64,000 bases of DNA from Bacteroidales bacterium (GCA_017632935.1 JAGBQJ010000013.1:5970-69969), one strand, 5' to 3'. Shown: positions 1 through 64,000, counted from the first letter of the stretch. Numbers and translations: made by a program. The notes: generated by a model not told the origin, from the sequence alone.

Positions 1-1328
1 CCCAATTCCAAGCTACTGAAGACCCGATCGCTTTCGTCAATTCGGGTTACAACTCCTCGAAGCGTTACGACAGCACTTGGGTGAGCAGCAACGATGTTCA
101 CGAAGTCATTGAGAAAGCCATCTTTGAAAATGGCAATGGCGTGGGCTATGTGTTTGGTCCTTATGAAGACGAGGGCGCCTTCAATTTGGTCCGCATTGTG
201 GAGATGGAAAACCGTCCCGACTCCTTGCGTGCCAGCCACATCCTGATTGGCTATAAAGGTGCTGCGATGTGCAACGATACCGTTACTACCAAAGAGCAAG
301 CTGAAGCCAAAGCCAACGACCTGTTGGCTCAGCTCAAGGCTTCCAAGAACAATGATGAACTGTTTGCCACGTTTGCTTCCGAATACAACAACGATGCCAC
401 CAAAGATAAAGGCGGCGACCTTGATTGGTTCAAGGATGGCGCTATGGTGCCTGCATTCAATCAATATGCATTGAATAACCCCGTGGGTTCGTTGGGCGTT
501 GTGGAGACTCCTTATGGCTATCATGTGGTAAAGGTTACGGGCAAGACCGAGCCTAAACCCAAAGCACGTCTGGCTTATGTGCAGCAAGAAATCACCGTTT
601 CGGAGAAGACCCGCTCACAGTATTATGCTGAAGCCAACAAGTTCGTGACGGAGAACAGAACGTACGATCAGTTCACCAAGGCTGCTGAAGATAACGGCTA
701 CACCAAGCGTACCATGGAAGGCATTGAGAAGTCGACTTACAGAATCACTGGTCTTGAGAATCCGCGTGAGATTGTCCGTTGGGCTTTCAACGAGAAGACC
801 AAGAAGGGTGACATCTCTGACAAGATCTTCGAACTTGATAACGATAGACAGTTGGTCGTGGCTGCACTGACCGGTGTCATTAACGAAGGTAATGCCCCTA
901 TGGAAGTCGTCGTCGAACGCGGCAAGTATCAACTTCTTAACAAGAAGAAGGGTGAGATGGCCGTTGAGAAGATGAAGGCTTGCGGCAACGATGTCAAGAG
1001 GATGGAGAGCGAACTGGGTGCTGAATCCACTACTGTCTCCGATGTCAACATTGAATCACGCGTGTTGGGCAACTTCGGCGTTGAGGCCGACATTGTCGGT
1101 AAGATCTTCGGTATGTCGGAAGGTGAAGAGGTCGGCCCTGTGGCTGGCAACACTACTGCCTTCATCATCAAGAACGTGAAGTTTACGGCTCCTGAAGAGA
1201 CTTCTGACTATAGCAACATCGTCAGGGAGAAGGTGAGCCAGTACACCAACCGTTCGATGAACGATGGCGTTTACAATGCGCTGAAGAAGCTGGTGAAGAT
1301 TAAGGATAACAGAAACATCATCTTCTAA
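1..1328 (+). CDS. PpiD/SurA-like periplasmic peptidyl-prolyl isomerase (parvulin domain), 5'-truncated by the window edge
   Basis: The reading frame of ORF 81..1328 is open back to nt 3. Parvulin rotamase motifs: ASHILIGYKGA, GGDLDWFKDGAMVPAF, GYHVVKV. Confidence 0.8.
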   Translation, partial: QFQATEDPIAFVNSGYNSSKRYDSTWVSSNDVHEVIEKAIFENGNGVGYVFGPYEDEGAFNLVRIVEMENRPDSLRASHILIGYKGAAMCNDTVTTKEQAEAKANDLLAQLKASKNNDELFATFASEYNNDATKDKGGDLDWFKDGAMVPAFNQYALNNPVGSLGVVETPYGYHVVKVTGKTEPKPKARLAYVQQEITVSEKTRSQYYAEANKFVTENRTYDQFTKAAEDNGYTKRTMEGIEKSTYRITGLENPREIVRWAFNEKTKKGDISDKIFELDNDRQLVVAALTGVINEGNAPMEVVVERGKYQLLNKKKGEMAVEKMKACGNDVKRMESELGAESTTVSDVNIESRVLGNFGVEADIVGKIFGMSEGEEVGPVAGNTTAFIIKNVKFTAPEETSDYSNIVREKVSQYTNRSMNDGVYNALKKLVKIKDNRNIIF

Positions 1329-1461
1329 GACTGCGTTTCGCATTTCATTATAAAAAGGTGTGTCGAGTTAGTTTCGGCACACCTTTTTCTCCTTTGCATA
1401 CTAAGCAGGCCCGATTTGCGTTATGGTCTTGAACACAATTGATTTGTATAATTCTACTCAT

Positions 1462-2892
1462 ATGAAACAACTGAAATGCTTTTTGATGATTGCAGCCATG
1501 ACCTTGGTTGTCGTGGGCTGCCGTAAAACTGTAGAGGTGTCGTTTGAAAACACCACACAAGAGTTCGATGCGCAGGGCGGCTCGATTGAATTGGCTTTGA
1601 AGTCGAATGGCGAGTGGAGCATCGAAGCCCCTGCGGAATGGGTTACCATTTCGCCTAGGTCAGGGAATGGTGACGCCACATTGACTCTTACTGCTGAGGC
1701 CAACACGACGGGTGAGGCTCGTACGGCCGAAGTCAAAGCCGTTACCAAGGACAATACCGCTAAGTTGACCCTGACGCAGGATGCCATCCTTGGGGATTAT
1801 GTCAACGTGACGCCTAAGGACATTCAGTGCGACAATGAAGGTGGTGCGTTTGTCGTCGAGTTGTCTTCCAACATCGATTGGTCTGTTTCTGCTCCCGAAT
1901 GGATTGCCTGTTCCCCAGCAGAAGGCTCTGGCAATGCGAGCATTACTTTGACGGTCAGCCCGATGACGGAAGACTTCATTGATATCAATAGCCGTGAGGC
2001 CCAAGTGCTTATCGGCAACTTGAATGTTTTCGACGAGGTGCATGTCGTCCAAACGGCAGGCACCGATCCTGATCCTGATCCCGATCCAGACCCTGATCCA
2101 CATTTCCTTGAAGCTTCTCCGTTAGAGTTTACATTCCCTAAGGAAGGCGGAGCACAGGAAATCACTATCAGTTGTGATACCGTTTGGGTGTTTGCCTTGG
2201 AATGCGATTGGCTGTCGCTTTCGCAACAATCGGGGACGGGCAATGCCACCGTGGTGTTGACAGCAGAGCCGAATTTGTTGAACGAGCCGAAATCTTGTGA
2301 GTTTCATCTCAAGTCATTGGGGTTGCATGAGAGCTTTGTTGTCCATCAAGACGCTGGCGACGATCCAATCACGGCCGCTTTCGATTCTGACACCTTGTTT
2401 GTGGCTTATTCGGGAGGATTCCGACACATTCAACTGACATCCAATACTACCTGGAATCTTCGGACTACAGGCGCATGGATAAGCTTGCCAACGGTTAGCT
2501 CGGGTGAAGGTGATGCTTCATTCGATATTTTGGTGGACATCAATTCAGGTTCCAACGATAGGGTTTGTTTTTTGAATGCCGTTCATAATGGTCGGATACT
2601 AGCCACTTTGGTTGTTGTCCAAGAGGGTAAGCCTGATCTTTTGGAGACTGATGTCACTCAATTGGATGTTCGTCCCGAAGGCGGTAGTTTTGTCATTCAA
2701 TTGACCGCCAACCAGTCGTGGACAGTCAGTGTCAACGTGGATTGGCTGCATTGCAATCCCCAGAGTGGATTTGGTAGCGGCAATATCACAGTTGTCGTGG
2801 ATGCTTTGCCTTCGTCTGAGCCTCGAACAGGATATATCAAGATAGCTGGGACGTCGGGCAAATACGTGATTATCACAGTAGACCAACATTAA
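1462..2892 (+). CDS. Surface lipoprotein with multiple BACON-like repeat domains
   Basis: The internal Met at 1462 gives the lipoprotein signal MKQLKCFLMIAAMTLVVVGC. About five ~85-aa repeats follow the pattern GG..E..L.SN..W.....W....SP.SG.GNA..TLT. A (DP)6 linker lies at 2065-2100. Confidence 0.75.
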   Translation: MKQLKCFLMIAAMTLVVVGCRKTVEVSFENTTQEFDAQGGSIELALKSNGEWSIEAPAEWVTISPRSGNGDATLTLTAEANTTGEARTAEVKAVTKDNTAKLTLTQDAILGDYVNVTPKDIQCDNEGGAFVVELSSNIDWSVSAPEWIACSPAEGSGNASITLTVSPMTEDFIDINSREAQVLIGNLNVFDEVHVVQTAGTDPDPDPDPDPDPHFLEASPLEFTFPKEGGAQEITISCDTVWVFALECDWLSLSQQSGTGNATVVLTAEPNLLNEPKSCEFHLKSLGLHESFVVHQDAGDDPITAAFDSDTLFVAYSGGFRHIQLTSNTTWNLRTTGAWISLPTVSSGEGDASFDILVDINSGSNDRVCFLNAVHNGRILATLVVVQEGKPDLLETDVTQLDVRPEGGSFVIQLTANQSWTVSVNVDWLHCNPQSGFGSGNITVVVDALPSSEPRTGYIKIAGTSGKYVIITVDQH

Positions 2893-2923
2893 AAAGAAAG
2901 GAGAGCATTGCTCTCCTTTCTTT

Positions 2924-4528
2924 TTAGAATCCCATGCCGAACCAGTACCAGAACTTGTTTTCCATTTCTTTCCAAGCTTGTCGCGTTGAGGCGGCGAAGT
3001 CGGAGGTGTATTGGTTGAGAACTTCCGTGGCTTCCTTGTTTTTGCCTTCGGCAATCAGTGCCTTGGCTTTGGCTTCGATGGCGGGAATCTCATCAAAAGC
3101 CTTTTGCTCGAAGCGGTTGGCGTTGTCCATCAAGGTCTTTTTAGTGCGGCCCCATTGCACGGTGGCCAGCTTGTTGGCTTTGCGGTAGTGCCAAATCCAG
3201 GCTTCCTCGCGATAGCGCAACTGACCGCATTTGTCGAAGCCCTCGGGTAAGGTGGTGGAGCCTGAGAAGATTGGGATGCGCGGGCTCTGTCCAGGGTTGT
3301 CGCAGGCCATCCAGCAGATAGCTCCGATTTCGTCGGGCATCCAACTGCGGCATTGGATGATGTGGTGATAGCTGCTCCAGGCCACGGCAACGGTGCGTTG
3401 GAAGTTGATGGTACCAGGGGCAAGGTAATTAATGGTGTTCATCATCGCGCTACCCACCCAAGGGTTGGCCACGGGGCTGATGATGGTGTCTTCACGTACC
3501 GAGCCGTCTTCTTGACGTTTCTTGGCGACCATCTTCACGTTGCGCGTCATGTCCATGTCGGTGCCTTCGTAGGTGCTGCGGAAGAGCTCCATTACCTTGC
3601 GCACATCAACGTTCTCGTCTGGCTTCACCGAGAAGGGCAACTCGGGCATGTCGCGGTTGAGGTTCAATGAGGGTGCCAGTTGACTGAGGATGAAGAACTC
3701 GCGGTCGCTGTAGTTCTTGCCGCCGCCGTATGAGGCGCGGAAAGCCTTCCAAAAGATGAAGTCGCCCTTGCCGTCCCACAGTCCGTATTTCTTCGCCACG
3801 GCCTCGCAGTTGTCGGAGCAATAAAAGTCCTTGCTCTTGCGTTCCAGCTTGCCAATGCGGGCGATATTGGCCGAAACGCCTACCTCGTCATCAGGGATGC
3901 GCTTGGCTGCCCACACGCCGCCGATTTTGTCGGGGCCTTCGCCCAGGATTTCCATCTGCCACACTTCGTTTTTGTCAGCGATGGTGATGCACTCGCCGCC
4001 GTCGCCGTAACCGTATTCCTTCACCAGCTTGCCGATGAGTTGGATAGCGTCGCGGGCGTTGTCGCAGCGCATCAAGGCTACGCGTTCCAGCTCTTCGATC
4101 ATGAACATACCTTTCTTGTTGACCAAGGTGTCAGGGCCAGAAAATGTGGTCTCGCCGATGGCCAGTTGTTTTTCGTTAAGGCAAGGATAGGCCGTGTTGA
4201 GGTAGGCGTAGGTGTGGGCCACTTCAGGAATCTCGCCAGCCAGTTCCACGTTGCGGTTGTCAAAGGGGTCTTCGGTGTGCATGGTGCCTTTGTAGACCTT
4301 GTACATCTCGCCTTTTTCGTGGTCGGCAGCGGCTTCCCAGCGCATCCAGGTGCGGTAGCGGCCGTCGCAGGTGTGGGAGGTAATAACGGAGCCGTCGGTG
4401 GAGGCGTTTTTGCCCACCATGATGCTGGTGCAGCAGGCGCCGACGCGTTGTTCGTTTTCGTCTTGTGCCATCATGTTGAAGCCGATGAGCAAAAGAGCAG
4501 ATAGGAGTAATGATTTGATTTTAAGCAT
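2924..4528 (-). CDS. Secreted family C69 dipeptidase
   Basis: A signal peptide is followed by the nucleophile-Cys motif GACCTSIMVGKNASTDGSVITSHTCDG. The length of 534 aa is typical of C69. Confidence 0.85.
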   Translation of the reverse strand: MLKIKSLLLSALLLIGFNMMAQDENEQRVGACCTSIMVGKNASTDGSVITSHTCDGRYRTWMRWEAAADHEKGEMYKVYKGTMHTEDPFDNRNVELAGEIPEVAHTYAYLNTAYPCLNEKQLAIGETTFSGPDTLVNKKGMFMIEELERVALMRCDNARDAIQLIGKLVKEYGYGDGGECITIADKNEVWQMEILGEGPDKIGGVWAAKRIPDDEVGVSANIARIGKLERKSKDFYCSDNCEAVAKKYGLWDGKGDFIFWKAFRASYGGGKNYSDREFFILSQLAPSLNLNRDMPELPFSVKPDENVDVRKVMELFRSTYEGTDMDMTRNVKMVAKKRQEDGSVREDTIISPVANPWVGSAMMNTINYLAPGTINFQRTVAVAWSSYHHIIQCRSWMPDEIGAICWMACDNPGQSPRIPIFSGSTTLPEGFDKCGQLRYREEAWIWHYRKANKLATVQWGRTKKTLMDNANRFEQKAFDEIPAIEAKAKALIAEGKNKEATEVLNQYTSDFAASTRQAWKEMENKFWYWFGMGF

Positions 4529-4598
4529 GATAAAGTTATTATAATTGTTGATAATTCTAGGCCCCTGAGCCTGTCGAAGGGCCGGCTATTATGGAGTC

Positions 4599-4606
4599 CA
4601 AAAATA
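4599..4606 (-). promoter_or_regulatory. Bacteroidetes -7 box (TATTTTTG) upstream of the dipeptidase gene
   Basis: The reverse complement of caaaaata matches TAnnTTTG, ~70 nt upstream of the ATG at 4528. Confidence 0.4.
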
Positions 4607-4651
4607 AGAAAGAAAACGGTAGGTTTCGAGGTTTGGGAGTAAAAATCTGCT

Positions 4652-5857
4652 TTATTCCCAAAACAATTCTTCCGCCACGCCATCGGCGAAGAGCATCTGC
4701 TGGTCGTTGAGGTAGAGGAATTCCCGTGTTTGTGATAGGCGGCCTTGGGCAATCAAAGGTTGGGCGTGTTGCTCGCAGTAGGTGGAAAAGCGTTCGCCCA
4801 TCTCGCGTTTCAACCATTTTAGGTCGATGCCCCAATGGGTGCGCAAGCGTAGCATGACGTATTCGTTGTAGTGTTGTTCAGGAGAGAGCTGTTCTTTTTC
4901 TTGAAGCGTATTGTCTGGATTGCTTCGTTCCTCGCAATGACGCAAAGCGTTACAGTATTGTTCAATATTGGCCACATTCCATTGTCGTGATCTTCCGTCA
5001 AAGGAATGCGCCGAAGGCCCAAAGCCTGCGTATGGCGTGCCGAACCAATAGCTGGCATTGTGTTTGGAGTGCATGCCCATCTTGCAGAAATTGGAGATTT
5101 CGTAATGCAGGAAGCCGTTTTCCTTGGCACGGTGGCATAGGATGTCATAGTCGCGGAGGGCGTCTTCGTCATTCACGGGCAAGGCTTTGCCCTGTTCGAT
5201 TTGTTTGGTTAGGATGGCGTTGGGCTCCAAGGTTAGGGCATAGGCCGAGAGGTGGGGGAGACCCATTTCGAAGAAGAGGTCAAGGTTGCGGTTCCATTGT
5301 TCAGCATTGGAGGAGGGCAGGCCATAAATCAGGTCGATGCTGATATTGCTGAAGCTGGCTTGTTTGGCCCATGCTATGCATTGTCGGGCATGGTTGGAGT
5401 CGTGTTTTCGGCTCAAGTATTTCAAGTCGTTGTCAAAGAAACTCTGTATGCCGATGCTGAGGCGATTAATGCCGAGTTGGCGGAGGCCTATAAGGTATTC
5501 GGGCGACAGCGTGTCGGGGTTGGCTTCGAGGGTGATTTCGGCATTGTCGGCAACAGGATAGTGCGTATTAATAAGGTGCAGAATGTCGCCGATTTCATTT
5601 ACGCTGAGCAACGAGGGTGTGCCGCCACCGAAGTAAATGGTGTGAATGTTGGGGGTGAGAGGATTGCCCTTAAGCGCAGGCCTCATTGCGGGCGAAGCCC
5701 CGCAATCTCCTGCGCTTAGGTACTCCTCCCGCCCAACGATTTCCGCCTTCAGCGCTTCCAGAAACCGTTCTTTCTGCTTCAAGGAAGGCACGGAATAGAA
5801 CCCGCAGTAGGCACACTTCGAGTTGCAGAAAGGGATATGGACGTAAATGCCAGCCAT
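4652..5857 (-). CDS. hemW: Radical-SAM HemN-like protein (heme chaperone HemW / oxygen-independent coproporphyrinogen oxidase-like)
   Basis: CxxxCxxC motif YVHIPFCNSKCAYCGFYS. The start is placed at Met 5857 (MAGIYVHIPFC) because the aqpZ terminator hairpin occupies 5871-5900. Confidence 0.85.
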   Translation of the reverse strand: MAGIYVHIPFCNSKCAYCGFYSVPSLKQKERFLEALKAEIVGREEYLSAGDCGASPAMRPALKGNPLTPNIHTIYFGGGTPSLLSVNEIGDILHLINTHYPVADNAEITLEANPDTLSPEYLIGLRQLGINRLSIGIQSFFDNDLKYLSRKHDSNHARQCIAWAKQASFSNISIDLIYGLPSSNAEQWNRNLDLFFEMGLPHLSAYALTLEPNAILTKQIEQGKALPVNDEDALRDYDILCHRAKENGFLHYEISNFCKMGMHSKHNASYWFGTPYAGFGPSAHSFDGRSRQWNVANIEQYCNALRHCEERSNPDNTLQEKEQLSPEQHYNEYVMLRLRTHWGIDLKWLKREMGERFSTYCEQHAQPLIAQGRLSQTREFLYLNDQQMLFADGVAEELFWE

Positions 5858-5870
5858 GGTGCAAAAATAA

Positions 5871-5900
5871 GAAAAGTCCTGCATTGCAATGCAGGACTTT
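5871..5900 (-). terminator. Rho-independent terminator downstream of aqpZ
   Basis: Perfect palindrome AAAAGTCCTGCATTGCAATGCAGGACTTTT, 24 nt after the aqpZ stop. Confidence 0.7.
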
Positions 5901-5923
5901 TCATTATTCAAGATGAATGATGC

Positions 5924-6634
5924 TTATTTCTCGCACTTCTTGCAGCCGCCGAGGCACTTGTAGACCAGACCGGCGAGACCAGCACCGACAAGCGGAGCCA
6001 CGATGAAGACCCACAAGTGGCTGAGGGCCGAACCACCGGCGAAGATGGCCTGTGAGATAGAACGGGCAGGGTTGACCGAGGTGTTGGTCAGCGGGATGCT
6101 GATGAGGTGGATGAGTACCAGGGTGAGACCGATAGCCAGACCACCGAACTTGCCATTGGCGTGACGGTCGTCAGTGACACCGAGGATGACCAGCAGGAAC
6201 ACGAAGGTCAGGACGGCTTCGACGATTAATGCACCATAAACATTAATGTCCCAATAGTTTTCGCCACATTTGGCAAGGTCTGGACCATAATCGTTGGCAG
6301 CAAAATTACCTGGATCGATGTTGCCACATTTCACGATGGCATAAATGAGAGCGGCAGCGCCAATGGCACCAATGATTTGAGCCACCCAATAGATGAGCAT
6401 TTCTTTGAGACTCATGCGGCCATTAGCCCACACACCGAAGCTGACGGCAGGATTAAGGTGTGCACCCGAGATGTGTCCGACACCGTAGGCCATGGCCACA
6501 ACGGTGAGACCAAAGGCGATGGCTACACCTAAAAACTTGACGTTGCCACTAGCGAAAATGGCAGTGCCACAACCGCCAAACACCAAAACGAATGTGCCGA
6601 TCAATTCGGCGAAGAATTTGTTACCTGTTTTCAT
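5924..6634 (-). CDS. aqpZ: Aquaporin Z (MIP family water channel)
   Basis: Two NPA boxes (HISGAHLNPAVS and SVNPARS), six TM segments, 236 aa. Confidence 0.9.
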   Translation of the reverse strand: MKTGNKFFAELIGTFVLVFGGCGTAIFASGNVKFLGVAIAFGLTVVAMAYGVGHISGAHLNPAVSFGVWANGRMSLKEMLIYWVAQIIGAIGAAALIYAIVKCGNIDPGNFAANDYGPDLAKCGENYWDINVYGALIVEAVLTFVFLLVILGVTDDRHANGKFGGLAIGLTLVLIHLISIPLTNTSVNPARSISQAIFAGGSALSHLWVFIVAPLVGAGLAGLVYKCLGGCKKCEK

Positions 6635-6685
6635 AATGGTTAGATTTTAAAACGTTTATAAGATTAACAAGTTGTTTTCATGACG

Positions 6686-6693
6686 CAAACGTA
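6686..6693 (-). promoter_or_regulatory. -7 box (TACGTTTG) for aqpZ
   Basis: The reverse complement of caaacgta matches TAnnTTTG, ~50 nt upstream of the ATG at 6634. Confidence 0.45.
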
Positions 6694-6801
6694 CGAAAAA
6701 AATCAATTTTCCTAATCTTCTTGGGGAAAAATATTTGTCGAATGGCACAAAAAACCTATAAAATATTATAAGGTATTTGATTTTTTGTTTCCTTTGCACC
6801 T

Positions 6802-8097
6802 ATGAAAAAAGCAATCACACTCATTTTCGCTCTACTGGCATTTTTTTCAATGAAGGCACAGGAGAGCCATTCTTACCAATTCACACTTGAGGACTGTTTG
6901 CGTTTCGCTGTGGCTAACAGTTATGAGCGCAGGTCGATGGAACTGACGGGTCAGTCGCTGGAGACCACATACGAACAGTCGAAACAGCAACGGCTGCCCA
7001 GTGTAAGTGCCTCGGTCGGACAAAACATCTCGAACAACGAGAATGGTTGGTCCACCTCGGGCAGCGTGGGCGTGGGCTCCTCAGTGACGATTTACCAAGG
7101 TGGCAACATCAACAACACCATTGAGCAGAATCGCCTCAACATGGAACGCAACACCGTGCAGCTGCAGCGTTACGACAACCAACTCGCCACACAGATTTTG
7201 CAGAGTTTTCTCACCATCCTTGGTAATCAGGAACTGATCAAATACCAACAGGAAGTGCTCAATACCAGCCGCGAACAGCTGAAACAGGGTCAGGCGCGCC
7301 ATCGCTTGGGCACCATCCTTGAGAGCGACCTGCTGTTGTTGGAATCGCAATACTATAGCGACTCGAACAACGTGGTTGACACGCGCATCAACATTGAGAA
7401 CAACTTGCTGGATTTGAAGGTGTTGCTCTCCATGAATCCGACCGATGACTTGGAAATCATCTCTCCCAATACCGACAACCTTGATGCCTTGAAGGAGAGC
7501 CTCCCGACCGAGGAAGAAGCCATCAATCTGGCCATGGAATACATGCCCGACTTACGTATCAGCGATTATGACATCCGTTTGGCCGAAAAGAGCGTCGACA
7601 TGGCGCGGGGCAACTATTTTCCGTCCATCTCCGCCAATGCCAACGTGGGCATGGGTATGTTGTCGCTTGACGGTAACGGCAACTTGAAATGGTACGGCAC
7701 ACCGACCGAGTCGGCAGGCATCTCGATGAGCATACCGATCTACAGCCGCGGTCAGACCAAGGCCAACGTGAAAAAGAGCCGCATCGCCTTGGAGCAAGCC
7801 CAACTGGACTACGAGCAGTCGACCCTTTCGGTGCGTCAGACTGTGGTGCAGGCTTATCGTAACGTGGTTTCTGCCTTCAACGCTTACAAGGTCTCGCAGG
7901 TCAAGGAGAACGCCTACAGCAAGAGTTTCAACGCTTACAACATGCAGTATCAGTATGGCAGCATCACCACGGTGGAGCTGCTGCAACAGCAGAACAATTA
8001 TCTGAACGCTTTAAATTCCTATATCCAGAATAAATATTCCCTGTTGATGAAACGGAAGATTTTAGACATCTACATGGGAAAAGCAATCGAGTTATAA
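6802..8097 (+). CDS. TolC-family outer membrane efflux protein
   Basis: Signal peptide plus two OEP-like helical repeats. It is the first gene of an efflux operon with an adaptor and an ABC pump. Confidence 0.85.
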   Translation: MKKAITLIFALLAFFSMKAQESHSYQFTLEDCLRFAVANSYERRSMELTGQSLETTYEQSKQQRLPSVSASVGQNISNNENGWSTSGSVGVGSSVTIYQGGNINNTIEQNRLNMERNTVQLQRYDNQLATQILQSFLTILGNQELIKYQQEVLNTSREQLKQGQARHRLGTILESDLLLLESQYYSDSNNVVDTRINIENNLLDLKVLLSMNPTDDLEIISPNTDNLDALKESLPTEEEAINLAMEYMPDLRISDYDIRLAEKSVDMARGNYFPSISANANVGMGMLSLDGNGNLKWYGTPTESAGISMSIPIYSRGQTKANVKKSRIALEQAQLDYEQSTLSVRQTVVQAYRNVVSAFNAYKVSQVKENAYSKSFNAYNMQYQYGSITTVELLQQQNNYLNALNSYIQNKYSLLMKRKILDIYMGKAIEL

Positions 8098-8144
8098 ATG
8101 TGAGCATTTGAATTAGAAATCCTGAAATCCTGAAATTTTGATAT

Positions 8145-9416
8145 ATGAAAAAGAAACGTAAAATATGGCTGATCATCCTGGCAGTCGTAGTTGTTGCCAT
8201 CGCCGCGATAGTGGTTGTTAAGGTTACGAAGTCGGCCAACAAGGAATTGGTGATCCGAACCCATGTGGTGGAGGAGTACACCGTTGAGAACACCGTCACT
8301 GCGACGGGTACCATCGAGCCGGTGGAGACCGTGGAAGTCGGTACGCAGGTGTCGGGCAAGGTGGAAAAAATCTACGTCGACTATAACGATGTGGTGAAGA
8401 AAGGTCAGCTGATGGCTGAGTTGGACAAGCAGACGCTCAATCAGAGCCTCAGCCGCGCCAAGGCCAGCCTTACCTCGTCTCAGAGCCAGCTCAACTACGC
8501 TAAACTTAGTTATGAGCGTACGAAACAACTCTATGAGGCGAATGCTGCCACCTTGGCCGCCTACCAAGAGGCACAAAACACCTATACGCAGGCGCAGATG
8601 AGCATGAAGAACGCTCAAGCTTCCTACGACCAGGCGCGCGTCGACTTGGCCTACGCCGAAATCTACTCTCCTATCGACGGCATCGTCCTCGACCGCGCTG
8701 TGGAGGTGGGTCAGACGGTGGCCGCCTCGTTCAGCACGCCTACGTTGTTCACCTTGGCCAACGACCTCACAAAAATGCAGGTGGAAGCCGACGTCGACGA
8801 AGCTGACATCGGGCAAGTGAAAACGGGGCAGCGGGTGACCTTCACTGTCGACGCTTACATGGACGAGACCTTCGACGGCACCGTAAACCAGATTCGCATG
8901 AAACCTACCACCACGAGCAATGTGGTGACCTATACCGTCATCATCGAGGCACCCAACCCCGACCAAAAACTCTTCCCTGGCATGACCGCCAGCGTGACTA
9001 TTGTCACGGAGGAACAAACGGGTTTGGCTGTACCCGCAGAGGCTTTCAATTTCACGCCCGACGAGCCGGTGATGAAAACCCTGCGTAAGCCTGAGAAACC
9101 CGAGGGACCGAGGCCCGAGCCTCAGCAAGGTGAGCAGCCCAAGATGGGCGGGAAGGCTTCGTCTGACCATAACATGATATGGGTGAAGAAAGACGGTGAC
9201 ATCATGCCGCGTCCCGTCAAGGTGGGCATGAGCGATGGCGCCTATAAGATTATTGAAGAAGGTGTCCAGGCCGGTGACTCGGTGGTGCTTTCGGCACAAT
9301 ATGTCGCCAAGGAGAAGGCTGTGAAAAAGGGAGATAATCCTTTCATGCCAGGCCCTCCCGGTAGGAATAGGAACAATAACAACAATAAAGGTGGCAACTC
9401 GGGTGGCCAGAGATAA
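8145..9416 (+). CDS. Efflux periplasmic adaptor subunit (HlyD/MacA-like)
   Basis: N-terminal TM anchor, coiled-coil hairpin and barrel-sandwich motifs (YSPIDGIVLDR, GMTASV). It sits between the TolC and MacB-like genes. Confidence 0.85.
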   Translation: MKKKRKIWLIILAVVVVAIAAIVVVKVTKSANKELVIRTHVVEEYTVENTVTATGTIEPVETVEVGTQVSGKVEKIYVDYNDVVKKGQLMAELDKQTLNQSLSRAKASLTSSQSQLNYAKLSYERTKQLYEANAATLAAYQEAQNTYTQAQMSMKNAQASYDQARVDLAYAEIYSPIDGIVLDRAVEVGQTVAASFSTPTLFTLANDLTKMQVEADVDEADIGQVKTGQRVTFTVDAYMDETFDGTVNQIRMKPTTTSNVVTYTVIIEAPNPDQKLFPGMTASVTIVTEEQTGLAVPAEAFNFTPDEPVMKTLRKPEKPEGPRPEPQQGEQPKMGGKASSDHNMIWVKKDGDIMPRPVKVGMSDGAYKIIEEGVQAGDSVVLSAQYVAKEKAVKKGDNPFMPGPPGRNRNNNNNKGGNSGGQR

Positions 9417-9418
9417 TC

Positions 9419-10168
9419 ATGAACGAGCGGCAATCCATCATCAAGGTTGAGAACCTCAAGCGGACTTTCATCGTCGGCAGCGAGGAGGTGCATGCCCTCA
9501 AGGGGGTGTCGTTCGACATCTGTCAGGGCGAATTCGTGAGCATCATGGGCTCCTCGGGTAGCGGCAAGTCGACCTTGCTCAACATCCTTGGCTGCCTTGA
9601 CCAACCCACCGCAGGTGAGTATTACATTGACGGCATTTCGATTAGGGAAAAGACCAAAAACGAGTTGTCGGATATCCGCAACCGCAAGATCGGCTTTGTG
9701 TTTCAGTCCTACAACCTCTTGCCGCGTACCTCGGCTTTGGAAAATGTGGAGCTGCCTTTGGTGTATAATCCCGATGTGTCGCACCGCGAGCGTCATGAGA
9801 AGGCGCAACATGCCTTGGAACTGGTGGGCTTGAAAGACCGCATGGGACACATGCCTAACCAGCTCTCTGGTGGTCAGCAGCAGCGTGTGGCCATCGCCCG
9901 TGCCTTGGTTAACGACCCCGTCATTGTGTTGGCTGACGAAGCCACAGGTAACCTCGACACCCGTACCTCATATGAAATCATGAGCCTCTTCCAGAGCCTT
10001 CACGAACAGGGCAAGACCATTGCCTTCGTGACGCATGAGTCTGACATCGCGGTATTTACCAGCCGAACGATATTCCTGCGCGACGGTCACATCCTCCGTG
10101 ATGAGCCGGTGGCGACAAAGTCGGCAGCGGAAGCATTGGCAGCATTACCCAAAGATAACGATTATTGA
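9419..10168 (+). CDS. MacB-type ABC transporter ATP-binding protein
   Basis: Walker A GSSGSGKSTLLN, signature LSGGQQQRVAIARAL, Walker B VLADE. Confidence 0.9.
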   Translation: MNERQSIIKVENLKRTFIVGSEEVHALKGVSFDICQGEFVSIMGSSGSGKSTLLNILGCLDQPTAGEYYIDGISIREKTKNELSDIRNRKIGFVFQSYNLLPRTSALENVELPLVYNPDVSHRERHEKAQHALELVGLKDRMGHMPNQLSGGQQQRVAIARALVNDPVIVLADEATGNLDTRTSYEIMSLFQSLHEQGKTIAFVTHESDIAVFTSRTIFLRDGHILRDEPVATKSAAEALAALPKDNDY

Positions 10169-10169
10169 T

Positions 10170-11390
10170 ATGGATATTCTGAACCTCATACGCATATCGG
10201 CAAAAGCCTTGTTACGTAACAAGACGCGTACGGCGCTCTCCATGCTCGGCATCGTGATTGGTATCGCCGCTGTCATCGCCGTGGTCAACTTGGGCGAAGG
10301 ACTGAAACAGGGCACAGCCGACCAACTCTCCGACATGGGTACCAACCTCATCATGGTGATGCGTGCCAACCAGAGGCGCGGCGGCGTCAGCATGGGTTCC
10401 GGCAATGTGCAGTCGCTCAAGGTGCACGACTGTGAGCTGATTGCTAAAAATGCCAAGAACGTCACTATGGTCAGCCCTGTGGTGAACAGCGGCGGCCAGT
10501 TGGTGAACGGCTCCAAAAACTGGTCGGGGACGGTCTATGGTGGCTCGCCCGATTACCTTGAAATCCGTAAATACGAAATCGCCACGGGTGTCAACTTCAC
10601 CGACGATGACGTGAAGAAATATGCCAAGGTCGGCTTGATAGGCCAGACCATCGTGAAAGAGCTGTTTGACGACGGCGAAGACCCCATTGGCAAGATTATC
10701 CGCGTGGGCAACATGCCGTTTAAGGTCATCGGCACGTTGAAGGAAAAAGGACAAAACGGCATGGGTATGGACCAGGATGACCTCGTGGTTATGCCTTATA
10801 GCACCGTGCAGAAGCGTATGTTGGGTCAGGACTTCATTCAGCAGATTGTGTGTTCGGCAGCTTCCGAGAGCGTGGCCGATGCCGCGGTGGAAGAGATAGA
10901 AAGTATCTTGAGGGTGTCGCATAAGATTCCCGAGGGGGGCGAAAATGACTTCGAGGTGCGTACCCAGCAAGAAATGCTCGAGATGATGTCGTCAATGACG
11001 GGCATGATTACTACGGTCTTGGTCGCCATCGCATTGATTTCATTGCTCGTGGGCTGTATCGGCATCATGAACATCATGTATGTCACCGTGACGGAACGCA
11101 CCAAGGAAATCGGTTTGCGTATGTCCATCGGAGCCAAGAACTCGGCCATCCTGATGCAGTTCCTCACCGAGAGTATCATTTTGAGTTTGATTGGTGGCGT
11201 CATTGGTTTGTTGTTGGGCATTGGACTGTCGTATATCGTGGCCATGGCCATGTCGATGCCGTTCATTGTCAACGTGCCGTGGATGTTCATTTCCTTTGTG
11301 TCCTGCGCCATCTTGGGCCTCATCTCGGGTTTCTTCCCCGCCTTGAAGGCCTCGCGCACCGACCCCATCAATGCTTTGCGATACGAATGA
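10170..11390 (+). CDS. ABC transporter permease (MacB/FtsX-like)
   Basis: The start is set at the ATG at 10170 (MDILNLIRISAKALLRNKTRT), 1 nt after the ATPase stop. It has a MacB periplasmic domain and a C-terminal FtsX TM bundle. Confidence 0.9.
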   Translation: MDILNLIRISAKALLRNKTRTALSMLGIVIGIAAVIAVVNLGEGLKQGTADQLSDMGTNLIMVMRANQRRGGVSMGSGNVQSLKVHDCELIAKNAKNVTMVSPVVNSGGQLVNGSKNWSGTVYGGSPDYLEIRKYEIATGVNFTDDDVKKYAKVGLIGQTIVKELFDDGEDPIGKIIRVGNMPFKVIGTLKEKGQNGMGMDQDDLVVMPYSTVQKRMLGQDFIQQIVCSAASESVADAAVEEIESILRVSHKIPEGGENDFEVRTQQEMLEMMSSMTGMITTVLVAIALISLLVGCIGIMNIMYVTVTERTKEIGLRMSIGAKNSAILMQFLTESIILSLIGGVIGLLLGIGLSYIVAMAMSMPFIVNVPWMFISFVSCAILGLISGFFPALKASRTDPINALRYE

Positions 11391-11405
11391 TTAATCATTT
11401 GTGTG

Positions 11406-12614
11406 ATGAATAAACCGACAATCAACACGGTCGACGATTACCTTTCGCTGAAACGGATTGTGATGTTGTCGTTGGCCATTACGATTGCCTATTATGCCCT
11501 GTTTGTGCTGAGTCATTATTTCGGTAGACCTTCTTTTGCCAGTTCGAGCGATCAGGAAGTGGTTGAGCCGGAGAAAGAGCATATTGTCGGGCCAAACGAA
11601 TATGCCTTTGGTGAGCTTCAAAAACAATGGCCAAGTCTCTTTTCGGCAGAGCGGTTTCAAGCGGGATACAGGTTTGTAAAGCCAAGATTTTCAACGATTT
11701 TACTGTTTAATGTTCCGTTCACCTTCCTGATGATCTTTTCTGTGTTTCTTTTGAACAGGAAGATTATGGGCAGGAGTTACAAGAGGAAACGGGATGAGTT
11801 GATGGTGAATATCGTTGGCTCATTGTTGCTTGCGGGCTTGTTGAGTTCGGCTTGTACGCTGGTGCAGTTGTATATCTGGCCATACGGTCCTGGTCCTCAG
11901 CGTTCGTTGATGGGCTATATCAGCCGTGGCATGTTGGGTGACTTCATGTTGGTGGCTATTGCGTTCGTTTTCAGTTATTTGCAGCGTTCCCTATATTATG
12001 AAAAGAGGATTGCCGTTGAGAACGAAACCCTTCGTGCCGAGAATCTCAACTCGCGTTACGAAGCTTTGAAAAACCAACTTGACCCGCATTTTCTTTTCAA
12101 TTCGTTGAACACCTTGCGCTCGCTGACCGAAGATGATACTGACAAAGCCGAGGATTTCATCCAGCAGTTGTCGGGTGTGTTGCGTTACACCTTGCAAAAC
12201 AAGGAAGTGGTGACTCTGGCCGAGGAGTTGGAATGCGTGCGTTCCTATTGTCTGATGATGAAGATGCGCTATGGCGACAACCTGGTTTTTGACCATGCCA
12301 TCGACCATGACACTTACGACCATTATTATGTCTTGCCGCTATCCATCCAAGGGCTAATCGAAAACGCCATCAAGCACAATGTCATCTCGTCGAAGCAGCA
12401 TTTGACGGTGCATATCCATACGGATGATGATAATCATTTGATAATCAGCAATAAGATTCAGCCAAAAATCGGCAAGGAAGAGGGGACAGGCATTGGTTTG
12501 GCCAATTTGGCGGAGCGGTATCGGATAAAATGGAATGAAAATGTTGAGATTTTTGACGATGGAACGAATTTTAGCGTAACTTTGCCTCTTAAACAAAACG
12601 GACAATCACTATGA
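11406..12614 (+). CDS. LytS/YehU-family sensor histidine kinase
   Basis: Membrane N-terminus, His_kinase motif LKNQLDPHFLFNSLNTLRSL, HATPase N-box ENAIKHN. Its stop overlaps the response regulator start (ATGA). Confidence 0.8.
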   Translation: MNKPTINTVDDYLSLKRIVMLSLAITIAYYALFVLSHYFGRPSFASSSDQEVVEPEKEHIVGPNEYAFGELQKQWPSLFSAERFQAGYRFVKPRFSTILLFNVPFTFLMIFSVFLLNRKIMGRSYKRKRDELMVNIVGSLLLAGLLSSACTLVQLYIWPYGPGPQRSLMGYISRGMLGDFMLVAIAFVFSYLQRSLYYEKRIAVENETLRAENLNSRYEALKNQLDPHFLFNSLNTLRSLTEDDTDKAEDFIQQLSGVLRYTLQNKEVVTLAEELECVRSYCLMMKMRYGDNLVFDHAIDHDTYDHYYVLPLSIQGLIENAIKHNVISSKQHLTVHIHTDDDNHLIISNKIQPKIGKEEGTGIGLANLAERYRIKWNENVEIFDDGTNFSVTLPLKQNGQSL

Positions 12615-13366
12615 AAGCACTGATTATTGAAGACGAAGCCATGGCTGCGAAGACGCTGAAGAAGCTTCTTGTTGAGGTCAGCCCAGGTATAGAAGTTGTT
12701 GGCGTACTTGAATCCATCGAGGATAGCGTGGATTGGATTTCGAGCCATTCCATGCCTGATTTGATGTTTATGGACATTCATTTGGCTGACGGCTCGTCGT
12801 TTGCCATCTTTGAGCGCGTCACCATCACTTGTCCGGTCATCTTCACTACGGCTTACGACGAATATGCGCTCAAGGCCTTTGAGGTGAACAGCATCGACTA
12901 TCTGCTGAAGCCCATCAGCAAGGAAGCTTTGGAGCGTGCCATAAACAAATACCATGCTTTGGTGGAGAAGCCCGTCGGCAACGATCAGATAGAAGCGCTT
13001 TTGACCCAGCTGAGCGAGAAAAAGAAATACAGAAACTATTTCTTGTTGCCCGAGCGCGACAAGTTTATCCCCTTGTCGGTCAGCAACATCGTCTACATTT
13101 ATATCGATGCCAAGACGCTGAAAATCAACACGACAGACGGGAAGGTGTTCTATATGAACCATACCTTGGACGATGTGATGAGCGAGCTCGACCCGCATGA
13201 GTTCTTCCGTGCCAACCGTCAGTTTGTCGTGGCGCGTCAGTCCATCAAGGACGTGTCGGTGTGGTTTGGCAACAAGTTGGCCATCAACCTCTTTGTCGAG
13301 ACGCCCGAGAAGATCATCGTCAGCAAGGCACGTGTGGCCGAGTTTAAGACTTGGTTTACGAAATAA
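12611..13366 (+). CDS. LytTR-family response regulator
   Basis: Receiver domain (LIIEDE, FMDIHLADG) plus a C-terminal LytTR DNA-binding domain. Confidence 0.9.
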   Translation: MKALIIEDEAMAAKTLKKLLVEVSPGIEVVGVLESIEDSVDWISSHSMPDLMFMDIHLADGSSFAIFERVTITCPVIFTTAYDEYALKAFEVNSIDYLLKPISKEALERAINKYHALVEKPVGNDQIEALLTQLSEKKKYRNYFLLPERDKFIPLSVSNIVYIYIDAKTLKINTTDGKVFYMNHTLDDVMSELDPHEFFRANRQFVVARQSIKDVSVWFGNKLAINLFVETPEKIIVSKARVAEFKTWFTK

Positions 13367-13443
13367 ATTGTTGATTTCCAAATAGTTAAAATAACTATAG
13401 AAATTTTTTCGACAAAAAGCATTGTGGGAACGAAAAAAGATTG

Positions 13444-13451
13444 TACTTTTG
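13444..13451 (+). promoter_or_regulatory. -7 box (TACTTTTG) for tRNA-Lys
   Basis: Matches TAnnTTTG, 16 nt upstream of the tRNA 5' end. Confidence 0.5.
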
Positions 13452-13466
13452 CACCCACAAAACGAT

Positions 13467-13539
13467 GCTTCCGTAGCTCAGTTGGTAGAGCACCTGACTC
13501 TTAATCAGGGTGTCCAGGGTTCGACCCCCTGCGGGAGTA
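13467..13539 (+). tRNA. tRNA-Lys (anticodon CTT)
   Basis: Hand-folded cloverleaf. Acceptor GCTTCCG/CGGGAGT (two G-U pairs); D arm GCTC-AGTTGGTA-GAGC; anticodon arm CCTGA-CTCTTAA-TCAGG; T arm CAGGG-TTCGACC-CCCTG; discriminator A. CCA is not encoded. Confidence 0.85.
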
Positions 13540-13546
13540 CTTCAAA
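13527..13546. repeat. attL: 20-bp direct repeat (tRNA 3' end plus 7 nt)
   Basis: CCCTGCGGGAGTACTTCAAA is identical to 37211-37230. Confidence 0.75.
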
Positions 13547-13552
13547 TCAGCA

Positions 13553-13588
13553 AACCCTAATTGATAATCAATCAGTTAGGGTTTTTTC
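13553..13588 (+). terminator. Hairpin plus T-run after the tRNA (element-encoded side of attL)
   Basis: AACCCTAA ... TTAGGGTT 8-bp stem followed by TTTTT. Confidence 0.5.
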
Positions 13589-13764
13589 ATATCTATTTCT
13601 GGCGTGTTTTTGGCGTGATAGCACAAAAAAACACCCTGAAACGGCTTGCTTCAGGGTGCAGTTGCAATTCAATTTCCTATGTGGAAATCTGTTGCAAAGG
13701 TAACACTTTTTCAGATACTTACAACTATACTCCCATTCTTTTTTTGAGTACGGTGTCTGACTGG

Positions 13765-13831
13765 CTGACGAAGGCTGCGGCTATAAAGCTTCCACCAAAA
13801 GGCGACAACCCCACTCCGCAGCCTTTGGCAG
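13765..13831. repeat. Long hairpin repeat, copy 1
   Basis: Arms CTGACGAAGGCTGCGG and CCGCAGCCTTTGGCAG (imperfect), ~35-nt loop. It is a paralog of the 13938-14004 element. Confidence 0.6.
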
Positions 13832-13937
13832 ACAGGCAGCCCTCCGAATCCCTTTAACTGCTAGAACGGAGATTGCGGATTTTGAGCGTGAATGAGAAAC
13901 AAGAGCGGGGAAACGCAAACCCACTTTTAGCCGAGGG

Positions 13938-14004
13938 CTGACAAAGGTTGCGGCTAATAAGCTCCCTAAAAGATGCGAAATCTGACCTCCGCAACCTTTG
14001 TCAG
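13938..14004. repeat. Long hairpin repeat, copy 2
   Basis: Perfect 16-bp arms CTGACAAAGGTTGCGG and CCGCAACCTTTGTCAG. Relative to copy 1 the stem carries a paired change (C-G to T-A). Confidence 0.6.
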
Positions 14005-14062
14005 ACATCGGATTAACAATAACACTACAATTGAACGAGAGGGCGTATTTCGCGCCCTACGA

Positions 14063-14093
14063 CAAAAAAGAAAGGCACCCATCAGGATGCCTT
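14063..14093 (-). terminator. Rho-independent terminator after the three-paralog operon
   Basis: On the minus strand: AAGGCATCC-TGAT-GGGTGCCTT followed by TCTTTTTTG, ~35 nt after the stop at 14126. Confidence 0.6.
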
Positions 14094-14125
14094 CGTGATT
14101 GCTGCCGTTGTCTGTTCGTAGGGCG

Positions 14126-14812
14126 TTACGCCTTGTTGATTTTGCGACCGACCTTTTCGGCTCTTGTCTTGATGATGAACGAGCCGAAGCCACGGAGATA
14201 GACATTCTCTCCCTTGGCGGCATAAGTCAAGTAGAAGCGAACGGCATCGCCGACTTCTGCCCAACTGCCAACAGGAACGGACACACCCATAGACGGGTCG
14301 GTTTCTTCGGTGTTGAAGATGCCGATTTTTTTCTGGGTGAGGTTGTAGGCCACGACGATGAAGTTGGCTTCGGCTGGCTTGTCGATCTGCTCTGCTGCGG
14401 CAGGCTCAGCGTAGAAGTCCTTCACATCGTTGGTGAGAGTGACCACGCTTTCGAGCATAGGTGATTCGATGCGCTCACCGCTGCCGATGCCTTCCATCAG
14501 GGAGAGGTCAACCGTCTTGACATCATCCACAATGGCGGCGGCAGCTGCCAATTGATGGACAAGCATGTTGCGACGGGTTCTGCCACTGGTGACGGATGGA
14601 TAGAGCGAGGCAAGCTGCTCAGTGGTCAACTGCCCAGCAAGCCCCTGAATCTCTCTGAAGTAGTTGCGCTGCGCCATCTGTGCAGCGGTCTTGGGGTCTT
14701 TCTGCGATTGTGGAAGGCCTTTCATGTAGGCGATGCCATTCCACGAGGCACCAATAACGGTACCAACTTTTCCCTTGAATCCGCCTAAGATTCCTTGCTT
14801 TATTTTGCCCAT
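14126..14812 (-). CDS. Hypothetical protein, paralog 3 of a tandem triplet (family not recognised with certainty)
   Basis: 228 aa. The N-terminus MGKIKQGILGGFKGKVGTVIGASWNGIAYMKGLPQSQK is shared with the two upstream genes. Confidence 0.7.
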   Translation of the reverse strand: MGKIKQGILGGFKGKVGTVIGASWNGIAYMKGLPQSQKDPKTAAQMAQRNYFREIQGLAGQLTTEQLASLYPSVTSGRTRRNMLVHQLAAAAAIVDDVKTVDLSLMEGIGSGERIESPMLESVVTLTNDVKDFYAEPAAAEQIDKPAEANFIVVAYNLTQKKIGIFNTEETDPSMGVSVPVGSWAEVGDAVRFYLTYAAKGENVYLRGFGSFIIKTRAEKVGRKINKA

Positions 14813-14836
14813 GGTTATAGTGTATTTAGGTTAGTA

Positions 14837-15595
14837 TTACGGTTGCTTATTTTGTATAGTTGGTAGGGACTTGGTAGGGAGCGGGTCAGTACCTGATTCG
14901 GGTTGTTTTTCCACTCCCATGTCCTTTTTCTTTTTGAGTGGCCGAGCGGGTCGATTGATGACACCCAAGGTGCCAAATCCGACCTTTGAGCGGTTTTGAC
15001 TGGTGACAAACATGAATCCTGAGAACTCGTCGCGGGGATTGCCGTAAGGCTTCACATTGACTTCGAAGGATTGTTTGCCAGTGCTTTTCAGCGTCACTGG
15101 AGAAGCGATGAGAAACAGCTTCTGCTGCGTGATGTTGGCAACCAAGATGACAGGATAGTCGTCTGGGTGCTGGTCGCGGTAGTAGGTCACGGCCTCCCAA
15201 GAGATTTGGAGGTCGGAACGATTGGCATTGACCGAGACCGCCGGAAGGTCGGTCGTCGGGGAATTGCCGAGAGTGGTCAGGTTGTCGAGGTCGACGGTTC
15301 TGGTCTTGTCGATGACAGCCGCATAGGAAGCCAATTGCTGAACGAGCAGATTCCTGCGAGTCATGCCCTTGGGCTTCTTTGGGTAGATGAATTCCAAATC
15401 CTCGTTGGAGAGGGACATCGAGAGAGAGACCAACTCTTTGAAATAGCCTTGCTGCATCTTCTGGTTGCCTGACCTGCTCTTCTTGTAGGACTGAGGCAAA
15501 CCTTTCATATAGAAGATGCCATTCCAACAGGAGCCGACCACAGTGCCGACTTTGCCACTAAATCCACCGAGGATGCCTTGTTTTATTTTGCCCAT
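14837..15595 (-). CDS. Hypothetical protein, paralog 2 of the tandem triplet (with an extra basic C-terminal tail)
   Basis: 252 aa. N-terminus MGKIKQGILGGFSGKVGTVVGSCWNGIFYMKGLPQSYK. The C-terminal ~40 aa are K/P-rich. Confidence 0.7.
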   Translation of the reverse strand: MGKIKQGILGGFSGKVGTVVGSCWNGIFYMKGLPQSYKKSRSGNQKMQQGYFKELVSLSMSLSNEDLEFIYPKKPKGMTRRNLLVQQLASYAAVIDKTRTVDLDNLTTLGNSPTTDLPAVSVNANRSDLQISWEAVTYYRDQHPDDYPVILVANITQQKLFLIASPVTLKSTGKQSFEVNVKPYGNPRDEFSGFMFVTSQNRSKVGFGTLGVINRPARPLKKKKDMGVEKQPESGTDPLPTKSLPTIQNKQP

Positions 15596-15670
15596 TGTGT
15601 TTCGATTTTGGTGTTTTCAAAAAAAAGCCGCCCGACTGGACGGCTTTTCAACATTCGACCCGATAAGCGA

Positions 15671-16342
15671 TTAGTCGCGCTTCTTGGGTTTGGCAGGACG
15701 CTTGGTGACGGCCATCGTGCCAAAACCAACGAGAGCAATCTTGGAGCCAGTGGCGAGCATGAAGCCGCTGAAAGTGTCTTCGGCTTCGCCGTAGGCGGCC
15801 AGACCGACATTGAACGACTGGGAACCAGTCGTGCCGATGGTGGCGGTGGAAGGCACCAGATAGACTTTCTTCTTGGTGACGTTGGCCACGAAGATGACGG
15901 GGTACTCCTCGCCGTGCTCAGCACGGAAGGCGTTGGCACCCTCCCAAGAAATGGTCAGGTTTTCGCCAGCAGCGGCGATGGTAACCTCTGGCAGGTCATC
16001 CGTCGGCGCGTTGCCGAGGGAGTTGATGTTGCCCAAGTCGACGCTCTTGGTGTCGCCATCGACGGTGGCGACAGCGGTGAGTTGCTTGACGAGGACGTTG
16101 TGACGGGTCATGCCGCTGATAGCCTCAGGGAACAAGAATTTCATCTGTTCGTCCGAGAACTGGGCGGCGATGTCCAGAACTTCCCTGAAGAAGCCGCGTT
16201 GCTTGGTCTGTGCTGCGGTCTTCGGGTTCTTGTGGGACTGGGCGAGGCCACGCATGTAGCTGATGCCGTTCCACGATGCACCGATGACGGTGCCAACCTT
16301 ACCTCTGAATCCTCCGAGGATTCCTTGCTTAATCTTTCCCAT
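15671..16342 (-). CDS. Hypothetical protein, paralog 1 of the tandem triplet
   Basis: 223 aa. N-terminus MGKIKQGILGGFRGKVGTVIGASWNGISYMRGLAQSHK. Confidence 0.7.
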   Translation of the reverse strand: MGKIKQGILGGFRGKVGTVIGASWNGISYMRGLAQSHKNPKTAAQTKQRGFFREVLDIAAQFSDEQMKFLFPEAISGMTRHNVLVKQLTAVATVDGDTKSVDLGNINSLGNAPTDDLPEVTIAAAGENLTISWEGANAFRAEHGEEYPVIFVANVTKKKVYLVPSTATIGTTGSQSFNVGLAAYGEAEDTFSGFMLATGSKIALVGFGTMAVTKRPAKPKKRD

Positions 16343-16391
16343 TGTTCTTATCTTTTTAGGGGTTAGTAATTTTGGTTAGCTATCTTTTTCG

Positions 16392-16399
16392 CAAATGTA
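16392..16399 (-). promoter_or_regulatory. -7 box (TACATTTG) for the paralog operon
   Basis: The reverse complement of caaatgta matches TAnnTTTG, ~50 nt upstream of the ATG at 16342. Confidence 0.5.
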
Positions 16400-16559
16400 T
16401 AATCTTTTTATTTACAGTAGGTTATACTGGTATTGCTTGCATTCTTTTGCGCTGGTTTGCGTAGTTTGGAGTGAAAAAAGATATTACTACACTCAAAAGA
16501 AATGAGACGATTGCGCCTTTGGACAAAAACGAGGTGGTTAAAAAAGCAAGTTCCCTAAC

Positions 16560-17690
16560 GGCAAACGGAGACCCGCGTTAGAGGGGCGTAGTTTATTTAG
16601 GGGCTTGGCTTTTTTAAGCACCGTACCCATAGAATGAGACATTAAGCGTTTACGACAAACCACTTTTCCAAATTCAGGGTGGCGGTGGGGACGATGGTGG
16701 TACGGAGCGGAGCTTTGCGGAGCGACACTTTTCCGAATACTCTACTTAGGGTGGTAGGTGGGGTAAGTGGTGGCACTTAGGAGCGAAGCGACTGCCCTTC
16801 TTTCCAAATTGTCAAAATAGGGTGGTTGGAGGGGTACGAGGTGGTACAGGAGCGGAGTTTACGAAGCGACTGTGCTTTCCAAATGCTCAAATAAGGGTGG
16901 TAGGTGGGGTTTGATGGTGGTTGGCCAGAGCGGAGCTTTAGCGGAGCGACCTGACCTGAACTTTGGGGTGGTGGCCGGGGGTGACGGCGGCACGGATGTG
17001 CGTTGGCTCAGCAGGTAAGGGGGAAAAGCGCCTGCGGCTAAGGGGCGGTGACACTCACGCAAGAATGAGAAAACCGAGCCTAAACGACTATACGAGAGTG
17101 GGATACCCTGCGCCCCGTTCGCGCCAGCGCGGCCGACCCGCCCGACAGGAGTCCGCGCACGGTTTCAATCCGAAACGGCGGCGGGCGTGCCTTTTGCGGC
17201 GGCGACCCCGAAGAGGCAGGCACCAGTATGGTCATTGCGGGCTGAGGTGGCAACGATGAGGGGACGAAACAAGATGCGCTTTAGCGCACCACAAAGGGAA
17301 CCGCCGGGCGGACGCGCAAGCAGGGGCGCAAAACAAAAGGGGCGCGGCGACCCCCGCTAATAAGTTGCGAGGTACGAGAACCGCTTGGGGGTACGGGGGG
17401 CGACAAGAAAGCCCCGAGCGAGCAAGGAGCCACGAAAGCGGTTGGCCTTGGAGCCGCAAACGCTCGCTGGAGCCGCGCCAGTGGAGCGCAGCGGAACGAG
17501 TGTCGCGGGACAGCGAAGAGCAGCGGCGGTGTTGCGCAAGGGCGGCAACCTGAAAAAGCGCACGACGTAGGAGCTCAGCATTTTTTCAGATTGACGCTCG
17601 TTATACCCTTGCGCACACCAAGGCAACCGCAAGAAGCGGCGACGAAGGGAACACCGATTTCCCCCTCCTGCTGAATTAGGTAGGTTGAGC
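16560..17690. other. ORF-free, G-rich (plus strand) non-coding block A; candidate structured RNA or repeat region
   Basis: Only short Arg/Ala/Gly/Pro-rich ORFs occur in all six frames. It is clearly GC-richer than the flanking genes and has many local GC hairpins (e.g. GTTGCgcaagggcgGCAAC, GCGCtttaGCGC). Confidence 0.5.
16663..16950. repeat. Four degenerate tandem repeats of 64-80 nt, plus a decayed fifth up to ~17010
   Basis: Unit: CTTTCCAAAT-n-AGGGTGGTAGGTGGGG-n-GGTGG-n-GGAGCGGAGCTTTRCGGAGCGAC. Unit ends are at 16726, 16792, 16870 and 16950. Confidence 0.65.
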
Positions 17691-17759
17691 GTTGGGATGA
17701 TGTGTCGTTTTTTACGTTTGTTTCGTTCTATCGTCCTTACGTCATACGTGCTTTCGACA

Positions 17760-18725
17760 CTATTTCAACCATTTTCTGTACTTGATCCAGACACGGAGCC
17801 AGATGCGGGCGATAGAGTCGATGGCATCACCAAATATCATCTTGCTGTATTTGTCGAAGTTTTGACCCCACTCGGTCTGCTCCATGAACTCTTGCATGGG
17901 CTGGGTGTTTTGGAAGGTCTCAGGAATGAGGTAGTATGAAAACAAGTAGGAGTATTGCGAAACGGCACTCATGAAATCCCATGTGTTGTCGTTATCGCCT
18001 CCCCAACCATGGGTGTATTTGCGCGTGGCCACATCGTTCTCAACATCCAAAATGAAGGGTGTAGGTTTGAGTGGCAAGGGATAACCGTCTGGATCGTAGA
18101 AGAAGCGGTTGTTGTCCTTGTCAATCTTGTAGGACTTGTTGACCTGGTCTTCCCATTTCTTCTCGATGGCTCCGTGAATGCCTTTCTCATCGGAGAATGG
18201 ACGACTGTCGCAATGCAGCGGCATGTGACAGTCGGCTATGTAGTGACTGAGGATGAAGAAACGCATGGCGATGTGGTTTCCCGTGGTAGCGATTGGACAT
18301 CCTCTGTCCTCACGGTGCAGCATCTTGAAGTTGTCGACGATGCTGTGGGATATGGACTCACATCGGTCGGCGCAGTTGCCAGCAACGCATTTGTAGGGCT
18401 TGTTGTACAACGGTGACGATTTCCGCATCAATTCATAGATGCTGTGGGTGGTAGGTAGTTTGTCGAAGGTGGTATAAGGACCGTCTTCAGTGGGCTGGTA
18501 TTTGACGATGTGGCTGGTGGACATGTCCTTGAACACCTCATCAGGGTACCAGGCACCTTGTATGACGAAGTCACGGTAGTTCTTGAACCATCTGACAAGG
18601 GCTTTTGCTTCCTTGCGGACGTCTTCGCTGACACCTTTGACAACGGCTTCGTTGTCGGTGGTGGCGATGACTTCCAATCTTTTTATGGCCATAAAGGCTA
18701 TCCATGCGTGGGAGTATTTTTTCAT
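17760..18725 (-). CDS. S1/P1 nuclease-like / zinc-dependent phospholipase C superfamily protein (putative)
   Basis: The start is set at Met 18725 (MKKYSHAWIAF) because a promoter box and a terminator occupy 18747-18788. The motif LSHYIADCHMPLHCD resembles the H-x-x-x-D-x-H-x-P-L-H metal site of S1/P1 nucleases. Confidence 0.55.
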   Translation of the reverse strand: MKKYSHAWIAFMAIKRLEVIATTDNEAVVKGVSEDVRKEAKALVRWFKNYRDFVIQGAWYPDEVFKDMSTSHIVKYQPTEDGPYTTFDKLPTTHSIYELMRKSSPLYNKPYKCVAGNCADRCESISHSIVDNFKMLHREDRGCPIATTGNHIAMRFFILSHYIADCHMPLHCDSRPFSDEKGIHGAIEKKWEDQVNKSYKIDKDNNRFFYDPDGYPLPLKPTPFILDVENDVATRKYTHGWGGDNDNTWDFMSAVSQYSYLFSYYLIPETFQNTQPMQEFMEQTEWGQNFDKYSKMIFGDAIDSIARIWLRVWIKYRKWLK

Positions 18726-18746
18726 AGTGTTGGCGTTTTGAGGCTT

Positions 18747-18754
18747 CAAAGATA
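18747..18754 (-). promoter_or_regulatory. -7 box (TATCTTTG) for the S1/P1-like gene
   Basis: The reverse complement of caaagata, 22 nt upstream of the ATG at 18725. Confidence 0.5.
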
Positions 18755-18757
18755 GTG

Positions 18758-18788
18758 AAAAAAATAGATTGCGGGTCAAGCCCGCAAT
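18758..18788 (-). terminator. Rho-independent terminator on the minus strand at the low-coordinate end of GC-rich block B
   Basis: Minus strand: ATTGCGGG-CTTGA-CCCGCAAT, then CTA, then TTTTTTT. There is no T-run on the plus-strand side. Confidence 0.6.
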
Positions 18789-18839
18789 GAGGGTTAGGCA
18801 ATGAGAGCTTTCAAGTAAGTAGATGCTTTAAGATAGCAG

Positions 18840-19870
18840 TTGAGGCAGCCGCTGGCGGGGTTTTTGCTCATCATTAAGCCCAAGCTGTGGGTAAGGCGCG
18901 ACGGCCTTTCATAAAGCTTTCTTGCAGGCGAGCCGCCTACATGCCAGATGAGGCCGCACTGGGCATGTGTCGTTTTTCTTTTCGTTGGTTTTTCGTACTA
19001 ACGTGCTTTCGTTATTCGTACTAACGAGCTGACGAAGAAGTTGGGGCTGAAAACGACTCTTGCCCAGGGCGATATAGAAGTGGAGGCAGGCCGTCGCGCG
19101 GCAGCTGGGCGGTGTTGCCGACGAACAGAGTGGCACCCGCAGGAACGAGGACGGCCACCCTGAGCGGCGGCATTACCGCACAGCATTGGGGAGGCAAGGT
19201 TGAAGCTTCCTTCTGCAAAAACCGTGACAGCGGCGGCTTGGTCGGTTAAGGCTAAAAAGAGGACTTATAGGACTGATGGGGCTTATAGAGAAGTCGGTGC
19301 TCTCATACGGGGTGCGGCTGCTGGTATTGGCCGCGTAGGTGAGCGGAACAGGCGTTTTGTGGGTGAGAGACGGCGCGACCGACTACGGCACAACAAGCTT
19401 CTTTTTATGTGTGGCTTTCCAGCGATGGTGTGGCTGGTGCGGTTGGGCGACCTGACGACGGACTGTAGCGGAGCGAGCAGACAACGGCGGAGTTTACGGA
19501 GCCATTGTCTGCCCGTCGGAGCGGAAGGTAGTTGTCAGGGCGCGAAGGGTGGGACTCTCTCGATGAAGCTGAGGGAGCATCGTTTGCGAAGGTGAAAACG
19601 CCCGTGTAGCGACCGTAGCGGCGAATGGCAGCAGCTTAGGCTTGTGCGGCTGGTTGGGATGAACACGATGTGGAGCCACCTAAGCGATGCGAGCAGGCGC
19701 AGGGGAAGGCAATGCGGAGAGGCGTTAATGGAGCGTCGGAACACAGTGAGGAACGAACCGTGTTCCGACGCGGAATGGTAGCCCGTAGCACTGACGGCCA
19801 CAAGACAAACGCTTCGCTGGGGGCGGAACACCTTGACGGGGATGGGGTGGTGATGCTATATGATAATGGT
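18840..19870. other. ORF-free, G-rich non-coding block B; candidate structured RNA
   Basis: No credible ORF in any frame. It contains a copy of the block-A repeat unit (about 19395-19512) and several strong hairpins (GCAGACAA/TTGTCTGC at 19477-19512; CGGAACAC/GTGTTCCG near 19737-19770). Confidence 0.5.
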
Positions 19871-19943
19871 CACCAAAGAGGTCATTTGCAAGCCTTGTTT
19901 TGTGATTTTTTATAATAAGGTATTTTGCCTGACAATAATTGCT

Positions 19944-19951
19944 TATATTTG
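19944..19951 (+). promoter_or_regulatory. -7 box (TATATTTG), with a TTTG -33-like element at 19924-19927; candidate promoter of the 8-gene operon
   Basis: Matches TAnnTTTG. The spacing to the upstream TTTG is 16 nt. It implies a ~300-nt AT-rich leader before 20258. Confidence 0.4.
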
Positions 19952-20257
19952 CGGCATGAATTGGCGCGAATTGTAGGCGCAAGGATTTTTGTAATAACAA
20001 TCTAAACCGTTAAGAAATAAAGAAATACACAAATACAAACATAAGACATAGCAAAGCATAACGACAACTTTCTTCTGCTTTAAAAATTGCCAATTAATCA
20101 CGAAGAAAATCTCTTGAAATTGTCAGTATGCCCACCTATAGCGTGGGACTGGACTATTTTCTGGAGATTAGGGTTACGGCAATTACCCAAAGCAGCGGGA
20201 AACGGTTAGGTTTCACGCTTTTTTATTGTCGTTCAGAAAAATACAAACAAAAAAAAG

Positions 20258-21568
20258 ATGTATATGAAAAGGCCATTTAGAATAAAAACAATAAAGAGAG
20301 CCAGAAAATGGATGAAACATCAATACGATGTGATAGCGGTGTTGGCCGTATCTTGTGTGGCTATTCTGTCTTCTTGCTCTGGTGATATAAATTCAAATTT
20401 TGATTCCCATTTTACCAATGATGGTTATTTAATACAGGATAGCACAAAACAGGATAATAAAGTACCCTTGACAAAAGCAAAGTTTTATGTTGAGGTCTCT
20501 GGAAGTATGAATGGCTTTTTTAGAGCTGGACAGCCGACAGATTTCAAAAAAGATGTTTGGCAAATACTCAGTTATTATTCACCTATTGCGCCTGGCGTGA
20601 CTATTTTGACAAATAATGGTGATGAAGGTAAAACTTATGATTTGAGTAATTTCCAGACTCAAATGAACACTGGTGCTTTTGTTTCGACCGCTTCAACGAG
20701 AGTACCTTTGATGCTTCAATCTATTATTGATAATTTGGATGCGGATAACGGGGAGGTTGCAGTACTTATTTCAGATATGAAATACAGTCCTGTTGGGCAA
20801 GCTGCGCCCAAGGTGCTGTTGACACAATACAGCACTGATGTCAGCAAGATCTTTGGACAGTACGGTAAAGCTATAAGTCTGGTTTGCGCCACATCTAATT
20901 ATCTGGACAAAAAAGGAAATTCCATTTGCGATGCTTCGCCATATTATTTTCTGATAATTGGCAACGACAGCGGTGTTGCAGAAATGCGTGATGGTATTTC
21001 CACCCTATTAACCAATGCTGGCAGGTTCGTTGACAACATTGAGAGCGGATTTAATTATGGCGGGATTAAGGAGAGTTTCGGTATTCCGAAAAAATGTTTC
21101 CAGATGGATATAAACGAGCCAACATTTGTTGAGTATGAAGAGGCTGATTCTTACGACACCTGCATCATCAATTTAAAAGTGGATTTGGCACCTTATCGTT
21201 GGATTCTGACCGATGAAAGCTATTTTGCAAGAGCTTTCAAGGCAAAAACCCTCTACGGAGCCAACCTTGTTGTAGATGACGTGAACATTGTAGTAAAAAA
21301 CATCACTGACAAGCAGTTGAAACGTACAGCAGAGGCCACGGTAAGACTAAAGCTGTTCAATATGCCCACAGATTCCGATGTCATTGAATGGACATTAGAG
21401 TTGCCTGACACGGATTACACTTTGTTTGGACAATTCTGTGGCGCGACTGCCGAAGAAGATGTTACCAAATCATATTCCATAGAAGATTTCCTTGTTGGTA
21501 TGTTCTACGGTGGTGTGGTAAATACAACGCTTAATCCCAATTACATTTTAGTTTCAAAAAATAGTTAG
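20258..21568 (+). CDS. vWA-like lipoprotein (operon gene 1)
   Basis: The alternative start at 20312 gives the lipoprotein signal MKHQYDVIAVLAVSCVAILSSC. KFYVEVSGSMNGFF is a degenerate MIDAS (E-x-S-x-S) and VAVLISDMKYS is a vWA beta-4-like strand. Confidence 0.6.
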   Translation: MYMKRPFRIKTIKRARKWMKHQYDVIAVLAVSCVAILSSCSGDINSNFDSHFTNDGYLIQDSTKQDNKVPLTKAKFYVEVSGSMNGFFRAGQPTDFKKDVWQILSYYSPIAPGVTILTNNGDEGKTYDLSNFQTQMNTGAFVSTASTRVPLMLQSIIDNLDADNGEVAVLISDMKYSPVGQAAPKVLLTQYSTDVSKIFGQYGKAISLVCATSNYLDKKGNSICDASPYYFLIIGNDSGVAEMRDGISTLLTNAGRFVDNIESGFNYGGIKESFGIPKKCFQMDINEPTFVEYEEADSYDTCIINLKVDLAPYRWILTDESYFARAFKAKTLYGANLVVDDVNIVVKNITDKQLKRTAEATVRLKLFNMPTDSDVIEWTLELPDTDYTLFGQFCGATAEEDVTKSYSIEDFLVGMFYGGVVNTTLNPNYILVSKNS

Positions 21569-21573
21569 TCGTT

Positions 21574-22017
21574 ATGAAATTACTGAAGCTGTATCAATGG
21601 ATCGCAGGAAAGTTGACCGAATTTTGCGCTCCATTCCAAAACAACGAGAGCTTGTATCAACAAGCCAGAGCCTTTTGGGGCAAGTTGGAAGGCATTTCAA
21701 CAATACTTTTAATCATCGCAGTGGTGATAGGTGTTTTGTTTGCCGTCATCTACTACAAGCCATACAACAACAAGCCAGGAAGACACTATACCCCCAAGTA
21801 TTGGGTTATTTTCCTGATTATAACATTTGTGGTGGCTTTTCTGTTGACATTGGGATTTGAATATATCTCAGTGGCACCACACTTAAAAGGCGCAATGTTG
21901 CTTGAAACTAAAATTGCACTTGGGAATGGAATCTATGCTTCAGCATTGTATTTCATTGTTTCGGTTTTGTGGTGCAACGCGCTACCGACTAACGCTTATC
22001 GATTGTTTGAATTCTAA
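21574..22017 (+). CDS. Small integral membrane protein, 3 TM (operon gene 2)
   Basis: Hydrophobic segments ISTILLIIAVVIGVLFAVIYY, YWVIFLIITFVVAFLLTLGF and IYASALYFIVSVLWCNAL. It starts 5 nt after gene 1. Confidence 0.65.
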   Translation: MKLLKLYQWIAGKLTEFCAPFQNNESLYQQARAFWGKLEGISTILLIIAVVIGVLFAVIYYKPYNNKPGRHYTPKYWVIFLIITFVVAFLLTLGFEYISVAPHLKGAMLLETKIALGNGIYASALYFIVSVLWCNALPTNAYRLFEF

Positions 22018-22029
22018 ACCCAACCCGAT

Positions 22030-23427
22030 ATGAAAAAAGTATTTGTTTTTTGCATTGGAGGTACTGGCATTCGCGTGATGAAGAGCATCACGATGCTGAT
22101 GGCAAGCGGAATGAGTACCAGCGGTTTTACCGTTGTCCCTGTTATCCTTGACCCGCACTTGGATTTAGAGGAAAAGAAGAATTTGCACTCGTTGATAGAA
22201 TCATACGAGGAAATATATCGACACTCAGTCAACAATGGGACATCAACGTTGAATTCTCTTGATGGCTTTTTCAATTCTGAAATGCTTACCATCGGAGAAC
22301 TCAATGAACAACTCAATGACACCCAACAAGCGGCTGGAAACACTGAAAAGTTCCGTTCATATATCAACGTGGCCAACCTTGGTGCAGATAATGTGAACAA
22401 CTATTTCGTACAGACGCTGTTTTCAAATAAGAATCTAAACAATCCTTTGTCGGTCGGCTTCAAGGGGAATCCCAATGTCGGTACCGTAGTGCTCGGTGAA
22501 ATGATTGAGGGAGCGGATTGGTTCAAAGCGTTTAAGACCAAATGCGAGAAAGACGACAGGGTATTTATTATTAGCTCCATCTTTGGAGGCACTGGGGCTT
22601 CAGGTTATCCGCTGCTGGAGAAAAAGATTAGAGGAGCTTCTGATAATCCAACAGTTAAAAATGCACTGATGGGAGCAGTGACTGTGTTGCCGTACTACGG
22701 GCTAAAAGATCCTACGACAACGGGCAGTGACATTGACTCGGCTAACTTCTACACTAAGACAAAAGCGGCTCTTGCCTATTACCAGAACACTGTGCAGTCG
22801 GATTATCTTTATTACGCAGGAGAAAAGACTTTGAGGCAGGTCTATGAGAATGACGAAAAGAAGCAAGAGGACACCGCTAACTTCATTGAACTGGTTGCCG
22901 CATCAGCCTTGTTTGATTTTCTAAAGAGAGAAAGACCGGACAGAAAACAATATATGACCAGGGCAATTGACGATGACGTGGAGTCATTAGACCTTGTGAC
23001 GATGGGCAGTGGCTATAAGGAAATCGTCAAGTGTGTTGCCGACTATATGATTTTGAGAACCTTTATTCAAAATCTTCCCAACGAGAAATACTTCCCTTTG
23101 AAGAAGAACAGAGGACTTGATGGAGGTTTTTACAAAGATGCAGCATTCCAATCATTGGTGCGCTTTACTGAGAAATACTATCAATGGTATTATGAACTTT
23201 CGACGAACAATCGTGCGTTTGCTCCATTGCACTACGACAGCATTAAGCAGATGGATGGATGGGTAAAAACCATCGACCTTGACGCAAAGGATGATTCATA
23301 CTATCTGCTCCGAATGATTGAGGCCAGCAATAGATACACAAAGAAGGATCATAGCAACAAATTCAGGTTCTTCCTGCAATTCGCCTATGAAGCAATAAAT
23401 GGTTACACACAGAAAATAATGAAATAA
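22030..23427 (+). CDS. Tubulin/FtsZ-superfamily-like GTPase (FtsZl-1-like, putative; operon gene 3)
   Basis: N-terminal T1-like loop VFVFCIGGTGIRV and T4-like signature SSIFGGTGASG (nt 22585-22605; compare the tubulin signature [SAG]GGTG[SA]G). No obvious FtsZ C-terminal domain. Confidence 0.55.
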   Translation: MKKVFVFCIGGTGIRVMKSITMLMASGMSTSGFTVVPVILDPHLDLEEKKNLHSLIESYEEIYRHSVNNGTSTLNSLDGFFNSEMLTIGELNEQLNDTQQAAGNTEKFRSYINVANLGADNVNNYFVQTLFSNKNLNNPLSVGFKGNPNVGTVVLGEMIEGADWFKAFKTKCEKDDRVFIISSIFGGTGASGYPLLEKKIRGASDNPTVKNALMGAVTVLPYYGLKDPTTTGSDIDSANFYTKTKAALAYYQNTVQSDYLYYAGEKTLRQVYENDEKKQEDTANFIELVAASALFDFLKRERPDRKQYMTRAIDDDVESLDLVTMGSGYKEIVKCVADYMILRTFIQNLPNEKYFPLKKNRGLDGGFYKDAAFQSLVRFTEKYYQWYYELSTNNRAFAPLHYDSIKQMDGWVKTIDLDAKDDSYYLLRMIEASNRYTKKDHSNKFRFFLQFAYEAINGYTQKIMK

Positions 23428-23430
23428 GAT

Positions 23431-26400
23431 ATGGCAAAAGTTGATTTAAATATTGTTGATAGAGGCACTAACAGTTCCGAATGGAAAGCAGAAGGAACGC
23501 CTTTGCAATCTGGCGACCTTGACAAAGTGCTTGAACAGAAGACCGACAATAGTGGTGCATTGAACTCGCTTCCCACACCTTTTGCCAGGTTTTTTGTCGC
23601 TCGCGAAGCTTTTAGAAGAGTCAATGAAGAGAAGCTGAATCCAAAGGAAGGGGCTGGCTTTGCCTATACGCAATTAGTTTCTGATATCCTTGATGTCTAT
23701 GAACTGTTGTTTAATCTGAAATACCACAAGAACAACACTTGGAAAGATGGTCAAAAGCTGGAGCTGAGAGAATGGAATAGAAAGGAGAATCTCGATTATC
23801 TCAAAGCGAAGATGCCTGTTCTATATAATTCTGTTGTAGATTACTACAAGACAGATATCCTCGAGGACAAACTGTATTTTCTCGTCTATACTGAGAATGG
23901 CAAAGAAGTGTTGTTGGCTTGCAGCTCCCCCATCACAGGCTTTGTCACACCGCCAGACATGGACAAGGCTGTTCTGAAGAAAGACAACACCGACACTATC
24001 TGTTTTACAGGTGAGCAATACCAAAACCTGCACATTAGGAGAAAATCAGGCGGGGAGTATTTCAGAGGTGATGTCAGACTGTTTGACAAGAGAGATGCTG
24101 AGTTTAAGAATTACATGTATTCAATGTTGTTTGGCACTGATACCGTTGACGAGAGATTTAAGGCCATCAAGGAATATGTGCGTAGTTTCAACAATGACCC
24201 AGAGATACGCAACGATTTTAGATTAAAGACAACTCCGGTGTTGACCGACCAGAATGACGGTTTGGTAATAAATGGGCTTTGCATACAGTCTTCAGATGAA
24301 ATTGATATCAACAGCTATTTCACTGACACCATGATTCGAGTACCTTATCGCATTTCGAGAGACACATTCAAATCGGTCGTTTATCAGAACGATGTTCAAG
24401 GTAGAAATTATGACTATTTGCTGCCTTTCAAGCCTGAAGTGATGAATCTGTTTGATGGAAAAGAACTTGACTCTGATGTACACATCAACAGAAATTCCGT
24501 AACGGTCACTTTACGCTATAATGGGAAGGAATACTCGAAAGAATACTCTCAAGACACCTTCCGTGCTGGTCAAGGTAGAATTGTTGACCTGCAAGGAGCG
24601 AAGATTAGCTTTGACCTTGGCATCTTCCCCAATATCCTATCCTATAAGGATGTCGAGAACAATTACTTCAAGGTGCTTGTGGTTGCAGCCGATGAAGATG
24701 CTGATGCCCCCAACTTCAATATCGACCAAATCAATCTTGCTTTTTTCAAGCAAGCTGAAAATGGTTGCAAGCAGATAAAAGAAGTTGTTCCTGAAGACAT
24801 GGCTGAATATGGCGTGGAGCCAGCAGCGGTACGTTCACGCCAAAAAACGGACGTAGAAGAAAGCGGCACCAAGTTCTATGAACTGTTTAACACGTCGTTT
24901 GACATGATTGAAATCAATGTCATGGGTGACACAGGTCTGTTGATGCCAGTATGGCAACACAGCCAAGCAAGCAATGAAACCTTTACCTATGCAATTGACC
25001 TTGGAACGTCCAATACATTTATGTCGCGTTGCAAGAATGACAGCCAAGGCAATCCGGACCTTAGCAGGAAGCCTGAACTCTTCAAGATGGATAAGACGAT
25101 GGTGAATTACATGCATGAGTATTCAGACGATACGCAGTATTCCATCACTCGACGCATAGAAGATTCGATTTTCAACAAGGCAAAAAAGAAAATCAAGACT
25201 GAATTTGTGCCAGCTGTCATCGATGGCAAGGACTATAGATTCCCCATCCGCACTGCTTTGTGTGGTATTCACAATAAGACCAAGAAGCCGAAATTGTTTG
25301 ACAACCACAACATCGCTTTCTTCTACGAGAAACTCATGGCGAACGACGACCAGGATGTGAACACCGACATCAAGTGGGAACAAGACGAGGACAAATTGCG
25401 CGTCTTTGTTAGAGAGCTGCTGCTCATCATCAAGTGCGATATTCTGCAAAGGAATGGCGACCTTGACAGAACCAATCTCGTTTGGTTCAGCCCATTGAGC
25501 TTTATGGGGAACACAAGAGAGGTTTATCAGAACATCTGGAACACTGAGCCAAAGAAAATACTGTTCATCCAGCCACAGCAAATCGTTCGCTATTCAGAAT
25601 CCGAGGCACCCTATTACTACTACAAGAAGATGGACTACATCAAGGATTCTGATGCCGTTACTGTCATCGATATTGGTGGTGGCTCGACTGATTTCGTGTA
25701 CTTCAAGGATAATGAGCCGCAAGTTGCCAATTCCGTCCATTTTGGATGCGATGTGCTCTGGGAAAATGGTTTCAATGCGTTTGCCAATGTTAGGGAGAAT
25801 GGTATATTCAAGAAATACGTTGACACTATTCGTTTCCAAAGGAAAGACCTTGAAGACTTGAATGAGTGCTTCAAGAATGTTGATTCCGTGAAGACCAAGG
25901 ATGTTATCAATTTCTGGCTTAGCAATGCCAAGGATTGTGACATCATCAAGTTCATGAGCCAGGACTTCAAACCCGTGTTTGCTTATCACTTAACAAGCAT
26001 CCTTTACTACATGGCCAATATGTACAAGGATAAAGGACTTGAAGCCCCGAGAACCGTGGTATTTAGCGGAAACGGCAGCAAGTACATCGACAATTTCATT
26101 TCGAGCGAAAGCAACATCCTGAAAGAAATTATTGATTTGATATTTGCGACAGTGTTTGGAGGAACGCATAATGTAAACATTAAGCTTCCTGATGAACGCA
26201 AGGAGTCGACCTGTTATGGTGGTTTGTATCGTGACAAGAACGCTCCGATAGTTAAAGATGTCGTTTACCAAGGCGATGTAACAAAGAGCTACGAAAAGGT
26301 GGGCGACATGAATAGCAACTTAGATTCGTTGAAATCTGTGCTGATGACCAAGTATAAGGATCTTGCTGCCTTATATAAGTCCGTCTTGGATTTGCTCAAA

Positions 26401-26592
26401 AAAGAGAAAATCATCGACGGGACTTCAGATACTCGTCGTTATGTCAGCAAGGCAGAGGAAGATATGGGTACACCATTCACTACCTACTACAAGACGCAAG
26501 TCAAGGAAAAGTATGGTGAAGAAGTTATCTATAACGATTCCGTGTTTTTCTTGCCCGTAATCAACAAGGTTTTTGAAATGACTAAAATCTAA
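23431..26592 (+). CDS. Large (1053 aa) protein with a C-terminal Hsp70/actin-like (ASKHA) ATPase domain (operon gene 4)
   Basis: Phosphate-1 motif YAIDLGTSNTF (nt 24991-), phosphate-2 motif VIDIGGGSTDFVYF (nt 25663-), adenosine motif VVFSGNGSKY (nt 26056-). The N-terminal ~500 aa were not recognised. Confidence 0.6.
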   Translation: MAKVDLNIVDRGTNSSEWKAEGTPLQSGDLDKVLEQKTDNSGALNSLPTPFARFFVAREAFRRVNEEKLNPKEGAGFAYTQLVSDILDVYELLFNLKYHKNNTWKDGQKLELREWNRKENLDYLKAKMPVLYNSVVDYYKTDILEDKLYFLVYTENGKEVLLACSSPITGFVTPPDMDKAVLKKDNTDTICFTGEQYQNLHIRRKSGGEYFRGDVRLFDKRDAEFKNYMYSMLFGTDTVDERFKAIKEYVRSFNNDPEIRNDFRLKTTPVLTDQNDGLVINGLCIQSSDEIDINSYFTDTMIRVPYRISRDTFKSVVYQNDVQGRNYDYLLPFKPEVMNLFDGKELDSDVHINRNSVTVTLRYNGKEYSKEYSQDTFRAGQGRIVDLQGAKISFDLGIFPNILSYKDVENNYFKVLVVAADEDADAPNFNIDQINLAFFKQAENGCKQIKEVVPEDMAEYGVEPAAVRSRQKTDVEESGTKFYELFNTSFDMIEINVMGDTGLLMPVWQHSQASNETFTYAIDLGTSNTFMSRCKNDSQGNPDLSRKPELFKMDKTMVNYMHEYSDDTQYSITRRIEDSIFNKAKKKIKTEFVPAVIDGKDYRFPIRTALCGIHNKTKKPKLFDNHNIAFFYEKLMANDDQDVNTDIKWEQDEDKLRVFVRELLLIIKCDILQRNGDLDRTNLVWFSPLSFMGNTREVYQNIWNTEPKKILFIQPQQIVRYSESEAPYYYYKKMDYIKDSDAVTVIDIGGGSTDFVYFKDNEPQVANSVHFGCDVLWENGFNAFANVRENGIFKKYVDTIRFQRKDLEDLNECFKNVDSVKTKDVINFWLSNAKDCDIIKFMSQDFKPVFAYHLTSILYYMANMYKDKGLEAPRTVVFSGNGSKYIDNFISSESNILKEIIDLIFATVFGGTHNVNIKLPDERKESTCYGGLYRDKNAPIVKDVVYQGDVTKSYEKVGDMNSNLDSLKSVLMTKYKDLAALYKSVLDLLKKEKIIDGTSDTRRYVSKAEEDMGTPFTTYYKTQVKEKYGEEVIYNDSVFFLPVINKVFEMTKI

Positions 26593-26597
26593 AGGCT

Positions 26598-28208
26598 ATG
26601 CTTGTTATTTCATTTGTAGCGTTTGGCCTTTGCCTTTGCTTTCAACTAAAGTATTTTCTTGAAACAAGGAAGCAACGAGAGTTATACTATCATTTCTTCA
26701 AAAAGAAGCAGCCATACGATGTTAGTTTAACTGAAGTTAATACAGAAGTCTATACTCAGTTAGTGCAAGTAGGTGAAGAAGGTTCAGACTTAAATCAGCT
26801 TATTGAGGAGATTAACCACTATATTCTTAAAACCAAAGGCACTACTGATTTTGCTGTCATACAAAACAAGGTAGAGCGCAAGTTGAATATGCGGTATGAC
26901 CAATCTGTTGCTAAATTGTCGTTTCCAACCCATTTCGGTCTGATGGGAACCTTCCTGGGGGTTTTTATTGGAGTTTTAATGTTTATTATTGGCTTTGATA
27001 GTACAAATGGAATAACGGACAATTCAATAAAGAACTTGCTTGAGGGCGTTCTTGTCTCTATGCTAACCAGTTTATGCGGATTGGGTCTGACCACATGGAA
27101 TAATGCCAGGGCTGGAGAAGCGAGAAAGAAGATAGAAGAAGATAAGAATGAGTTCTATGATTTTGTACAGACAGAGTTGATGCCTTCGCTGGATGTTAGT
27201 ATGGTAGCTGCTATCAGTAAATTACATCAAACAGTTGACCGTTTTGAACCAGCATTTGACAGGGTTATCAATCGTTTCCAAACCACGTTTGACAATTGCA
27301 CAAAGGCATTTGGCGATAGCTTCGAAAAGAATGTTAGGGCTGTTGCTACTGCGGTAGATGTGATGGGTAAAAACATGGATAAAATCAATGAAAATATCGA
27401 CCTTCAAGAGAGACTCCTTGCTACATTTAAGAGTGGTGAGCTGGTGCAAGGACTTGACAGATACATTGAGGCATCCAACAACTTCGTCAGTATTACCCAA
27501 TCGCTCAATAAGTTTGAAGAGGCTCGCAGGATGATGTTGGCGGCCACGCAAGAGGCCATCAATCTTCAGAACGCATATAGTGACTCGTTGCAGGTTCCTC
27601 GTGAAGTTGCCGTGCGCATCAATCAGATACTGGATAGAATTAAAGACTTCGAGGAGAATATAAATCGCATCGGAGGTCAACTTGAAAGAAGGGATATACT
27701 TGGCAATGATGTTGTGAACAAATTACAGGAACAAATCAGTGGCATATCGAAAAAGGGCAAGATTGCGGACAAGTATTTGGAAATAGCTGATGGCCGGTTG
27801 GAGGATTTATACGCTCAACAAACCAAGGTAATAAACGAGATGAACAGGCGATATAGAGAAGCACTTGAAGGACACATAGACGGCTTTGAGAAGATGATTG
27901 TGCATCAAACCGAGGAGCTTGAAAAGCGTCATGGTGACTTTATGAAGGCCATTGAAGAGCGGCTGACCATTGAAGATGTGCGCCAAGAATTTGTGAATTT
28001 GGGCAAACTGAAGGACATTGATGGAAAGATGGCCGAAGTTTCAAAGCGTGTTCCTACTTCTGACGAAATACAAAAGGCTGTTCAAAAAGCCATGCAAGAT
28101 GCAGTTCAACCAATTCAGAAGGAATTGGATGAAATGAAGAAAGACTTTAGAAAGCAAATGGAAGAATCCAAATCTGGCGTTTTCGGAGGCCTGTTTGGTA
28201 GGCGTTGA
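26598..28208 (+). CDS. MotA/ExbB/ZorA-like membrane protein with a long C-terminal coiled-coil tail (operon gene 5)
   Basis: TM1 is at the N-terminus. A MotA-type TM pair follows: FPTHFGLMGTFLGVFIGVLMFIIG and LLEGVLVSMLTSLCGLGLTTWNNA. The remaining ~360 aa are E/K/L/Q-rich and heptad-like. Confidence 0.65.
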   Translation: MLVISFVAFGLCLCFQLKYFLETRKQRELYYHFFKKKQPYDVSLTEVNTEVYTQLVQVGEEGSDLNQLIEEINHYILKTKGTTDFAVIQNKVERKLNMRYDQSVAKLSFPTHFGLMGTFLGVFIGVLMFIIGFDSTNGITDNSIKNLLEGVLVSMLTSLCGLGLTTWNNARAGEARKKIEEDKNEFYDFVQTELMPSLDVSMVAAISKLHQTVDRFEPAFDRVINRFQTTFDNCTKAFGDSFEKNVRAVATAVDVMGKNMDKINENIDLQERLLATFKSGELVQGLDRYIEASNNFVSITQSLNKFEEARRMMLAATQEAINLQNAYSDSLQVPREVAVRINQILDRIKDFEENINRIGGQLERRDILGNDVVNKLQEQISGISKKGKIADKYLEIADGRLEDLYAQQTKVINEMNRRYREALEGHIDGFEKMIVHQTEELEKRHGDFMKAIEERLTIEDVRQEFVNLGKLKDIDGKMAEVSKRVPTSDEIQKAVQKAMQDAVQPIQKELDEMKKDFRKQMEESKSGVFGGLFGRR

Positions 28209-28219
28209 TACTGAGCATT

Positions 28220-29041
28220 ATGGACGGAAACAATAATGGTTCGTTTTGGCCGAGTTACGTGGACGTTATGACAACGCTGTTTGCCATAATGCTCGTGTTG
28301 TTTGCCGTGTCTTTCAGTCGATTCAAAATCAAAGAGAAAGAATTGACAGAAAAAGTCGAAGAGCTTAGAGATACGGAAACAAGGCTTCAGGAGATTGTGG
28401 ATGAATACGACGATATTCTGAAGATTTATTCCACTGTTGGAAAAATCGACGCGACAGACTATTTCGGCTACAACAAGCCCTATCTGAAACATTTGTTCCA
28501 GATAAATGTGGAGTATCAGACGAAGGAATATGCCATCAATAAGCTGAAGCTTGATTTGACTGATGTAAACGCGGCCAACAAAAAAAGAGATAGCATCGTT
28601 GCCGCTGGTGAGTTGATAAAAAACACCATTCTTGAATTGAATAGTAGCGTTCCTGATACTATAGAGAATAACATCAAATTCCTCGTTATCATCGAGGGTC
28701 AATCTTCAAGGATTCCTTTCAACGAAGGGCCATGGAGAAACAATTACACCCTCTCCTATCTAAGGGCACAATACCTGAATGCGTTTTGGAAAGAACATGG
28801 CATTGATTTGAATAGCATTCCGAGATGTGAACTTATTATTTCTGGTAGTGGCGAGGAAGGTGTACCGAGAGAAGTGCCAGATAAAACAAGGCTCACTCAA
28901 TTATTCCCCAATAGCGTCGATTACCAAAAGCAATGGCATAAGATAGAAGAAAGGAATCAGCGTTTCTTAATAAACATCGTGCCAGTGTTGGGTAATATCG
29001 ACAGCACAAGAGAAAAGATTGAAAAGATAAAAGGCAAGTAG
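28220..29041 (+). CDS. MotB/ZorB-like protein with an OmpA-like peptidoglycan-binding domain (operon gene 6)
   Basis: FWPSYVDVMTTLFAIMLVLFAVS contains the conserved plug/TM Asp (nt 28262-28264). C-terminal FLVIIEGQSS...NNYTLSYLRAQYL is OmpA-like. A TTG at 28205 is an alternative start. Confidence 0.7.
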   Translation: MDGNNNGSFWPSYVDVMTTLFAIMLVLFAVSFSRFKIKEKELTEKVEELRDTETRLQEIVDEYDDILKIYSTVGKIDATDYFGYNKPYLKHLFQINVEYQTKEYAINKLKLDLTDVNAANKKRDSIVAAGELIKNTILELNSSVPDTIENNIKFLVIIEGQSSRIPFNEGPWRNNYTLSYLRAQYLNAFWKEHGIDLNSIPRCELIISGSGEEGVPREVPDKTRLTQLFPNSVDYQKQWHKIEERNQRFLINIVPVLGNIDSTREKIEKIKGK

Positions 29042-29042
29042 A

Positions 29043-30206
29043 ATGGGTGCGTTATGGTCTGAAGATTACGAAAAGGTGTTTGGCAAGCCAACAAAGTGGT
29101 CGCTTTTTTCGGAGGACGAAGAGGCGTATGAGGCTTTCCGTAAGACCATCATAAACTCACCTCATTACGTGTACGATAAGGATAAGCTGCCTTTTACAGG
29201 TGTGAAAGTCTATGGTTACGATTTGTATTTATTGAAGCTTACTATCGACCAGAAAAAAGCAGAGGGCAAGAAACTGTTTTATATCAAGGACGAAACACCT
29301 GGTTTAGCCAAGGTTCTTGCATTTGGCTATTTTAACAAAAACAGTCAATTGTTTTATTTGCTTGCCAACAGCTTGATAAGAAAGACGGATTTCCAACAAA
29401 AGATGAAGAAGGATTCGTCTCTTTATTGGCCAGTCTACAGGTTGCAAGCTAAAAGCGAGATAAGAAAATGCGATGCCGATACGAAGGATGAACAAGGCCG
29501 AGCCTTGCAATTAGAGTTGTTTCAACCAGAAGGCTATCGCATGATTGAGGACGTGGATTGTTCCGCATCCTTAGCTGCAGCTTATGCGCTTGGTCAGGAA
29601 GCTGATTTTACGAAGTGGAAAGGGATGGATGGCAAGACACTCGCGGAAACATATCCCTTTTATAGCGGAAGCTATTCTGAGCTTATTGATATAAAAACTA
29701 CTTGGAGCAAACTTCGTTCTCTGAAGGAAAAGCCCACACCGATTGTTGAAGAAAATGGCACAGACAAGCTATCGTTGTTTAATAAGATCATCACTCCTCT
29801 TATTCAGCACAAAGAGAAAGCAGCAGCCAAAAAAGTTGCACATAAGCGCAAGGAGTTGACCGAAATACAATGCTTTTTGATAGACGAAGGGCAAAGTGAA
29901 AAGTACAGCGCAAGGGGATGCTATTATGTGAAAGAAGAAACCATCAAAGTTTTTGCTGGTGCGGTGTTATCCACCGATGTTTCGTCTACGCTTAGGTATT
30001 CACTTGCGGACTACCAACGTAGATCTTTCATCAAGGAGCATTGCTCAACTAAGAAGTCAAAATATACACTGAAAGAAGATTATTACTTTGATTCGGCAGA
30101 CACTGCTGCACTTTATGTGATGGGACAGATTGTCGAAGGATTATCGGTGTGGATGACAATTGATGGCAAATCATTGGAGGAAAGAATCAATGAAGAAGTA
30201 TATTAG
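29043..30206 (+). CDS. Hypothetical protein with two DUF4357-like motifs (operon gene 7)
   Basis: Internal duplication: DCSASLAAAYALGQEADFTKWKGMDGKTLAE and FDSADTAALYVMGQIVEGLSVWMTIDGKSLEE. These resemble the SPSxAAxxxxGxxxNGxxxWKxxxGKxL tail of DUF4357. It starts 1 nt after gene 6. Confidence 0.5.
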   Translation: MGALWSEDYEKVFGKPTKWSLFSEDEEAYEAFRKTIINSPHYVYDKDKLPFTGVKVYGYDLYLLKLTIDQKKAEGKKLFYIKDETPGLAKVLAFGYFNKNSQLFYLLANSLIRKTDFQQKMKKDSSLYWPVYRLQAKSEIRKCDADTKDEQGRALQLELFQPEGYRMIEDVDCSASLAAAYALGQEADFTKWKGMDGKTLAETYPFYSGSYSELIDIKTTWSKLRSLKEKPTPIVEENGTDKLSLFNKIITPLIQHKEKAAAKKVAHKRKELTEIQCFLIDEGQSEKYSARGCYYVKEETIKVFAGAVLSTDVSSTLRYSLADYQRRSFIKEHCSTKKSKYTLKEDYYFDSADTAALYVMGQIVEGLSVWMTIDGKSLEERINEEVY

Positions 30207-31047
30207 TATAGCTTTGGTCTTTGTGGTTGTGCTGCTTATTATGGCTTTGATTATTCGAGGTTCGAATGATTCAGAAGAGGTGTATGATGGGTTCGTACAA
30301 CAGGTTGAACAAAACGACACGCCTTCGTCGAGCAATCCTGTTGGACAACTGCGGACAGGACTGGAAATCCCATGCTATGATTTTGTGGTAGATGAACAGA
30401 TAATGGCTAAGCGAGGATATACTGTTTCGTTTAATCCAGATACCAAGCTGCCCAACTGGGTTGCGTATGAGCTGACTGCCGATGAGACAGATGGGCCTTG
30501 GACAAGGAAAGGTTTAAGGTTCGTCCCTGACCCATATTGTAAAGGAGAACAGGCAGACAGAGAAGACTATAGAAACTCGGGGTATTCACATGGTCATTTG
30601 GCTCCTGCGGGAGATATGAAATGGGACAGCTTGGCCATGATTGAGAGTTTCTATTACACGAATTGCATACCACAAGATGCCAATTTGAATACAGGAAAAT
30701 GGCACCAGCTGGAGGAAAAAACTAGAAAACTTGCAAGAGAATATGGCAACGTCTATATCGTTACGGGGCCAGTTATTCAATATGATTCAATAGAGAGAAT
30801 TGGGAATCACGGAATACCTGTGCCTATAGCTTGTTACAAGGCTCTTATGATTCGCAACAAGGAACGCTACTCGGCTATAGGGTTCGTCATGCTCAATGGA
30901 GGCGAACAGCGATCAATGAAAGAATGTGCCTGTACTGTGGATGAGCTTGAAGCGTTGCTTGGCTTGAACATGTTTTACAATCTGCCTAATGACATAGAAG
31001 AGGGCGTTGAAAGCAAAGTAACTTGGGCCGATTGGAATCTGCGGTAG
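30190..31047 (+). CDS. Signal-anchored DNA/RNA non-specific endonuclease (NucA/EndoG beta-beta-alpha-Me family; operon gene 8)
   Basis: MKKYISIALVFVVVLLIMALII anchor. Catalytic region YSHGHLAPAGD (nt 30589-30597 = HGH) and NCIPQDANLNTGKW. It overlaps gene 7 by 17 nt. Confidence 0.75.
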   Translation: MKKYISIALVFVVVLLIMALIIRGSNDSEEVYDGFVQQVEQNDTPSSSNPVGQLRTGLEIPCYDFVVDEQIMAKRGYTVSFNPDTKLPNWVAYELTADETDGPWTRKGLRFVPDPYCKGEQADREDYRNSGYSHGHLAPAGDMKWDSLAMIESFYYTNCIPQDANLNTGKWHQLEEKTRKLAREYGNVYIVTGPVIQYDSIERIGNHGIPVPIACYKALMIRNKERYSAIGFVMLNGGEQRSMKECACTVDELEALLGLNMFYNLPNDIEEGVESKVTWADWNLR

Positions 31048-31056
31048 TTGATACTA

Positions 31057-31074
31057 ATCCAAGGTTTGTTGGAT
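31057..31074. terminator. Weak bidirectional hairpin between convergent genes
   Basis: ATCCAA-ggtttg-TTGGAT, between the stops at 31047 (+) and 31086 (-). Confidence 0.3.
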
Positions 31075-31085
31075 AGTCCCGCCTT

Positions 31086-32150
31086 TCATCGTCCATCTTC
31101 AACAAGTCCCAACTCATCAATCATGTGTTGTATGCTCGGCAGCGTTTCCATCATTAGCTGCAAATCGGTTTTCGGCTTGCCGAATAACCATTGATATTCA
31201 GCCTCTGGCTTTGGTGGGACATAACCGCCTTTCAATTCATCAATAAACACATCAGCGATGTCAATCTTGGCGGCTCGTTGCTCGGGAGACGCATGCTTCT
31301 CCAAAGCGTCTGAGACGGTTATTTTACAGAACGCGAGCGTTTCGGCTTGCTTCTTCCAAACCTCATAAGCGTCAACGTCGGGGAACAAGATAACCGTTCT
31401 ACCAGTCAAAACTTTCATTTTTTCGACTGGCATCTGTGATTTGCCTCCTGTGGCAAGCCAAAGAAATTGAGGGTGGTATGCTGCACCAATCAAGGCGGTT
31501 TTCTCGCTCTCAACGACTGCAACAACTTTGTCCTTGTTCATTGACCAATTCAGCAAGTGCTCACCAAACAAGCATTGCGTCACCTCCCAATCATCAGGCA
31601 AAAGACCGTCTTTCTTCATCTTGGCATGAACCCAATTCACACCATACCCATCTTTGGTGCGGTGGCCATCTTCGCCATACTTCATTATCTTGCCCGACCT
31701 CACTCTGCCGTTGATGTCGATTTGCCAGAAGATGACATCTCTGTCTTTGGTGGCGCCGAGTGCATACAGTTCGCCCAGCCTTTTTATTGTCGGACTGTCA
31801 AGGGTGTTTCTGTCGAACAAGCCACAGAGGAACAAGATAAAGTCGCTGTTGTAGCTTGCCGACTGAAGCACATACCTGAAGGGGATGGTGCAAAGTGGCT
31901 TGGGAGGCTTGGGCTGAGGCCGTTTCTTGGCGGTAATGTTCTTAGGGCGTTGTTCGCCTTGATGGTCTTGGAAGTATTCGCTTGGGGTGTAATGGTAACA
32001 GCAACTGCTTTCATGGTCGCATCGGCCACAAGTTGGGTCGATGGGCTGGTTGTCATCGTCAACATAGTACGTGAAAGAATGAGGGTCGTGGCAATTAGGG
32101 CACTCGTGGCGTGAGGCTCTGCCGTGGTATTTTTCAAGTTGATAGTTCAT
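31086..32150 (-). CDS. DNA primase-like protein (N-terminal zinc finger plus Toprim-like domain)
   Basis: The start is set at Met 32150 (MNYQLEKYHG). Cys/His cluster: HECPNCHD...CGRCDHESSCCYH. Toprim-like motifs: VVAVVESEKTAL and VILFPDVDAY. Confidence 0.65.
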   Translation of the reverse strand: MNYQLEKYHGRASRHECPNCHDPHSFTYYVDDDNQPIDPTCGRCDHESSCCYHYTPSEYFQDHQGEQRPKNITAKKRPQPKPPKPLCTIPFRYVLQSASYNSDFILFLCGLFDRNTLDSPTIKRLGELYALGATKDRDVIFWQIDINGRVRSGKIMKYGEDGHRTKDGYGVNWVHAKMKKDGLLPDDWEVTQCLFGEHLLNWSMNKDKVVAVVESEKTALIGAAYHPQFLWLATGGKSQMPVEKMKVLTGRTVILFPDVDAYEVWKKQAETLAFCKITVSDALEKHASPEQRAAKIDIADVFIDELKGGYVPPKPEAEYQWLFGKPKTDLQLMMETLPSIQHMIDELGLVEDGR

Positions 32151-32166
32151 TGGCTTTTCTCCTTCT

Positions 32167-32236
32167 TGTCCCGCTGTCCCATCTGTCCCACTGTCCCACG
32201 AATGGTACATTTGGGACGGTGGGACACTTGGGACAC
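32167..32236. repeat. Iteron-like array: 4x TGTCCC(A), then 3x inverted (T)GGGAC, spaced 8-9 bp
   Basis: Direct copies start at 32167, 32175, 32184 and 32192. Inverted copies start at 32213, 32221 and 32230. The array lies in the 89-nt gap between the ATPase stop and the primase start. Confidence 0.65.
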
Positions 32237-32239
32237 TTC

Positions 32240-33415
32240 TTATTTAAGTCCAAGTTTCTTGACGATACGTTGAACTGTGGACTTGCTTATGCCTAACTGC
32301 TCCGCGATTTCACGGAAAGAAAGGCCTTGGCTACGTAGTTCCATGACGGTGTTTTCAAGTTCCGAAACATCGTTTTCGGAACGCTCTTTAAGGTGTTCTC
32401 GTTCGGTTGCAAATTCCATAGGAACGAATTGCAGGAATGCGTTGATTTGCTCTAATTGACACACAATCACATTATCTGCACCATACTCAAATTCACCATA
32501 ACGGACTTTCATTTGCTTTATATAACGCAGTCCAGCATCCTTTGCACTCCTGCCGATAGAGAAGCAACTATCGAAAAAATTGAATAGTTTCTTGCTCCCC
32601 GCCACATCGTTTTGCGTTATTGGGCTTGAAAGACTGCGTTTGGGAGTGTGAGCGATGATAAGCAAGGACAAATCGTACTTCTTTTTTAATTTGATGAGTT
32701 TCATCATGAATTGCCCTGCGATATCGCCTTTCTCGCTGTTGCTGCAGATCCATGTCAGATTGTCGATGATTATCACTTTTGCTCTTGTTTGTAGCGCAAC
32801 AGCCTCTATCTGGTTAATGATGTCGTCCTCGAAGGTTTTGACATCCAACAATTCTTTATCAATATCACTTCGAAGAAAGTTATCCGAAAAATGATAAGTA
32901 TTTCCCTCCTTATCCGTGTATCGGAGTTGGAACTGCTTGTCAGAAAGCTCAAAATCGAAGTACAACACTCTTTGCATTTGCGCTATGCTTTCGGCAATCT
33001 GGACGGCATAGATGGATTTGCCCAAATTGCTGTCGGCGAACAGACAGCAGACTTCACCCTCATACCATAACGACAACCATAGTGGCTTGGGGTCAGGACG
33101 TTGCTTCGCCTCCATCAAGGTTTGGTTGGCTGACTTGATACGAAACATTCCAACAATTTCGGGAACCGCATCCTTCACGGCTTCCGACTTCTCCAAATCC
33201 TCCTCGATGGCCTTTAAGATACTCGTGTTGTTCTCCTTTTCCATGTCGTTGCTCGTGGTTGTTGTAATTGTTGAAAGAACTCTCGTTGGCGACAACGATT
33301 TTGTAACATTTACAGCAATGGATTGGGATTTATTTTGTACCTTTGCAACACCTTCATAAAGATTCATTGATTTGGCGGCTGCGCTTGGCGTGGCCGCTAT
33401 TCCTATTATTTTCAC
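32240..33415 (-). CDS. RecA-like/AAA ATPase (replicative helicase or loader-like) with a C-terminal HTH
   Basis: Walker A FADSNLGKSIYAVQIA, Walker B KVIIIDNLTW, C-terminal HTH LSFREIAEQLGISKSTVQRIVKKLG. Confidence 0.65.
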   Translation of the reverse strand: MKIIGIAATPSAAAKSMNLYEGVAKVQNKSQSIAVNVTKSLSPTRVLSTITTTTSNDMEKENNTSILKAIEEDLEKSEAVKDAVPEIVGMFRIKSANQTLMEAKQRPDPKPLWLSLWYEGEVCCLFADSNLGKSIYAVQIAESIAQMQRVLYFDFELSDKQFQLRYTDKEGNTYHFSDNFLRSDIDKELLDVKTFEDDIINQIEAVALQTRAKVIIIDNLTWICSNSEKGDIAGQFMMKLIKLKKKYDLSLLIIAHTPKRSLSSPITQNDVAGSKKLFNFFDSCFSIGRSAKDAGLRYIKQMKVRYGEFEYGADNVIVCQLEQINAFLQFVPMEFATEREHLKERSENDVSELENTVMELRSQGLSFREIAEQLGISKSTVQRIVKKLGLK

Positions 33416-33756
33416 GCCTTGCCTCCTTTCTTTGAGTAATTGTCATTGAGTAGTTGCTCGATGTCTCGTCGTCGGTAATAGATTTTGTTATTTATCCGGG
33501 TATAAGGCAGAGTGCCATTGCTTCGTAGTGTCTGCAAGGTGCGCAGACTGACGTGTAGAGCGAGCATGACATCCTGATTATCAACCCAATCCTTCAAGCC
33601 GTTTTCCTCACTGTCGCTGTCATCGATAACGAGGTCGGGATAGGCCTCCCGAAGGGCTTTAAGGCAAGGGCACTGTTCAAGTGCTTGCCTGAAGAGGTCT
33701 TTGTGGCCATTGGCAGTGTTTGCTATGCCGATGCCGACGAATTTAGAGCTGCTCAT
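33412..33756 (-). CDS. Excisionase-family/AlpA-like HTH protein
   Basis: VMLALHVSLRTLQTLRSNGTLPYTRINNKIYYRRRDIEQLL (HTH_17-like). It overlaps its neighbours by 4 nt. Confidence 0.65.
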   Translation of the reverse strand: MSSSKFVGIGIANTANGHKDLFRQALEQCPCLKALREAYPDLVIDDSDSEENGLKDWVDNQDVMLALHVSLRTLQTLRSNGTLPYTRINNKIYYRRRDIEQLLNDNYSKKGGKA

Positions 33757-34058
33757 TTGGGGCCTCCTTTCTGTAAGATGTGGTTGATGTCGCTCTGTCT
33801 GTAGCGGTCGTTGCCACCTATCCTTATTGGGACAAGGTAGCCTCTCTGCTTCCAGCGATAAAGCGTAGCCTTGGAGATTTCGAGCATCTCCATGACCTTC
33901 TCACCGGTCAGGTAGGCTTCGGCTTTGCTCTCGCTGATACTCTGCTCCAGCTCGGCTTTGGTTTCAGCAATCAACTGGGTGGCAAAGTCCTTTAATTCCG
34001 CTGCCGTGATTGTGATGTTGATTGCGGGTGCGCATTGCGCCAATTCTTGAATATTCAT
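33753..34058 (-). CDS. Excisionase-family HTH protein
   Basis: VMEMLEISKATLYRWKQRGYLVPIRIGGNDRYRQSDINHIL (HTH_17-like). Confidence 0.7.
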   Translation of the reverse strand: MNIQELAQCAPAINITITAAELKDFATQLIAETKAELEQSISESKAEAYLTGEKVMEMLEISKATLYRWKQRGYLVPIRIGGNDRYRQSDINHILQKGGPK

Positions 34059-34276
34059 ATTTCAATGAATTTTAGGTTACGCCCTCTTTTTTTTGCTTCG
34101 GGCTTTGCAGCAATCCGCATCATTGCGTTTTGCGATTTCAAAGTTAGGGTGAGGAAAGTGAGATAGGGTGTGGAAAATGAAAAAATACAACCGATTAAAT
34201 TGCTATAATTCAATCGGTTGCATTTATATTGAAACGAGAAAGTGAGAAAATTATGATAGCCTGTGAGGATGAGCTA

Positions 34277-35584
34277 TCAACCTATTCCATTATCTTTCAT
34301 TTTTTTCTTTAATGTTGTTTCGAGATCCGCTGATTTATCAGTGTTGTACTTATTCATTTCTTTTTCCGATAAACCTGCGGAATTGCAGATGGCAATATAC
34401 CATTCTTTGTTGAAGCAGGGTTGGATGCATTTGATAAACCCCTTGAACTTGGTGATTTTACGAACCCAGAGTGATTCGCCTTTTTTTAATTTGGGAACAC
34501 AGCAGCTTGTTATGTTGTTAACAAAGTCTTGTTTGGTTAAAAGCAAATTACTAACGACACCATCTTCAACAAGACAATCGTACAAATCGGGCAAGGCGTT
34601 TAAGATTTTGTCGTTTAAGATGTTGGGGCTATCCGATGTTTTTAGAGGAGGCGTTTCGAATATAGGTAAATGCTCTATCAAATCCCAGTTGTCAACTTCA
34701 AAAAACACACCCTCTGCAGGATTCCATTCCCTTCGCAAATACACTCCTGTTTTCTGTTGATATTCGTTTAAGTCGAGGCCATTCTGAATCAACACGTCAT
34801 ACAGACCTTTTGCGAATTTATTCATGTCGTTAAGCAAACCACGTAAAACACGTTCTATTGAATCTGGATCGTCTTTTCCGTGATAGCTGGTACCCGTACA
34901 AAGTAACCTGATAAACTTTTGAGATTCTTTGGTTGGGATAGGAGGTCTCAACACTTCACATAATTCCTTAAAAGGCAGCAACAACGAGCAAATATATTGG
35001 TCTGTTTCTGATGGTGTTTTGCAGCTTTCAATGTGTCTTCTTATTTCGTAGGTCAATTCTGACACTGCTGCCATATTACGATATGAATCCCTTTGTTTGA
35101 GAATAAGTTTTTGCGGCTTCGGCCTCACTTTTCTCGTACCATGCTTGAGACCAATGAAAGCTATACATTCATGTGCCAGTTCCTCAAAAGCCACAAGGGA
35201 GTCATTTACTGATGATTTAGGTTCTTTTTCCTTTACCCACTTTTGAAAGTAGTTTATTATGCCTTGGACTTGATAGGCTGCTTCGTGGATTCTAAACATT
35301 CCTCTGGTAGCACCTGTACAATACTTCCTCCATACTGGCATTAACTTTTCGAAGATTTCAACGCCAAGTACATAATCGTCTGTGTCGATAATAAGGTCAC
35401 ACAGGGTTTCAAGTGCTTTACTAAGCTTTCCCAACGCTCCATCGACATATAGTTGACACTTTATATTGTAACCCTCGTCAGTACTGATATAGGCCACATT
35501 ATCATCAATGGTTTCAAGTGCCTTGAATATGATAGGCTTCTGTTCTTCCGTTATCTTCAGTATTTGACTCTTGGTGTATTCCAT
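34277..35584 (-). CDS. Hypothetical protein (435 aa), island core
   Basis: Long ORF immediately downstream of the integrase with ordinary amino-acid composition. No motif was recognised. Confidence 0.6.
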   Translation of the reverse strand: MEYTKSQILKITEEQKPIIFKALETIDDNVAYISTDEGYNIKCQLYVDGALGKLSKALETLCDLIIDTDDYVLGVEIFEKLMPVWRKYCTGATRGMFRIHEAAYQVQGIINYFQKWVKEKEPKSSVNDSLVAFEELAHECIAFIGLKHGTRKVRPKPQKLILKQRDSYRNMAAVSELTYEIRRHIESCKTPSETDQYICSLLLPFKELCEVLRPPIPTKESQKFIRLLCTGTSYHGKDDPDSIERVLRGLLNDMNKFAKGLYDVLIQNGLDLNEYQQKTGVYLRREWNPAEGVFFEVDNWDLIEHLPIFETPPLKTSDSPNILNDKILNALPDLYDCLVEDGVVSNLLLTKQDFVNNITSCCVPKLKKGESLWVRKITKFKGFIKCIQPCFNKEWYIAICNSAGLSEKEMNKYNTDKSADLETTLKKKMKDNGIG

Positions 35585-35596
35585 AATCTTCTCCTA

Positions 35597-37006
35597 TTAG
35601 TCTAACAATGATACAAGTTCTTTCTTCATGTCCTCGTCGATGTCGCGGTAGCGGACAAATGCCCTGCTGCCTTCAACGTGACCCGACAACGAGCCGATTA
35701 GATTCGGGTCTTTGACTTTCTTATATAAGTTTCCGATGAAGGTGCGCCTTCCCATGTGGCTGCTGGCCACTTCGGAGATGGGGCGTTTTTCCTCTTCTCT
35801 TGTGGTGGGATTGAGCACCGTCACCAAACGAGTGATGCCCACGGCTTCCATGATTTTTTTGATGTCCTCATTGTATTGCTGCTGGGTGGTGAAGGGGAAA
35901 AGCTTTTCCCCTTGATAGTCCTTGTATTTCTCCAAGATTTCGGAGGCTTGTTTGTTGAGCGGGACATGAATTGTTCTGGGATTTTCGTCCTTGGTCTTGT
36001 CTGCAATATAATCGACAGCACCATTGACTATATTCTTCTTTGTCATGTCCCACAGGTCGGACACGCGGCAACCGATGCAGCATTGAAATACAAATATATC
36101 TCTTTGGGTTGCCAGAGGCTCGTAAAGTTGTGCGTTATAGATTTGGTTGCGCTCGTCTATAGTAATATAATAAGGTGTGCCGTAAATCTCTTTTGGCACG
36201 GCATAGGCGTTGAAAGGATTGTTCTGGGTGACGGGTACCACCAACTTATATTCTTTGTCGAGACCATTTGCCCACCGGACAAATGCCCTGAATCTGCGCA
36301 TCAGATCGCTGATGGCATTTCCACCTCTTGGCTCCATCTTGCGTTTAATTAAGCCTTCCTCTTTACAGATGTCAAAATAGGTATATTCCTTTTTCTCACC
36401 GTCAATGTACTCGGTTTTCATTACGGCATCTGCATAGGTATGTTCTTCTTTCAGGAAGTTCTCGAAGTCTCGGAGTGTGTCAGCAGTAAGCCCCTCAAAG
36501 GTTATGGACTTGCCTGTGTGCAACTCATAGCGATGGAGAATTCTTTCGAGCACGACATAACCTTTCTTGCGATTGGGGGCGAACTTCTTGCCGTTGATAT
36601 AGGTGGAAAAGGCTTCAAAGAAGAGATGTTGTTCATCTTCTGTTTGTTCTTCTGTGGAAGGAAGGTTGATAAACTCGTTGATGGTAGTCTTCAGCCAATC
36701 TTTGGGAAGTTCGGTTTTTCCTGCTCCTGCAGATTGGAAAGACTCCATGATGTGTTTTGATAGATTCGCAAGTTGGGTTTCGGCTGAGGTCAGCTCGGAA
36801 ACGAGTTGCTTTTGCTCATCATTCATTAGACGGAAGCGAGGGATGACTATACGCCCTTCCTTGGCGTTCCAATATTGTGCGTCAATGAAGATGTTGCTTT
36901 TGCCTCGTTGGTTGATTCTACTGCCTACAACGAAGCGGATGAGGATTTCAGATTTCCCGGTTGTCTTGTCCGCTTTTGCGGAAAGTGATAATGAAATTGT
37001 AGCCAT
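35597..37006 (-). CDS. Tyrosine site-specific integrase (Bacteroidetes type)
   Basis: Likely start at Met 37006 (MATISLSLSAKADKTTGKSEILIRF, arm-binding-type N-terminus). Catalytic residues: CRVSDLW (R), HMGRRTF (H-x-x-R), GHVEGSRAFVRYRDI (H...Y). Confidence 0.85.
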   Translation of the reverse strand: MATISLSLSAKADKTTGKSEILIRFVVGSRINQRGKSNIFIDAQYWNAKEGRIVIPRFRLMNDEQKQLVSELTSAETQLANLSKHIMESFQSAGAGKTELPKDWLKTTINEFINLPSTEEQTEDEQHLFFEAFSTYINGKKFAPNRKKGYVVLERILHRYELHTGKSITFEGLTADTLRDFENFLKEEHTYADAVMKTEYIDGEKKEYTYFDICKEEGLIKRKMEPRGGNAISDLMRRFRAFVRWANGLDKEYKLVVPVTQNNPFNAYAVPKEIYGTPYYITIDERNQIYNAQLYEPLATQRDIFVFQCCIGCRVSDLWDMTKKNIVNGAVDYIADKTKDENPRTIHVPLNKQASEILEKYKDYQGEKLFPFTTQQQYNEDIKKIMEAVGITRLVTVLNPTTREEEKRPISEVASSHMGRRTFIGNLYKKVKDPNLIGSLSGHVEGSRAFVRYRDIDEDMKKELVSLLD

Positions 37007-37210
37007 AGTGTTTGAAATTGAATTGCTCTGCAAAGATACAACAATTCTTTCAGACGTGCAAGTTTTTGGCGTGATTTTGGCGTGATAATTGAATACAAGA
37101 GATTAAAATTGATTTCGATTGATAAATGATAATCGGATAAAAGTTTGAGTATCAATTTAATAATGAAACGATAATAGCACGCCAAAATCAAAAATACTCA
37201 TTCTTCTATT

Positions 37211-37230
37211 CCCTGCGGGAGTACTTCAAA
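37211..37230. repeat. attR: second copy of the 20-bp direct repeat
   Basis: CCCTGCGGGAGTACTTCAAA is identical to 13527-13546 and lies ~180 nt from the integrase start. Confidence 0.75.
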
Positions 37231-37257
37231 AGCCGCTGATTTCAGCGGCTTTTTTTA
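37231..37257. terminator. Bidirectional rho-independent terminator (probably the ancestral tRNA-Lys terminator)
   Basis: AGCCGCTGA-tt-TCAGCGGCT, flanked by AAAA on the 5' side and TTTTTTT on the 3' side. Confidence 0.7.
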
Positions 37258-37291
37258 TTTCAATAAACCATATTGGCTTCCAACGTCTCTG

Positions 37292-37555
37292 TTAATGAAA
37301 TGGGGTGCCGCATTCGGGGCAGAATGACCAGTCATCGTTAGTGATGGCGTTGCCGCATTGTGGACACACGGGTCCCTCGGGTTTGGGTTTGGGCTGAGTG
37401 TCTTCAACCTCTTGGGGTGCCGGGGCTCCTATTGGATTTTGTCTGTTGCTTAATACATAAAAATCAGGTCCATTGGCATAGATACTATGTGAAATCGGAT
37501 CTGAGTTTTCAAACGAATCAGAGTTTTCGATTCTGGGTTCTTCATTATTTTCCAT
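37292..37555 (-). CDS. Zinc-ribbon domain protein
   Basis: C-terminal CPQCGNAITNDDWSFCPECGTPF. The start is probably the Met at 37555 (MENNEEP), 12 nt after the apbE stop. Confidence 0.6.
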   Translation of the reverse strand: MENNEEPRIENSDSFENSDPISHSIYANGPDFYVLSNRQNPIGAPAPQEVEDTQPKPKPEGPVCPQCGNAITNDDWSFCPECGTPFH

Positions 37556-37566
37556 ATTGTTATTGT

Positions 37567-38553
37567 TTATTTTAAGGTGCAAAATCCTTTTGTGGCGAAG
37601 GTCTCCAAATCGCCTTTTTCGTTGACATAGATGTAATAGGCTTCCACGCCGTCCATACTTTCGATGAGTGGCAGCGACTTCTCCATGCCCATCACCATGC
37701 AGATGGAAGCCAAAGCGTCGGCCCAGACGGAGTTTTCGGCCAACACGGTCGCGCTGAGCAGTTGGTGCTCAACGGGATAGCCTGTGTTGGGGTCAATGCA
37801 ATGGGAATAGCGTTTGCCATTGCGCTCCACATATTTGCGGGTACTGCCCGAGGTGACCAAGCCTTTGTCGCGCAAAGCCACACGGGTCTGCACCACCTGT
37901 TCCGAGTCCCAATTCTCGGCAGGTTTCTCAATGCCTACAATCCATGGATCGCCGCTAGGTTTGCAACCCCGAGCCATGATTTCGCCGCCCGTGTCGACCA
38001 AGTAGTTCTTGACGCCCCGACTGTCCAAGAAGGAGGCAATCAAATCGGAGGTGTAGCCCTGCGCTATGGCATTGAAGTCCAAAGTCATGGCGGGGTTGGC
38101 TTTGACGACTTTGCCGTTTTCTATGCTGACGTTGCGGTAGTCAACCAGTTGCTTCAGGCTGTCGATGAGTTGGGGCGTGATGCTGTCGCCGTTTTTGTAG
38201 CTGAAGCCCCAGGCAGCCACGATGGGCGAGATGGTGGGGTCGAAGTAGCCGTCCGAAAGACGAGCAGCCTCTTGGGCGATGCGGAAGTTGTCGACAAAGA
38301 TGGAGTCAAGCACAACATCTTCATTACGGTTGACTTTTGAAATGACAGAGGTGTCGACCCACAGGTTGACCGACACGTCCACGGCATGGAAGATGGAGTC
38401 GATTTCCTTTTGGAAGTTGCGGCCTTGCTCGTCGTAGTATGTGACGGCATAATAGGAGCCTTGCGCCAAGCCTTGTAATACCATCTTTTTGGGCTGTCTT
38501 CCACATGACGCAAGAATCACCAGCCCTATCATCAATAAAAGTATCTTCTTCAT
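37567..38553 (-). CDS. apbE: FAD:protein FMN transferase (ApbE family lipoprotein)
   Basis: Lipobox LVILASC. ApbE-like core: FDPTISPIVAAWGF, LVDTGGEI, VTSGSTRKY. Confidence 0.85.
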   Translation of the reverse strand: MKKILLLMIGLVILASCGRQPKKMVLQGLAQGSYYAVTYYDEQGRNFQKEIDSIFHAVDVSVNLWVDTSVISKVNRNEDVVLDSIFVDNFRIAQEAARLSDGYFDPTISPIVAAWGFSYKNGDSITPQLIDSLKQLVDYRNVSIENGKVVKANPAMTLDFNAIAQGYTSDLIASFLDSRGVKNYLVDTGGEIMARGCKPSGDPWIVGIEKPAENWDSEQVVQTRVALRDKGLVTSGSTRKYVERNGKRYSHCIDPNTGYPVEHQLLSATVLAENSVWADALASICMVMGMEKSLPLIESMDGVEAYYIYVNEKGDLETFATKGFCTLK

Positions 38554-38569
38554 AATTCTAAACTATAAA

Positions 38570-41035
38570 CTAAAAAGCGATTGAAGCACTGTATTTCCAG
38601 GCAAAGTTGTCCCAAACATTGGGTAGGCTATAGGGTCCGTAACGGTAGAACACGCCCAAGCCTAACTTGGCCACGGGATTGGCCAGAAGCCCGTCGATAA
38701 CGATGCCGCTCTCGAAGTAACCTTTTTCCATGGTCTTGAAGTTCTTGTCGGGACAGGCCTCGGCGCGCTGCATGTCGCCCCAGCCGATGTTGGTGACGAT
38801 TGAGAGCTCGGGCTTGAACACTGGTGAGTTGGTCTTCCAAAGCATGCCGCTGAAGTTGTGGCTCAGATAGACGGCAACGAAGCGGTCGCAGAAGAACTCA
38901 TCCAAGCGCATGGCGCTGAAGCTGCCAGGGGAATAGAGCCCGAAGCGCTCGTAGGTGCCCAAGATGTTGAACGTCTCCATGACAGGACAGGTCTCGGTAG
39001 CATAACCGGCCTGCAAAAGGACCTTGGCGACACCGAGATAGGGGGTGTAGAAATTCTTCGATGCCTCAAACTTGAAACGGTCGTATTCATACTCGCCACC
39101 CAATACGTTGGGGAAGGCATGTTGGTAAGACACCCAAACGATGGGGTAGAGCGTGCCCAAGGATCGGATGCCCTGCGGCGTGCTGAGGAATTTCTCGTTA
39201 TAGGCAAACCTGAGTTTGAGCTCAGCCACGGTGAAGCGGCCACCTGCCGTAGAGTCGGAGGGGCTGAGGTAGAATTGTTGGTTGTAGTGTTTGTGGCTTG
39301 TGCTAAGGTTGAGATAGGCCTTGAAATGGTGGGCGAAGCGGGTCGAGTAGGTGAGGTCGAAGCGGTCACGGCGCGTGCGGATGTTTTCGTAGAAGGTGTA
39401 TTTGTAGTTGTCGGTGGAAAGGAGCGAGCCGTTATCCTTCTCCAACATGCCGCCAAACTCGCCCATGGCTTCCGACTTGTGGCTGTATTGGAAGTCGAGT
39501 TCCATCTGTCGCTGCCGGTTGAGTTTCAACTTCAAGCCGCCGCTGTAGTCCCAGCTCTTGATGCGTGTCCAATAGCCGACCGAGCCGTTGATGCTAAACC
39601 AACGGGAGAGTCGGTCGTTGGTGCTTCCGCCTAGACCGAGATACACGCCTCTTATGCTTGAGAGGTTGATGATATGGCCAATATCGAGGTTGATGCAGCC
39701 GATGGGGAGCGCGGATTCGGTCATGAGTATGTTAGTGAGGCCCAATACACGGTCGAAGATGTCGGTGCCTTGGGTGAGGGAGTCGACGAGGATGTAGGTG
39801 GCTTTCACCCGTTCTGTCAACGAGTCGATGCGGTGTGCGTCCCAGAAGGTCTCATCGCGATAGGCAGCGTCAGGGTCCACTTTGATTTCGATGTCTGAAA
39901 AAGCCCGTTTGCTGATGTCAGGGTTGATTTCGATGTCGCTCAGGTAGCTTTTCCCGACGGCAGCCATAGGGAAGGTGGAGTCGTCCATGCTGACCACCAT
40001 GCTTGGGAAGATTAAGTTGAGATTCAGCTGTTTAGGAAACCATTGCCCATTCACTTTTTGGTACAGCTGTTGGATATCAGCCGTGAAGATGCCGCCTTGA
40101 GCGTTGGGGGCAGTTTTTACGCTTTGCAAAGCCCAGCCATCACTGTTGACGGTCATGGTGCCGCGCAGTCCGTTGAAGGCGCTGCCGCGCATGGGGTGGA
40201 ACGAAATCACATAGAGCGAGTCGCCCTGTCCGATGGGGTTGACCGCTTCTAAAGTGAAGAAATAGCGTGTCTTGCTGCCTCGGCTGATGGGGTTGACGTA
40301 GTCGGTGCCGACGATGCTGACGGTCTCATCATAGAAGCTGACGCTTTGCATGCTGTTGACCATATACATGAAAGTGGGCTCCTTCATGCCTGAGATCTTG
40401 GTGCCGAGCACGTGTTGCAGCTTGCGGTCGGGTGCCATGAACAGCACTTCCGAGGCGGTCTCCATCACCATCAGGTCGCTCTTTTTCATGATGCTGTCGA
40501 AATAGTGCAGGTTGGTCTTTTCCATGGCGGTGTCGTTGGCCACGGCTTGGCCGAAGCTGCTGCTGTCGATGGTGATGACCATCTTGTCGTAGATGTTGTA
40601 GCTATACGAATTGAGCGAGTTAGGGTTGTTGGCCTTGCGATGGGTCATCAGGCTGTCGATGATGCGGTGGGCGGGGTTTTCGCCAGCCTCCACGGTGACT
40701 TCGCCCAATTCGAAAGTCATGGGTGTCAGGGCGACATTGCATCTCTTCTGGTCAGCTTGCAGGGTGATTTCCTTGGGCTCATAGCCGATGGATGAGAACT
40801 TCACTTTCGTGATGGGCTCGTCGGCAGTGATGGTGTATTTTCCGTCAATGTCACTGATGACGCCTTGCAGCCCTTCGTTGATAACCACGTTGACGAATGC
40901 TAAGGGCTGACGGTTGCGTTCGTCTGTGATTTTGCCACTTAAGGTATGCGACTGACCGAAAAGTGTTTCAGCCGAAAAGATGAAAAAAGCGAGGAACAGG
41001 AGAGGAAGGACCCTTATGCTGAAGGAAGGCTTCAT
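38570..41035 (-). CDS. CarboxypepD_reg plus DUF5686-type outer-membrane protein
   Basis: Signal peptide, then GKITDERNRQPLAFVNVVINEGLQGVISDIDGKYTI (carboxypeptidase regulatory-like domain). The 821-aa beta-rich C-terminus ends in an aromatic residue. Confidence 0.75.
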   Translation of the reverse strand: MKPSFSIRVLPLLFLAFFIFSAETLFGQSHTLSGKITDERNRQPLAFVNVVINEGLQGVISDIDGKYTITADEPITKVKFSSIGYEPKEITLQADQKRCNVALTPMTFELGEVTVEAGENPAHRIIDSLMTHRKANNPNSLNSYSYNIYDKMVITIDSSSFGQAVANDTAMEKTNLHYFDSIMKKSDLMVMETASEVLFMAPDRKLQHVLGTKISGMKEPTFMYMVNSMQSVSFYDETVSIVGTDYVNPISRGSKTRYFFTLEAVNPIGQGDSLYVISFHPMRGSAFNGLRGTMTVNSDGWALQSVKTAPNAQGGIFTADIQQLYQKVNGQWFPKQLNLNLIFPSMVVSMDDSTFPMAAVGKSYLSDIEINPDISKRAFSDIEIKVDPDAAYRDETFWDAHRIDSLTERVKATYILVDSLTQGTDIFDRVLGLTNILMTESALPIGCINLDIGHIINLSSIRGVYLGLGGSTNDRLSRWFSINGSVGYWTRIKSWDYSGGLKLKLNRQRQMELDFQYSHKSEAMGEFGGMLEKDNGSLLSTDNYKYTFYENIRTRRDRFDLTYSTRFAHHFKAYLNLSTSHKHYNQQFYLSPSDSTAGGRFTVAELKLRFAYNEKFLSTPQGIRSLGTLYPIVWVSYQHAFPNVLGGEYEYDRFKFEASKNFYTPYLGVAKVLLQAGYATETCPVMETFNILGTYERFGLYSPGSFSAMRLDEFFCDRFVAVYLSHNFSGMLWKTNSPVFKPELSIVTNIGWGDMQRAEACPDKNFKTMEKGYFESGIVIDGLLANPVAKLGLGVFYRYGPYSLPNVWDNFAWKYSASIAF

Positions 41036-41328
41036 TCTTGTGTATCAATTAGATAGATAACTTCTTTGTCGCCCTTCATCAGATACTGTTCGCGGCCCAC
41101 TTTCTCCATGGTGGCAGTGTCAGTTTGCAAGGCTTCGAGATATTGCTTGCTTTCAGGCACCAGCTTTTCGTAATATTTGATTTGCTGCTCCTTGTCTTTC
41201 AGCGATTTCGAGAGGCTGATTTGCTCGAAGAGGTTGAAGGGGTCGATGAAGAGAATGAAAAGGAGAAACAGCAATGTGGCGTACACATAGCGGTTGTTGA
41301 ATTTGCGTATGACTTCCTTGAAGGTCAT
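41032..41328 (-). CDS. Septum formation initiator (FtsB/DivIC-like)
   Basis: Single TM (YVYATLLFLLFILFI) plus a coiled coil and the REQYLMKGDKEVIYLI tail. Start at the internal Met at 41328. Confidence 0.7.
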   Translation of the reverse strand: MTFKEVIRKFNNRYVYATLLFLLFILFIDPFNLFEQISLSKSLKDKEQQIKYYEKLVPESKQYLEALQTDTATMEKVGREQYLMKGDKEVIYLIDTQE

Positions 41329-41399
41329 GGCTGTTGGGCTTATCGGGATAACAGACTGCAAAGGTAATATATTTCGATGAACGCAACGACCTTTTTTCT

Positions 41400-41407
41400 T
41401 ATTTTTG
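41400..41407 (+). promoter_or_regulatory. -7 box (TATTTTTG) for ridA
   Basis: Matches TAnnTTTG, 50 nt upstream of the ATG at 41457. Confidence 0.5.
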
Positions 41408-41456
41408 CGCTCATAAATCCAATAAAGTTATCAACAACATTCAAAATTTTTAAATC

Positions 41457-41831
41457 ATGAAAAAAGCTATTGCAACGACAAAGGCTCCCGGAGCCATAGG
41501 TCCTTACAGTCAGGCCGTTGAGGCCAACGGAATGGTGTTCATTTCGGGACAACTTCCCATCAATCCTGCCACGGGCGAGATGCCCGAGGGCGTGAGTGCC
41601 CAGACCGAGCAGAGCATGAAAAACCTTGAGGCCATCCTCAACGAGGCAGGCTGCACCTTCGACAACGTGGTGAAGTCGACCTGCTATCTGGCCGACATGA
41701 GTTATTTTGGCGAGATGAACGCTGTGTATGCCAAGTATTTCACTGGCGACTGCCCCGCCCGCGCCGCTTTTGCCGTGAAGGAACTGCCTAAGAAGGCTTT
41801 GGTTGAAATTGAAATGATTGCCGCAAAATGA
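41457..41831 (+). CDS. ridA: RidA/YjgF-family reactive intermediate deaminase
   Basis: GPYSQAVEANGMVFISGQLPINPATGEM, ARAAFAVKELPKKALVEIEMIA; 124 aa. Confidence 0.9.
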   Translation: MKKAIATTKAPGAIGPYSQAVEANGMVFISGQLPINPATGEMPEGVSAQTEQSMKNLEAILNEAGCTFDNVVKSTCYLADMSYFGEMNAVYAKYFTGDCPARAAFAVKELPKKALVEIEMIAAK

Positions 41832-42754
41832 AAATCGTCTTTTTAGAGCCTTTGGGCTTGAAAGTTGCTCAAATTGAAGTGGCTTGCGAAGGCCTGAAGA
41901 ATGCGGGTCATGAGGTGGTCATCTATCCCGACCGCAACGAAAACCTCGATGAGCTGAAACGCCGTGCCGAGGGTGCGGAGGTCATCATCGAGAGCAACAT
42001 CCCGTTGCGCAAGGACTTTCTGGATGCCTGCCCCAACCTGAAGATGCTCTCCATCGCCTTCACGGGTTTGGATCACATCGACATGGAAGAATGCCAAAGG
42101 CGTGGCATCGTTGTGAAGAATGCGGCAGGTTACAGCACCGAGGCCGTGGCAGAGCTGGCCATCGCCATGATGATTGATGTGTACCGTAAAGTGCTTGAAA
42201 ACGATGATATTACGCGTCAATGCCAACGTAAGGGCATCCTGCCTGGACGCGAGATTGGCGGCAAGACCATCGGCATCATCGGCATGGGCAACATCGGGCA
42301 GCGCGTGGCGAGGTTGGCGAATGCTTTTGGCTGCAAGGTGTTGGCTTGGAACCGCACACCCAAACAAGTCGATGGCGTGACTTTTGTGGACAAAGAGACC
42401 CTATTGAAAGCATCCGACATCGTCACCTTGCATATCGCCTTGAATGCGGATACCCGCAATTTCATCACCGAAAAGAACTTTGCTTTGATGAAGCCGAGCG
42501 CCATATTAATCAATACGGCACGCGGTCCCGTCGTGAACGAGTTGGCTTTGGCCGATGCCTTGAAACAAGGGAAGATTGCGGGTGCGGCAACGGACGTCTA
42601 TGATACCGAGCCGCCTTTGAAGCCCGATAACCCGCTGTTCGACGCTCCCAATCTCGTCATGTTGCCGCATATCGGTTTTGCCACCGAAGAGGCTTTTGTC
42701 CTCCGGTTGGGCATCGTGGTCGAGAATGTGACGCGGTGGATAAACAAAGAATGA
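41828..42754 (+). CDS. D-isomer-specific 2-hydroxyacid dehydrogenase (NAD-binding)
   Basis: GKTIGIIGMGNIGQRVA Rossmann motif, NTARGPVVNELALADAL, GAATDVYDTEP, PHIGFAT. Confidence 0.85.
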   Translation: MKIVFLEPLGLKVAQIEVACEGLKNAGHEVVIYPDRNENLDELKRRAEGAEVIIESNIPLRKDFLDACPNLKMLSIAFTGLDHIDMEECQRRGIVVKNAAGYSTEAVAELAIAMMIDVYRKVLENDDITRQCQRKGILPGREIGGKTIGIIGMGNIGQRVARLANAFGCKVLAWNRTPKQVDGVTFVDKETLLKASDIVTLHIALNADTRNFITEKNFALMKPSAILINTARGPVVNELALADALKQGKIAGAATDVYDTEPPLKPDNPLFDAPNLVMLPHIGFATEEAFVLRLGIVVENVTRWINKE

Positions 42755-42766
42755 CGCAGATTTGCG

Positions 42767-43189
42767 TCATTCTTCTTTTTTATTCAACTCGATTCTCGGT
42801 TTGAAGATCTTGTCTTGTGTGACGAAAGCCTCCTTGAAGCGAGGCTTGACACGGCGCAGGCATTGTTCGGCTTCCACGCGGTTGCGGAAATCGCCGGCGC
42901 GCAGGCGGAAATGCGGCTCCGCGTATGACAGGTAGATGGGGATGTCGGGGAAGGCGCGCTCAAACTGGGCTTTCACCGCTCTGGCATGGTCCAAAGCCTC
43001 GTTGCCGATTTCCATGAAGATGTGGATGCGATAGCCGTTGTACGAGCTGTCCACTCTGTAAAGCGAGCGTTGCTTGGCGATGAGGCTCTCGATGCGGCTG
43101 TCCTGGTCAACATGCAGTGAGCCACGGCTTTGCGCAAAACTAAACGAGACCGACGCCATAAATATAATCAAACAAAGAATGCGTTTCAT
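42767..43189 (-). CDS. SPOR domain-containing protein
   Basis: Signal peptide plus a C-terminal SPOR-like segment YRIHIF...AVKAQFERAFPDIPIYLSYAEPHFRLRAGDFRNRVEAE. Confidence 0.7.
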   Translation of the reverse strand: MKRILCLIIFMASVSFSFAQSRGSLHVDQDSRIESLIAKQRSLYRVDSSYNGYRIHIFMEIGNEALDHARAVKAQFERAFPDIPIYLSYAEPHFRLRAGDFRNRVEAEQCLRRVKPRFKEAFVTQDKIFKPRIELNKKEE

Positions 43190-43254
43190 AACCTAAGAGT
43201 TGGGACTGCAAAGATACATTTTTTTGATGATATGCAAGTTTCCGACTAAAGTTG

Positions 43255-43262
43255 TATCTTTG
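43255..43262 (+). promoter_or_regulatory. -7 box (TATCTTTG) for ruvB
   Basis: Matches TAnnTTTG, 18 nt upstream of the ATG at 43280. Confidence 0.5.
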
Positions 43263-43279
43263 TAGCCTGAAACAAACCT

Positions 43280-44311
43280 ATGAACAGTAACCTCGACGCG
43301 AACGCTTCCCATCTCTCCAAGGCCGAGAGGGACCTTGAAAACGCCTTGCGTCCCGATATGTTTGAAAGCTTTGCGGGACAGCAGCAGGTGGTTGACAACC
43401 TGCGCGTTTTCGTGAAGGCCGCCGCCCAGCGCGGCGAAGCCCTCGACCATACTTTGTTGTATGGCCCTCCAGGCTTAGGCAAGACCACTTTGTCGTATAT
43501 CATCGCCCATGAACTCGGCGTAGGCATGAAGATGACCTCGGGTCCAGTGCTCGACAAGCCGGGCAACCTTGCAGGTTTGCTCACCAGCCTTGAGCCTAAC
43601 GATGTGCTTTTCATCGATGAGATTCACCGCCTGAGCCCTGTCGTGGAGGAGTATCTCTATTCCGCTATGGAAGACTTCCGCATCGACATTATGCTAGAGA
43701 CGGGCCCCAGCGCGCGCAGCATCCAAATCACGCTGAATCCCTTCACTTTGATTGGTGCTACCACCCGCAGCGGCATGCTGACGGCACCCTTGCGTGAGCG
43801 TTTCGGTATCAAGCAGCGCTTGGAGTATTACGACGCCAAGACCTTGTCGAAGATTGTGAAACGTTCAGCTGGCATCTTGCGTGTGCCCATCGACGATACG
43901 GCGGCTTTCGAGATTGCCCGTCGCAGCCGTGGCACGCCGCGTATCGCCAACATGTTGTTGCGTCGTGTCCGTGACTTCGCCCAGATTCAAGGCGACGGCA
44001 CCATCACCATCAATATCGCCCGCGTCGGCCTGAAAGCCCTCAACGTGGACGAGCATGGCCTCGACGACATGGACAACAGGATTCTTACGACCATCATCGA
44101 CAAGTTTAAGGGTGGTCCCGTCGGCGTGAACACCATCGCCACGGCGGTAGGAGAGGATCCAGGCACCATTGAAGAGGTCTGCGAGCCGTTCCTCATCCAG
44201 GAAGGTTTCATCATGCGCACGCCGCGAGGTCGCGAGTGCACCGATTTGGCGTACAAGCATTTGGGGAAGATGCGGATTAAGCCTTCGGGGGAGATGAGTT
44301 TGTTTGATTGA
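43280..44311 (+). CDS. ruvB: Holliday junction branch migration helicase RuvB
   Basis: [20 protein letters not shown] (Walker A), LFIDEIHRL (Walker B), [34 protein letters not shown]. Confidence 0.95.
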
Positions 44312-44966
44312 GATTTTCTTCTTCAGGTTTGTAACCAATCCGCTTGCGAGGTTGGGCTTTTGTTTCCCTTAATTGGTCAAGGGCATCATTGAGGGCTTCT
44401 ATTTGTATGGCAATTTCCAGGTTGGTCTGTTCCTGCTGCTCATTGATGTCATTTTGGTCGTGAAGTATTTCCTCAATATAGGCGTTCAACTGGTCGACTT
44501 TATGGGAAAGTTGCTCCATTTTTAGGTCGACTGACAGCATTGTTGCTATTGCCTTTCGCATTGCGATAAAAGCCCTTGTCACTATTACACTCATTTGTAC
44601 GGCACAGGGGCTGTGTAATACGGAGGCAAGCATCACAGCACCATGTTCGGTGAATACATAAGGAAGTGCTGACTTGGGACGTTTTTGTGGCGATGTCATC
44701 ACATTTTGTGACGACATATTGCTAATCCTCTCAATTTCAATCCATTCCTCTTTAGACAATTTGAACATGAAATCCTCGGGAAATCGGTCTGCATTACGTT
44801 TGACTGCTTGGTTGAGAGCTCGTGTCTCTACCCCGTAAATACTGGCGAGGTCGCGGTCTAGCATTACCTTTTGCCCCCGAATCTCATAAATCACATTCTT
44901 GACGTTTTCGATGTTTCCTGTTTGCACATCATTTGGGATGATTTTAGTGGGTTTTGGAGTTTCCAT
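44277..44966 (-). CDS. ORF6N (KilA-N-like) domain protein
   Basis: [50 protein letters not shown]. Start at Met 44966, downstream of the promoter box. Its 3' end overlaps ruvB by 35 nt (convergent). Confidence 0.75.
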
Positions 44967-44994
44967 AGCGATACTACAATTAGTTATTACGCAG

Positions 44995-45002
44995 CAAAGA
45001 TA
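44995..45002 (-). promoter_or_regulatory. -7 box (TATCTTTG) for the ORF6N gene
   Basis: The reverse complement of caaagata, 29 nt upstream of the ATG at 44966. Confidence 0.5.
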
Positions 45003-45553
45003 TGCCACCTATCAAGAGTTATCCGTTGATTAAACGTTTGTAGTCGACAGTAGTCGTTTGTTGTCGTTTGCTGTCGGATAAATAATTGTTTTTCAGTTGT
45101 TTTTGCTTTGCTGAATTCTGACAAAAGAGGAATGCAACGAGGTTGTCACAAATTGTGATAACCTACGTTCGTTGAACGGCAATGCACATAATGAATTTGT
45201 TTGAATAGGATTACTGGATTGACAACATTCAGCAAGAATTTTTCTGTAATCATCTTGTATTTCTCGTAATTTGTTTATTTTTGCTCTCGGATTTGGTGCG
45301 CCAAGTCCGTTTTATAGAAGCGTTATGCTTGTCTTGTAGATGAAAACGTAGGAACTTTTCATGAGAATACAGGATAATGGCATAATAGCTCCGCGCTATA
45401 GGCGTGGGCTGTTATCCATGTGTGTATTCTCGGGTTTCCTACGACCTTCATCTACTGCGTGGCATAGTCAGTTCCACGCTTCTTTTGTGTCAATTGAATG
45501 GAGAAGGAAGGGTTCTCCTGCGCTTTTGGGGCTGGAAGCCGAAACAAAACGAG

Positions 45554-46141
45554 ATGAAGAGATTGTTACTAATGTTATTGTTGGTTGCTTCTACCAATGT
45601 TTTTGCACAAAAAGAAGTTACGAAGTTTCTTGGAATTCCAGTTGATGGGTTTAAATCTGAAATGATTCAGAAACTGAAAGCAAAAGGGTATAAATACAAT
45701 AGTACGGCTGATTGTTTGGAAGGAGAGTTTAATGGAAAAGAAGTCCAAATAGTTGTTGTGACAAACAATAATAAAGTGTATCGCATAGCTGTGTTTGACA
45801 AAAACTACACGAGCGAGACGGATATTAAAATCAACTTCAACAAATTATGTCAGCAATTTGAACGGAATGAAAGGTATTTTTCCATCAAGGAAGACCAAAC
45901 AATACCAGAACATGAGGATATCTCATATGAGATGTTAGTAAATAATAAGCGGTATGAAGCCGTATTTTATCAAAAATTGGAGAACGAGATTGATTATAAC
46001 GATGTGGATAACGCTCTTTCTGCTTTGGAAAACATGGAAAAAAAGTCAGTTTGGTTTATGATAGATGAACGCTATGGGAAGTATAGGCTATTGATGTTTT
46101 ATGATAATGGTTACAATCAAGCTAACGGAGACGATTTGTAA
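45554..46141 (+). CDS. Secreted hypothetical protein
   Basis: The internal Met at 45554 gives the signal peptide MKRLLLMLLLVASTNVFAQ. The upstream part of the listed ORF looks non-coding. Confidence 0.6.
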   Translation: MKRLLLMLLLVASTNVFAQKEVTKFLGIPVDGFKSEMIQKLKAKGYKYNSTADCLEGEFNGKEVQIVVVTNNNKVYRIAVFDKNYTSETDIKINFNKLCQQFERNERYFSIKEDQTIPEHEDISYEMLVNNKRYEAVFYQKLENEIDYNDVDNALSALENMEKKSVWFMIDERYGKYRLLMFYDNGYNQANGDDL

Positions 46142-46273
46142 AACAAGTGCATTTTTAAGGAATTGGAGCCCCCCAAGGCCGCCTTTGTTTCACTATTACT
46201 TGAAATATTATAAAGAATTTATGAGGTATCAAAAATAATACCTGTCTTTGCGCCGTATTAAAACTAAAAAGTT

Positions 46274-46531
46274 ATGCCAGAATTATTTAGACAGTACGGT
46301 TTTATTTTCCTATTCTTTTCCCATGAACACGAACCCATCCACGTTCACGTTAGGGGACATAATGGTGATGCCAAGTTTGTTTGGGATGGCGAGGGTTTTG
46401 TTTTGGAAAGTTCCAATAACATTAAGGCCAATGATTTGAAGCGCGTTGAGCGTGCCATTCATGAAAACGCGGATATTATTATCAATCGTTGGTATGAAAT
46501 ATTCAAACCAGAAGACGATGAAGATCAATAA
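46274..46531 (+). CDS. DUF4160-family small protein
   Basis: FIFLFFSHEHEPIHVHVRG motif; 85 aa. It overlaps the following DUF2442-like gene. Confidence 0.65.
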   Translation: MPELFRQYGFIFLFFSHEHEPIHVHVRGHNGDAKFVWDGEGFVLESSNNIKANDLKRVERAIHENADIIINRWYEIFKPEDDEDQ

Positions 46532-46925
46532 AATATGGTTTGAAGGCGAGTGGCTCTATGGCCTTGGCGATGATAGAAAGACGTATCGCCAGTCGCTACT
46601 TTGGTATAAAGATTTGTATAAGGCTTCTGATTCGGAACGTGAAGAATATGAAATCAGCACAATTGGCATCCATTGGAGAAAATTGGATGTGGATGTCAGT
46701 TTTGAGAGTTTTACTTACGATGAGGCGGAACCTTCTGAGTTGCAACGCTTTTTCTTGACCCATCCGGAAATCAATGTGGGACAGTTTGCATTGAAGGCAG
46801 GGATCAATGCAGGATTGCTTCGTAACTATATCAATGGCTTTAAAAAGCCTTCCCAAGAACGAGAACAACAGATTTTGCAACAAATCCATCAATTAGGTCA
46901 AGAATTTGCGGCTGTTACATTCTAA
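46518..46925 (+). CDS. DUF2442-like protein with a C-terminal HTH
   Basis: Start at Met 46518 ([10 protein letters not shown]). [17 protein letters not shown] is DUF2442-like. C-terminal [28 protein letters not shown] is XRE-type HTH-like. Confidence 0.6.
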
Positions 46926-46932
46926 AAAACTG

Positions 46933-46940
46933 TATTTTTG
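46933..46940 (+). promoter_or_regulatory. -7 box (TATTTTTG) for leuS
   Basis: Matches TAnnTTTG, 38 nt upstream of the ATG at 46978. Confidence 0.5.
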
Positions 46941-46977
46941 CAGTTTCTTTCAAAAACAGCAAAAAACACCTCGTTAT

Positions 46978-50115
<3,138 letters not shown>

Positions 50116-51522
50116 TTACCGCGTACGCATCTCAAACACTACTGCGTGCGACATCTCGTAGTTATTCGGGAAGTCAATGCGGTAGCGACCATCAGCCTCT
50201 CTGCAAAGGGAGGCTTTTTTCTTGCTGCCCAAGACTTTGATTTTGCCTGTTTTCAGGTTCATGCCCTTGCCGTCGAACCAATAAGTATCTGGCACCGGGC
50301 TTTCTTGCTCGTCCAAGAGGAAGATGCCGTAAACCTTGTCGCCTTTTTGCGTGAAGCGGAACTTGCCGTAGGTGAAGGGATAAATCGGGCGCGTGCCATA
50401 GATGGCCTCGCCGTTCACTTGCATCCATTCTCCAATCTCCTTCATGCGGAGCAGAGCGGTATCGGGCAGGTTGCCGTCAGCATCGGGGCCTACGTTGAGG
50501 AGGAAGTTGCCGCCTTTGGCCACGATGTCGCAGAGCAGGTGGATGAGTTTGTTTGTGCTTTTATAGGTGTCGGTCGAGACATACGACCAGGAGTTGCCCA
50601 TCGACATGCAGGTCTCCCAGGGATAGGGCAGGAGCGAGTCGGGCACCTGCTGTTCGGGGGTCTGGTAGTTCTCGTATTTGCCGCCCACCGAGCGGTCGAC
50701 GATGATGAGGTCGGGATTGTTCTCGCGGGCAATGGAAGCGACTGCGGGCATATTGATGTCTTGGATGTAGCCTTGGCAGCCCAGCCAGGGACGCGTTTCG
50801 TCGTTAACGCTCCATTCGGGACGCACCCAGCCGCCGTCGAGCCAAAGGATGTCGATGTCGCCATAGTTATGGGTGAGTTCGCGTATCTGTCTGTGGGTGA
50901 ATTGTTTGTATTTCTCAAAGCGCTCGGGCAAGGCTGTCGGGTCGTAGTTGACGTTACGGTCGGGGGTGGCCCATTCGTGTGCCCAATAGTCGTCGCAGTG
51001 CCAGTCGGGTTTGGAGAAATAGAGGCCTGTCCAGAAGCCTTTGTCGCGGAAGGCTTTCACCACCTCGCCGGTGATGTCGGCCTTGGGGCTCTTGGAGAAC
51101 GGACAGCTCGGGTCGACGGTGGAGTAGGAGGTCTCCTTGGTGTCAAACATGCAGAAGCCGTCGTGGTGTTTCGTGGTGAACACGACATACTTCATGCCGG
51201 CATTCTGAGCTGCTTCTGCCCATTTCGACGGGTCGAAATGCTGTGGGTTAAAGGTTTTATTAAGGTTTTGATAATCAGTCTTGTATTGGTAATAATCTGC
51301 GCCATCGCGGTTGATCCAAGGCTCGTTGCAGATGGACCATGACTCCACCACTTCCCATTGGGCGTAGATGCCCCAATGCATCATGAAGCCGAACTTCAGG
51401 TCCTGCCATTGGCTGATGCGGTTGGTGATGACAGGGTCGGTTTCGGGGAGTTGGTTGTTGGATTGGGCGAAGGTAGTTATGCAAATGAGGCATAACAGCA
51501 TGGAGAAAAAGCAGTTTTTCAT
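50116..51522 (-). CDS. Alpha-L-fucosidase (GH29), secreted
   Basis: WQDLKFGFMMHWGIYA, TKHHDGFCMFDT, DILWLDGGW. Its stop codon abuts the leuS stop (convergent, 0-nt gap). Confidence 0.9.
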   Translation of the reverse strand: MKNCFFSMLLCLICITTFAQSNNQLPETDPVITNRISQWQDLKFGFMMHWGIYAQWEVVESWSICNEPWINRDGADYYQYKTDYQNLNKTFNPQHFDPSKWAEAAQNAGMKYVVFTTKHHDGFCMFDTKETSYSTVDPSCPFSKSPKADITGEVVKAFRDKGFWTGLYFSKPDWHCDDYWAHEWATPDRNVNYDPTALPERFEKYKQFTHRQIRELTHNYGDIDILWLDGGWVRPEWSVNDETRPWLGCQGYIQDINMPAVASIARENNPDLIIVDRSVGGKYENYQTPEQQVPDSLLPYPWETCMSMGNSWSYVSTDTYKSTNKLIHLLCDIVAKGGNFLLNVGPDADGNLPDTALLRMKEIGEWMQVNGEAIYGTRPIYPFTYGKFRFTQKGDKVYGIFLLDEQESPVPDTYWFDGKGMNLKTGKIKVLGSKKKASLCREADGRYRIDFPNNYEMSHAVVFEMRTR

Positions 51523-51544
51523 CGGAAATTCTTTTTTGTTGCCG

Positions 51545-51552
51545 CAAAGGTA
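51545..51552 (-). promoter_or_regulatory. -7 box (TACCTTTG) for the fucosidase gene
   Basis: The reverse complement of caaaggta, 23 nt upstream of the ATG at 51522. Confidence 0.5.
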
Positions 51553-51595
51553 TAAAAATTGGGTTGGAAAATTATTATCAATAATAATTTTACTG

Positions 51596-51603
51596 TATTT
51601 TTG
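51596..51603 (+). promoter_or_regulatory. -7 box (TATTTTTG) for the R-M operon
   Basis: Matches TAnnTTTG, 23 nt upstream of the ATG at 51626. Confidence 0.5.
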
Positions 51604-51625
51604 CTGAGTAAATTGGGGGAATTAT

Positions 51626-53494
51626 ATGAACGGCTATTCGCAAACACCGCAAGAGGAACGGATAAAGATGCTGCAGTCGCTTATGCCTGAGGTATTTGAC
51701 GAGGGCAAGATTGATTGGGAAAAGTTGAAAGCAACGCTTGGCGAGGAAGTGAATTTCGCCAACGAGCGTTATGTGCTGAATTGGGCTGGCAAAAGTGATG
51801 CTTTCCGTGTGATGCAGCAGCCTTCATCGGCCACTTTGGTGCCTTGCTGTGAGGAGTCTGTCGATTTTGACAACACCGAAAACATTTTCATTGAAGGTGA
51901 GAACATGGAAGTGCTAAAGGTGTTGCAAAAGAGTTATTTCGGCAAGGTGAAGATGATATACATAGACCCGCCGTATAATACTGGCAACGATTCGTTCATC
52001 TATCCCGACAAGTTTTCGGAGACCAAGGAGAAATACCTGCGCCGCGTGGGCGACAAGGACGAGGAAGGTTATATGACCCGCGAAGGCATGTTCCGCAAAA
52101 ACAGCAAGGAAAACGGACAATACCACAGCAACTGGCTCAATATGATGATGCCGCGCCTTTATTTGGCCAAAAGCCTGCTGCGTGAAGATGGTGTGATTTT
52201 CGTTTCCATTGACGACAATGAGGTGCATAACCTTCGTTTGTTGATGAATGAGATTTTCGGGGAGGAAAATTTTGTGGCTAACATAATTTGGCAGCATAGT
52301 ATACAACCCAAAGGTTATACAGATAAATTCTCTGTACATCATAATCATATTGTGTGCTATAGCAAGAGTATGGATTATGAATTATCTCCTTTACAGCGTA
52401 CCGAAGAGAACAATAAATCATATAGTAATCCTGATAATGACCCTAAAGGGCTTTGGCGTAGCGGTGATGTTCGTAATGCTTTGTATCGCCCGAATCTAAT
52501 TTATGACATAATAACGCCTTCTGGCAAGATAATAAAACCATGCGCTAACGGTTGGCGATGGAGTAAAGAAACCCTCGAAGAAAAAATAAAAACGGGTGAA
52601 ATTATCTTTAGTGTAGACGAAACGCGCATAATTAGGAAAATATATTTGTCTAATGTTGAAGGTCGTGCCCCGGAAACGATTTGGTTTGCGAAAGAAGTAG
52701 GAAGCACTCGTGATGCGATGAATGAATTAAAGGAATTATTCACCGAACCACCATTTGATACCCCCAAGCCGACTAAACTAATAACAAGAATGATGGGGTT
52801 GGCTGATGACAAGAATGCTGTTATCCTTGATTTCTTCGCTGGCAGTTGTACCACCGCTCATGCTGTGATGCAATTAAACAAAGAAGATGGAGGCCATCGA
52901 AAGTACATTTGTGTGCAGTTGCCTGAGTTGTGCGATGAAACGAGCGAGGCGTACAAGGCTGGGTATAACACCATTGCGGAAATCGGCAAGGAAAGAATTA
53001 GGAGGGCAGGAGCAAAGATCCGTACAGAAGTGGAAGCCGAACAAATCAAACAGCAAGAACAACTCCAGTTTGAGGAAGAATCCATTGAAATGCCAGACGT
53101 GGGCTTCAAAGTGTTCAAACTTTCGGAGAGCAACTTCAAACAATGGCGCGAAATAAAAGGCTCCAACAAAGAGGAATGGAAACAGCAGATGATGGACTTC
53201 CTCAATCCCGTAGCCGAAAACGCCACCACCGACAATATGGTGTATGAGTTGCTCTTAAAGAGCGGCAAGAGCCTGAACAGCACCATAGAACATCGTAACG
53301 GTTACTACGCCATCAACGGCAAGGAACTGATACTGATGCTCGAATCCGCCACGCAAGAAACGGTGGATGCCATCCTTGCCGAGCATCCACAAAAAGTTAT
53401 CGCCTTAGATAACCTGTTCGAAGGCAACGACCAATTGAAAACCAACACTGCACTTCAGATGAGAGATGCTGGGGTGGAGTTTAGGACGATATAA
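51626..53494 (+). CDS. mod: Type III R-M methyltransferase (Mod; beta-class N6-A/N4-C MTase)
   Basis: Motif IV IYIDPPYNTGND precedes motif I ILDFFAGSCTTAHA (beta-class order), with a central variable region. It lies in an operon with a Res helicase-nuclease. Confidence 0.8.
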   Translation: MNGYSQTPQEERIKMLQSLMPEVFDEGKIDWEKLKATLGEEVNFANERYVLNWAGKSDAFRVMQQPSSATLVPCCEESVDFDNTENIFIEGENMEVLKVLQKSYFGKVKMIYIDPPYNTGNDSFIYPDKFSETKEKYLRRVGDKDEEGYMTREGMFRKNSKENGQYHSNWLNMMMPRLYLAKSLLREDGVIFVSIDDNEVHNLRLLMNEIFGEENFVANIIWQHSIQPKGYTDKFSVHHNHIVCYSKSMDYELSPLQRTEENNKSYSNPDNDPKGLWRSGDVRNALYRPNLIYDIITPSGKIIKPCANGWRWSKETLEEKIKTGEIIFSVDETRIIRKIYLSNVEGRAPETIWFAKEVGSTRDAMNELKELFTEPPFDTPKPTKLITRMMGLADDKNAVILDFFAGSCTTAHAVMQLNKEDGGHRKYICVQLPELCDETSEAYKAGYNTIAEIGKERIRRAGAKIRTEVEAEQIKQQEQLQFEEESIEMPDVGFKVFKLSESNFKQWREIKGSNKEEWKQQMMDFLNPVAENATTDNMVYELLLKSGKSLNSTIEHRNGYYAINGKELILMLESATQETVDAILAEHPQKVIALDNLFEGNDQLKTNTALQMRDAGVEFRTI

Positions 53495-56400
53495 ATGGAG
53501 GTCTTTATGAACTTACAAGAAATATATACCAAGTTAAAACTGACGGAAGATGATAGCCTTATTCGGGTTTCCGAAAATAAAGAATGGCAGAAAAAGGTTG
53601 CTCTTCCCAGTCGCATTTACCGTTTGTTGGAGAAAAACGAGTTACTCAAAACATTGGATGCGTTTTTTTGTTTTGACAACAAGCCGCTTATCCTGTTTTT
53701 CAATCTTGAAGATAGCAAGAAGAAACAAAAGCTTCACAAGGCAATTTGGAATTTCAATGAATCGCCCATAGCCATTATTGTTGAGAACAATGCTGTCGAA
53801 ATCTTCAATGGTTTTTCTATTGATGAGAACACGAAATTGCTCCATTCAATAGGTGGTGTTGAAAAATTGGATGATTTCACCTATTTTAAACTGGTTACTG
53901 GAAAGACATGGGAAAAATATCAGGAAGATCTCAGCCATAAAAACAGGGTTGACTATAGATTGCTGGATAATATTGAGGCAACGCAACAAAGAATTATGGG
54001 TATGGGCTTGTCTCAAAAAGTAGCAAATGCATTAATCGGCAAGATTGTTTTTATCCGCTACCTAATTGACAGACAAGTTCATTTGCATTTTGAGGGCTTG
54101 TCTAAGACTTGGACTAATTCTGAATTGTGTGAATTGCTTAAAAGTAAGCAAAGATTTGGAAAATTTATTGAGTATTTGGAGGATCCTGAAAAAGGATTTA
54201 ATGGAGATATGTTTCGCTTGTCGCATGATGAGTTTGAAACCATATCCACGGAGGCCCTTAATGTCATTATTGACTTGTTATCAAGTGTTGAGATTAAAAC
54301 AGGTCAAAAATCTCTATTTGATTTGTACGACTTTTCCATACTTCCCGTGGAATTCATCAGTAATGTTTACGAGAAATTTATTGGCAAAGAGAATCAGAAC
54401 AAGGAAGGTGCATATTACACACCTACTTTTTTAGTTGATTACGTTGTTCAACAAACCATCGGAAAGAGATTTGAACAAAGCAATGATTATAATTGTAAAG
54501 TGCTTGATCCTGCTTGTGGGTCTGGTATTTTTTTGGTAGAATCTCTTAGACGAATTATAGATAAGTATATAGAAGTAGAGCATATAGGCGATGAGGGGAA
54601 AAAATCTGAAGAATTTCGGAAAGCACTAAAAGAATTGACATTGAGCAATATATATGGAATAGATAAAGATGAAAGTGCTATACAAGTTGCTATTTTTTCC
54701 ATTTACTTAACCTTGCTTAATTACCAAAAGCCGGCTGATATAGAAGATTTCAAATTCCCCAAATTATTGGGCAGAAATTTCATTCACAGTGATGCTTTTG
54801 ATATAAATAATCAACGGATAAAAGAATTCTCTGAGAAAGAGATCCGTTTTGATTATATCATTGGAAATCCGCCATGGATGAGAGGTCGTATTATTCGCGA
54901 TAATAATGGGAAAGTCTTAATCCCAGAATATGTTAGGTATTTAAATTTCACGGGACAAACAAAAGTGGTGGGTAATAAAGAATTAGCCCAAGCTTTTGTT
55001 TTACGCAGTATTGATTTTGCCGTTTCTGATACCCAATTTGCATTAGTACTGACTAGTAAAGTATTATATAATCTTCAAAGTCAATCATTCAGAAAGTTTA
55101 TGCTAAACAATCTGATAATTGATCAGGTTTTTGAAATGGCACCTGTTCGGAAGGAGATCTTTATTAATTCAAATGATTCCGCTATTGCTCCGGCATGTGT
55201 TTTGTTTTTTCATAAAGCAGATGACAATAATACTGATTCTAACATTATTGAGCATATTGCGCTCAAACCTAGTCGGTTCTTTTCATTGTTTAAAACTCTG
55301 GCATTAACGAAAAATGATGTTCAAAGAGTAAAGCAGTGCCTGTTAAAAGACAATGATTGGTTATGGAAGGTGTTAGTGTATGGTTCTTATTTAGACTTTA
55401 ATTTCATAAAAAGGCTTGAAAAGATACAATCACTATTTGATTATTTGAGGAAAAATGAAATTGTATTTGGACAAGGTATTACTGTAGGCGGAGGGGATAA
55501 GAATAACACGGATAGTTTGATAAACAAGCCCGTTGTAGAAGCTTCTCAAATCCATCAGTTTTACATTCAAGAGCCTTTTTCTTATTGGTCTGGAGAGTTG
55601 GTGCATAGGACAAGAAATCTTGAACTATACAAGGCTCCATTATTACTTACCACCAAAGGAGTAATGAGCAACTTAAAAGCAGAGTCTGCTATTAGCACGA
55701 AAGATGTGGTGTATAAGGATGCAGTAACAGGAATCCACTCTGATGATGTTAATCTCTTGAGAAACATTGAAGGTTTTTGGAACTCTTCTTTTTTCTCCTA
55801 TTATAATATTAATACATTTAGTTCTTCGGGAATTGAACGTGAACAGGCTTTGATAAAAGAAAAGATGTCTGTTCCATTTGTTTGTTTTGGCATTCATGAT
55901 ATTGTCAAAAAAATTGAAACTTTGGCATCCAATTATTATACTTCTACATCACGGAGTGATTATTTGTATGGTGAAATACTGAATCTGCAACAAGAAGTAG
56001 ATGAAATAATTGCTTCAAAACTATATTGTTCTCAATTAGAGAAGGATTTGATTGACTATGCGAATACTGTAACTATTCCCTTGGCTATTAAATCTGTCGG
56101 ATACGAAAAATTATTTGAGTTGATAAGAATAAACGATTCCATTCTAAAACAATATGCTCAAGTTTATATTGACCGATTTGCCAAAAGTTTCAACAGAGAC
56201 GAAAAGCGTTTTATGGTAGATATTCATTACTCTGAACAAATGATTGGTATGTTTTTCAGAGTGATTGATGAACAAGATTTTACCGAAGAAATACCTGTTC
56301 CTCAAACTAACGACACCCTGTTGGCTATGGCAACAGAATTGTCGTCTCAACGTATAACGGACCAGTTGTTTGTGCAAAAAGACATTCGTGGTTTCGAAAA

Positions 56401-56521
56401 AGATTTCTTTTACGTTATCAAGCCAAATGAAAAGCGCTTGTGGCACAAGGCTATTGCCCATTTGGATGTGAATGAGTTTGCTGATGCAATGTTAAGAGCG
56501 GGAGGAAAGAAAAATGAATAA
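53495..56521 (+). CDS. Large gamma-class N6-adenine DNA methyltransferase (Eco57I/PglX/type IIG-like, 1008 aa)
   Basis: GAYYTPTFLVDYVV, motif I VLDPACGSGIFLVE, motif IV IIGNPPWMRG, and a long C-terminal specificity-like region. It starts 1 nt after the mod stop. Confidence 0.75.
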   Translation: MEVFMNLQEIYTKLKLTEDDSLIRVSENKEWQKKVALPSRIYRLLEKNELLKTLDAFFCFDNKPLILFFNLEDSKKKQKLHKAIWNFNESPIAIIVENNAVEIFNGFSIDENTKLLHSIGGVEKLDDFTYFKLVTGKTWEKYQEDLSHKNRVDYRLLDNIEATQQRIMGMGLSQKVANALIGKIVFIRYLIDRQVHLHFEGLSKTWTNSELCELLKSKQRFGKFIEYLEDPEKGFNGDMFRLSHDEFETISTEALNVIIDLLSSVEIKTGQKSLFDLYDFSILPVEFISNVYEKFIGKENQNKEGAYYTPTFLVDYVVQQTIGKRFEQSNDYNCKVLDPACGSGIFLVESLRRIIDKYIEVEHIGDEGKKSEEFRKALKELTLSNIYGIDKDESAIQVAIFSIYLTLLNYQKPADIEDFKFPKLLGRNFIHSDAFDINNQRIKEFSEKEIRFDYIIGNPPWMRGRIIRDNNGKVLIPEYVRYLNFTGQTKVVGNKELAQAFVLRSIDFAVSDTQFALVLTSKVLYNLQSQSFRKFMLNNLIIDQVFEMAPVRKEIFINSNDSAIAPACVLFFHKADDNNTDSNIIEHIALKPSRFFSLFKTLALTKNDVQRVKQCLLKDNDWLWKVLVYGSYLDFNFIKRLEKIQSLFDYLRKNEIVFGQGITVGGGDKNNTDSLINKPVVEASQIHQFYIQEPFSYWSGELVHRTRNLELYKAPLLLTTKGVMSNLKAESAISTKDVVYKDAVTGIHSDDVNLLRNIEGFWNSSFFSYYNINTFSSSGIEREQALIKEKMSVPFVCFGIHDIVKKIETLASNYYTSTSRSDYLYGEILNLQQEVDEIIASKLYCSQLEKDLIDYANTVTIPLAIKSVGYEKLFELIRINDSILKQYAQVYIDRFAKSFNRDEKRFMVDIHYSEQMIGMFFRVIDEQDFTEEIPVPQTNDTLLAMATELSSQRITDQLFVQKDIRGFEKDFFYVIKPNEKRLWHKAIAHLDVNEFADAMLRAGGKKNE

Positions 56522-57197
56522 TCAATCCTTATCTGCATCTGCATACCAGTTCTCTAATACATTCTTTAGTTTCGAACTAGAGAGCATATTATGTGAGTGT
56601 GTTGTTATCTATAATGATATTGTTAATCAGCAAATTAAATTTCCAAATGATGAGGAAATCATTAGAGATGGATTTTTGCGATACTTAAAGGATGATAATT
56701 ATAAAAATGGACATTTTCCATTATACAATTATCATTTTGATAAAGAAGTCAAAGATGGCTTGGGGAGATTGGATATTAGAATATTACCGTTAAATCCATA
56801 TTGCGGAGACAGTGCGTTTTATTCCATCGAATGTAAACGACTTAACAATACAAATGTAAATGGTTCATCAGGCTTGAATGCAGAATACATAATGAATGGT
56901 ATATGTCGGTATGTGATTGATTATTATTCAACACATTATGACACAAATACAATGTTTGGCTTTGTGGTTGAACAAATGGATATTGATAAGAACATTAATA
57001 GTATCAATGGATTACTGCCTTATGATTATATAAATAAGCAAGGTATGACGGTCAATGCAAATGCAAAACATCCCTTACAATATTTTGACTTTGCAAACGG
57101 TTATCCGTATTCATACATATCAACTCACACCCATATTTCGGGTAAAGAGATAGTCCTGTACCATTTGATGTTTGATTTTTCCAACAGCATTATATGA
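56514..57197 (+). CDS. Small PD-(D/E)xK-like protein (putative nuclease fold)
   Basis: GRLDIRILP ... FYSIECKRL gives a D ... E-x-K arrangement. It overlaps the upstream gene by 8 nt and the downstream gene by 4 nt. Confidence 0.45.
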   Translation: MNNQSLSASAYQFSNTFFSFELESILCECVVIYNDIVNQQIKFPNDEEIIRDGFLRYLKDDNYKNGHFPLYNYHFDKEVKDGLGRLDIRILPLNPYCGDSAFYSIECKRLNNTNVNGSSGLNAEYIMNGICRYVIDYYSTHYDTNTMFGFVVEQMDIDKNINSINGLLPYDYINKQGMTVNANAKHPLQYFDFANGYPYSYISTHTHISGKEIVLYHLMFDFSNSII

Positions 57198-59845
57198 AAC
57201 TCTCCTTCGAATCCAATCTTTCCTATCAGCAGGAAGCCATTCAGTCGGTTGTCGGTCTATTTGAAGGGCAAGCGATTGAGGATTCCTTGTTCCAATATAA
57301 TCTCAACGAGCAACAGGCGAGTTTGATTGATGGCATTGGAAACAAGTTGGTTTTGTCGGAAGAACAGATTCTTGCCAATTTACAGAAAGTGCAGAATCAA
57401 AATGAGATTGCCGTATCTGAAATGCTTGACGGGATGCACTTCTCCATTGAAATGGAGACTGGAACCGGCAAGACATACGTTTACCTGCGCACCATTTACG
57501 AGTTGAACAAGATCTATGGCTTCAAAAAATTCGTCATCGTTGTTCCGTCTGTTCCAATTCGTGAGGGCGTTTTGAAGAATCTGCAAATCACGCATGAGCA
57601 TTTCCAAACGCTGTACGACAACATTCCCATTCGTTTTTATGTGTACGATCGAAACAAGATTTCTCAACTTAGGGGTTTTGCGGCAGGTGATAATATAGAG
57701 GTGCTAGTTATCAACATCGATTCGTTTGCTAAGGATGAGAATGTCATCAACAAACCAAACGACAAACTCAACGGGCAAGAACCTATCAACTTTATCAAAC
57801 AGGTTCAACCCATCGTGATTGTGGACGAACCTCAAAACATGGAATCGGAAAAACGTGCCGCGGCCATTGCCAATTTGAATCCGCTTTGCACCTTGCGCTA
57901 TTCGGCCACTCACCGAAACCGTTACAATCTTATATACAGTCTAAACCCTGTAAAGGCTTACGATTTGGGACTTGTGAAACAAATAGAGGTCGATTCTGTG
58001 TTTGAGGAAAACTCTCTGAACGGTGCTTTTGTGGCATTGGAATCGATAACCGCAAGAAAAACGAGGATTACGGCAAAAGTTTCTATTGATGTCAACGACA
58101 GAAATGGGGTGAAGCGGAAGTCTGTTTCCGTTAGGGCGGGTGATGATTTGTATTCCAAGAGTGAAGGGCGTGAGATTTATCGCAACGGTTATATTGTGGA
58201 GGAGATAGATGCCTCAAATGCATGTATCGTGTTTTCGAACGGTGATGTATTGTATCAGGGACAGCGCAAAGACGACTTAAACGATGACGTGATGAAGTTC
58301 CAAATTCGTCGTACCATTGAGGAGCATTTGCGTAAGGAACTGAAATTGAATAAACAGGGAATCAAAGTCTTATCGTTGTTTTTCATTGACAGGGTGGCAA
58401 ATTATCGTACATACGATGCCCAAGACAGTGAAGTTAAAGGAAAGTTTGCCATCTGGTTTGAGGAGATTTATTCAGAGTTGATAAAACGTCCTGAATTTCA
58501 ATTGTTGGATAAGCATCCCATCGACAAGATTCACAATGGCTACTTTTCGCAAGACAAAAAAGGACACGCCAAGGACACTTCAGGCGAAACGCAAGCTGAT
58601 GATGATACTTATAACTTGATTATGAGAGACAAGGAAACGCTGTTGGATATGAACAATCCACTTCGTTTCATCTTTTCTCACACGGCTTTGCGCGAAGGTT
58701 GGGATAACCCCAATGTCTTCCAAATCTGCACTTTGAATGAAACCAAGTCAGAAATCAAGAAACGTCAGGAAATAGGTCGAGGTTTGCGCTTGCCGGTCAA
58801 TCAAGACGGAGTGCGCTGTTATGACAGAAATGTCAACCGTTTGACTGTTATCGCCAACGAATCATACAATGACTTTGCGAAAGCCTTACAAAATGAGATG
58901 CAGGAGGATTGTGGTGTCAACTTTGGAGGTCGCATCAAGCCCAAACGTGATAGGGTTGCGGTAAAATACAAGAAAGGTTTTGAGGCCGACCCGCTTTTCC
59001 TTGCCATTTGGGAAAAACTGAAAGCCAAGACCACGTATCGGGTGAAATATGATACCGAGGCGTTGATTGAAAAGGCGGGCAAAGAAATGAAACAAATGCC
59101 CAAGATTGTGGCACCAGCTATTCGTTCCGTGAAAACGGAAGTTGTTATCACAGAAGAAGGCGTTTCAACCAATTACAAGGGAGATAAACTTTCCTTACAC
59201 ACATCCGATTATATTATACCCGATGCGTTGGGATACATACAGAATCGAACGGAGTTGACTCGTTCAACCATTTTGCGCATTTTGGAAAACTCTGGCCGGT
59301 TGGATGATTTAGCAGTTAATCCACAGTTGTTTATGGATTTGGCTGTTGATGCAATCAGGCGCGTTTTGCAGGATATGATGATCGATGGCATAGAATATCT
59401 CAAGATTGGAGACACAGAATATGAAATGCGCTTGTTTGAGGAACAGGAATTGGAAATCTATTTGAATGACTTCACTTTCAAGGTCTCTGATACCGATAAA
59501 ACCATCTACGATGAATATGTCCCTTTGGATTCTTCAGTAGAGAACAAGTTTGCCCAGGATTGCGAAACAAGCGACCAAATCAAGTATTATTTCAAGTTGC
59601 CGGATTGGTTCAAAATTCCCACTCCAATTGGCTCATACAATCCTGATTGGGCGGTGGTGTTTGAAGATGATAAGAAGGTGTATTTTGTTGCTGAAACCAA
59701 AGATACGGGAACTCCAGTGGTGGATTTGAGTAAATTACATCCAAGCGAAAGACAGAAAATCCGTTGTGGAGAGGCGCACTTCAAGCAGTTTGCAGATTTG
59801 GAATATAAGGTTGTTAGTAAGATTAGCGATTTGGTTTTGCCATAG
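57194..59845 (+). CDS. res: Type III restriction enzyme Res subunit (SF2 helicase plus C-terminal PD-(D/E)xK nuclease)
   Basis: Motif I EMETGTGKTYVY, motif II VIVDEPQNM, motif VI-like QEIGRGLRL. C-terminal YNPDWAVVF...YFVAETKD. Confidence 0.85.
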   Translation: MKLSFESNLSYQQEAIQSVVGLFEGQAIEDSLFQYNLNEQQASLIDGIGNKLVLSEEQILANLQKVQNQNEIAVSEMLDGMHFSIEMETGTGKTYVYLRTIYELNKIYGFKKFVIVVPSVPIREGVLKNLQITHEHFQTLYDNIPIRFYVYDRNKISQLRGFAAGDNIEVLVINIDSFAKDENVINKPNDKLNGQEPINFIKQVQPIVIVDEPQNMESEKRAAAIANLNPLCTLRYSATHRNRYNLIYSLNPVKAYDLGLVKQIEVDSVFEENSLNGAFVALESITARKTRITAKVSIDVNDRNGVKRKSVSVRAGDDLYSKSEGREIYRNGYIVEEIDASNACIVFSNGDVLYQGQRKDDLNDDVMKFQIRRTIEEHLRKELKLNKQGIKVLSLFFIDRVANYRTYDAQDSEVKGKFAIWFEEIYSELIKRPEFQLLDKHPIDKIHNGYFSQDKKGHAKDTSGETQADDDTYNLIMRDKETLLDMNNPLRFIFSHTALREGWDNPNVFQICTLNETKSEIKKRQEIGRGLRLPVNQDGVRCYDRNVNRLTVIANESYNDFAKALQNEMQEDCGVNFGGRIKPKRDRVAVKYKKGFEADPLFLAIWEKLKAKTTYRVKYDTEALIEKAGKEMKQMPKIVAPAIRSVKTEVVITEEGVSTNYKGDKLSLHTSDYIIPDALGYIQNRTELTRSTILRILENSGRLDDLAVNPQLFMDLAVDAIRRVLQDMMIDGIEYLKIGDTEYEMRLFEEQELEIYLNDFTFKVSDTDKTIYDEYVPLDSSVENKFAQDCETSDQIKYYFKLPDWFKIPTPIGSYNPDWAVVFEDDKKVYFVAETKDTGTPVVDLSKLHPSERQKIRCGEAHFKQFADLEYKVVSKISDLVLP

Positions 59846-59869
59846 ATTATCTGTGGCTGGATAAATACG

Positions 59870-59907
59870 AAAAAACCACGATTCGCAGCGACGGCTGCAA
59901 ATCGTGG
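59870..59907. terminator. Strong hairpin terminator between res and the minus-strand genes (better suited to the minus strand)
   Basis: AAAAAA, then CCACGATTCGCAGC-gacg-GCTGCAAATCGTGG (14-bp stem, one mismatch). Confidence 0.65.
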
Positions 59908-59932
59908 TTGAGTTCTCTATGTGATGTCGGAA

Positions 59933-60133
59933 TTATTCTTGTTCCATCATGGCTCTGACTTCCTTGGCTTTCACGGTGTAGATGTTGCCATCGGCATCGC
60001 AGAAGCAGAAGGAACCGTTGTGACGGCAGCGCATGGTCAGCAGGCGTTGCATGGAGAGGTCGAGGCCGCTCATCAATTTCTTGGTGAAGGACGAAACTTC
60101 ATTCTTCTTGGCATTCACTGTTACTGTTGTCAT
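59933..60133 (-). CDS. Possible 66-aa protein downstream of, and overlapping, the zeta-like kinase gene
   Basis: MTTVTVNAKKNEV... is the distal part of listed ORF 59933..60478. It overlaps the kinase stop by 35 nt and is followed by the terminator. No homology was recognised. Confidence 0.3.
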   Translation of the reverse strand: MTTVTVNAKKNEVSSFTKKLMSGLDLSMQRLLTMRCRHNGSFCFCDADGNIYTVKAKEVRAMMEQE

Positions 60134-60725
60134 ATTGTCTGATCTTTTTGAATTTTTCTTCGTTGTAAAACTTGATGGATTTGATACTTCCTTCGGCGAT
60201 GACTTCGGAGGGCATGATGCTGTTGTCGATGAACAGAAAGTAGTCAACGACGGGGCAGTAGAGGTGAAACAAGTTCTTGATGCCCGCTCTGTAACGTCTG
60301 CGGATGATGCTGTCGTCCACATGATGGCCGCCGTGTTGCACACGCTCTGCCACGCGCTTGATGGCCAGGTCGGGGCTCTGCAGCCAGAAATAGATGAGGC
60401 TGGCTTTGTAGCCTTCCTGACGGGCTTTGTTGATAAGGGCGTGGTAGGATTTTGCAGCCAAGGTGGTCTCGATGGCAAAGTCTTCTTTGTCAGCGATGAG
60501 TTTCTTGATGCGCGACAACATCAGGCGGCCAGCGGCGACCTTGGCACCGTCGGGGTTGAGCGGCGACAGACCCTTGGCGATTTCGTCGCAGTTGACGAAC
60601 TCCTTGCACTGCAGTGTCTCAGGCAAAACAGTCAAGGAGGCTGTGGTTTTTCCAGCTCCGTTACAACCTGATATGATATATAAGTTCGGCATCAAATAAA
60701 GTTCTGCTCGTTTTTGTGAAGGCAT
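60099..60725 (-). CDS. Zeta-toxin-like P-loop kinase (AAA/zeta toxin family)
   Basis: Start at Met 60725, the first ATG after the promoter box. Walker A YIISGCNGAGKTTASL, with a zeta-toxin-like core and DDSIIRRRYRAG. Confidence 0.65.
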   Translation of the reverse strand: MPSQKRAELYLMPNLYIISGCNGAGKTTASLTVLPETLQCKEFVNCDEIAKGLSPLNPDGAKVAAGRLMLSRIKKLIADKEDFAIETTLAAKSYHALINKARQEGYKASLIYFWLQSPDLAIKRVAERVQHGGHHVDDSIIRRRYRAGIKNLFHLYCPVVDYFLFIDNSIMPSEVIAEGSIKSIKFYNEEKFKKIRQYDNSNSECQEE

Positions 60726-60746
60726 ATTTCGTGCCAATTCACGCTG

Positions 60747-60754
60747 CAAAGATA
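60747..60754 (-). promoter_or_regulatory. -7 box (TATCTTTG) for the zeta-like kinase gene
   Basis: The reverse complement of caaagata, 22 nt upstream of the ATG at 60725. Confidence 0.5.
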
Positions 60755-60910
60755 CAATAATTGTGAATATGTCAACACTTTTCCACACTTTTCCACGATT
60801 TTTTTGAAAAAAACCTGTTAATTGGCTGAAAACCAGCTTTGCCGACCGTGTGAAAAATGTTGTGGCGGATTCCCCAAAAAGTTGTATTTTTACCGCCTCA
60901 ACTGACGACA

Positions 60911-61459
60911 ATGGAAAAACGGTATCTCATCGGACTGCTTTTTTTGGCCTTGGCGGTATGCTCCTGCCAAAAGCCTGTCGAATACCCCATTGAACCGAAA
61001 ATCACCTATGCAGGTTTCGCCTATCTGATGAATCCCGACAGCACCTTCAGCGGAGAGGGCATCATCTCATTCTCTTATACCGACGGCGACGGCGATCTTG
61101 GCCTCGACGACAGCGACACGATTTCACCTTTCGGTTTCAACGACGCACATTATTATAATATGCTGGTCGACTACCTGAAATGCGTCAACGGCGAGTTTGT
61201 GAAAACGCCCTTGTTGAGTTGGAATGCCCAGACGCAAAGCTACGACACGATCAGTTTCAACGCCCGTTTCAAACGGCTTCGCGACTCTGAAGAGCCAAAG
61301 GCCATCAGTGGCACGATGGACTATAAGCTCATGGTGCAGAATCCATTCTCGCCTGACGACACGGTGAAGTTTGAAATCCGCATCCTCGACCGTGCCTTGC
61401 ATGAAAGCAATGTGATAGAGACCGAGACCATTTACACCAATCCTATTTGGAAACAATAA
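60911..61459 (+). CDS. Hypothetical lipoprotein
   Basis: The internal Met at 60911 gives MEKRYLIGLLFLALAVCSC (lipobox). Confidence 0.6.
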   Translation: MEKRYLIGLLFLALAVCSCQKPVEYPIEPKITYAGFAYLMNPDSTFSGEGIISFSYTDGDGDLGLDDSDTISPFGFNDAHYYNMLVDYLKCVNGEFVKTPLLSWNAQTQSYDTISFNARFKRLRDSEEPKAISGTMDYKLMVQNPFSPDDTVKFEIRILDRALHESNVIETETIYTNPIWKQ

Positions 61460-61470
61460 TTACAAATACT

Positions 61471-63765
61471 ATGAAACGACTTTTCTTTTTATTAGCTTCG
61501 CTACTGATTTGGCCATTCGCACAAGCCCAAACCGCTGGTGAAGGTATCGATGTGACGCACTATGGCATTCACATCAACGAGTTGGATTTCACCAATCGTA
61601 CCTTGCAAGGTGAGACTTTCGTCGACCTTACGGCTACGGACAACGTGCAAAAGATTGTCCTCGAACTGAAAACCTTGGAGGTGACTTCGGTGACGGCTGA
61701 TGGTGCTTCGGTATCCGGTTTTTCGCAGGAAGGTGACTTCTTGACCATTAACTTGACTGCGCCTATGACTATCGGTAGCTCAGCCATTTTTGACATTGTC
61801 TATGGCGGCAACACCTTTAGCGAGACCTGGGGCGGCGTGGAATGGTGGGGCAGCGACTATGTCTACAACCTCGGCGTAGGCTTCGATAGCCAGCCGCACA
61901 ACCTCGGCAAGGCTTGGTTTCCTTGTGTCGACAATTTTACCGACAAAGCCACGTACGACGTGTTTGTCACCACAACCAACGACAAGATGGCCATCTGCGG
62001 CGGCAACCTCGTTGGCTCTGTCGACAACGGTGACGGCACATCCACTTGGTATTGGAGCACACCGCAACAGATTTCCACTTACCATATCTCGTTTGCCGTG
62101 GGCGATTATGAGGTGTGGGAAGACTATTACCATGGCGAACACTACATCCCGATCACGGTGTACGCTAAACCCAACCAGATTAATAATGTGCCGGCTTCGA
62201 TGGTGCATCTCAAGGAGATTGTGGCGTTCTTTGAAGAACATCTGGGCTCTTATCCCTTCAACCGTATCGGCTATGTTGTCACAGAAAAAGGCTGCATGGA
62301 GCATACCGACAACATCGCCATTGTGCCTTCTGTAGTGAACGGTACAACGGCAGGCGAAGAGTATGTTGCGCATGAGCTTTCTCACATGTGGTCGGGTAAT
62401 TTGGTGACTTGTGCCGATGCTGGCGACATGTGGCTCAACGAGGGCTTCGCCCAGTTCTGGGGCGCGTTTTACGAAGTCGGCATTTATGGTGAACAGACTT
62501 TCCAAAACACGATTTCGAGTAAGGTCAGTGCCATCACGGCATGGTGCAATAGTCCAGCCCATTGGATGCCGCTCAACAACATGCCGCTCGACATGACCTA
62601 CAACACCAATGCAGTGTATGAACGTGGCGCTGTCATCGTCAACACGATGATGAACTATATGGGGCGCGAGAACTTCCTCGCCGCCATGCGTGCCTATTTC
62701 CAGCAATATGCCTACAGAACGGCCACTTCTGAGCAGCTGTGCGAAGCCCTGACTCAAGCTTCGGGCATAGACATGCACGGCTTCTTCGACACATACGTCT
62801 ATTCGAGCGGCATGCCGAACCTCTATGCCTCAATCTTGTCGGTTGAGCCGGTCGGCGACCAATACGAGGTGACGCTCGACTTGCACTACCAACACATCGG
62901 CGATACCCATGTCGGGCAAAACAATGTTTGTGAATTGACCTTCATAGGCCCTGAATTCCAGATGGTTACCGAAAGGGTGAATTGGGACAATCAGCACGGC
63001 AATGCGACGGTCACCCTTAACTTTGAGCCTCTTGGCATGGTGAGCGATTTCAACAACAACTGGTTGGATGGCAAGTTGCAGAGGAATGTCATGTTGAAGT
63101 CGTCGGCCCAACAGGCGGCTGCTGATTTCAGTTTTAAGGCTACTTCATTGACGGATTCTGTGTTTGTCGCCGTTGAGGGCAATCTGGTTGGTCCATACGA
63201 TGATCCGCTGATACCTTATCTTACCCTTTCGTCCAAGCATTTCTGGACCATCAATCGTTACGACTTTGGCGAGGCTGTGGTGACAGGCACTTTTGATTAC
63301 AGCAATACCACTGATGGCGATATCATCATGTCGGCCAACGATTCTGCTACCCTGCTTTATCGTAAGGATGCTTCTGAGGCTTGGCATGAAATCGCCTATA
63401 CGCTCTATCCTGGCTCTACTTGGGACTTTGGCCGGTTTGTAGTCGAGGATTTCGCGCCGGGTGAGTACACCATTGCCGTTTGGGACAAACAGGCGCTCAG
63501 TACAGAGGAGTATGACGGGTTTGAGAAACACATGCAGCTGTTTCCTAATCCCACCAAAGGTCAGGTGCGCATGAGTTGGAGTGAGCATTGTGATGGTGCC
63601 ATACGTATCCTTAGTGTGGACGGAAAAGAGCAGAAAAACATTCCTTTTGTGCAAGCCGACAGCCTTGAACTATCCATCTCCGATATGGTGCAAGGCTGCT
63701 ATACCGTGATGCGCGTCAACAAGGAAGGCGTAGTGATGGAAACCAAGAAATTAATCGTTAAATAA
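61471..63765 (+). CDS. M1-family zinc aminopeptidase with a T9SS C-terminal sorting domain
   Basis: Signal peptide MKRLFFLLASLLIWPFAQA. HELSHMWSGNLVT plus WLNEGFAQF (HExxH-E). The C-terminal ~80 aa (LFPNPTKGQVRMS...KKLIVK) are a T9SS type-A CTD. Confidence 0.85.
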   Translation: MKRLFFLLASLLIWPFAQAQTAGEGIDVTHYGIHINELDFTNRTLQGETFVDLTATDNVQKIVLELKTLEVTSVTADGASVSGFSQEGDFLTINLTAPMTIGSSAIFDIVYGGNTFSETWGGVEWWGSDYVYNLGVGFDSQPHNLGKAWFPCVDNFTDKATYDVFVTTTNDKMAICGGNLVGSVDNGDGTSTWYWSTPQQISTYHISFAVGDYEVWEDYYHGEHYIPITVYAKPNQINNVPASMVHLKEIVAFFEEHLGSYPFNRIGYVVTEKGCMEHTDNIAIVPSVVNGTTAGEEYVAHELSHMWSGNLVTCADAGDMWLNEGFAQFWGAFYEVGIYGEQTFQNTISSKVSAITAWCNSPAHWMPLNNMPLDMTYNTNAVYERGAVIVNTMMNYMGRENFLAAMRAYFQQYAYRTATSEQLCEALTQASGIDMHGFFDTYVYSSGMPNLYASILSVEPVGDQYEVTLDLHYQHIGDTHVGQNNVCELTFIGPEFQMVTERVNWDNQHGNATVTLNFEPLGMVSDFNNNWLDGKLQRNVMLKSSAQQAAADFSFKATSLTDSVFVAVEGNLVGPYDDPLIPYLTLSSKHFWTINRYDFGEAVVTGTFDYSNTTDGDIIMSANDSATLLYRKDASEAWHEIAYTLYPGSTWDFGRFVVEDFAPGEYTIAVWDKQALSTEEYDGFEKHMQLFPNPTKGQVRMSWSEHCDGAIRILSVDGKEQKNIPFVQADSLELSISDMVQGCYTVMRVNKEGVVMETKKLIVK

Positions 63766-63773
63766 GGGATAAA

Positions 63774-64000
63774 ATGAAGAATATCAAATTTTTGCCAATT
63801 ATATTTGTGTTTGGCATCCTTTTCGTTTCATGCGAAAAACAGTCGCAAGAGAGTGAATGGAACAAGTATTACGGCTACACCAACGAGGAGATAGCTGGAA
63901 CGTATGCCTTCTCCAAGGTTGCCGATGCCTTTGACGGCTTGACCGAGAGTGCTTATTGCCATGTCTGCGAAGATGCCCAGATTGACATCACGGCGGGGTC
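63774..64000 (+). CDS. Hypothetical lipoprotein, 3'-truncated by the window edge
   Basis: The ATG at 63774 opens a frame that stays open to the window end. MKNIKFLPIIFVFGILFVSC has a lipobox. Confidence 0.55.
   Translation, partial: MKNIKFLPIIFVFGILFVSCEKQSQESEWNKYYGYTNEEIAGTYAFSKVADAFDGLTESAYCHVCEDAQIDITAG

Follow-up and report, generated by a model that had tools for sequence, protein, structure and literature searches.

A tubulin/FtsZ-like GTPase-domain protein and a giant ASKHA ATPase at the core of a conserved membrane-associated cassette

A protein with tubulin-like glycine-rich loops and a giant protein with an actin- or Hsp70-like domain are encoded side by side in the stretch of Bacteroidales DNA considered here (64,000 nts, the window), and the question is whether the two belong together and, if so, what they and their neighbours do. 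Both ORFs were confirmed, with 3 nts between them as first described, and they are the third and fourth of eight genes, g1 to g8, tightly packed with gaps of 1–12 nts or overlaps.

20258–31047, + strand: operon g1 to g8
20258–21568, + strand: g1, first core gene; predicted lipoprotein of 436 aa (translation, one N-terminal hydrophobic segment)
21574–22017, + strand: g2, second core gene; small membrane protein of 147 aa, three predicted transmembrane segments (hydropathy)
22030–23427, + strand: g3, 465 aa from an ATG; tubulin/FtsZ-superfamily GTPase domain, short-form FtsZl1/Tubulin_2 relative
23431–26592, + strand: g4, whole ORF, 1053 aa from an ATG
23431–24972, + strand: N-terminal half of g4, residues 1–514 (AlphaFold model, motif conservation)
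24973–26592, + strand: C-terminal half of g4, ASKHA (actin/Hsp70/MreB-fold) ATPase domain, then a helical tail
26598–28208, + strand: g5, ZorA-like protein of 536 aa; three predicted transmembrane segments, MotA/ExbB/TolQ-type motifs
28205–29041, + strand: g6, ZorB/MotB-like protein, 278 aa from a TTG start
29043–30206, + strand: g7, accessory protein of 387 aa with a C-terminal DUF4357 domain
30160–31047, + strand: g8, accessory DNA/RNA non-specific endonuclease (NucA/Endonuclease_NS; Pfam PF01223, 164 bits)
31086–37033, − strand: mobile-element backbone adjoining the cassette (Pfam, low GC)

Genomic setting of the cassette

The GC content of the operon is 0.39–0.43, against 0.53 in the upstream flank (14–20 kb). 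By Pfam, the adjoining backbone encodes a DUF6371/Zn-ribbon primase-like protein, an AAA_25 plus HTH protein, an HTH_17 excisionase-like protein, a 435-aa ORF and a tyrosine integrase, and these genes bear out the initial description of a mobile-island operon; att repeats of the island were looked for and not found. In the window a low-GC island with an integrase gene carries the cassette as cargo, and in Phocaeicola vulgatus the same cassette lies within a conjugative element, near traM and a T4 coupling protein gene. Its distribution is patchy, with integrative and conjugative elements as carriers, and its insertion sites differ, some adjoining restriction- or OLD-like genes. Many copies are chromosomal, among housekeeping and envelope genes (PEPCK, PPDK, glycoside hydrolases, an efflux pump, capsule assembly), and many of these have no mobile genes within 10 kb. 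In environmental Bacteroidota the system is chromosomal, beside capsule, efflux and glycan genes.

The two NTPase-fold proteins and their linkage

The window g3 is below both Pfam thresholds (Tubulin and Tubulin_2), its sole match being to Tubulin (E=0.0032, 18 bits vs a cut-off of 33). Diverse members of its family match Tubulin in 59 and Tubulin_2 in 56 of 61 cases, with no other recurrent match. The family profile has FtsZ/CetZ as all of its top 17 PDB matches, and the 50 best Foldseek matches of the g3 AlphaFold model are all tubulin, FtsZ or CetZ. The tubulin-like fold first suspected from glycine-rich loops stands up to these searches, in which neither a Rossmann-type nor a P-loop alternative appeared. 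hhalign pairs the family with a cyanobacterial protein scoring above the Tubulin_2 gathering threshold (99.9% probability, E=6e-36). g3 is a member of the tubulin/FtsZ superfamily and, within the FtsZl1/Pfam Tubulin_2 lineage, of a short-form branch; it is without the long coiled-coil extension of that lineage. Its loops are T1 IGGTG (9–13), T3-like GFKGNPNVG (143–151), T4 GGTGASG (186–192) and T5-like LPYY (220–223). The preliminary description had FGGTGASG exactly right, at residues 185–192; FCIGGTGIRV is present as it said, at residues 7–16 instead of ~8–17. Its remark that an FtsZ C-terminal domain is not obvious is consistent with the AlphaFold model, which is largely helical past residue ~283. 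Since confidence in that model is moderate (pLDDT 63.5; TM 0.27–0.41), and neither a T7 catalytic loop nor an FtsZ-type C-terminal domain is identifiable in g3, polymerisation of the protein is speculative.

The N-terminal half of g4, some 500 aa that were at first called unrecognised, is just that by sequence: it has no PDB or Pfam match and no recognisable relatives. The motif singled out there, LNSLPTPFARFF, is present at residues 44–55 and conserved across relatives, the conserved part being SxPxPFAR (residues 46–53). In the AlphaFold model (pLDDT mostly 70–89 over residues 60–550) residues 1–50 are disordered, and SxPxPFAR leads into a helical bundle and then a beta-rich domain. The C-terminal half is, by motifs and fold, the ASKHA ATPase that had been proposed, with its active-site motifs intact. 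These are phosphate-1 AIDLGTSNT (521–529), phosphate-2 DIGGGSTD (747–754) and adenosine FSGNGSKY (878–885), and the alignment has D523/G525/T526, E723, D747/G749/G750 and G880/G882/S883 invariant. Of the PDB matches of the g4 model in Foldseek, 336 have E≤1e-3, and MreB, Hsp70 nucleotide-binding domains, ParM and actin rank highest; the window protein has a Pfam match to Ppx-GppA, 28 bits over just 63 residues. The suggestion that g4 might be an Hsp70-like chaperone finds no support at the family level, there being neither an Hsp70 Pfam match nor a substrate-binding domain.

Relatives of g3 number 1590 at E≤1e-3 and 402 at E≤1e-30 (representatives clustered at 50% identity), and 457 relatives of g4 were found among the candidates scored. 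The glycine loops of g3 and the SxPxPFAR motif of g4 are (nearly) invariant in alignments down to 20–30% identity, and both are real conserved genes rather than chance ORFs. The co-occurrence analysis of their homologs that the preliminary description had called for covered 81 non-redundant Bacteroidota loci, in which the order g1-g2-g3-g4 is invariant wherever the sequence allows; the adjacency of g3 and g4 holds down to ~23–35% identity and extends to another phylum. In P0370 (1611 aa) the two are naturally fused, and SxPxPFAR marks the beginning of the g4-like part; cyanobacterial plasmids have the same four-gene core. Given this order, the fusion and the cyanobacterial core, the adjacency is not due to chance: g3 and g4 are obligate genomic partners, fused in at least one case, and are the obligate core of a conserved membrane-associated cassette.

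g1 is immediately upstream of g2-g3 in 79 of the 81 loci, and g2 is between g1 and g3 in 77. In a 30-sequence alignment the invariant columns of g1 are the lipobox Cys40, E79-x-S81-G-S83-M84 and S172-D173. A MIDAS-like motif prompted consideration of a vWA fold for g1, which Pfam, a PDB profile search and hhalign did not support; g2 has no family match over threshold.

The motor-like pair and the exchangeable terminal genes

g5 has the motifs GLMGTFLGV and SMLTSLCGLGLTT and a predicted cytoplasmic tail of ~360 aa, alpha-helical and coiled-coil-like. It matches the PADLOC ZorA models (best E=2.5e-8) and NCBIfam ZorA subfamilies, in each case below the curated cut-offs. Its family profile matches type I ZorA (8vvn_C, E=7.5e-4), type II ZorA (8vvi_F, E=2.4e-3) and E. 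coli ZorA (8qyh, E=0.025), and no other MotA/ExbB-type chain is among the 60 best PDB matches listed. g6, for which the true start is likely the ATG at 28220, has a single transmembrane helix and, in the periplasm, an OmpA-type peptidoglycan-binding domain (NYTLSYLRA). The helix contains an Asp (FWPSYVDVMT) that is conserved in 19 of 20 full N-termini. The g6 family profile matches Shewanella type I ZorB over the full length (8vvn_B, E=1.7e-12) and E. coli ZorB (8qyd_F, E=1e-6), with flagellar MotB at just E=0.01; the match to PADLOC ZorB1 has E=1.9e-9. Both proteins score far below the curated ZorA/ZorB thresholds. Among the PDB matches listed, profile similarity makes ZorA/ZorB of Zorya the nearest solved relatives of the pair. 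g5-g6 follow the core in about two thirds of Bacteroidota loci, that in the window included; Spirosoma/Fibrella-type and cyanobacterial versions are without them, so the ZorAB-like motor is not essential to the core.

The terminal genes swap by clade: a NucA nuclease and a DUF4357 protein here, trypsin-like or retropepsin-like peptidases elsewhere. g7 (DUF4357, 41.6 bits vs a cut-off of 38.4) matches the PADLOC defence-candidate models PDC-S14 (E=7.4e-16) and PDC-S57 and is in 11 of the 81 loci, each time after g6 and restricted to the closest clade. g8, linked to the cassette in 10 loci of two clades, is a candidate effector. Its N-terminus has a hydrophobic signal or anchor segment, so that its activity may be extracytoplasmic, or it may be cargo with no part in the system.

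Known systems and proposed function

The g3 lineage has been described (FtsZl1/Tubulin_2; Makarova & Koonin 2010, PMC2875224), and the cassette is one more version of the FtsZl1-centred systems that have been predicted computationally, rather than a category of its own. In FtsZl1 (PF13809), as in g3, the GTPase domain is very divergent, inserts lie between T1 and T4, and neither T6-H7 nor an FtsZ C-terminal domain is recognisable; among the homologs of the g3 family is a protein that clears the Tubulin_2 threshold. In FtsZl1 operons, too, the first genes encode an exported or membrane protein and a small one, and a ~550-aa membrane protein and a MotB/OmpA-like one are often encoded last (PMC2875224); examples are vWA-FtsZl1-B7-COG1360 in Cyanothece 8802 and 421 aa-108 aa-FtsZl1 in D. 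deserti, and one neighbourhood has a 1626-aa DnaK-like protein (PMC2875224 Additional file 5). Unlike FtsZl1, the 465-aa g3 is without a coiled coil and a ~500-aa helical extension. The giant ASKHA protein, an obligate partner in the cassette, is not described as a component there, the cassette has no P-loop 'new GTPase' or protein kinase, and g1 is at most a putative vWA protein.

Zorya variants combine the ZorAB motor with ZorC/D, ZorE or ZorF/G. Among the PDB matches listed, g5/g6 are nearer to ZorA/ZorB than to other solved 5:2 motors, and they share stator motifs, the transmembrane Asp, the peptidoglycan-binding domain and the long helical cytoplasmic tail of the A subunit; the motor pair is encoded with soluble cytoplasmic proteins, here plus a nuclease, and carried by a mobile island. 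Unlike Zorya, the cassette has no ZorC, ZorD, ZorE, ZorF or ZorG (PADLOC), its motor is dispensable (missing from one third of loci and from cyanobacterial versions), the motor is joined by a tubulin-like GTPase, an ASKHA ATPase, a lipoprotein and a protein with three transmembrane segments, and a defence role is putative.

In FtsZ-FtsA an actin-like protein at the membrane tethers a tubulin-like polymer, and a tubulin-superfamily GTPase with an ASKHA-fold protein in one operon, at the membrane, is analogous to it. The analogy has no specific sequence relationship behind it: FtsA gives just a weak phosphate-2 motif match to g4, a protein three times its size whose N-terminal half is unique, g3 has no recognisable FtsZ C-terminal domain or tail peptide, and the cassette is accessory, not a division system.

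The predicted DO-GTPase/GAP1 conflict systems (Kaur, Burroughs, Iyer & Aravind 2020, PMC7159879) share the combination of tubulin- and HSP70-superfamily proteins, transmembrane components and variable effectors including peptidases; they also have vWA components, and NTP-dependent multimeric assemblies were proposed for them. Unlike them, the cassette has no DO-GTPase, GAP1 or FNIII, and no P-loop GTPase domain occurs in g1-g8. The tubulin theme there (Firmicutes, Actinobacteria) belongs to one type of neighbourhood and the HSP70/GrpE theme to another, with no adjacent obligate pair, and no MotAB/ZorAB-like module is described ('MotA' has 0 occurrences).

By analogy with Zorya, on whose mechanism the proposal draws (PMC11946911, PMC11890865), the likeliest reading, which we infer with about an even chance of being right, is that the cassette is a membrane-anchored anti-phage/anti-mobile-element conflict system. 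Envelope perturbation would be sensed by the exposed parts, the g1 lipoprotein and a peptidoglycan-bound g6 dimer; g5/g6 would be a 5:2 ion-driven motor, and the signal would reach the cytoplasm through ion flow and a rotating g5 tail. There it would engage the g3/g4 pair in place of ZorC/ZorD, with GTP- and ATP-dependent assembly or conformational switching setting the threshold, in an arrangement that would recall FtsZ tethered by FtsA. The pair would then localise or license the variable effector, here the nuclease and the DUF4357 protein. The swapped terminal nuclease and peptidase genes, the g7 matches to defence candidates, the carriage by an integrase island in the window and, in P. vulgatus, by a conjugative element, the varied insertion sites, some beside restriction- or OLD-like genes, and the precedents in PMC2875224 with its Additional file 5 and in PMC7159879 argue for this reading. 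It is weakened by g1-g4 matching no PADLOC model, by the many chromosomal copies amid housekeeping and envelope genes, by g5-g6 being absent from some versions and far below curated thresholds, and by the export signal of g8.

Those chromosomal copies, in environmental Bacteroidota beside capsule, efflux and glycan genes, would sit well with a housekeeping-type machine for envelope or membrane remodelling, a membrane-tethered tubulin-/actin-like cytoskeleton, powered or positioned by a stator-like motor, that shapes, repairs or vesiculates the Gram-negative envelope, the peptidases and nuclease being unrelated or processing factors. Membrane or periplasmic proteins make up four of the six core products, a peptidoglycan-binding motif occurs in g6, and the core dates back far enough for Cyanobacteria to share it with Bacteroidota; for the related operons of FtsZl1, membrane remodelling was predicted in 2010 (Makarova & Koonin, PMC2875224). 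We consider such a machine rather unlikely, though it is the strongest of the rivals, in view of the patchy distribution of the cassette, the integrase island, conjugative elements and plasmids that carry it, the exchange of terminal genes between clades, the likeness of g7 to defence candidates, and closest solved relatives of g5/g6 that are immune and not flagellar, Tol or Ton motors.

The same carriage, on an integrative island, the P. vulgatus element and cyanobacterial plasmids, could mean that the cassette serves the mobile element itself, in TubZ-/ParM-like segregation or positioning or as an accessory to conjugation or entry exclusion in Bacteroidales integrative elements, TubZ (tubulin-like) and ParM (actin-like) being classic plasmid partition motors (PMC2875224). 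This is improbable: the core has no centromere-binding adaptor or DNA-binding protein and four membrane or periplasmic proteins, an integrated element has no need of partition, many chromosomal copies have no mobile genes within 10 kb, and by Foldseek g3 is no nearer TubZ, and g4 no nearer ParM, than other superfamily members. The weak family scores of the window proteins (Tubulin, Ppx-GppA) would fit functionally unrelated neighbours, for instance a stand-alone Hsp70-type chaperone and a Gly-rich nucleotide-binding enzyme packed together by accident in an island. Fold searches give just tubulin/FtsZ for g3 and ASKHA for g4, the latter with none of the Hsp70 features sought, and accidental packing, by far the least credible account, is effectively refuted by the co-occurrence across 81 loci and another phylum and by the natural g3-g4 fusion.

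The operon and its constant core

The genes for the tubulin-like protein (g3) and for the giant protein with a C-terminal ASKHA ATPase (g4) are both on the + strand and, as the preliminary description had them, separated by 3 nt. They belong to an operon of eight genes, g1-g8, in which neighbours are 1–12 nt apart or overlap.

Genes of the operon and the mobile-element genes downstream of it
g1, 20258-21568, + strand, 436 aa, predicted lipoprotein
g2, 21574-22017, + strand, 147 aa, protein with three transmembrane (TM) segments
g3, 22030-23427, + strand, 465 aa, tubulin-like protein
g4, 23431-26592, + strand, 1053 aa, protein with a C-terminal ASKHA ATPase
g5, 26598-28208, + strand, 536 aa, ZorA-like protein
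g6, 28205-29041, + strand, 278 aa, ZorB-like protein
g7, 29043-30206, + strand, 387 aa, DUF4357 protein
g8, 30160-31047, + strand, 295 aa, Endonuclease_NS nuclease
mobile-element genes, 31086-37033, - strand: DUF6371/Zn-ribbon primase-like, AAA_25+HTH, HTH_17, a 435-aa ORF without assigned function, tyrosine integrase

Two of these starts are mechanical TTG calls and probably lie upstream of the true ones: for g6 (28205) the homologues start at the methionine of MDG..., ATG 28220, and the likeliest start of g8 (30160) is the methionine of MKKYISIAL..., at about 30190.

When one genome per species was scanned by pattern, at least 551 stretches encoding a relative were found. The best 80 of these and one Phocaeicola vulgatus locus make up the 81 non-redundant loci, searched by tblastn and by iterated profile searches of called ORFs, to which the co-occurrence figures apply (cyanobacterial plasmids were examined besides). 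g1 is present in 79 of the 81, g2 in 77, g3 in 79 (with two more missed by ORF calling alone) and g4 in 76 (with two more partial at contig ends); g4 is absent in three loci only, and in each the contig ends right after g3. The order g1-g2-g3-g4 is constant across the set, and the linkage persists to 33% identity for g3 and 23% for g4, in Bacteroidales, Sphingobacteriales, Cytophagales and Flavobacteriales. There is also a natural fusion, P0370 (1611 aa), residues 1-416 of which match g3 and residues 528-1480 g4, the g4-like part beginning at the SxPxPFAR motif (BLASTP E=1e-47), and this is a Rosetta-stone link between the two. The adjacency put forward for checking by co-occurrence is thus borne out by the constant order and the fusion, and g3 and g4 are an obligate genomic pair.

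The best 80 stretches are all from Bacteroidota save two, which lie on MAG contigs labelled ‘Escherichia coli’ and ‘Lachnospiraceae bacterium’. The cassette there is 76-77% identical to a Bacteroidales cassette, and mis-binning of the contigs is the most likely explanation, rather than cross-phylum transfer. A few loci have a core gene as two adjacent ORFs or called twice (g4 in L015 and L049; g5 or g6 in L062 and L054), which may reflect a frameshift, pseudogenisation or assembly error.

The same order (g1-like, small protein, tubulin-like, giant ASKHA) is found on cyanobacterial plasmids. In hhalign comparisons the giant protein there matches the g4 profile with a probability of 99.4% (E=1e-21) and the first-gene protein matches g1 with a probability of 85%.

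Cyanobacterial cores
L097, 8505-16788, Gloeothece verrucosa PCC 7822 plasmid Cy782204
L098, 7213-15836, Picosynechococcus PCC 8807 plasmid

The Gloeothece core is on a MOBP mobilizable plasmid, beside a DUF3987 protein. On both plasmids the core is followed by coiled-coil-like proteins and not by a ZorAB-like pair; the idea that these downstream genes are ZorA-like was ruled out on examination.

Fold and family of g3 and g4

g3 is a protein of the tubulin/FtsZ superfamily. The two glycine-rich stretches picked out from the sequence are present, FCIGGTGIRV at residues 7-16 and FGGTGASG at 185-192, and they hold T1 (IGGTG, 9-13) and T4 (GGTGASG, 186-192, one residue longer than the canonical GGGTG(S/T)G). 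Both loops are invariant in an alignment of 61 sequences that are about 30% identical to g3, in which the invariant columns include G10, G11 and G13 of T1, G143, G146, P148 and G151 of a T3-like GxxGNPxxG, F185-G189 and G192 of T4, and a T5-like P221-Y222; the four elements occur in the expected order. T4 and the strand and helix that flank it align with CetZ/FtsZ chains, and the T3-like GFKGNPNVG (143-151) with the T3 region of CetZ 4b45. Alone, g3 scores 18.2 bits against Pfam Tubulin PF00091 (E=0.0032), under the 33-bit gathering cut-off, and gives a weak phmmer match at the T4 loop to an archaeal FtsZ/CetZ chain. Of the 61 family members, each scanned separately, 59 match Pfam Tubulin (E=5e-7 at best), and any competing family is confined to two of them at most. 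The 17 best matches of the family profile among all PDB sequences are FtsZ/CetZ chains, the top one being the CetZ 3zid at E=0.005. An AlphaFold2 model of moderate confidence (pLDDT 63.5, pTM 0.69) was compared with the PDB by Foldseek, and its 50 best matches are all tubulins, FtsZ or CetZ (probability 0.97-1.00, E from 1e-3); the structural support is only moderate because the TM-scores of these matches are just 0.22-0.41. The tubulin guess stands, neither of the folds named as its refuters, Rossmann-type and P-loop, having appeared in the searches.

Past residue ~283 the model is mostly helical, with low confidence at 267-283, and neither a T7 loop nor an FtsZ-type C-terminal domain is identifiable in model or alignment. 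The motif Q279...E287 is conserved across the 61 sequences and is not equatable with T7. With no T7 loop identified, GTPase activity and polymerisation of g3 are predicted at most.

Two families of FtsZ-like proteins, FtsZl1 and FtsZl2, were defined by Makarova & Koonin in 2010 (PMC2875224). [quoted passage not shown] A later study equated FtsZl1 with Pfam Tubulin_2 (PMC9871819). g3 itself has no match to Tubulin_2 (PF13809) at E<=0.1, and 56 of the 61 family members, scanned one by one, do match it (best E=1.3e-7). Distant relatives were found by tblastn on cyanobacterial plasmids, among them a 511-aa Gloeothece verrucosa PCC 7822 protein, annotated ‘tubulin-like domain-containing protein’, that reaches 40.8 bits with Tubulin_2, above the gathering score of 27, and aligns with the g3 family profile over 405 columns (hhalign probability 99.9%, E=6e-36). 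Since this protein is both above the Tubulin_2 score and homologous to the g3 family, it places g3 in the FtsZl1/Tubulin_2 lineage, of which g3 is, judged by sequence, a short-form branch without the coiled-coil extension: the family (1590 cluster representatives at 50% identity, E<=1e-3) is mostly 450-520 aa long. A MotB/OmpA-like partner of the kind seen in FtsZl1 operons is present here as g6. FtsZl2, which is proteobacterial, lacks conserved gene context and retains T6/T7 (PMC2875224), was ruled out for g3 on these grounds.

g4 is an ASKHA protein at the level of the superfamily, no nearer to Hsp70 than to MreB or ParM. The motifs are there in order, phosphate-1 AIDLGTSNT (521-529), phosphate-2 DIGGGSTD (747-754) and adenosine FSGNGSKY (878-885). 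Across 29 homologues with identities of 20-71% there is no variation at D523, G525, T526, E723, D747, G749, G750 and G880 and almost none at G882 and S883; this invariance of active-site motif residues indicates that the ATPase site is under selection. Pfam Ppx-GppA matches g4 at 28.2 bits (cut-off 27), confined to the phosphate-2 region, and the PDB matches of the g4 profile (MreB, actin, FtsA, exopolyphosphatase) are all at the phosphate-2 motif. The AlphaFold2 model (pLDDT 76, pTM 0.63) has 336 Foldseek matches in the PDB at E<=1e-3, headed by MreB/Mbl, the BiP/Hsp70 nucleotide-binding domain, ParM, actin and glucokinase, with target-normalised TM-scores of 0.29-0.49 for the top matches. 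So the giant ‘Hsp70/actin-like’ ATPase of the preliminary description keeps its ASKHA motifs and two-lobed fold but loses its Hsp70 family identity: there is no PF00012 or DnaK NCBIfam match and no substrate-binding domain, and an Hsp70 chaperone was rejected at family level. What follows the ATPase domain in the model is a short helical tail. The N-terminal half, in which LNSLPTPFARFF is found at residues 44-55, had been called unrecognised, and it has no relatives in Pfam or the PDB by single-sequence or profile searches; it is confidently modelled as a helical bundle after the SxPxPFAR motif and then a beta-rich domain.

The motor-like pair, the lipoprotein and the terminal genes

Judged by motifs and profile matches, g5 and g6 are a ZorAB-like pair. 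Against the PDB, the g6 family profile matches Shewanella type I ZorB (8vvn_B) over its full length at E=1.7e-12 and E. coli ZorB (8qyd_F) at E=1e-6, with just E=0.01 for flagellar MotB. The TM aspartate of g6, in FWPSYVD(L)MT, is found in 19 of 20 complete N-termini, and the OmpA peptidoglycan-binding motif NxxLSxxRA is conserved. g5 has three predicted TM segments with MotA/ExbB/TolQ-type motifs (GLMGTF..G; AM..S..GL.LTT) followed by a helical tail of ~360 residues, which at 185-536 matches coiled-coil proteins only. The ZorA models that it matches number nine in PADLOC (best E=2.5e-8) and three in NCBIfam, every score being far under the curated cut-off (26.8 bits against 190 for NCBIfam ZorA_1; 19.7 against 400 for ZorB1, the model for the pair's other half), and ZorA chains are the sole motor proteins among the 60 best PDB matches of its family profile.

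The ZorA5B2 complex of Zorya binds peptidoglycan and acts as a rotary motor driven by protons, and its ~70-nm cytoplasmic tail relays the signal of phage invasion, recruiting and activating soluble effectors (PMC11946911, PMC11890865). The likeness to Zorya is in the ZorA-type TM core and long tail and in the ZorB-type TM Asp and peptidoglycan-binding domain; the difference is that the type-defining partners (ZorC+ZorD, ZorE, or ZorF+ZorG) are missing from the operon, no PADLOC match to any of ZorC, ZorD, ZorE, ZorF or ZorG being found among g1-g4, g7 and g8. g5 is present in 53 of the 81 loci and g6 in 47, and the pair is absent from Spirosoma/Fibrella-type and cyanobacterial versions. In 35 of the more distant loci (within L037-L084) one or two copies of another protein, C0, are encoded between g4 and g5. 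It is a bitopic membrane protein made up of a signal peptide and periplasmic domain, a single TM helix, a charged coiled-coil linker and a C-terminal beta-rich domain in one or two copies, and a Pfam scan of two members gave no match.

g1 is a lipoprotein with an invariant Cys40 and, in a 30-member alignment, invariant ExSGSM and SD motifs that are MIDAS-like (ExSGSM...SD). The ExSGSM motif gave the idea of a vWA protein, which was unsupported by Pfam (one vWA match among the 30 members, E=0.11), by a profile search of the PDB (no match) and by hhalign against an integrin I-domain sequence (probability 0.5%); a vWA fold for g1 is conjectural at most.

g7, with DUF4357, matches the PADLOC defence candidates PDC-S14 and PDC-S57, and g8 is an Endonuclease_NS protein (164 bits) with a predicted export signal. 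Among the 81 loci both are confined to the closest clades, and loci beyond these have a trypsin-like peptidase or a retropepsin-like aspartyl peptidase as the terminal gene.

Possible function and genomic setting

Tubulin- and HSP70-containing operons have been assigned to conflict systems on the strength of a constant core and swapped effectors (Kaur et al., PMC7159879), and the cassette is like them in having a constant core with exchanged nuclease or peptidase genes. One of the described kinds, which has one or two TRAFAC-clade DO-GTPases and GAP1, neither of them found in g1-g8, was ruled out: Pfam and NCBIfam give no P-loop GTPase domain in the eight proteins, and GAP1, for which there is no library model, is judged absent since none of the operon's soluble proteins left unassigned is of its kind.

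By analogy with these systems and with Zorya, protection against phage is a putative role of the cassette, and a defence reading is given about an even chance. On that reading g5/g6, g1 (an exported lipoprotein) and g2 (a membrane protein) would together sense perturbation of the envelope; the signal would pass from the membrane components to the cytoplasmic g3/g4 pair, and nucleotide-dependent assembly or switching of the pair would gate the variable effector. The main rival is an envelope machine acting in ‘membrane remodelling’, the original idea for FtsZl1 operons (PMC2875224). That many copies of the cassette are chromosomal and outside islands, and that some versions have no motor, speaks for it, and it is judged unlikely on balance while keeping a substantial share of belief. 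Service to the mobile element itself is distinctly improbable. In P. vulgatus the identical eight-gene arrangement does lie within a conjugative element, where it follows traM, DUF4138 and the coupling protein; in other loci the cassette is among unrelated housekeeping genes (PEPCK, PPDK, GH43, amylase, efflux, capsule assembly), and some adjoin mobile or defence-like genes (VapE-like primase, UvrD-like helicase, DUF4435/AAA_21, HSDR_N nuclease). That g3 and g4 are unrelated neighbours is, beside the order and the fusion, hardly credible. The probability left over is assigned to something not considered.

A more specific proposal, and a rather unlikely one, is that g3 and g4 might form one obligate composite assembly at the membrane, for instance by co-polymerising or with one as a filament and the other nucleating or tethering it, whose formation the rotating tail of the ion-powered ZorAB-like motor would trigger or mechanically drive. 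This would be an immune or envelope-surveillance machine that unites both cytoskeletal NTPase superfamilies and a rotary motor in a single device and has no described counterpart.

Both the lineage of the tubulin-like protein and the general logic of the operon (exported protein, small protein, tubulin-like protein, then membrane protein and MotB-like protein) were already described computationally in 2010; the supplementary tables include Cyanothece 8802 vWA-FtsZl1-B7-COG1360 ‘flagellar motor protein’, D. deserti 421 aa-108 aa-FtsZl1 and a 1626-aa DnaK-like protein beside Magnetospirillum FtsZl1 (PMC2875224). In the full-text literature, a scope outside which most subscription journals fall, no paper was found describing the g1-g8 operon, the short-form tubulin-like protein and giant ASKHA as obligate and sometimes fused partners, the ZorAB likeness of the membrane pair, or the distribution of the cassette on Bacteroidota/gut mobile elements. 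No model of PADLOC-DB v2 matches g1-g4, and none of the six core proteins g1-g6 is matched by NCBIfam r20 above a curated cut-off. The cassette is widespread, yet every one of its components is annotated ‘hypothetical’ (as is P0033 by NCBI, a close g3 relative from Phocaeicola vulgatus indexed in 745 blocks of the assembly collection), and its abundance in gut Bacteroidales and the unusual union of three machine types are grounds for interest. Were the function confirmed, tubulin- and actin-superfamily NTPases could be obligate partners outside cell division, and ZorAB-type rotary motors would couple to cytoplasmic modules beyond ZorC-G, widening ‘Zorya-like’ immunity. There would also be a first experimentally tractable model, in culturable gut Bacteroidales, for the FtsZl1 systems predicted in 2010, and a widespread mobile-element cargo of Bacteroidales that alters susceptibility to phages or plasmids would be relevant to gut-microbiome work.

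In the window the integrase and primase-like genes directly downstream on the - strand mark the operon as the cargo of a small integrative element. GC is 0.39-0.43 in the operon against 0.53 in the upstream flank (14-20 kb). A search for att direct repeats around 18.8-37.7 kb gave just short, chance-level repeats. A phage origin of g3 was rejected, no relative being found in 50,697 phage records; IMG/VR has 12 matches to it.

The ~3.6 kb directly upstream of the operon (~16400-20000) is ORF-poor, with a GC of 0.53-0.54, an unusually high GC skew of 0.16-0.21 and one sizeable ORF (339 aa, TTG start, - strand, without a Pfam match). Repeat searching gave no tandem repeat there, megablast no plasmid match and Rfam no family; the sole Rfam match in the whole window is tRNA-Lys(CTT) at 13467-13540. 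This tRNA gene is followed by three tandem DUF6266 paralogues on the - strand (14126-14812, 14837-15595 and 15671-16342), the first also with a short Bac_DNA_binding-like C-terminus. A second low-GC stretch (0.34-0.42), at 51626-59845 on the + strand and kept apart from the operon by housekeeping genes (RuvB, LeuRS, fucosidase), is a restriction-modification-like cluster: an N6_N4 DNA methylase of 622 aa, an Eco57I/MmeI-type methylase of 1008 aa, an ORF of 227 aa and a ResIII helicase of 883 aa that carries a RE_endonuc domain at its C-terminus.

Follow-up and report, generated by a model that had tools for sequence, protein, structure and literature searches.

A ZorA/ZorB-like stator pair with tubulin-like and ASKHA NTPase partners in a mobile gene cassette of Bacteroidota

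The window analysed here, a stretch of 64,000 nucleotides from a Bacteroidales bacterium (GCA_017632935.1, JAGBQJ010000013.1:5970-69969), contains two adjacent genes, E and F, for which ZorA and ZorB are, by sequence, the nearest known families. They are the fifth and sixth genes of a cassette, A to F (Table 1), which is widely conserved in Bacteroidota on mobile elements and is usually followed by G and H. In it the pair has as fixed partners a tubulin-like GTPase and a giant ATPase of actin/Hsp70-like type, with no known Zorya effector. By comparison with Zorya we regard it as slightly on the probable side that the cassette acts as a Zorya-like envelope-sensing motor, which would drive cytoskeletal-type NTPases together with variable effectors. 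A literature search for the cassette returned neither an experiment nor a description.

Table 1. Features of the cassette, the genes following it and the carrier element (window coordinates)
Feature	Coordinates	Strand	Length	Assignment
Gene A	20258..21568	+	436-aa ORF; likely start Met19 (position 20312)	Lipoprotein with vWA/MIDAS-like motif
Gene B	21574..22017	+	147 aa	Small membrane protein, ~3 TM (hydropathy)
Gene C	22030..23427	+	465 aa	Tubulin/FtsZ-superfamily GTPase, FtsZl1 / Pfam Tubulin_2 type
Gene D	23431..26592	+	1053 aa	C-terminal half an ASKHA (actin/Hsp70/Ppx-type) ATPase
Gene E	26598..28208	+	536 aa	ZorA-like A subunit; 3 TM helices, beta-hairpin domain, ~365-aa helical tail
Gene F	28220..29041	+	273 aa	ZorB/MotB-like B subunit; TM helix with Asp15, OmpA-like peptidoglycan-binding motif
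Gene G	29043..30206	+	387 aa	Soluble; family-specific N-terminal part and C-terminal DUF4357
Gene H	30160..31047	+	likely start ATG 30190	Membrane-anchored/secreted DNA/RNA non-specific endonuclease (NucA type)
Integrative element backbone	31086..37033	-		Pfam matches; carries the cassette

The stator pair and its family

The original prediction described E as a protein with an N-terminal transmembrane (TM) helix followed by a TM hairpin, and both hydropathy (segments 1-21, 111-137 and 147-165) and an AlphaFold2 model (pLDDT 76.8; TM1 2-31, TM2 109-135, TM3 from 141) agree on three TM helices. The ORF translation contains the motifs GLMGTFLGVFIGV in TM2 and SMLTSLCGLGLTTWNNA in TM3, and FWPSYVDVMTTLFAIML is likewise found among the motifs of the pair. 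In the model the strands 42-47 and 50-55 form a beta-hairpin at 42-55, and helix runs almost continuously from TM3 (141) up to residue 525. The tail had been predicted to be helical and rich in E, K, L and Q; its helical character is borne out by the model, whereas the special enrichment is not, these residues making up 32% of the tail as against 31% of the N-terminal part. By composition, and by an analysis for a periodicity of 3.5-3.6 residues, the tail is charged and amphipathic, and its base (184-272) matches positions 265-354 of the ZorA1 profile (PADLOC) and also residues 279-361 of 8vvn_C (PDB profile search). T118 and S158 of E, invariant in 66 family sequences, align in the PDB profile alignment with T147 and S184 of ZorA (8qyh_A), which constitute the ion-selectivity filter and, with D26 of ZorB, are needed for Zorya function (PMC11946911).

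The F reading frame spans 28205..29041 with a TTG start, and the ATG at 28220 yields the product listed in Table 1, which is the partner with a MotB-type TM helix and Asp that had been foreseen. Hydropathy gives it a single TM segment, within which FWPSYVD-x-MT, including D15, is invariant in 20 close loci; the Asp is retained in distant homologues, including that of locus L035 once its start codon is corrected, and in the PDB profile alignment D15 aligns with ZorB D26. Likewise, the C-terminal motif N174-N175-x-x-L178-S-x-x-R182-A is invariant (NNYTLSYLRA in the window protein), and the spacing of N175, L178 and R182 is that of N152, L155 and R159 of ZorB, which together with Y151 are its peptidoglycan-binding residues (PMC11946911). 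In an alignment to Bacillus subtilis MotB (6ysl) EGQSS stands at the position of the MotB GHTD, the substitution of GQSS that had been proposed. Matches to OmpA-type models are weak (F against TIGR03350 type_VI_ompA, 0.0037; the L035 paralogue against OmpA, 0.008), and a Pfam scan of the window E and F proteins matched neither OmpA nor MotA_ExbB. By its motifs and alignments we classify F with MotB and ZorB and not with ExbD/TolR or GldM.

One search for homologues of E returned 1249 sequences and a second 954 clusters at 50% identity, 703 of them with E<=1e-10, so that E belongs to a family of at least 703 such clusters. With homologues so numerous and the key residues invariant across the family, E and F are real genes. 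E matches ZorA1 at 2.5e-8 (PADLOC), and the top matches of F are ZorB1 (1.9e-9, PADLOC) and ZorB 8qyd_F (PDB). Among 66 members of the E family the PADLOC ZorA1 and ZorA2 models match 20-23, while the NCBIfam models ZorA_2 and ZorA_4 match 31 and 15 respectively (best 3e-12), ExbB 10 and TolQ six. A TM-domain profile of E from which the tail was removed finds, of the A subunits of 5:2 motors in the PDB, ZorA chains alone (8vvn_C, 2.9e-5; 8qyh_A, 0.0095), and none of ExbB, TolQ, MotA, PomA or GldL at E<=10. The original view of the pair as ZorAB-like rather than as ExbB/ExbD, TolQR or GldLM is thus upheld, ZorA and ZorB leading the PADLOC, NCBIfam and PDB profile searches. The NCBIfam scores are nevertheless far below the curated cut-offs (ZorA_1 26.8 bits against 190, ZorA_2 22.2 against 100, ZorA_4 21.4 against 500, ZorB1 19.7 against 400), which places the pair in a separate ZorAB-like family outside Zorya types I-IV.

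Structure comparison is less discriminating, since Foldseek with the E monomer ranks ExbB, ZorA and TolQ equally at ~3e-3 and does not separate them. The fold of the first ~230 residues is shared with ExbB and TolQ (2.9e-3 to 1e-2; ExbB 9ddo_A at 2.9e-3, TM 0.52), as is the GLxGT signature of TM2, and a minority of the family matches these models weakly, as counted above. On these grounds the pair could be an ordinary paralogue of ExbBD, TolQR, MotAB or GldLM serving transport, envelope integrity or motility, a reading to which we give very little credence. The tail of E is absent from the ExbB, TolQ, MotA and GldL families, the architecture of F is that of MotB/ZorB whereas ExbD and TolR are devoid of an OmpA-like domain, and among the A subunits of 5:2 motors in the PDB the TM-only profile matches ZorA alone, with no MotA_ExbB Pfam match. 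Moreover, the neighbourhood is devoid of TonB, TolA, Pal, flagellar and Gld genes, the partners TonB, TolA and Pal being missing from the operon itself, and GldL and GldM gave no match in the Pfam, NCBIfam or PDB sequence searches or in the Foldseek top 50.

Compared with the Zorya structures 8qyd and 8vvn and with Zorya types I-III, E shares with ZorA three TM helices, the aligned Thr of TM2 and Ser of TM3, a membrane-proximal beta-hairpin domain and a helical cytoplasmic tail with a homologous base; F has in common with ZorB the Asp in its TM helix and a putative peptidoglycan-binding motif. In both systems the gene for the B subunit lies directly 3' of that for the A subunit, and both are carried on mobile islands. 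The differences lie in the tail, ~365 aa in E but 507 aa in Escherichia coli ZorA; in the host phylum, Bacteroidota for the cassette whereas in one survey Zorya types I-III were found mainly in Proteobacteria and Campylobacter genera (PMC11890865); and in the partners. ZorC/D, ZorE and ZorF/G are absent, no PADLOC model for ZorC, D, E, F or G matching any of the eight operon proteins A-H, and the fixed partners here differ in kind and are all encoded upstream: the vWA-like lipoprotein, the small TM protein, the tubulin-like GTPase and the ASKHA ATPase. The claim that the pair is without a known Zorya effector holds; it had been made with regard to the genes downstream, and it is upstream that the conserved partners A-D are found.

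The cassette and its carriers

In the A protein a single hydrophobic segment lies at the N-terminus, and both Cys40, within a lipobox, and the pattern E79-x-S81-G-S83-M ... T147 ... D173 are invariant; since no Pfam, NCBIfam or PDB profile matches A, its assignment as vWA-like is founded on this motif. B, which follows A directly in all loci examined, has no family match in the Pfam scan. In C the T1 (CIGGTG), T3 (GFKGNPNVG) and T4 (FGGTGASG) motifs are invariant, 57 of 60 family members match Pfam Tubulin and 48 match Tubulin_2, and the AlphaFold2 model (pLDDT 81, pTM 0.86) is compact and globular, with tubulin, FtsZ or CetZ filling the Foldseek top 50 against the PDB (best 2.3e-4). In D the motifs D523-x-G-T, D747-I-G-G-G-x-x-D and G880-x-G-S are invariant, Ppx-GppA is matched with 28.2 bits (Pfam cut-off 27) and in 11 of 13 members, and the best PDB matches, though weak, are exopolyphosphatase, FtsA and MreB; its N-terminal ~500 aa could be assigned to no family. 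No Walker A motif occurs in the proteins A-H.

The order A-B-C-D-E-F is the same in all 27 genome loci, and it persists in the distant loci L028, L031 and L032, in which E is only 22-27% identical; A in particular is syntenic in the 27 loci and in L028 and L032. The genes are separated by few bases, as at the junction of D (end 26592) and E (start 26598). There are exceptions, since a Spirosoma locus (L036) has the A-D module without E/F, Parabacteroides distasonis (L035) has a paralogous E/F pair without A-D, and in L034 the E- and F-like genes are set apart by two other genes. The first two indicate that the coupling of A-D to E/F is not obligatory, and all three would fit a reading in which two independent neighbours are juxtaposed, E and F forming with G and H a minimal Zorya-like defence and A-D a separate tubulin/ASKHA system. 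We think this rather improbable: A-F stay adjacent, in the same order and on the same strand, in all the close loci and in the distant ones examined, with few-base junctions, and a chance neighbourhood would not survive such deep divergence at so many insertion sites.

The genes after F vary between loci and include a nuclease, a DUF4357/PDC-S14 protein, a DA1-like peptidase and an Asp protease. G, which matches Pfam DUF4357 (1.2e-10) and the PADLOC candidate PDC-S14 (7.4e-16), comes after F in 21 of 25 loci and varies from 175 to 475 aa in length; between the window and locus L001 its DNA identity is only 70-80%, as against 99.4-99.9% for A-F and H, and we regard it as a hypervariable accessory gene. 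H, with a Pfam Endonuclease_NS match of 4.1e-48 and one N-terminal hydrophobic segment by hydropathy, is found downstream in 15 of 25 loci and in the Phocaeicola-type conjugative transposon (CTn) loci L037-L039.

In the window the cassette is carried by an element of low GC content that encodes an integrase, the block from ~20.0 to 37.2 kb having 0.39-0.47 GC as against ~0.53 in the flanks. By Pfam the backbone encodes a Zn-ribbon/DUF6371 primase-like protein, an AAA_25+HTH protein, two HTH_17 proteins, one unknown protein and a tyrosine integrase; the same type of backbone occurs in L031, in which an integrase adjoins the cassette, and in L035. The three human-gut loci L037-L039 have the cassette on a conjugative transposon, directly downstream of the genes for TraM, DUF4138 and the TraG/T4SS coupling protein. 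Insertion sites vary between genomes, and in L028, where no genes of an element were seen within 10 kb, the cassette lies between ThiF/dehydrogenase genes and the NQR operon. Of the 116 genes that flank the other loci most are of the housekeeping kind, and no enrichment of defence families was found among them.

Could the cassette serve the mobile element itself, for maintenance, for transfer or for entry exclusion? DNA segregation is classically driven by tubulin-like (TubZ-type) and actin-like (ParM-type) NTPases, and the cassette encodes NTPases of both the tubulin and the ASKHA fold, is carried in the window by an integrase/primase-type element and in the human-gut loci stands directly 3' of transfer genes. 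Nonetheless, we consider this quite improbable, for integrated elements have no need of partition, neither a centromere-binding adaptor nor a repeat array was seen, and the L028 cassette has no such element genes in the 10 kb around it. Also, we know of no role in the known segregation systems (TubZRC, ParMRC) for a peptidoglycan-anchored stator, a lipoprotein or a nuclease.

Precedents and a possible mechanism

Among computational predictions, two come closest to the cassette: the FtsZl1-vWA-MotA/OmpA operons described in 2010 and the tubulin/HSP70 conflict systems described in 2020. The former, centred on FtsZl1 and carrying MotA/TolQ/ExbB and OmpA/MotB genes (PMC2875224, Additional file 5), were predicted by Makarova and Koonin to constitute a membrane remodelling system (PMC2875224). 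The Deinococcus operons read hyp(478)-hyp(109)-FtsZl1-MotA/TolQ/ExbB-OmpA (example DR_0540 to DR_0536) and the cyanobacterial ones vWA-FtsZl1-B7-MotB (PMC2875224). The likeness to the cassette extends from C, which belongs to the tubulin superfamily of GTPases and has a T1 loop of GGTG type (IGLGGTG in the FtsZl1 alignment) and Tubulin_2 similarity, to the layout of the operon, with proteins of ~420-480 and ~110-150 aa encoded upstream and MotA-like and MotB/OmpA-like genes downstream, roles which E and F fill. A vWA protein with an intact MIDAS motif is associated with the FtsZl1 operons; in A the pattern E-x-S-G-S-M...T...D is invariant, and no Pfam or PDB profile matches it. There are also differences. 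FtsZl1 proteins have 900-1100 aa with coiled-coil and helical C-terminal domains (PMC2875224), which the shorter C is without, and the cassette has in D an extra ATPase. No relationship to Zorya, then unknown, was recognised in that paper (PMC2875224).

A non-immune reading follows the proposal of Makarova and Koonin: an envelope- or membrane-remodelling machine of FtsZl1 type in which the motor would power a tubulin/actin-like assembly and a periplasmic vWA lipoprotein, and which might form vesicles, traffic material at the surface or mediate adhesion. It has a loose analogue in the Agl-Glt machinery of Myxococcus, which combines a TolQR-like motor with MreB and the vWA lipoprotein CglB. The FtsZl1-type T1 motif and Tubulin_2 match of C, the close parallel of the Deinococcus and cyanobacterial operons with A-B-C/D-E-F, the membrane or periplasmic character of half of the cassette proteins and the mostly housekeeping genes around it are all in keeping with remodelling. 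We nevertheless judge it unlikely, since the cassette resides on integrative and conjugative elements at variable sites, nuclease and protease genes and the hypervariable G are appended to it, DarT/NADAR genes accompany a paralogous stator pair, E and F are closest to the immune ZorAB and not to TolQR or AglRS, and C is without the domains that define canonical FtsZl1.

The second precedent, the DO-GTPase/GAP1 systems, has one or two TRAFAC DO-GTPases with GAP1 and combines tubulin-family, HSP70 and vWA proteins, frequently accompanied by TM components; NTP-dependent assemblies of these were predicted to act in biological conflict (Kaur, Burroughs, Iyer and Aravind 2020, PMC7159879). The combination of tubulin-family, HSP70/ASKHA-family and vWA proteins is common to the cassette, but A-H include no P-loop GTPase and no GAP1 or FNIII component was recognised, the absence of DO-GTPase and GAP1 being judged by the missing P-loop. 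These systems have been reported mainly in Firmicutes and Actinobacteria, and without a MotAB/ZorAB-type stator (PMC7159879).

Returning to the envelope-sensing motor that we favour, in a rotary, ion-driven stator of ZorAB type the ring would consist of E, with its three TM helices, Thr/Ser filter, beta-hairpin domain and helical tail, and the axle of F, whose TM helix bears the essential Asp and whose periplasmic part would bind peptidoglycan; a 5:2 stoichiometry and drive by protons would be expected from the comparison with known stators. The motor would be idle in the inner membrane until a disturbance of the envelope, such as the entry of phage or other foreign DNA, brought F to engage peptidoglycan and allowed ions to flow, with possible help in the sensing from A, the vWA-like lipoprotein of the periplasm, and from B in the membrane. 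Rotation of E and its tail would follow, and the tail might then recruit or activate the cytoplasmic GTPase C and ATPase D, whose NTP-dependent assembly could localise or license the variable proteins, here G and the nuclease H and in distant relatives proteases. Contact of the tail with C and D, their polymerisation and the immune role are all conjectural. One component sits awkwardly in this scheme: given its membrane anchor or signal, the nuclease domain of H may be periplasmic or secreted, an ill fit to a cytoplasmic effector of Zorya type.

More tentatively, and as a possibility that falls short of an even case, the cassette may represent a prokaryotic immune system of a new class, directed against phages or other mobile elements, in which a cell-wall-anchored Zorya-type motor would sense a breach of the envelope and the rotation of its tail trigger local assembly of C and D. 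Were this true, variable nuclease or protease effectors would be positioned or licensed by a motor-gated cytoskeletal immune scaffold, and the stator family would serve generally as an exchangeable sensor module, one that can be wired also to DarT-type toxins.

The Parabacteroides distasonis locus provides the last comparison, that with the toxin-antitoxin and anti-phage system DarTG. There the E/F-like pair is in a tight operon with the ADP-ribosyltransferase DarT (PF14487, 4.5e-30) and a NADAR-like protein, a single record which shows that the stator family has been re-used with a recognised defence effector; the window differs in having neither DarT nor NADAR. Across the loci as a whole, the features reminiscent of conflict systems are the carriage as mobile cargo, the differing insertion sites, the variable genes after F, the hypervariability of G and this DarT-linked paralogous pair.

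The stator pair E/F and its relatives

The genes for the A subunit (E) and the B subunit (F) of the putative motor are real and conserved, both open reading frames lying where the original prediction had placed them and containing every peptide motif that it had quoted. Hydropathy assigns three transmembrane (TM) segments to E and one to F. In an AlphaFold2 model of E, obtained from an alignment of 66 diverse homologues (pLDDT 76.8), TM1 (residues 2-31) is followed by a small cytoplasmic domain, comprising a beta-hairpin (42-55) and two helices, and then by TM2 (109-135), a five-residue loop and TM3, which begins at 141 and merges into helices extending, with short breaks, up to residue 525. 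The helical character originally ascribed to the tail is thus borne out by the model, and a hydrophobic periodicity of 3.5-3.6 residues is significant in most windows of the tail, but the supposed richness in E, K, L and Q is no special property of it (32% against 31% in the rest of E).

Coordinates of the features discussed, in the window and at other loci
Feature	Locus	Coordinates	Strand	Content
E	window	26598-28208	+	536-aa ORF
F	window	28205 (TTG ORF), 28220 (ATG), end 29041	+	273-aa product from the ATG
G	window	29043-30206		DUF4357 gene
G	L001	12446-13645		counterpart of window G
J	window	32240-33415		AAA_25 gene
Stretch before A	window	18780-20257		about 1.5 kb
23-nt tandem duplication	window	18985-19030		inside the stretch before A
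Second low-GC block	window	51626-59845	+	GC 0.34-0.42
D homologue	L012 (Prevotella MAG)	6762-9917		in-frame stop
E/F-like pair	L035, Parabacteroides distasonis NZ_OY725823.1	7713-11835		tight string: DarT (PF14487), DUF6939/NADAR-like, 498-aa E-like, F-like
A-D module	L036, Spirosoma sp. KUDC1026 CP056032.1	7801-16897		A-B-C-D
Split E/F-like genes	L034 (GCA_034691575.1)	80-5376		669-aa E-like, unrelated 238-aa and 571-aa genes, F-like
Genes adjoining distant cassette	L032 and L033	13904-19684 and 9722-15502	-	HSP70, GrpE, 202-aa protein, 896-aa double-AAA ATPase

Judged by sequence, E/F is a ZorAB-like stator pair that forms a separate family of its own. Pfam MotA_ExbB finds no match in E, while PADLOC returns ZorA1 (2.5e-8), ZorA2 (3.5e-6) and ZorA3 (2.5e-5), and the NCBIfam models ZorA_1, ZorA_2 and ZorA_4 match at 1.6e-6 to 1e-4, all scores being far under the NCBIfam ZorA cut-offs (e.g. 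26.8 bits vs 190). Over 66 members of the E family ZorA models are by far the commonest matches, with 23 for ZorA1 and 20-21 for ZorA2 in PADLOC, and 31 for ZorA_2 and 15 for ZorA_4 (best 3e-12) in NCBIfam, as compared with 10 for ExbB and 6 for TolQ. The whole-family profile likewise finds, in the PDB, the Shewanella type I ZorA (8vvn_C, 1.3e-6) and the E. coli ZorA (8qyd_A, 1.8e-4). Foldseek with the monomer model of E, in which ExbB, ZorA and TolQ are level at about 3e-3, confirms the predicted superfamily without separating the family; since ZorA could not be split from ExbB and TolQ in this way, the family HMMs and a profile of the TM domain lacking the tail were used. Among the motor A subunits of the PDB this tail-less profile matches ZorA chains only (2.9e-5 and 0.0095), and at E<=10 it finds no ExbB, TolQ, MotA, PomA or GldL. 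An ordinary Ton/Tol/Mot/Gld paralogue, which would have the ExbB and TolQ matches and the structural tie on its side and the tail-less profile against it, we consider extremely improbable.

At the level of residues, T118 and S158 of E, invariant in 66 sequences, align (HMMER, to E. coli ZorA) with T147 and S184 of ZorA, which constitute the ion-selectivity filter in contact with D26 of ZorB (PMC11946911). The best matches of F are ZorB1 (PADLOC, 1.9e-9) and ZorB 8qyd_F, and its segment FWPSYVD-x-MT is aligned to FWISYADLMT of ZorB, so that D15 of F corresponds to D26; this residue, the TM Asp that had been singled out originally, is invariant across close homologues and retained by distant ones. 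In the C-terminal half of F, within NNYTLSYLRA, residues N175, L178 and R182 are spaced as N152, L155 and R159, the peptidoglycan (PG)-binding residues of ZorB (PMC11946911). An OmpA domain in F has weak statistical support (Pfam, NCBIfam), and the replacement of GHTD by GQSS, also remarked upon originally, is seen in the alignment to MotB 6ysl. The observation itself is confirmed and its interpretation supported and extended, ZorA and ZorB being the closest relatives in the PADLOC, NCBIfam and PDB profile searches and the pair falling, as had been proposed, outside ExbBD, TolQR and GldLM. One E-family protein weakly matches the NCBIfam model 'antiphage_ProA' (NF058533.1, 1.9e-5).

Fixed partners and variable outputs

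The cassette contains no known Zor effectors and its partners differ from those of Zorya; the original prediction had said as much of the downstream genes, but had overlooked A-D and the mobile setting. In the tubulin-like protein C (465 aa) the T1 (CIGGTG), T3 (GFKGNPNVG) and T4 (FGGTGASG) loops are invariant, the GGTG of T1 being the FtsZl1 signature in the 2010 alignment (PMC2875224), and Pfam Tubulin matches 57 of 60 family members (Tubulin_2, 48). Comparison by hhalign of the C family with an approximate E. coli FtsZ aligned 53 columns of the T3-T4 region at 32% identity, but with a probability of 1.9%, too low to serve as evidence. The fold was settled instead by an AlphaFold2 model (pLDDT 81, pTM 0.86), for which the top 50 PDB matches in Foldseek are tubulins, FtsZ and CetZ only; neither the C nor the A family yielded an informative match when its profile was run against PDB sequences. 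All three nucleotide-binding motifs of the ASKHA ATPase D (1053 aa), namely phosphate-1, phosphate-2 and adenosine, are invariant; D exceeds the Pfam Ppx-GppA threshold (11 of 13 family members match the model) and weakly matches exopolyphosphatase, FtsA and MreB in the PDB, residues ~1-500 having no assigned family. The in-frame stop in the D homologue of L012, a Prevotella MAG, may reflect a pseudogene or an assembly error.

Of the remaining proteins, A has an invariant lipobox Cys and is a predicted lipoprotein, in which the invariant pattern E-x-S-G-S-M...T...D reads like a vWA MIDAS, a motif without statistical support; B is a small protein with three TM segments by hydropathy. G lies directly 3' of F in 21 of 25 loci and varies in length, the window copy having a C-terminal DUF4357 and matching the PADLOC candidate PDC-S14, while H, an N-terminally anchored non-specific endonuclease of the NucA type, is found in 15 of the 25. 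No P-loop was found in A-H. In distant cassettes a DA1-like peptidase or an aspartyl protease takes the place of G and H.

Mobility and modular re-use of the cassette

In the window the cassette lies in a low-GC block (~20.0-37.2 kb; GC 0.39-0.47 vs ~0.53 in the flanks), which terminates in a tyrosine integrase adjoined by two HTH_17 genes, an AAA_25+HTH gene and a Zn-ribbon/DUF6371 primase-like gene (Pfam), together an integrative-element backbone whose cargo is a single co-directional string from A to H. A search for attachment sites at this island gave direct repeats of chance size only, no tRNA target was found at its ends and no Rfam family within 17-39 kb of the window. The stretch between the last host-like gene and A, at a GC of about 0.53, holds only GC-biased, spurious-looking ORFs, has no Rfam match, contains a tandem duplication and is 94% identical to L001, a near-identical MAG contig; it might represent a promoter region, an attachment site or an RNA. 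Further downstream, the ORFs of a second low-GC block suggest, on visual inspection, a restriction-modification cluster: one would encode a methyltransferase of 622 aa with a DPPY motif, another a methyltransferase-like protein of 1008 aa with an NPPW motif, and the others a protein of 227 aa and a helicase-type restriction subunit of 883 aa.

One search retrieved 1249 homologues of E, and a second 954 clusters at 50% identity, of which at least 703 have E<=1e-10. All 27 loci recovered from species-representative genomes share one gene order, A-B-C-D-E-F; they belong to Bacteroidales MAGs of rumen and gut origin (some few carry other taxon labels and are probably mis-binned). The same six genes, of about 440, 145, 490, 1030-1166, 570-610 and 210-240 aa, recur in the same order in the distant loci L028/L029, L031 and L032/L033, where the E homologues have fallen to 22-27% identity. 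On human-gut contigs the full A-H string directly follows the conjugative-transposon genes TraM, DUF4138 and TraG coupling protein, and their tubulin-like allele, which matches a Phocaeicola vulgatus protein exactly, has records in 745 collection blocks. The cassette is abundant, and the Bacteroidales whose conjugative elements carry it are dominant in the human gut and the rumen. A plasmid collection searched for E homologues gave one distant match only, the Deinococcus deserti plasmids being unmatched.

The two halves of the cassette also occur apart. In L035, on an integrase/toprim element whose backbone is of the same kind as that of the window, a DarT ADP-ribosyltransferase (4.5e-30) and a NADAR-like protein are closely packed with an E-like protein (26.5% identity over residues 65-358; tblastn 3e-17) and an F-like gene, for which the RefSeq start at 11239 is too short and loses the TM Asp; the ORF from 11191 begins MPRNRSNTFWLSYSDLMT and keeps it. 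Conversely, the A-D module of Spirosoma (L036) has no E/F homologue, D being followed by a 461-aa signal-peptide/TM protein and an aspartyl protease. For the reading that two independent systems stand side by side, these separate occurrences have to be weighed against the unvarying order of the six genes, and we think it decidedly unlikely. In L034 unrelated genes separate the E-like and F-like genes.

Between the window and L001, DNA identity is 99.6-99.9% in A-F and 99.4% in H, as compared with 70-80% in G, where the middle part is unalignable, and 77% in J, an AAA_25 gene of the element backbone. The element being nearly identical elsewhere, G and J look like hot spots of allelic replacement. 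Cassette-like replacement of a single gene, as in G, is typical of specificity or effector genes in conflict systems. A Pfam scan of 116 flanking proteins at 23 other loci found mostly housekeeping genes, differing between loci, and no enrichment of defence families, so we make no claim for a 'defence-island neighbourhood': these flanks attest to mobility, not to clustering with other defence genes. That the cassette serves the mobile element itself is very doubtful.

A putative envelope sensor and its place among known systems

The best-supported reading, to which we lend slightly better than even credence, is that of a Zorya-like motor sensing the envelope and signalling to cytoskeletal-type NTPases and variable outputs. 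E/F, possibly sharing the stoichiometry of Zorya, would act as a PG-anchoring, ion-driven sensor, and the rotating tail of E would signal to the cytoplasmic partners C and D, a GTPase and an ATPase both of which could be NTP-dependent assembly proteins; A and B would be located in the periplasm and the membrane, and the variable outputs would be G, H or proteases. Homology, residue conservation, folds, synteny, mobility, modular re-use and the variability of G are shown by the data, while ion drive, contact of the tail with its partners, polymerisation, stoichiometry and an immune role are inferred. To our knowledge, Zorya is the sole immune system using a 5:2 ion-driven motor as sensor. In this context the cassette, with the same kind of motor and wholly different fixed partners drawn from two great cytoskeletal NTPase superfamilies, is a natural experiment on the reach of the motor-as-sensor principle and on what a rotating tail can couple to. 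The phage-host biology of the dominant gut and rumen Bacteroidales (e.g. crAss-like phages) is, as far as we know, poorly understood. Specialists would be surprised to find, in such abundant gut Bacteroidales, a motor of the Zorya type whose fixed partners are tubulin-like and actin/Hsp70-like NTPases.

In the searchable literature we found no description of a tubulin/actin-like/ZorAB-like cassette. The FtsZl1 family goes back to Makarova and Koonin (2010), who pointed out its vWA and OmpA neighbours (PMC2875224) and listed Deinococcus operons of the form hyp(478)-hyp(109)-FtsZl1(1070)-MotA/TolQ/ExbB(411)-OmpA(201) and cyanobacterial ones of the form vWA-FtsZl1-B7(549)-MotB(230) (PMC2875224, Additional file 5). 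By gene lists the layout is that of the window cassette, with a long FtsZl1 standing where C and D are. A non-immune envelope machine of the FtsZl1 type, which this layout would suit and the missing long FtsZl1 architecture would not, is an unlikely alternative, though the least so of those considered; the cassette would then still be an uncharacterised motor-cytoskeleton machine. The literature searched holds no functional study of the FtsZl1/vWA/OmpA operons since their description in 2010, and the cassette could supply a functional hypothesis for them. The GTPase-centred conflict systems of Kaur et al. (2020), with tubulin, HSP70 and vWA components (PMC7159879), have no stator, whereas the cassette has E/F and, judged by the absence of a P-loop in A-H, appears to lack DO-GTPase/GAP1. 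Since the defining features of each known system are missing, including the effectors of Zorya, we file the cassette as a motor system akin to Zorya whose set of partners is new, outside every described type, yet not categorically new. The genes adjoining the distant cassettes of L032 and L033 recall the HSP70/GrpE themes of the 2020 conflict-system survey (PMC7159879).
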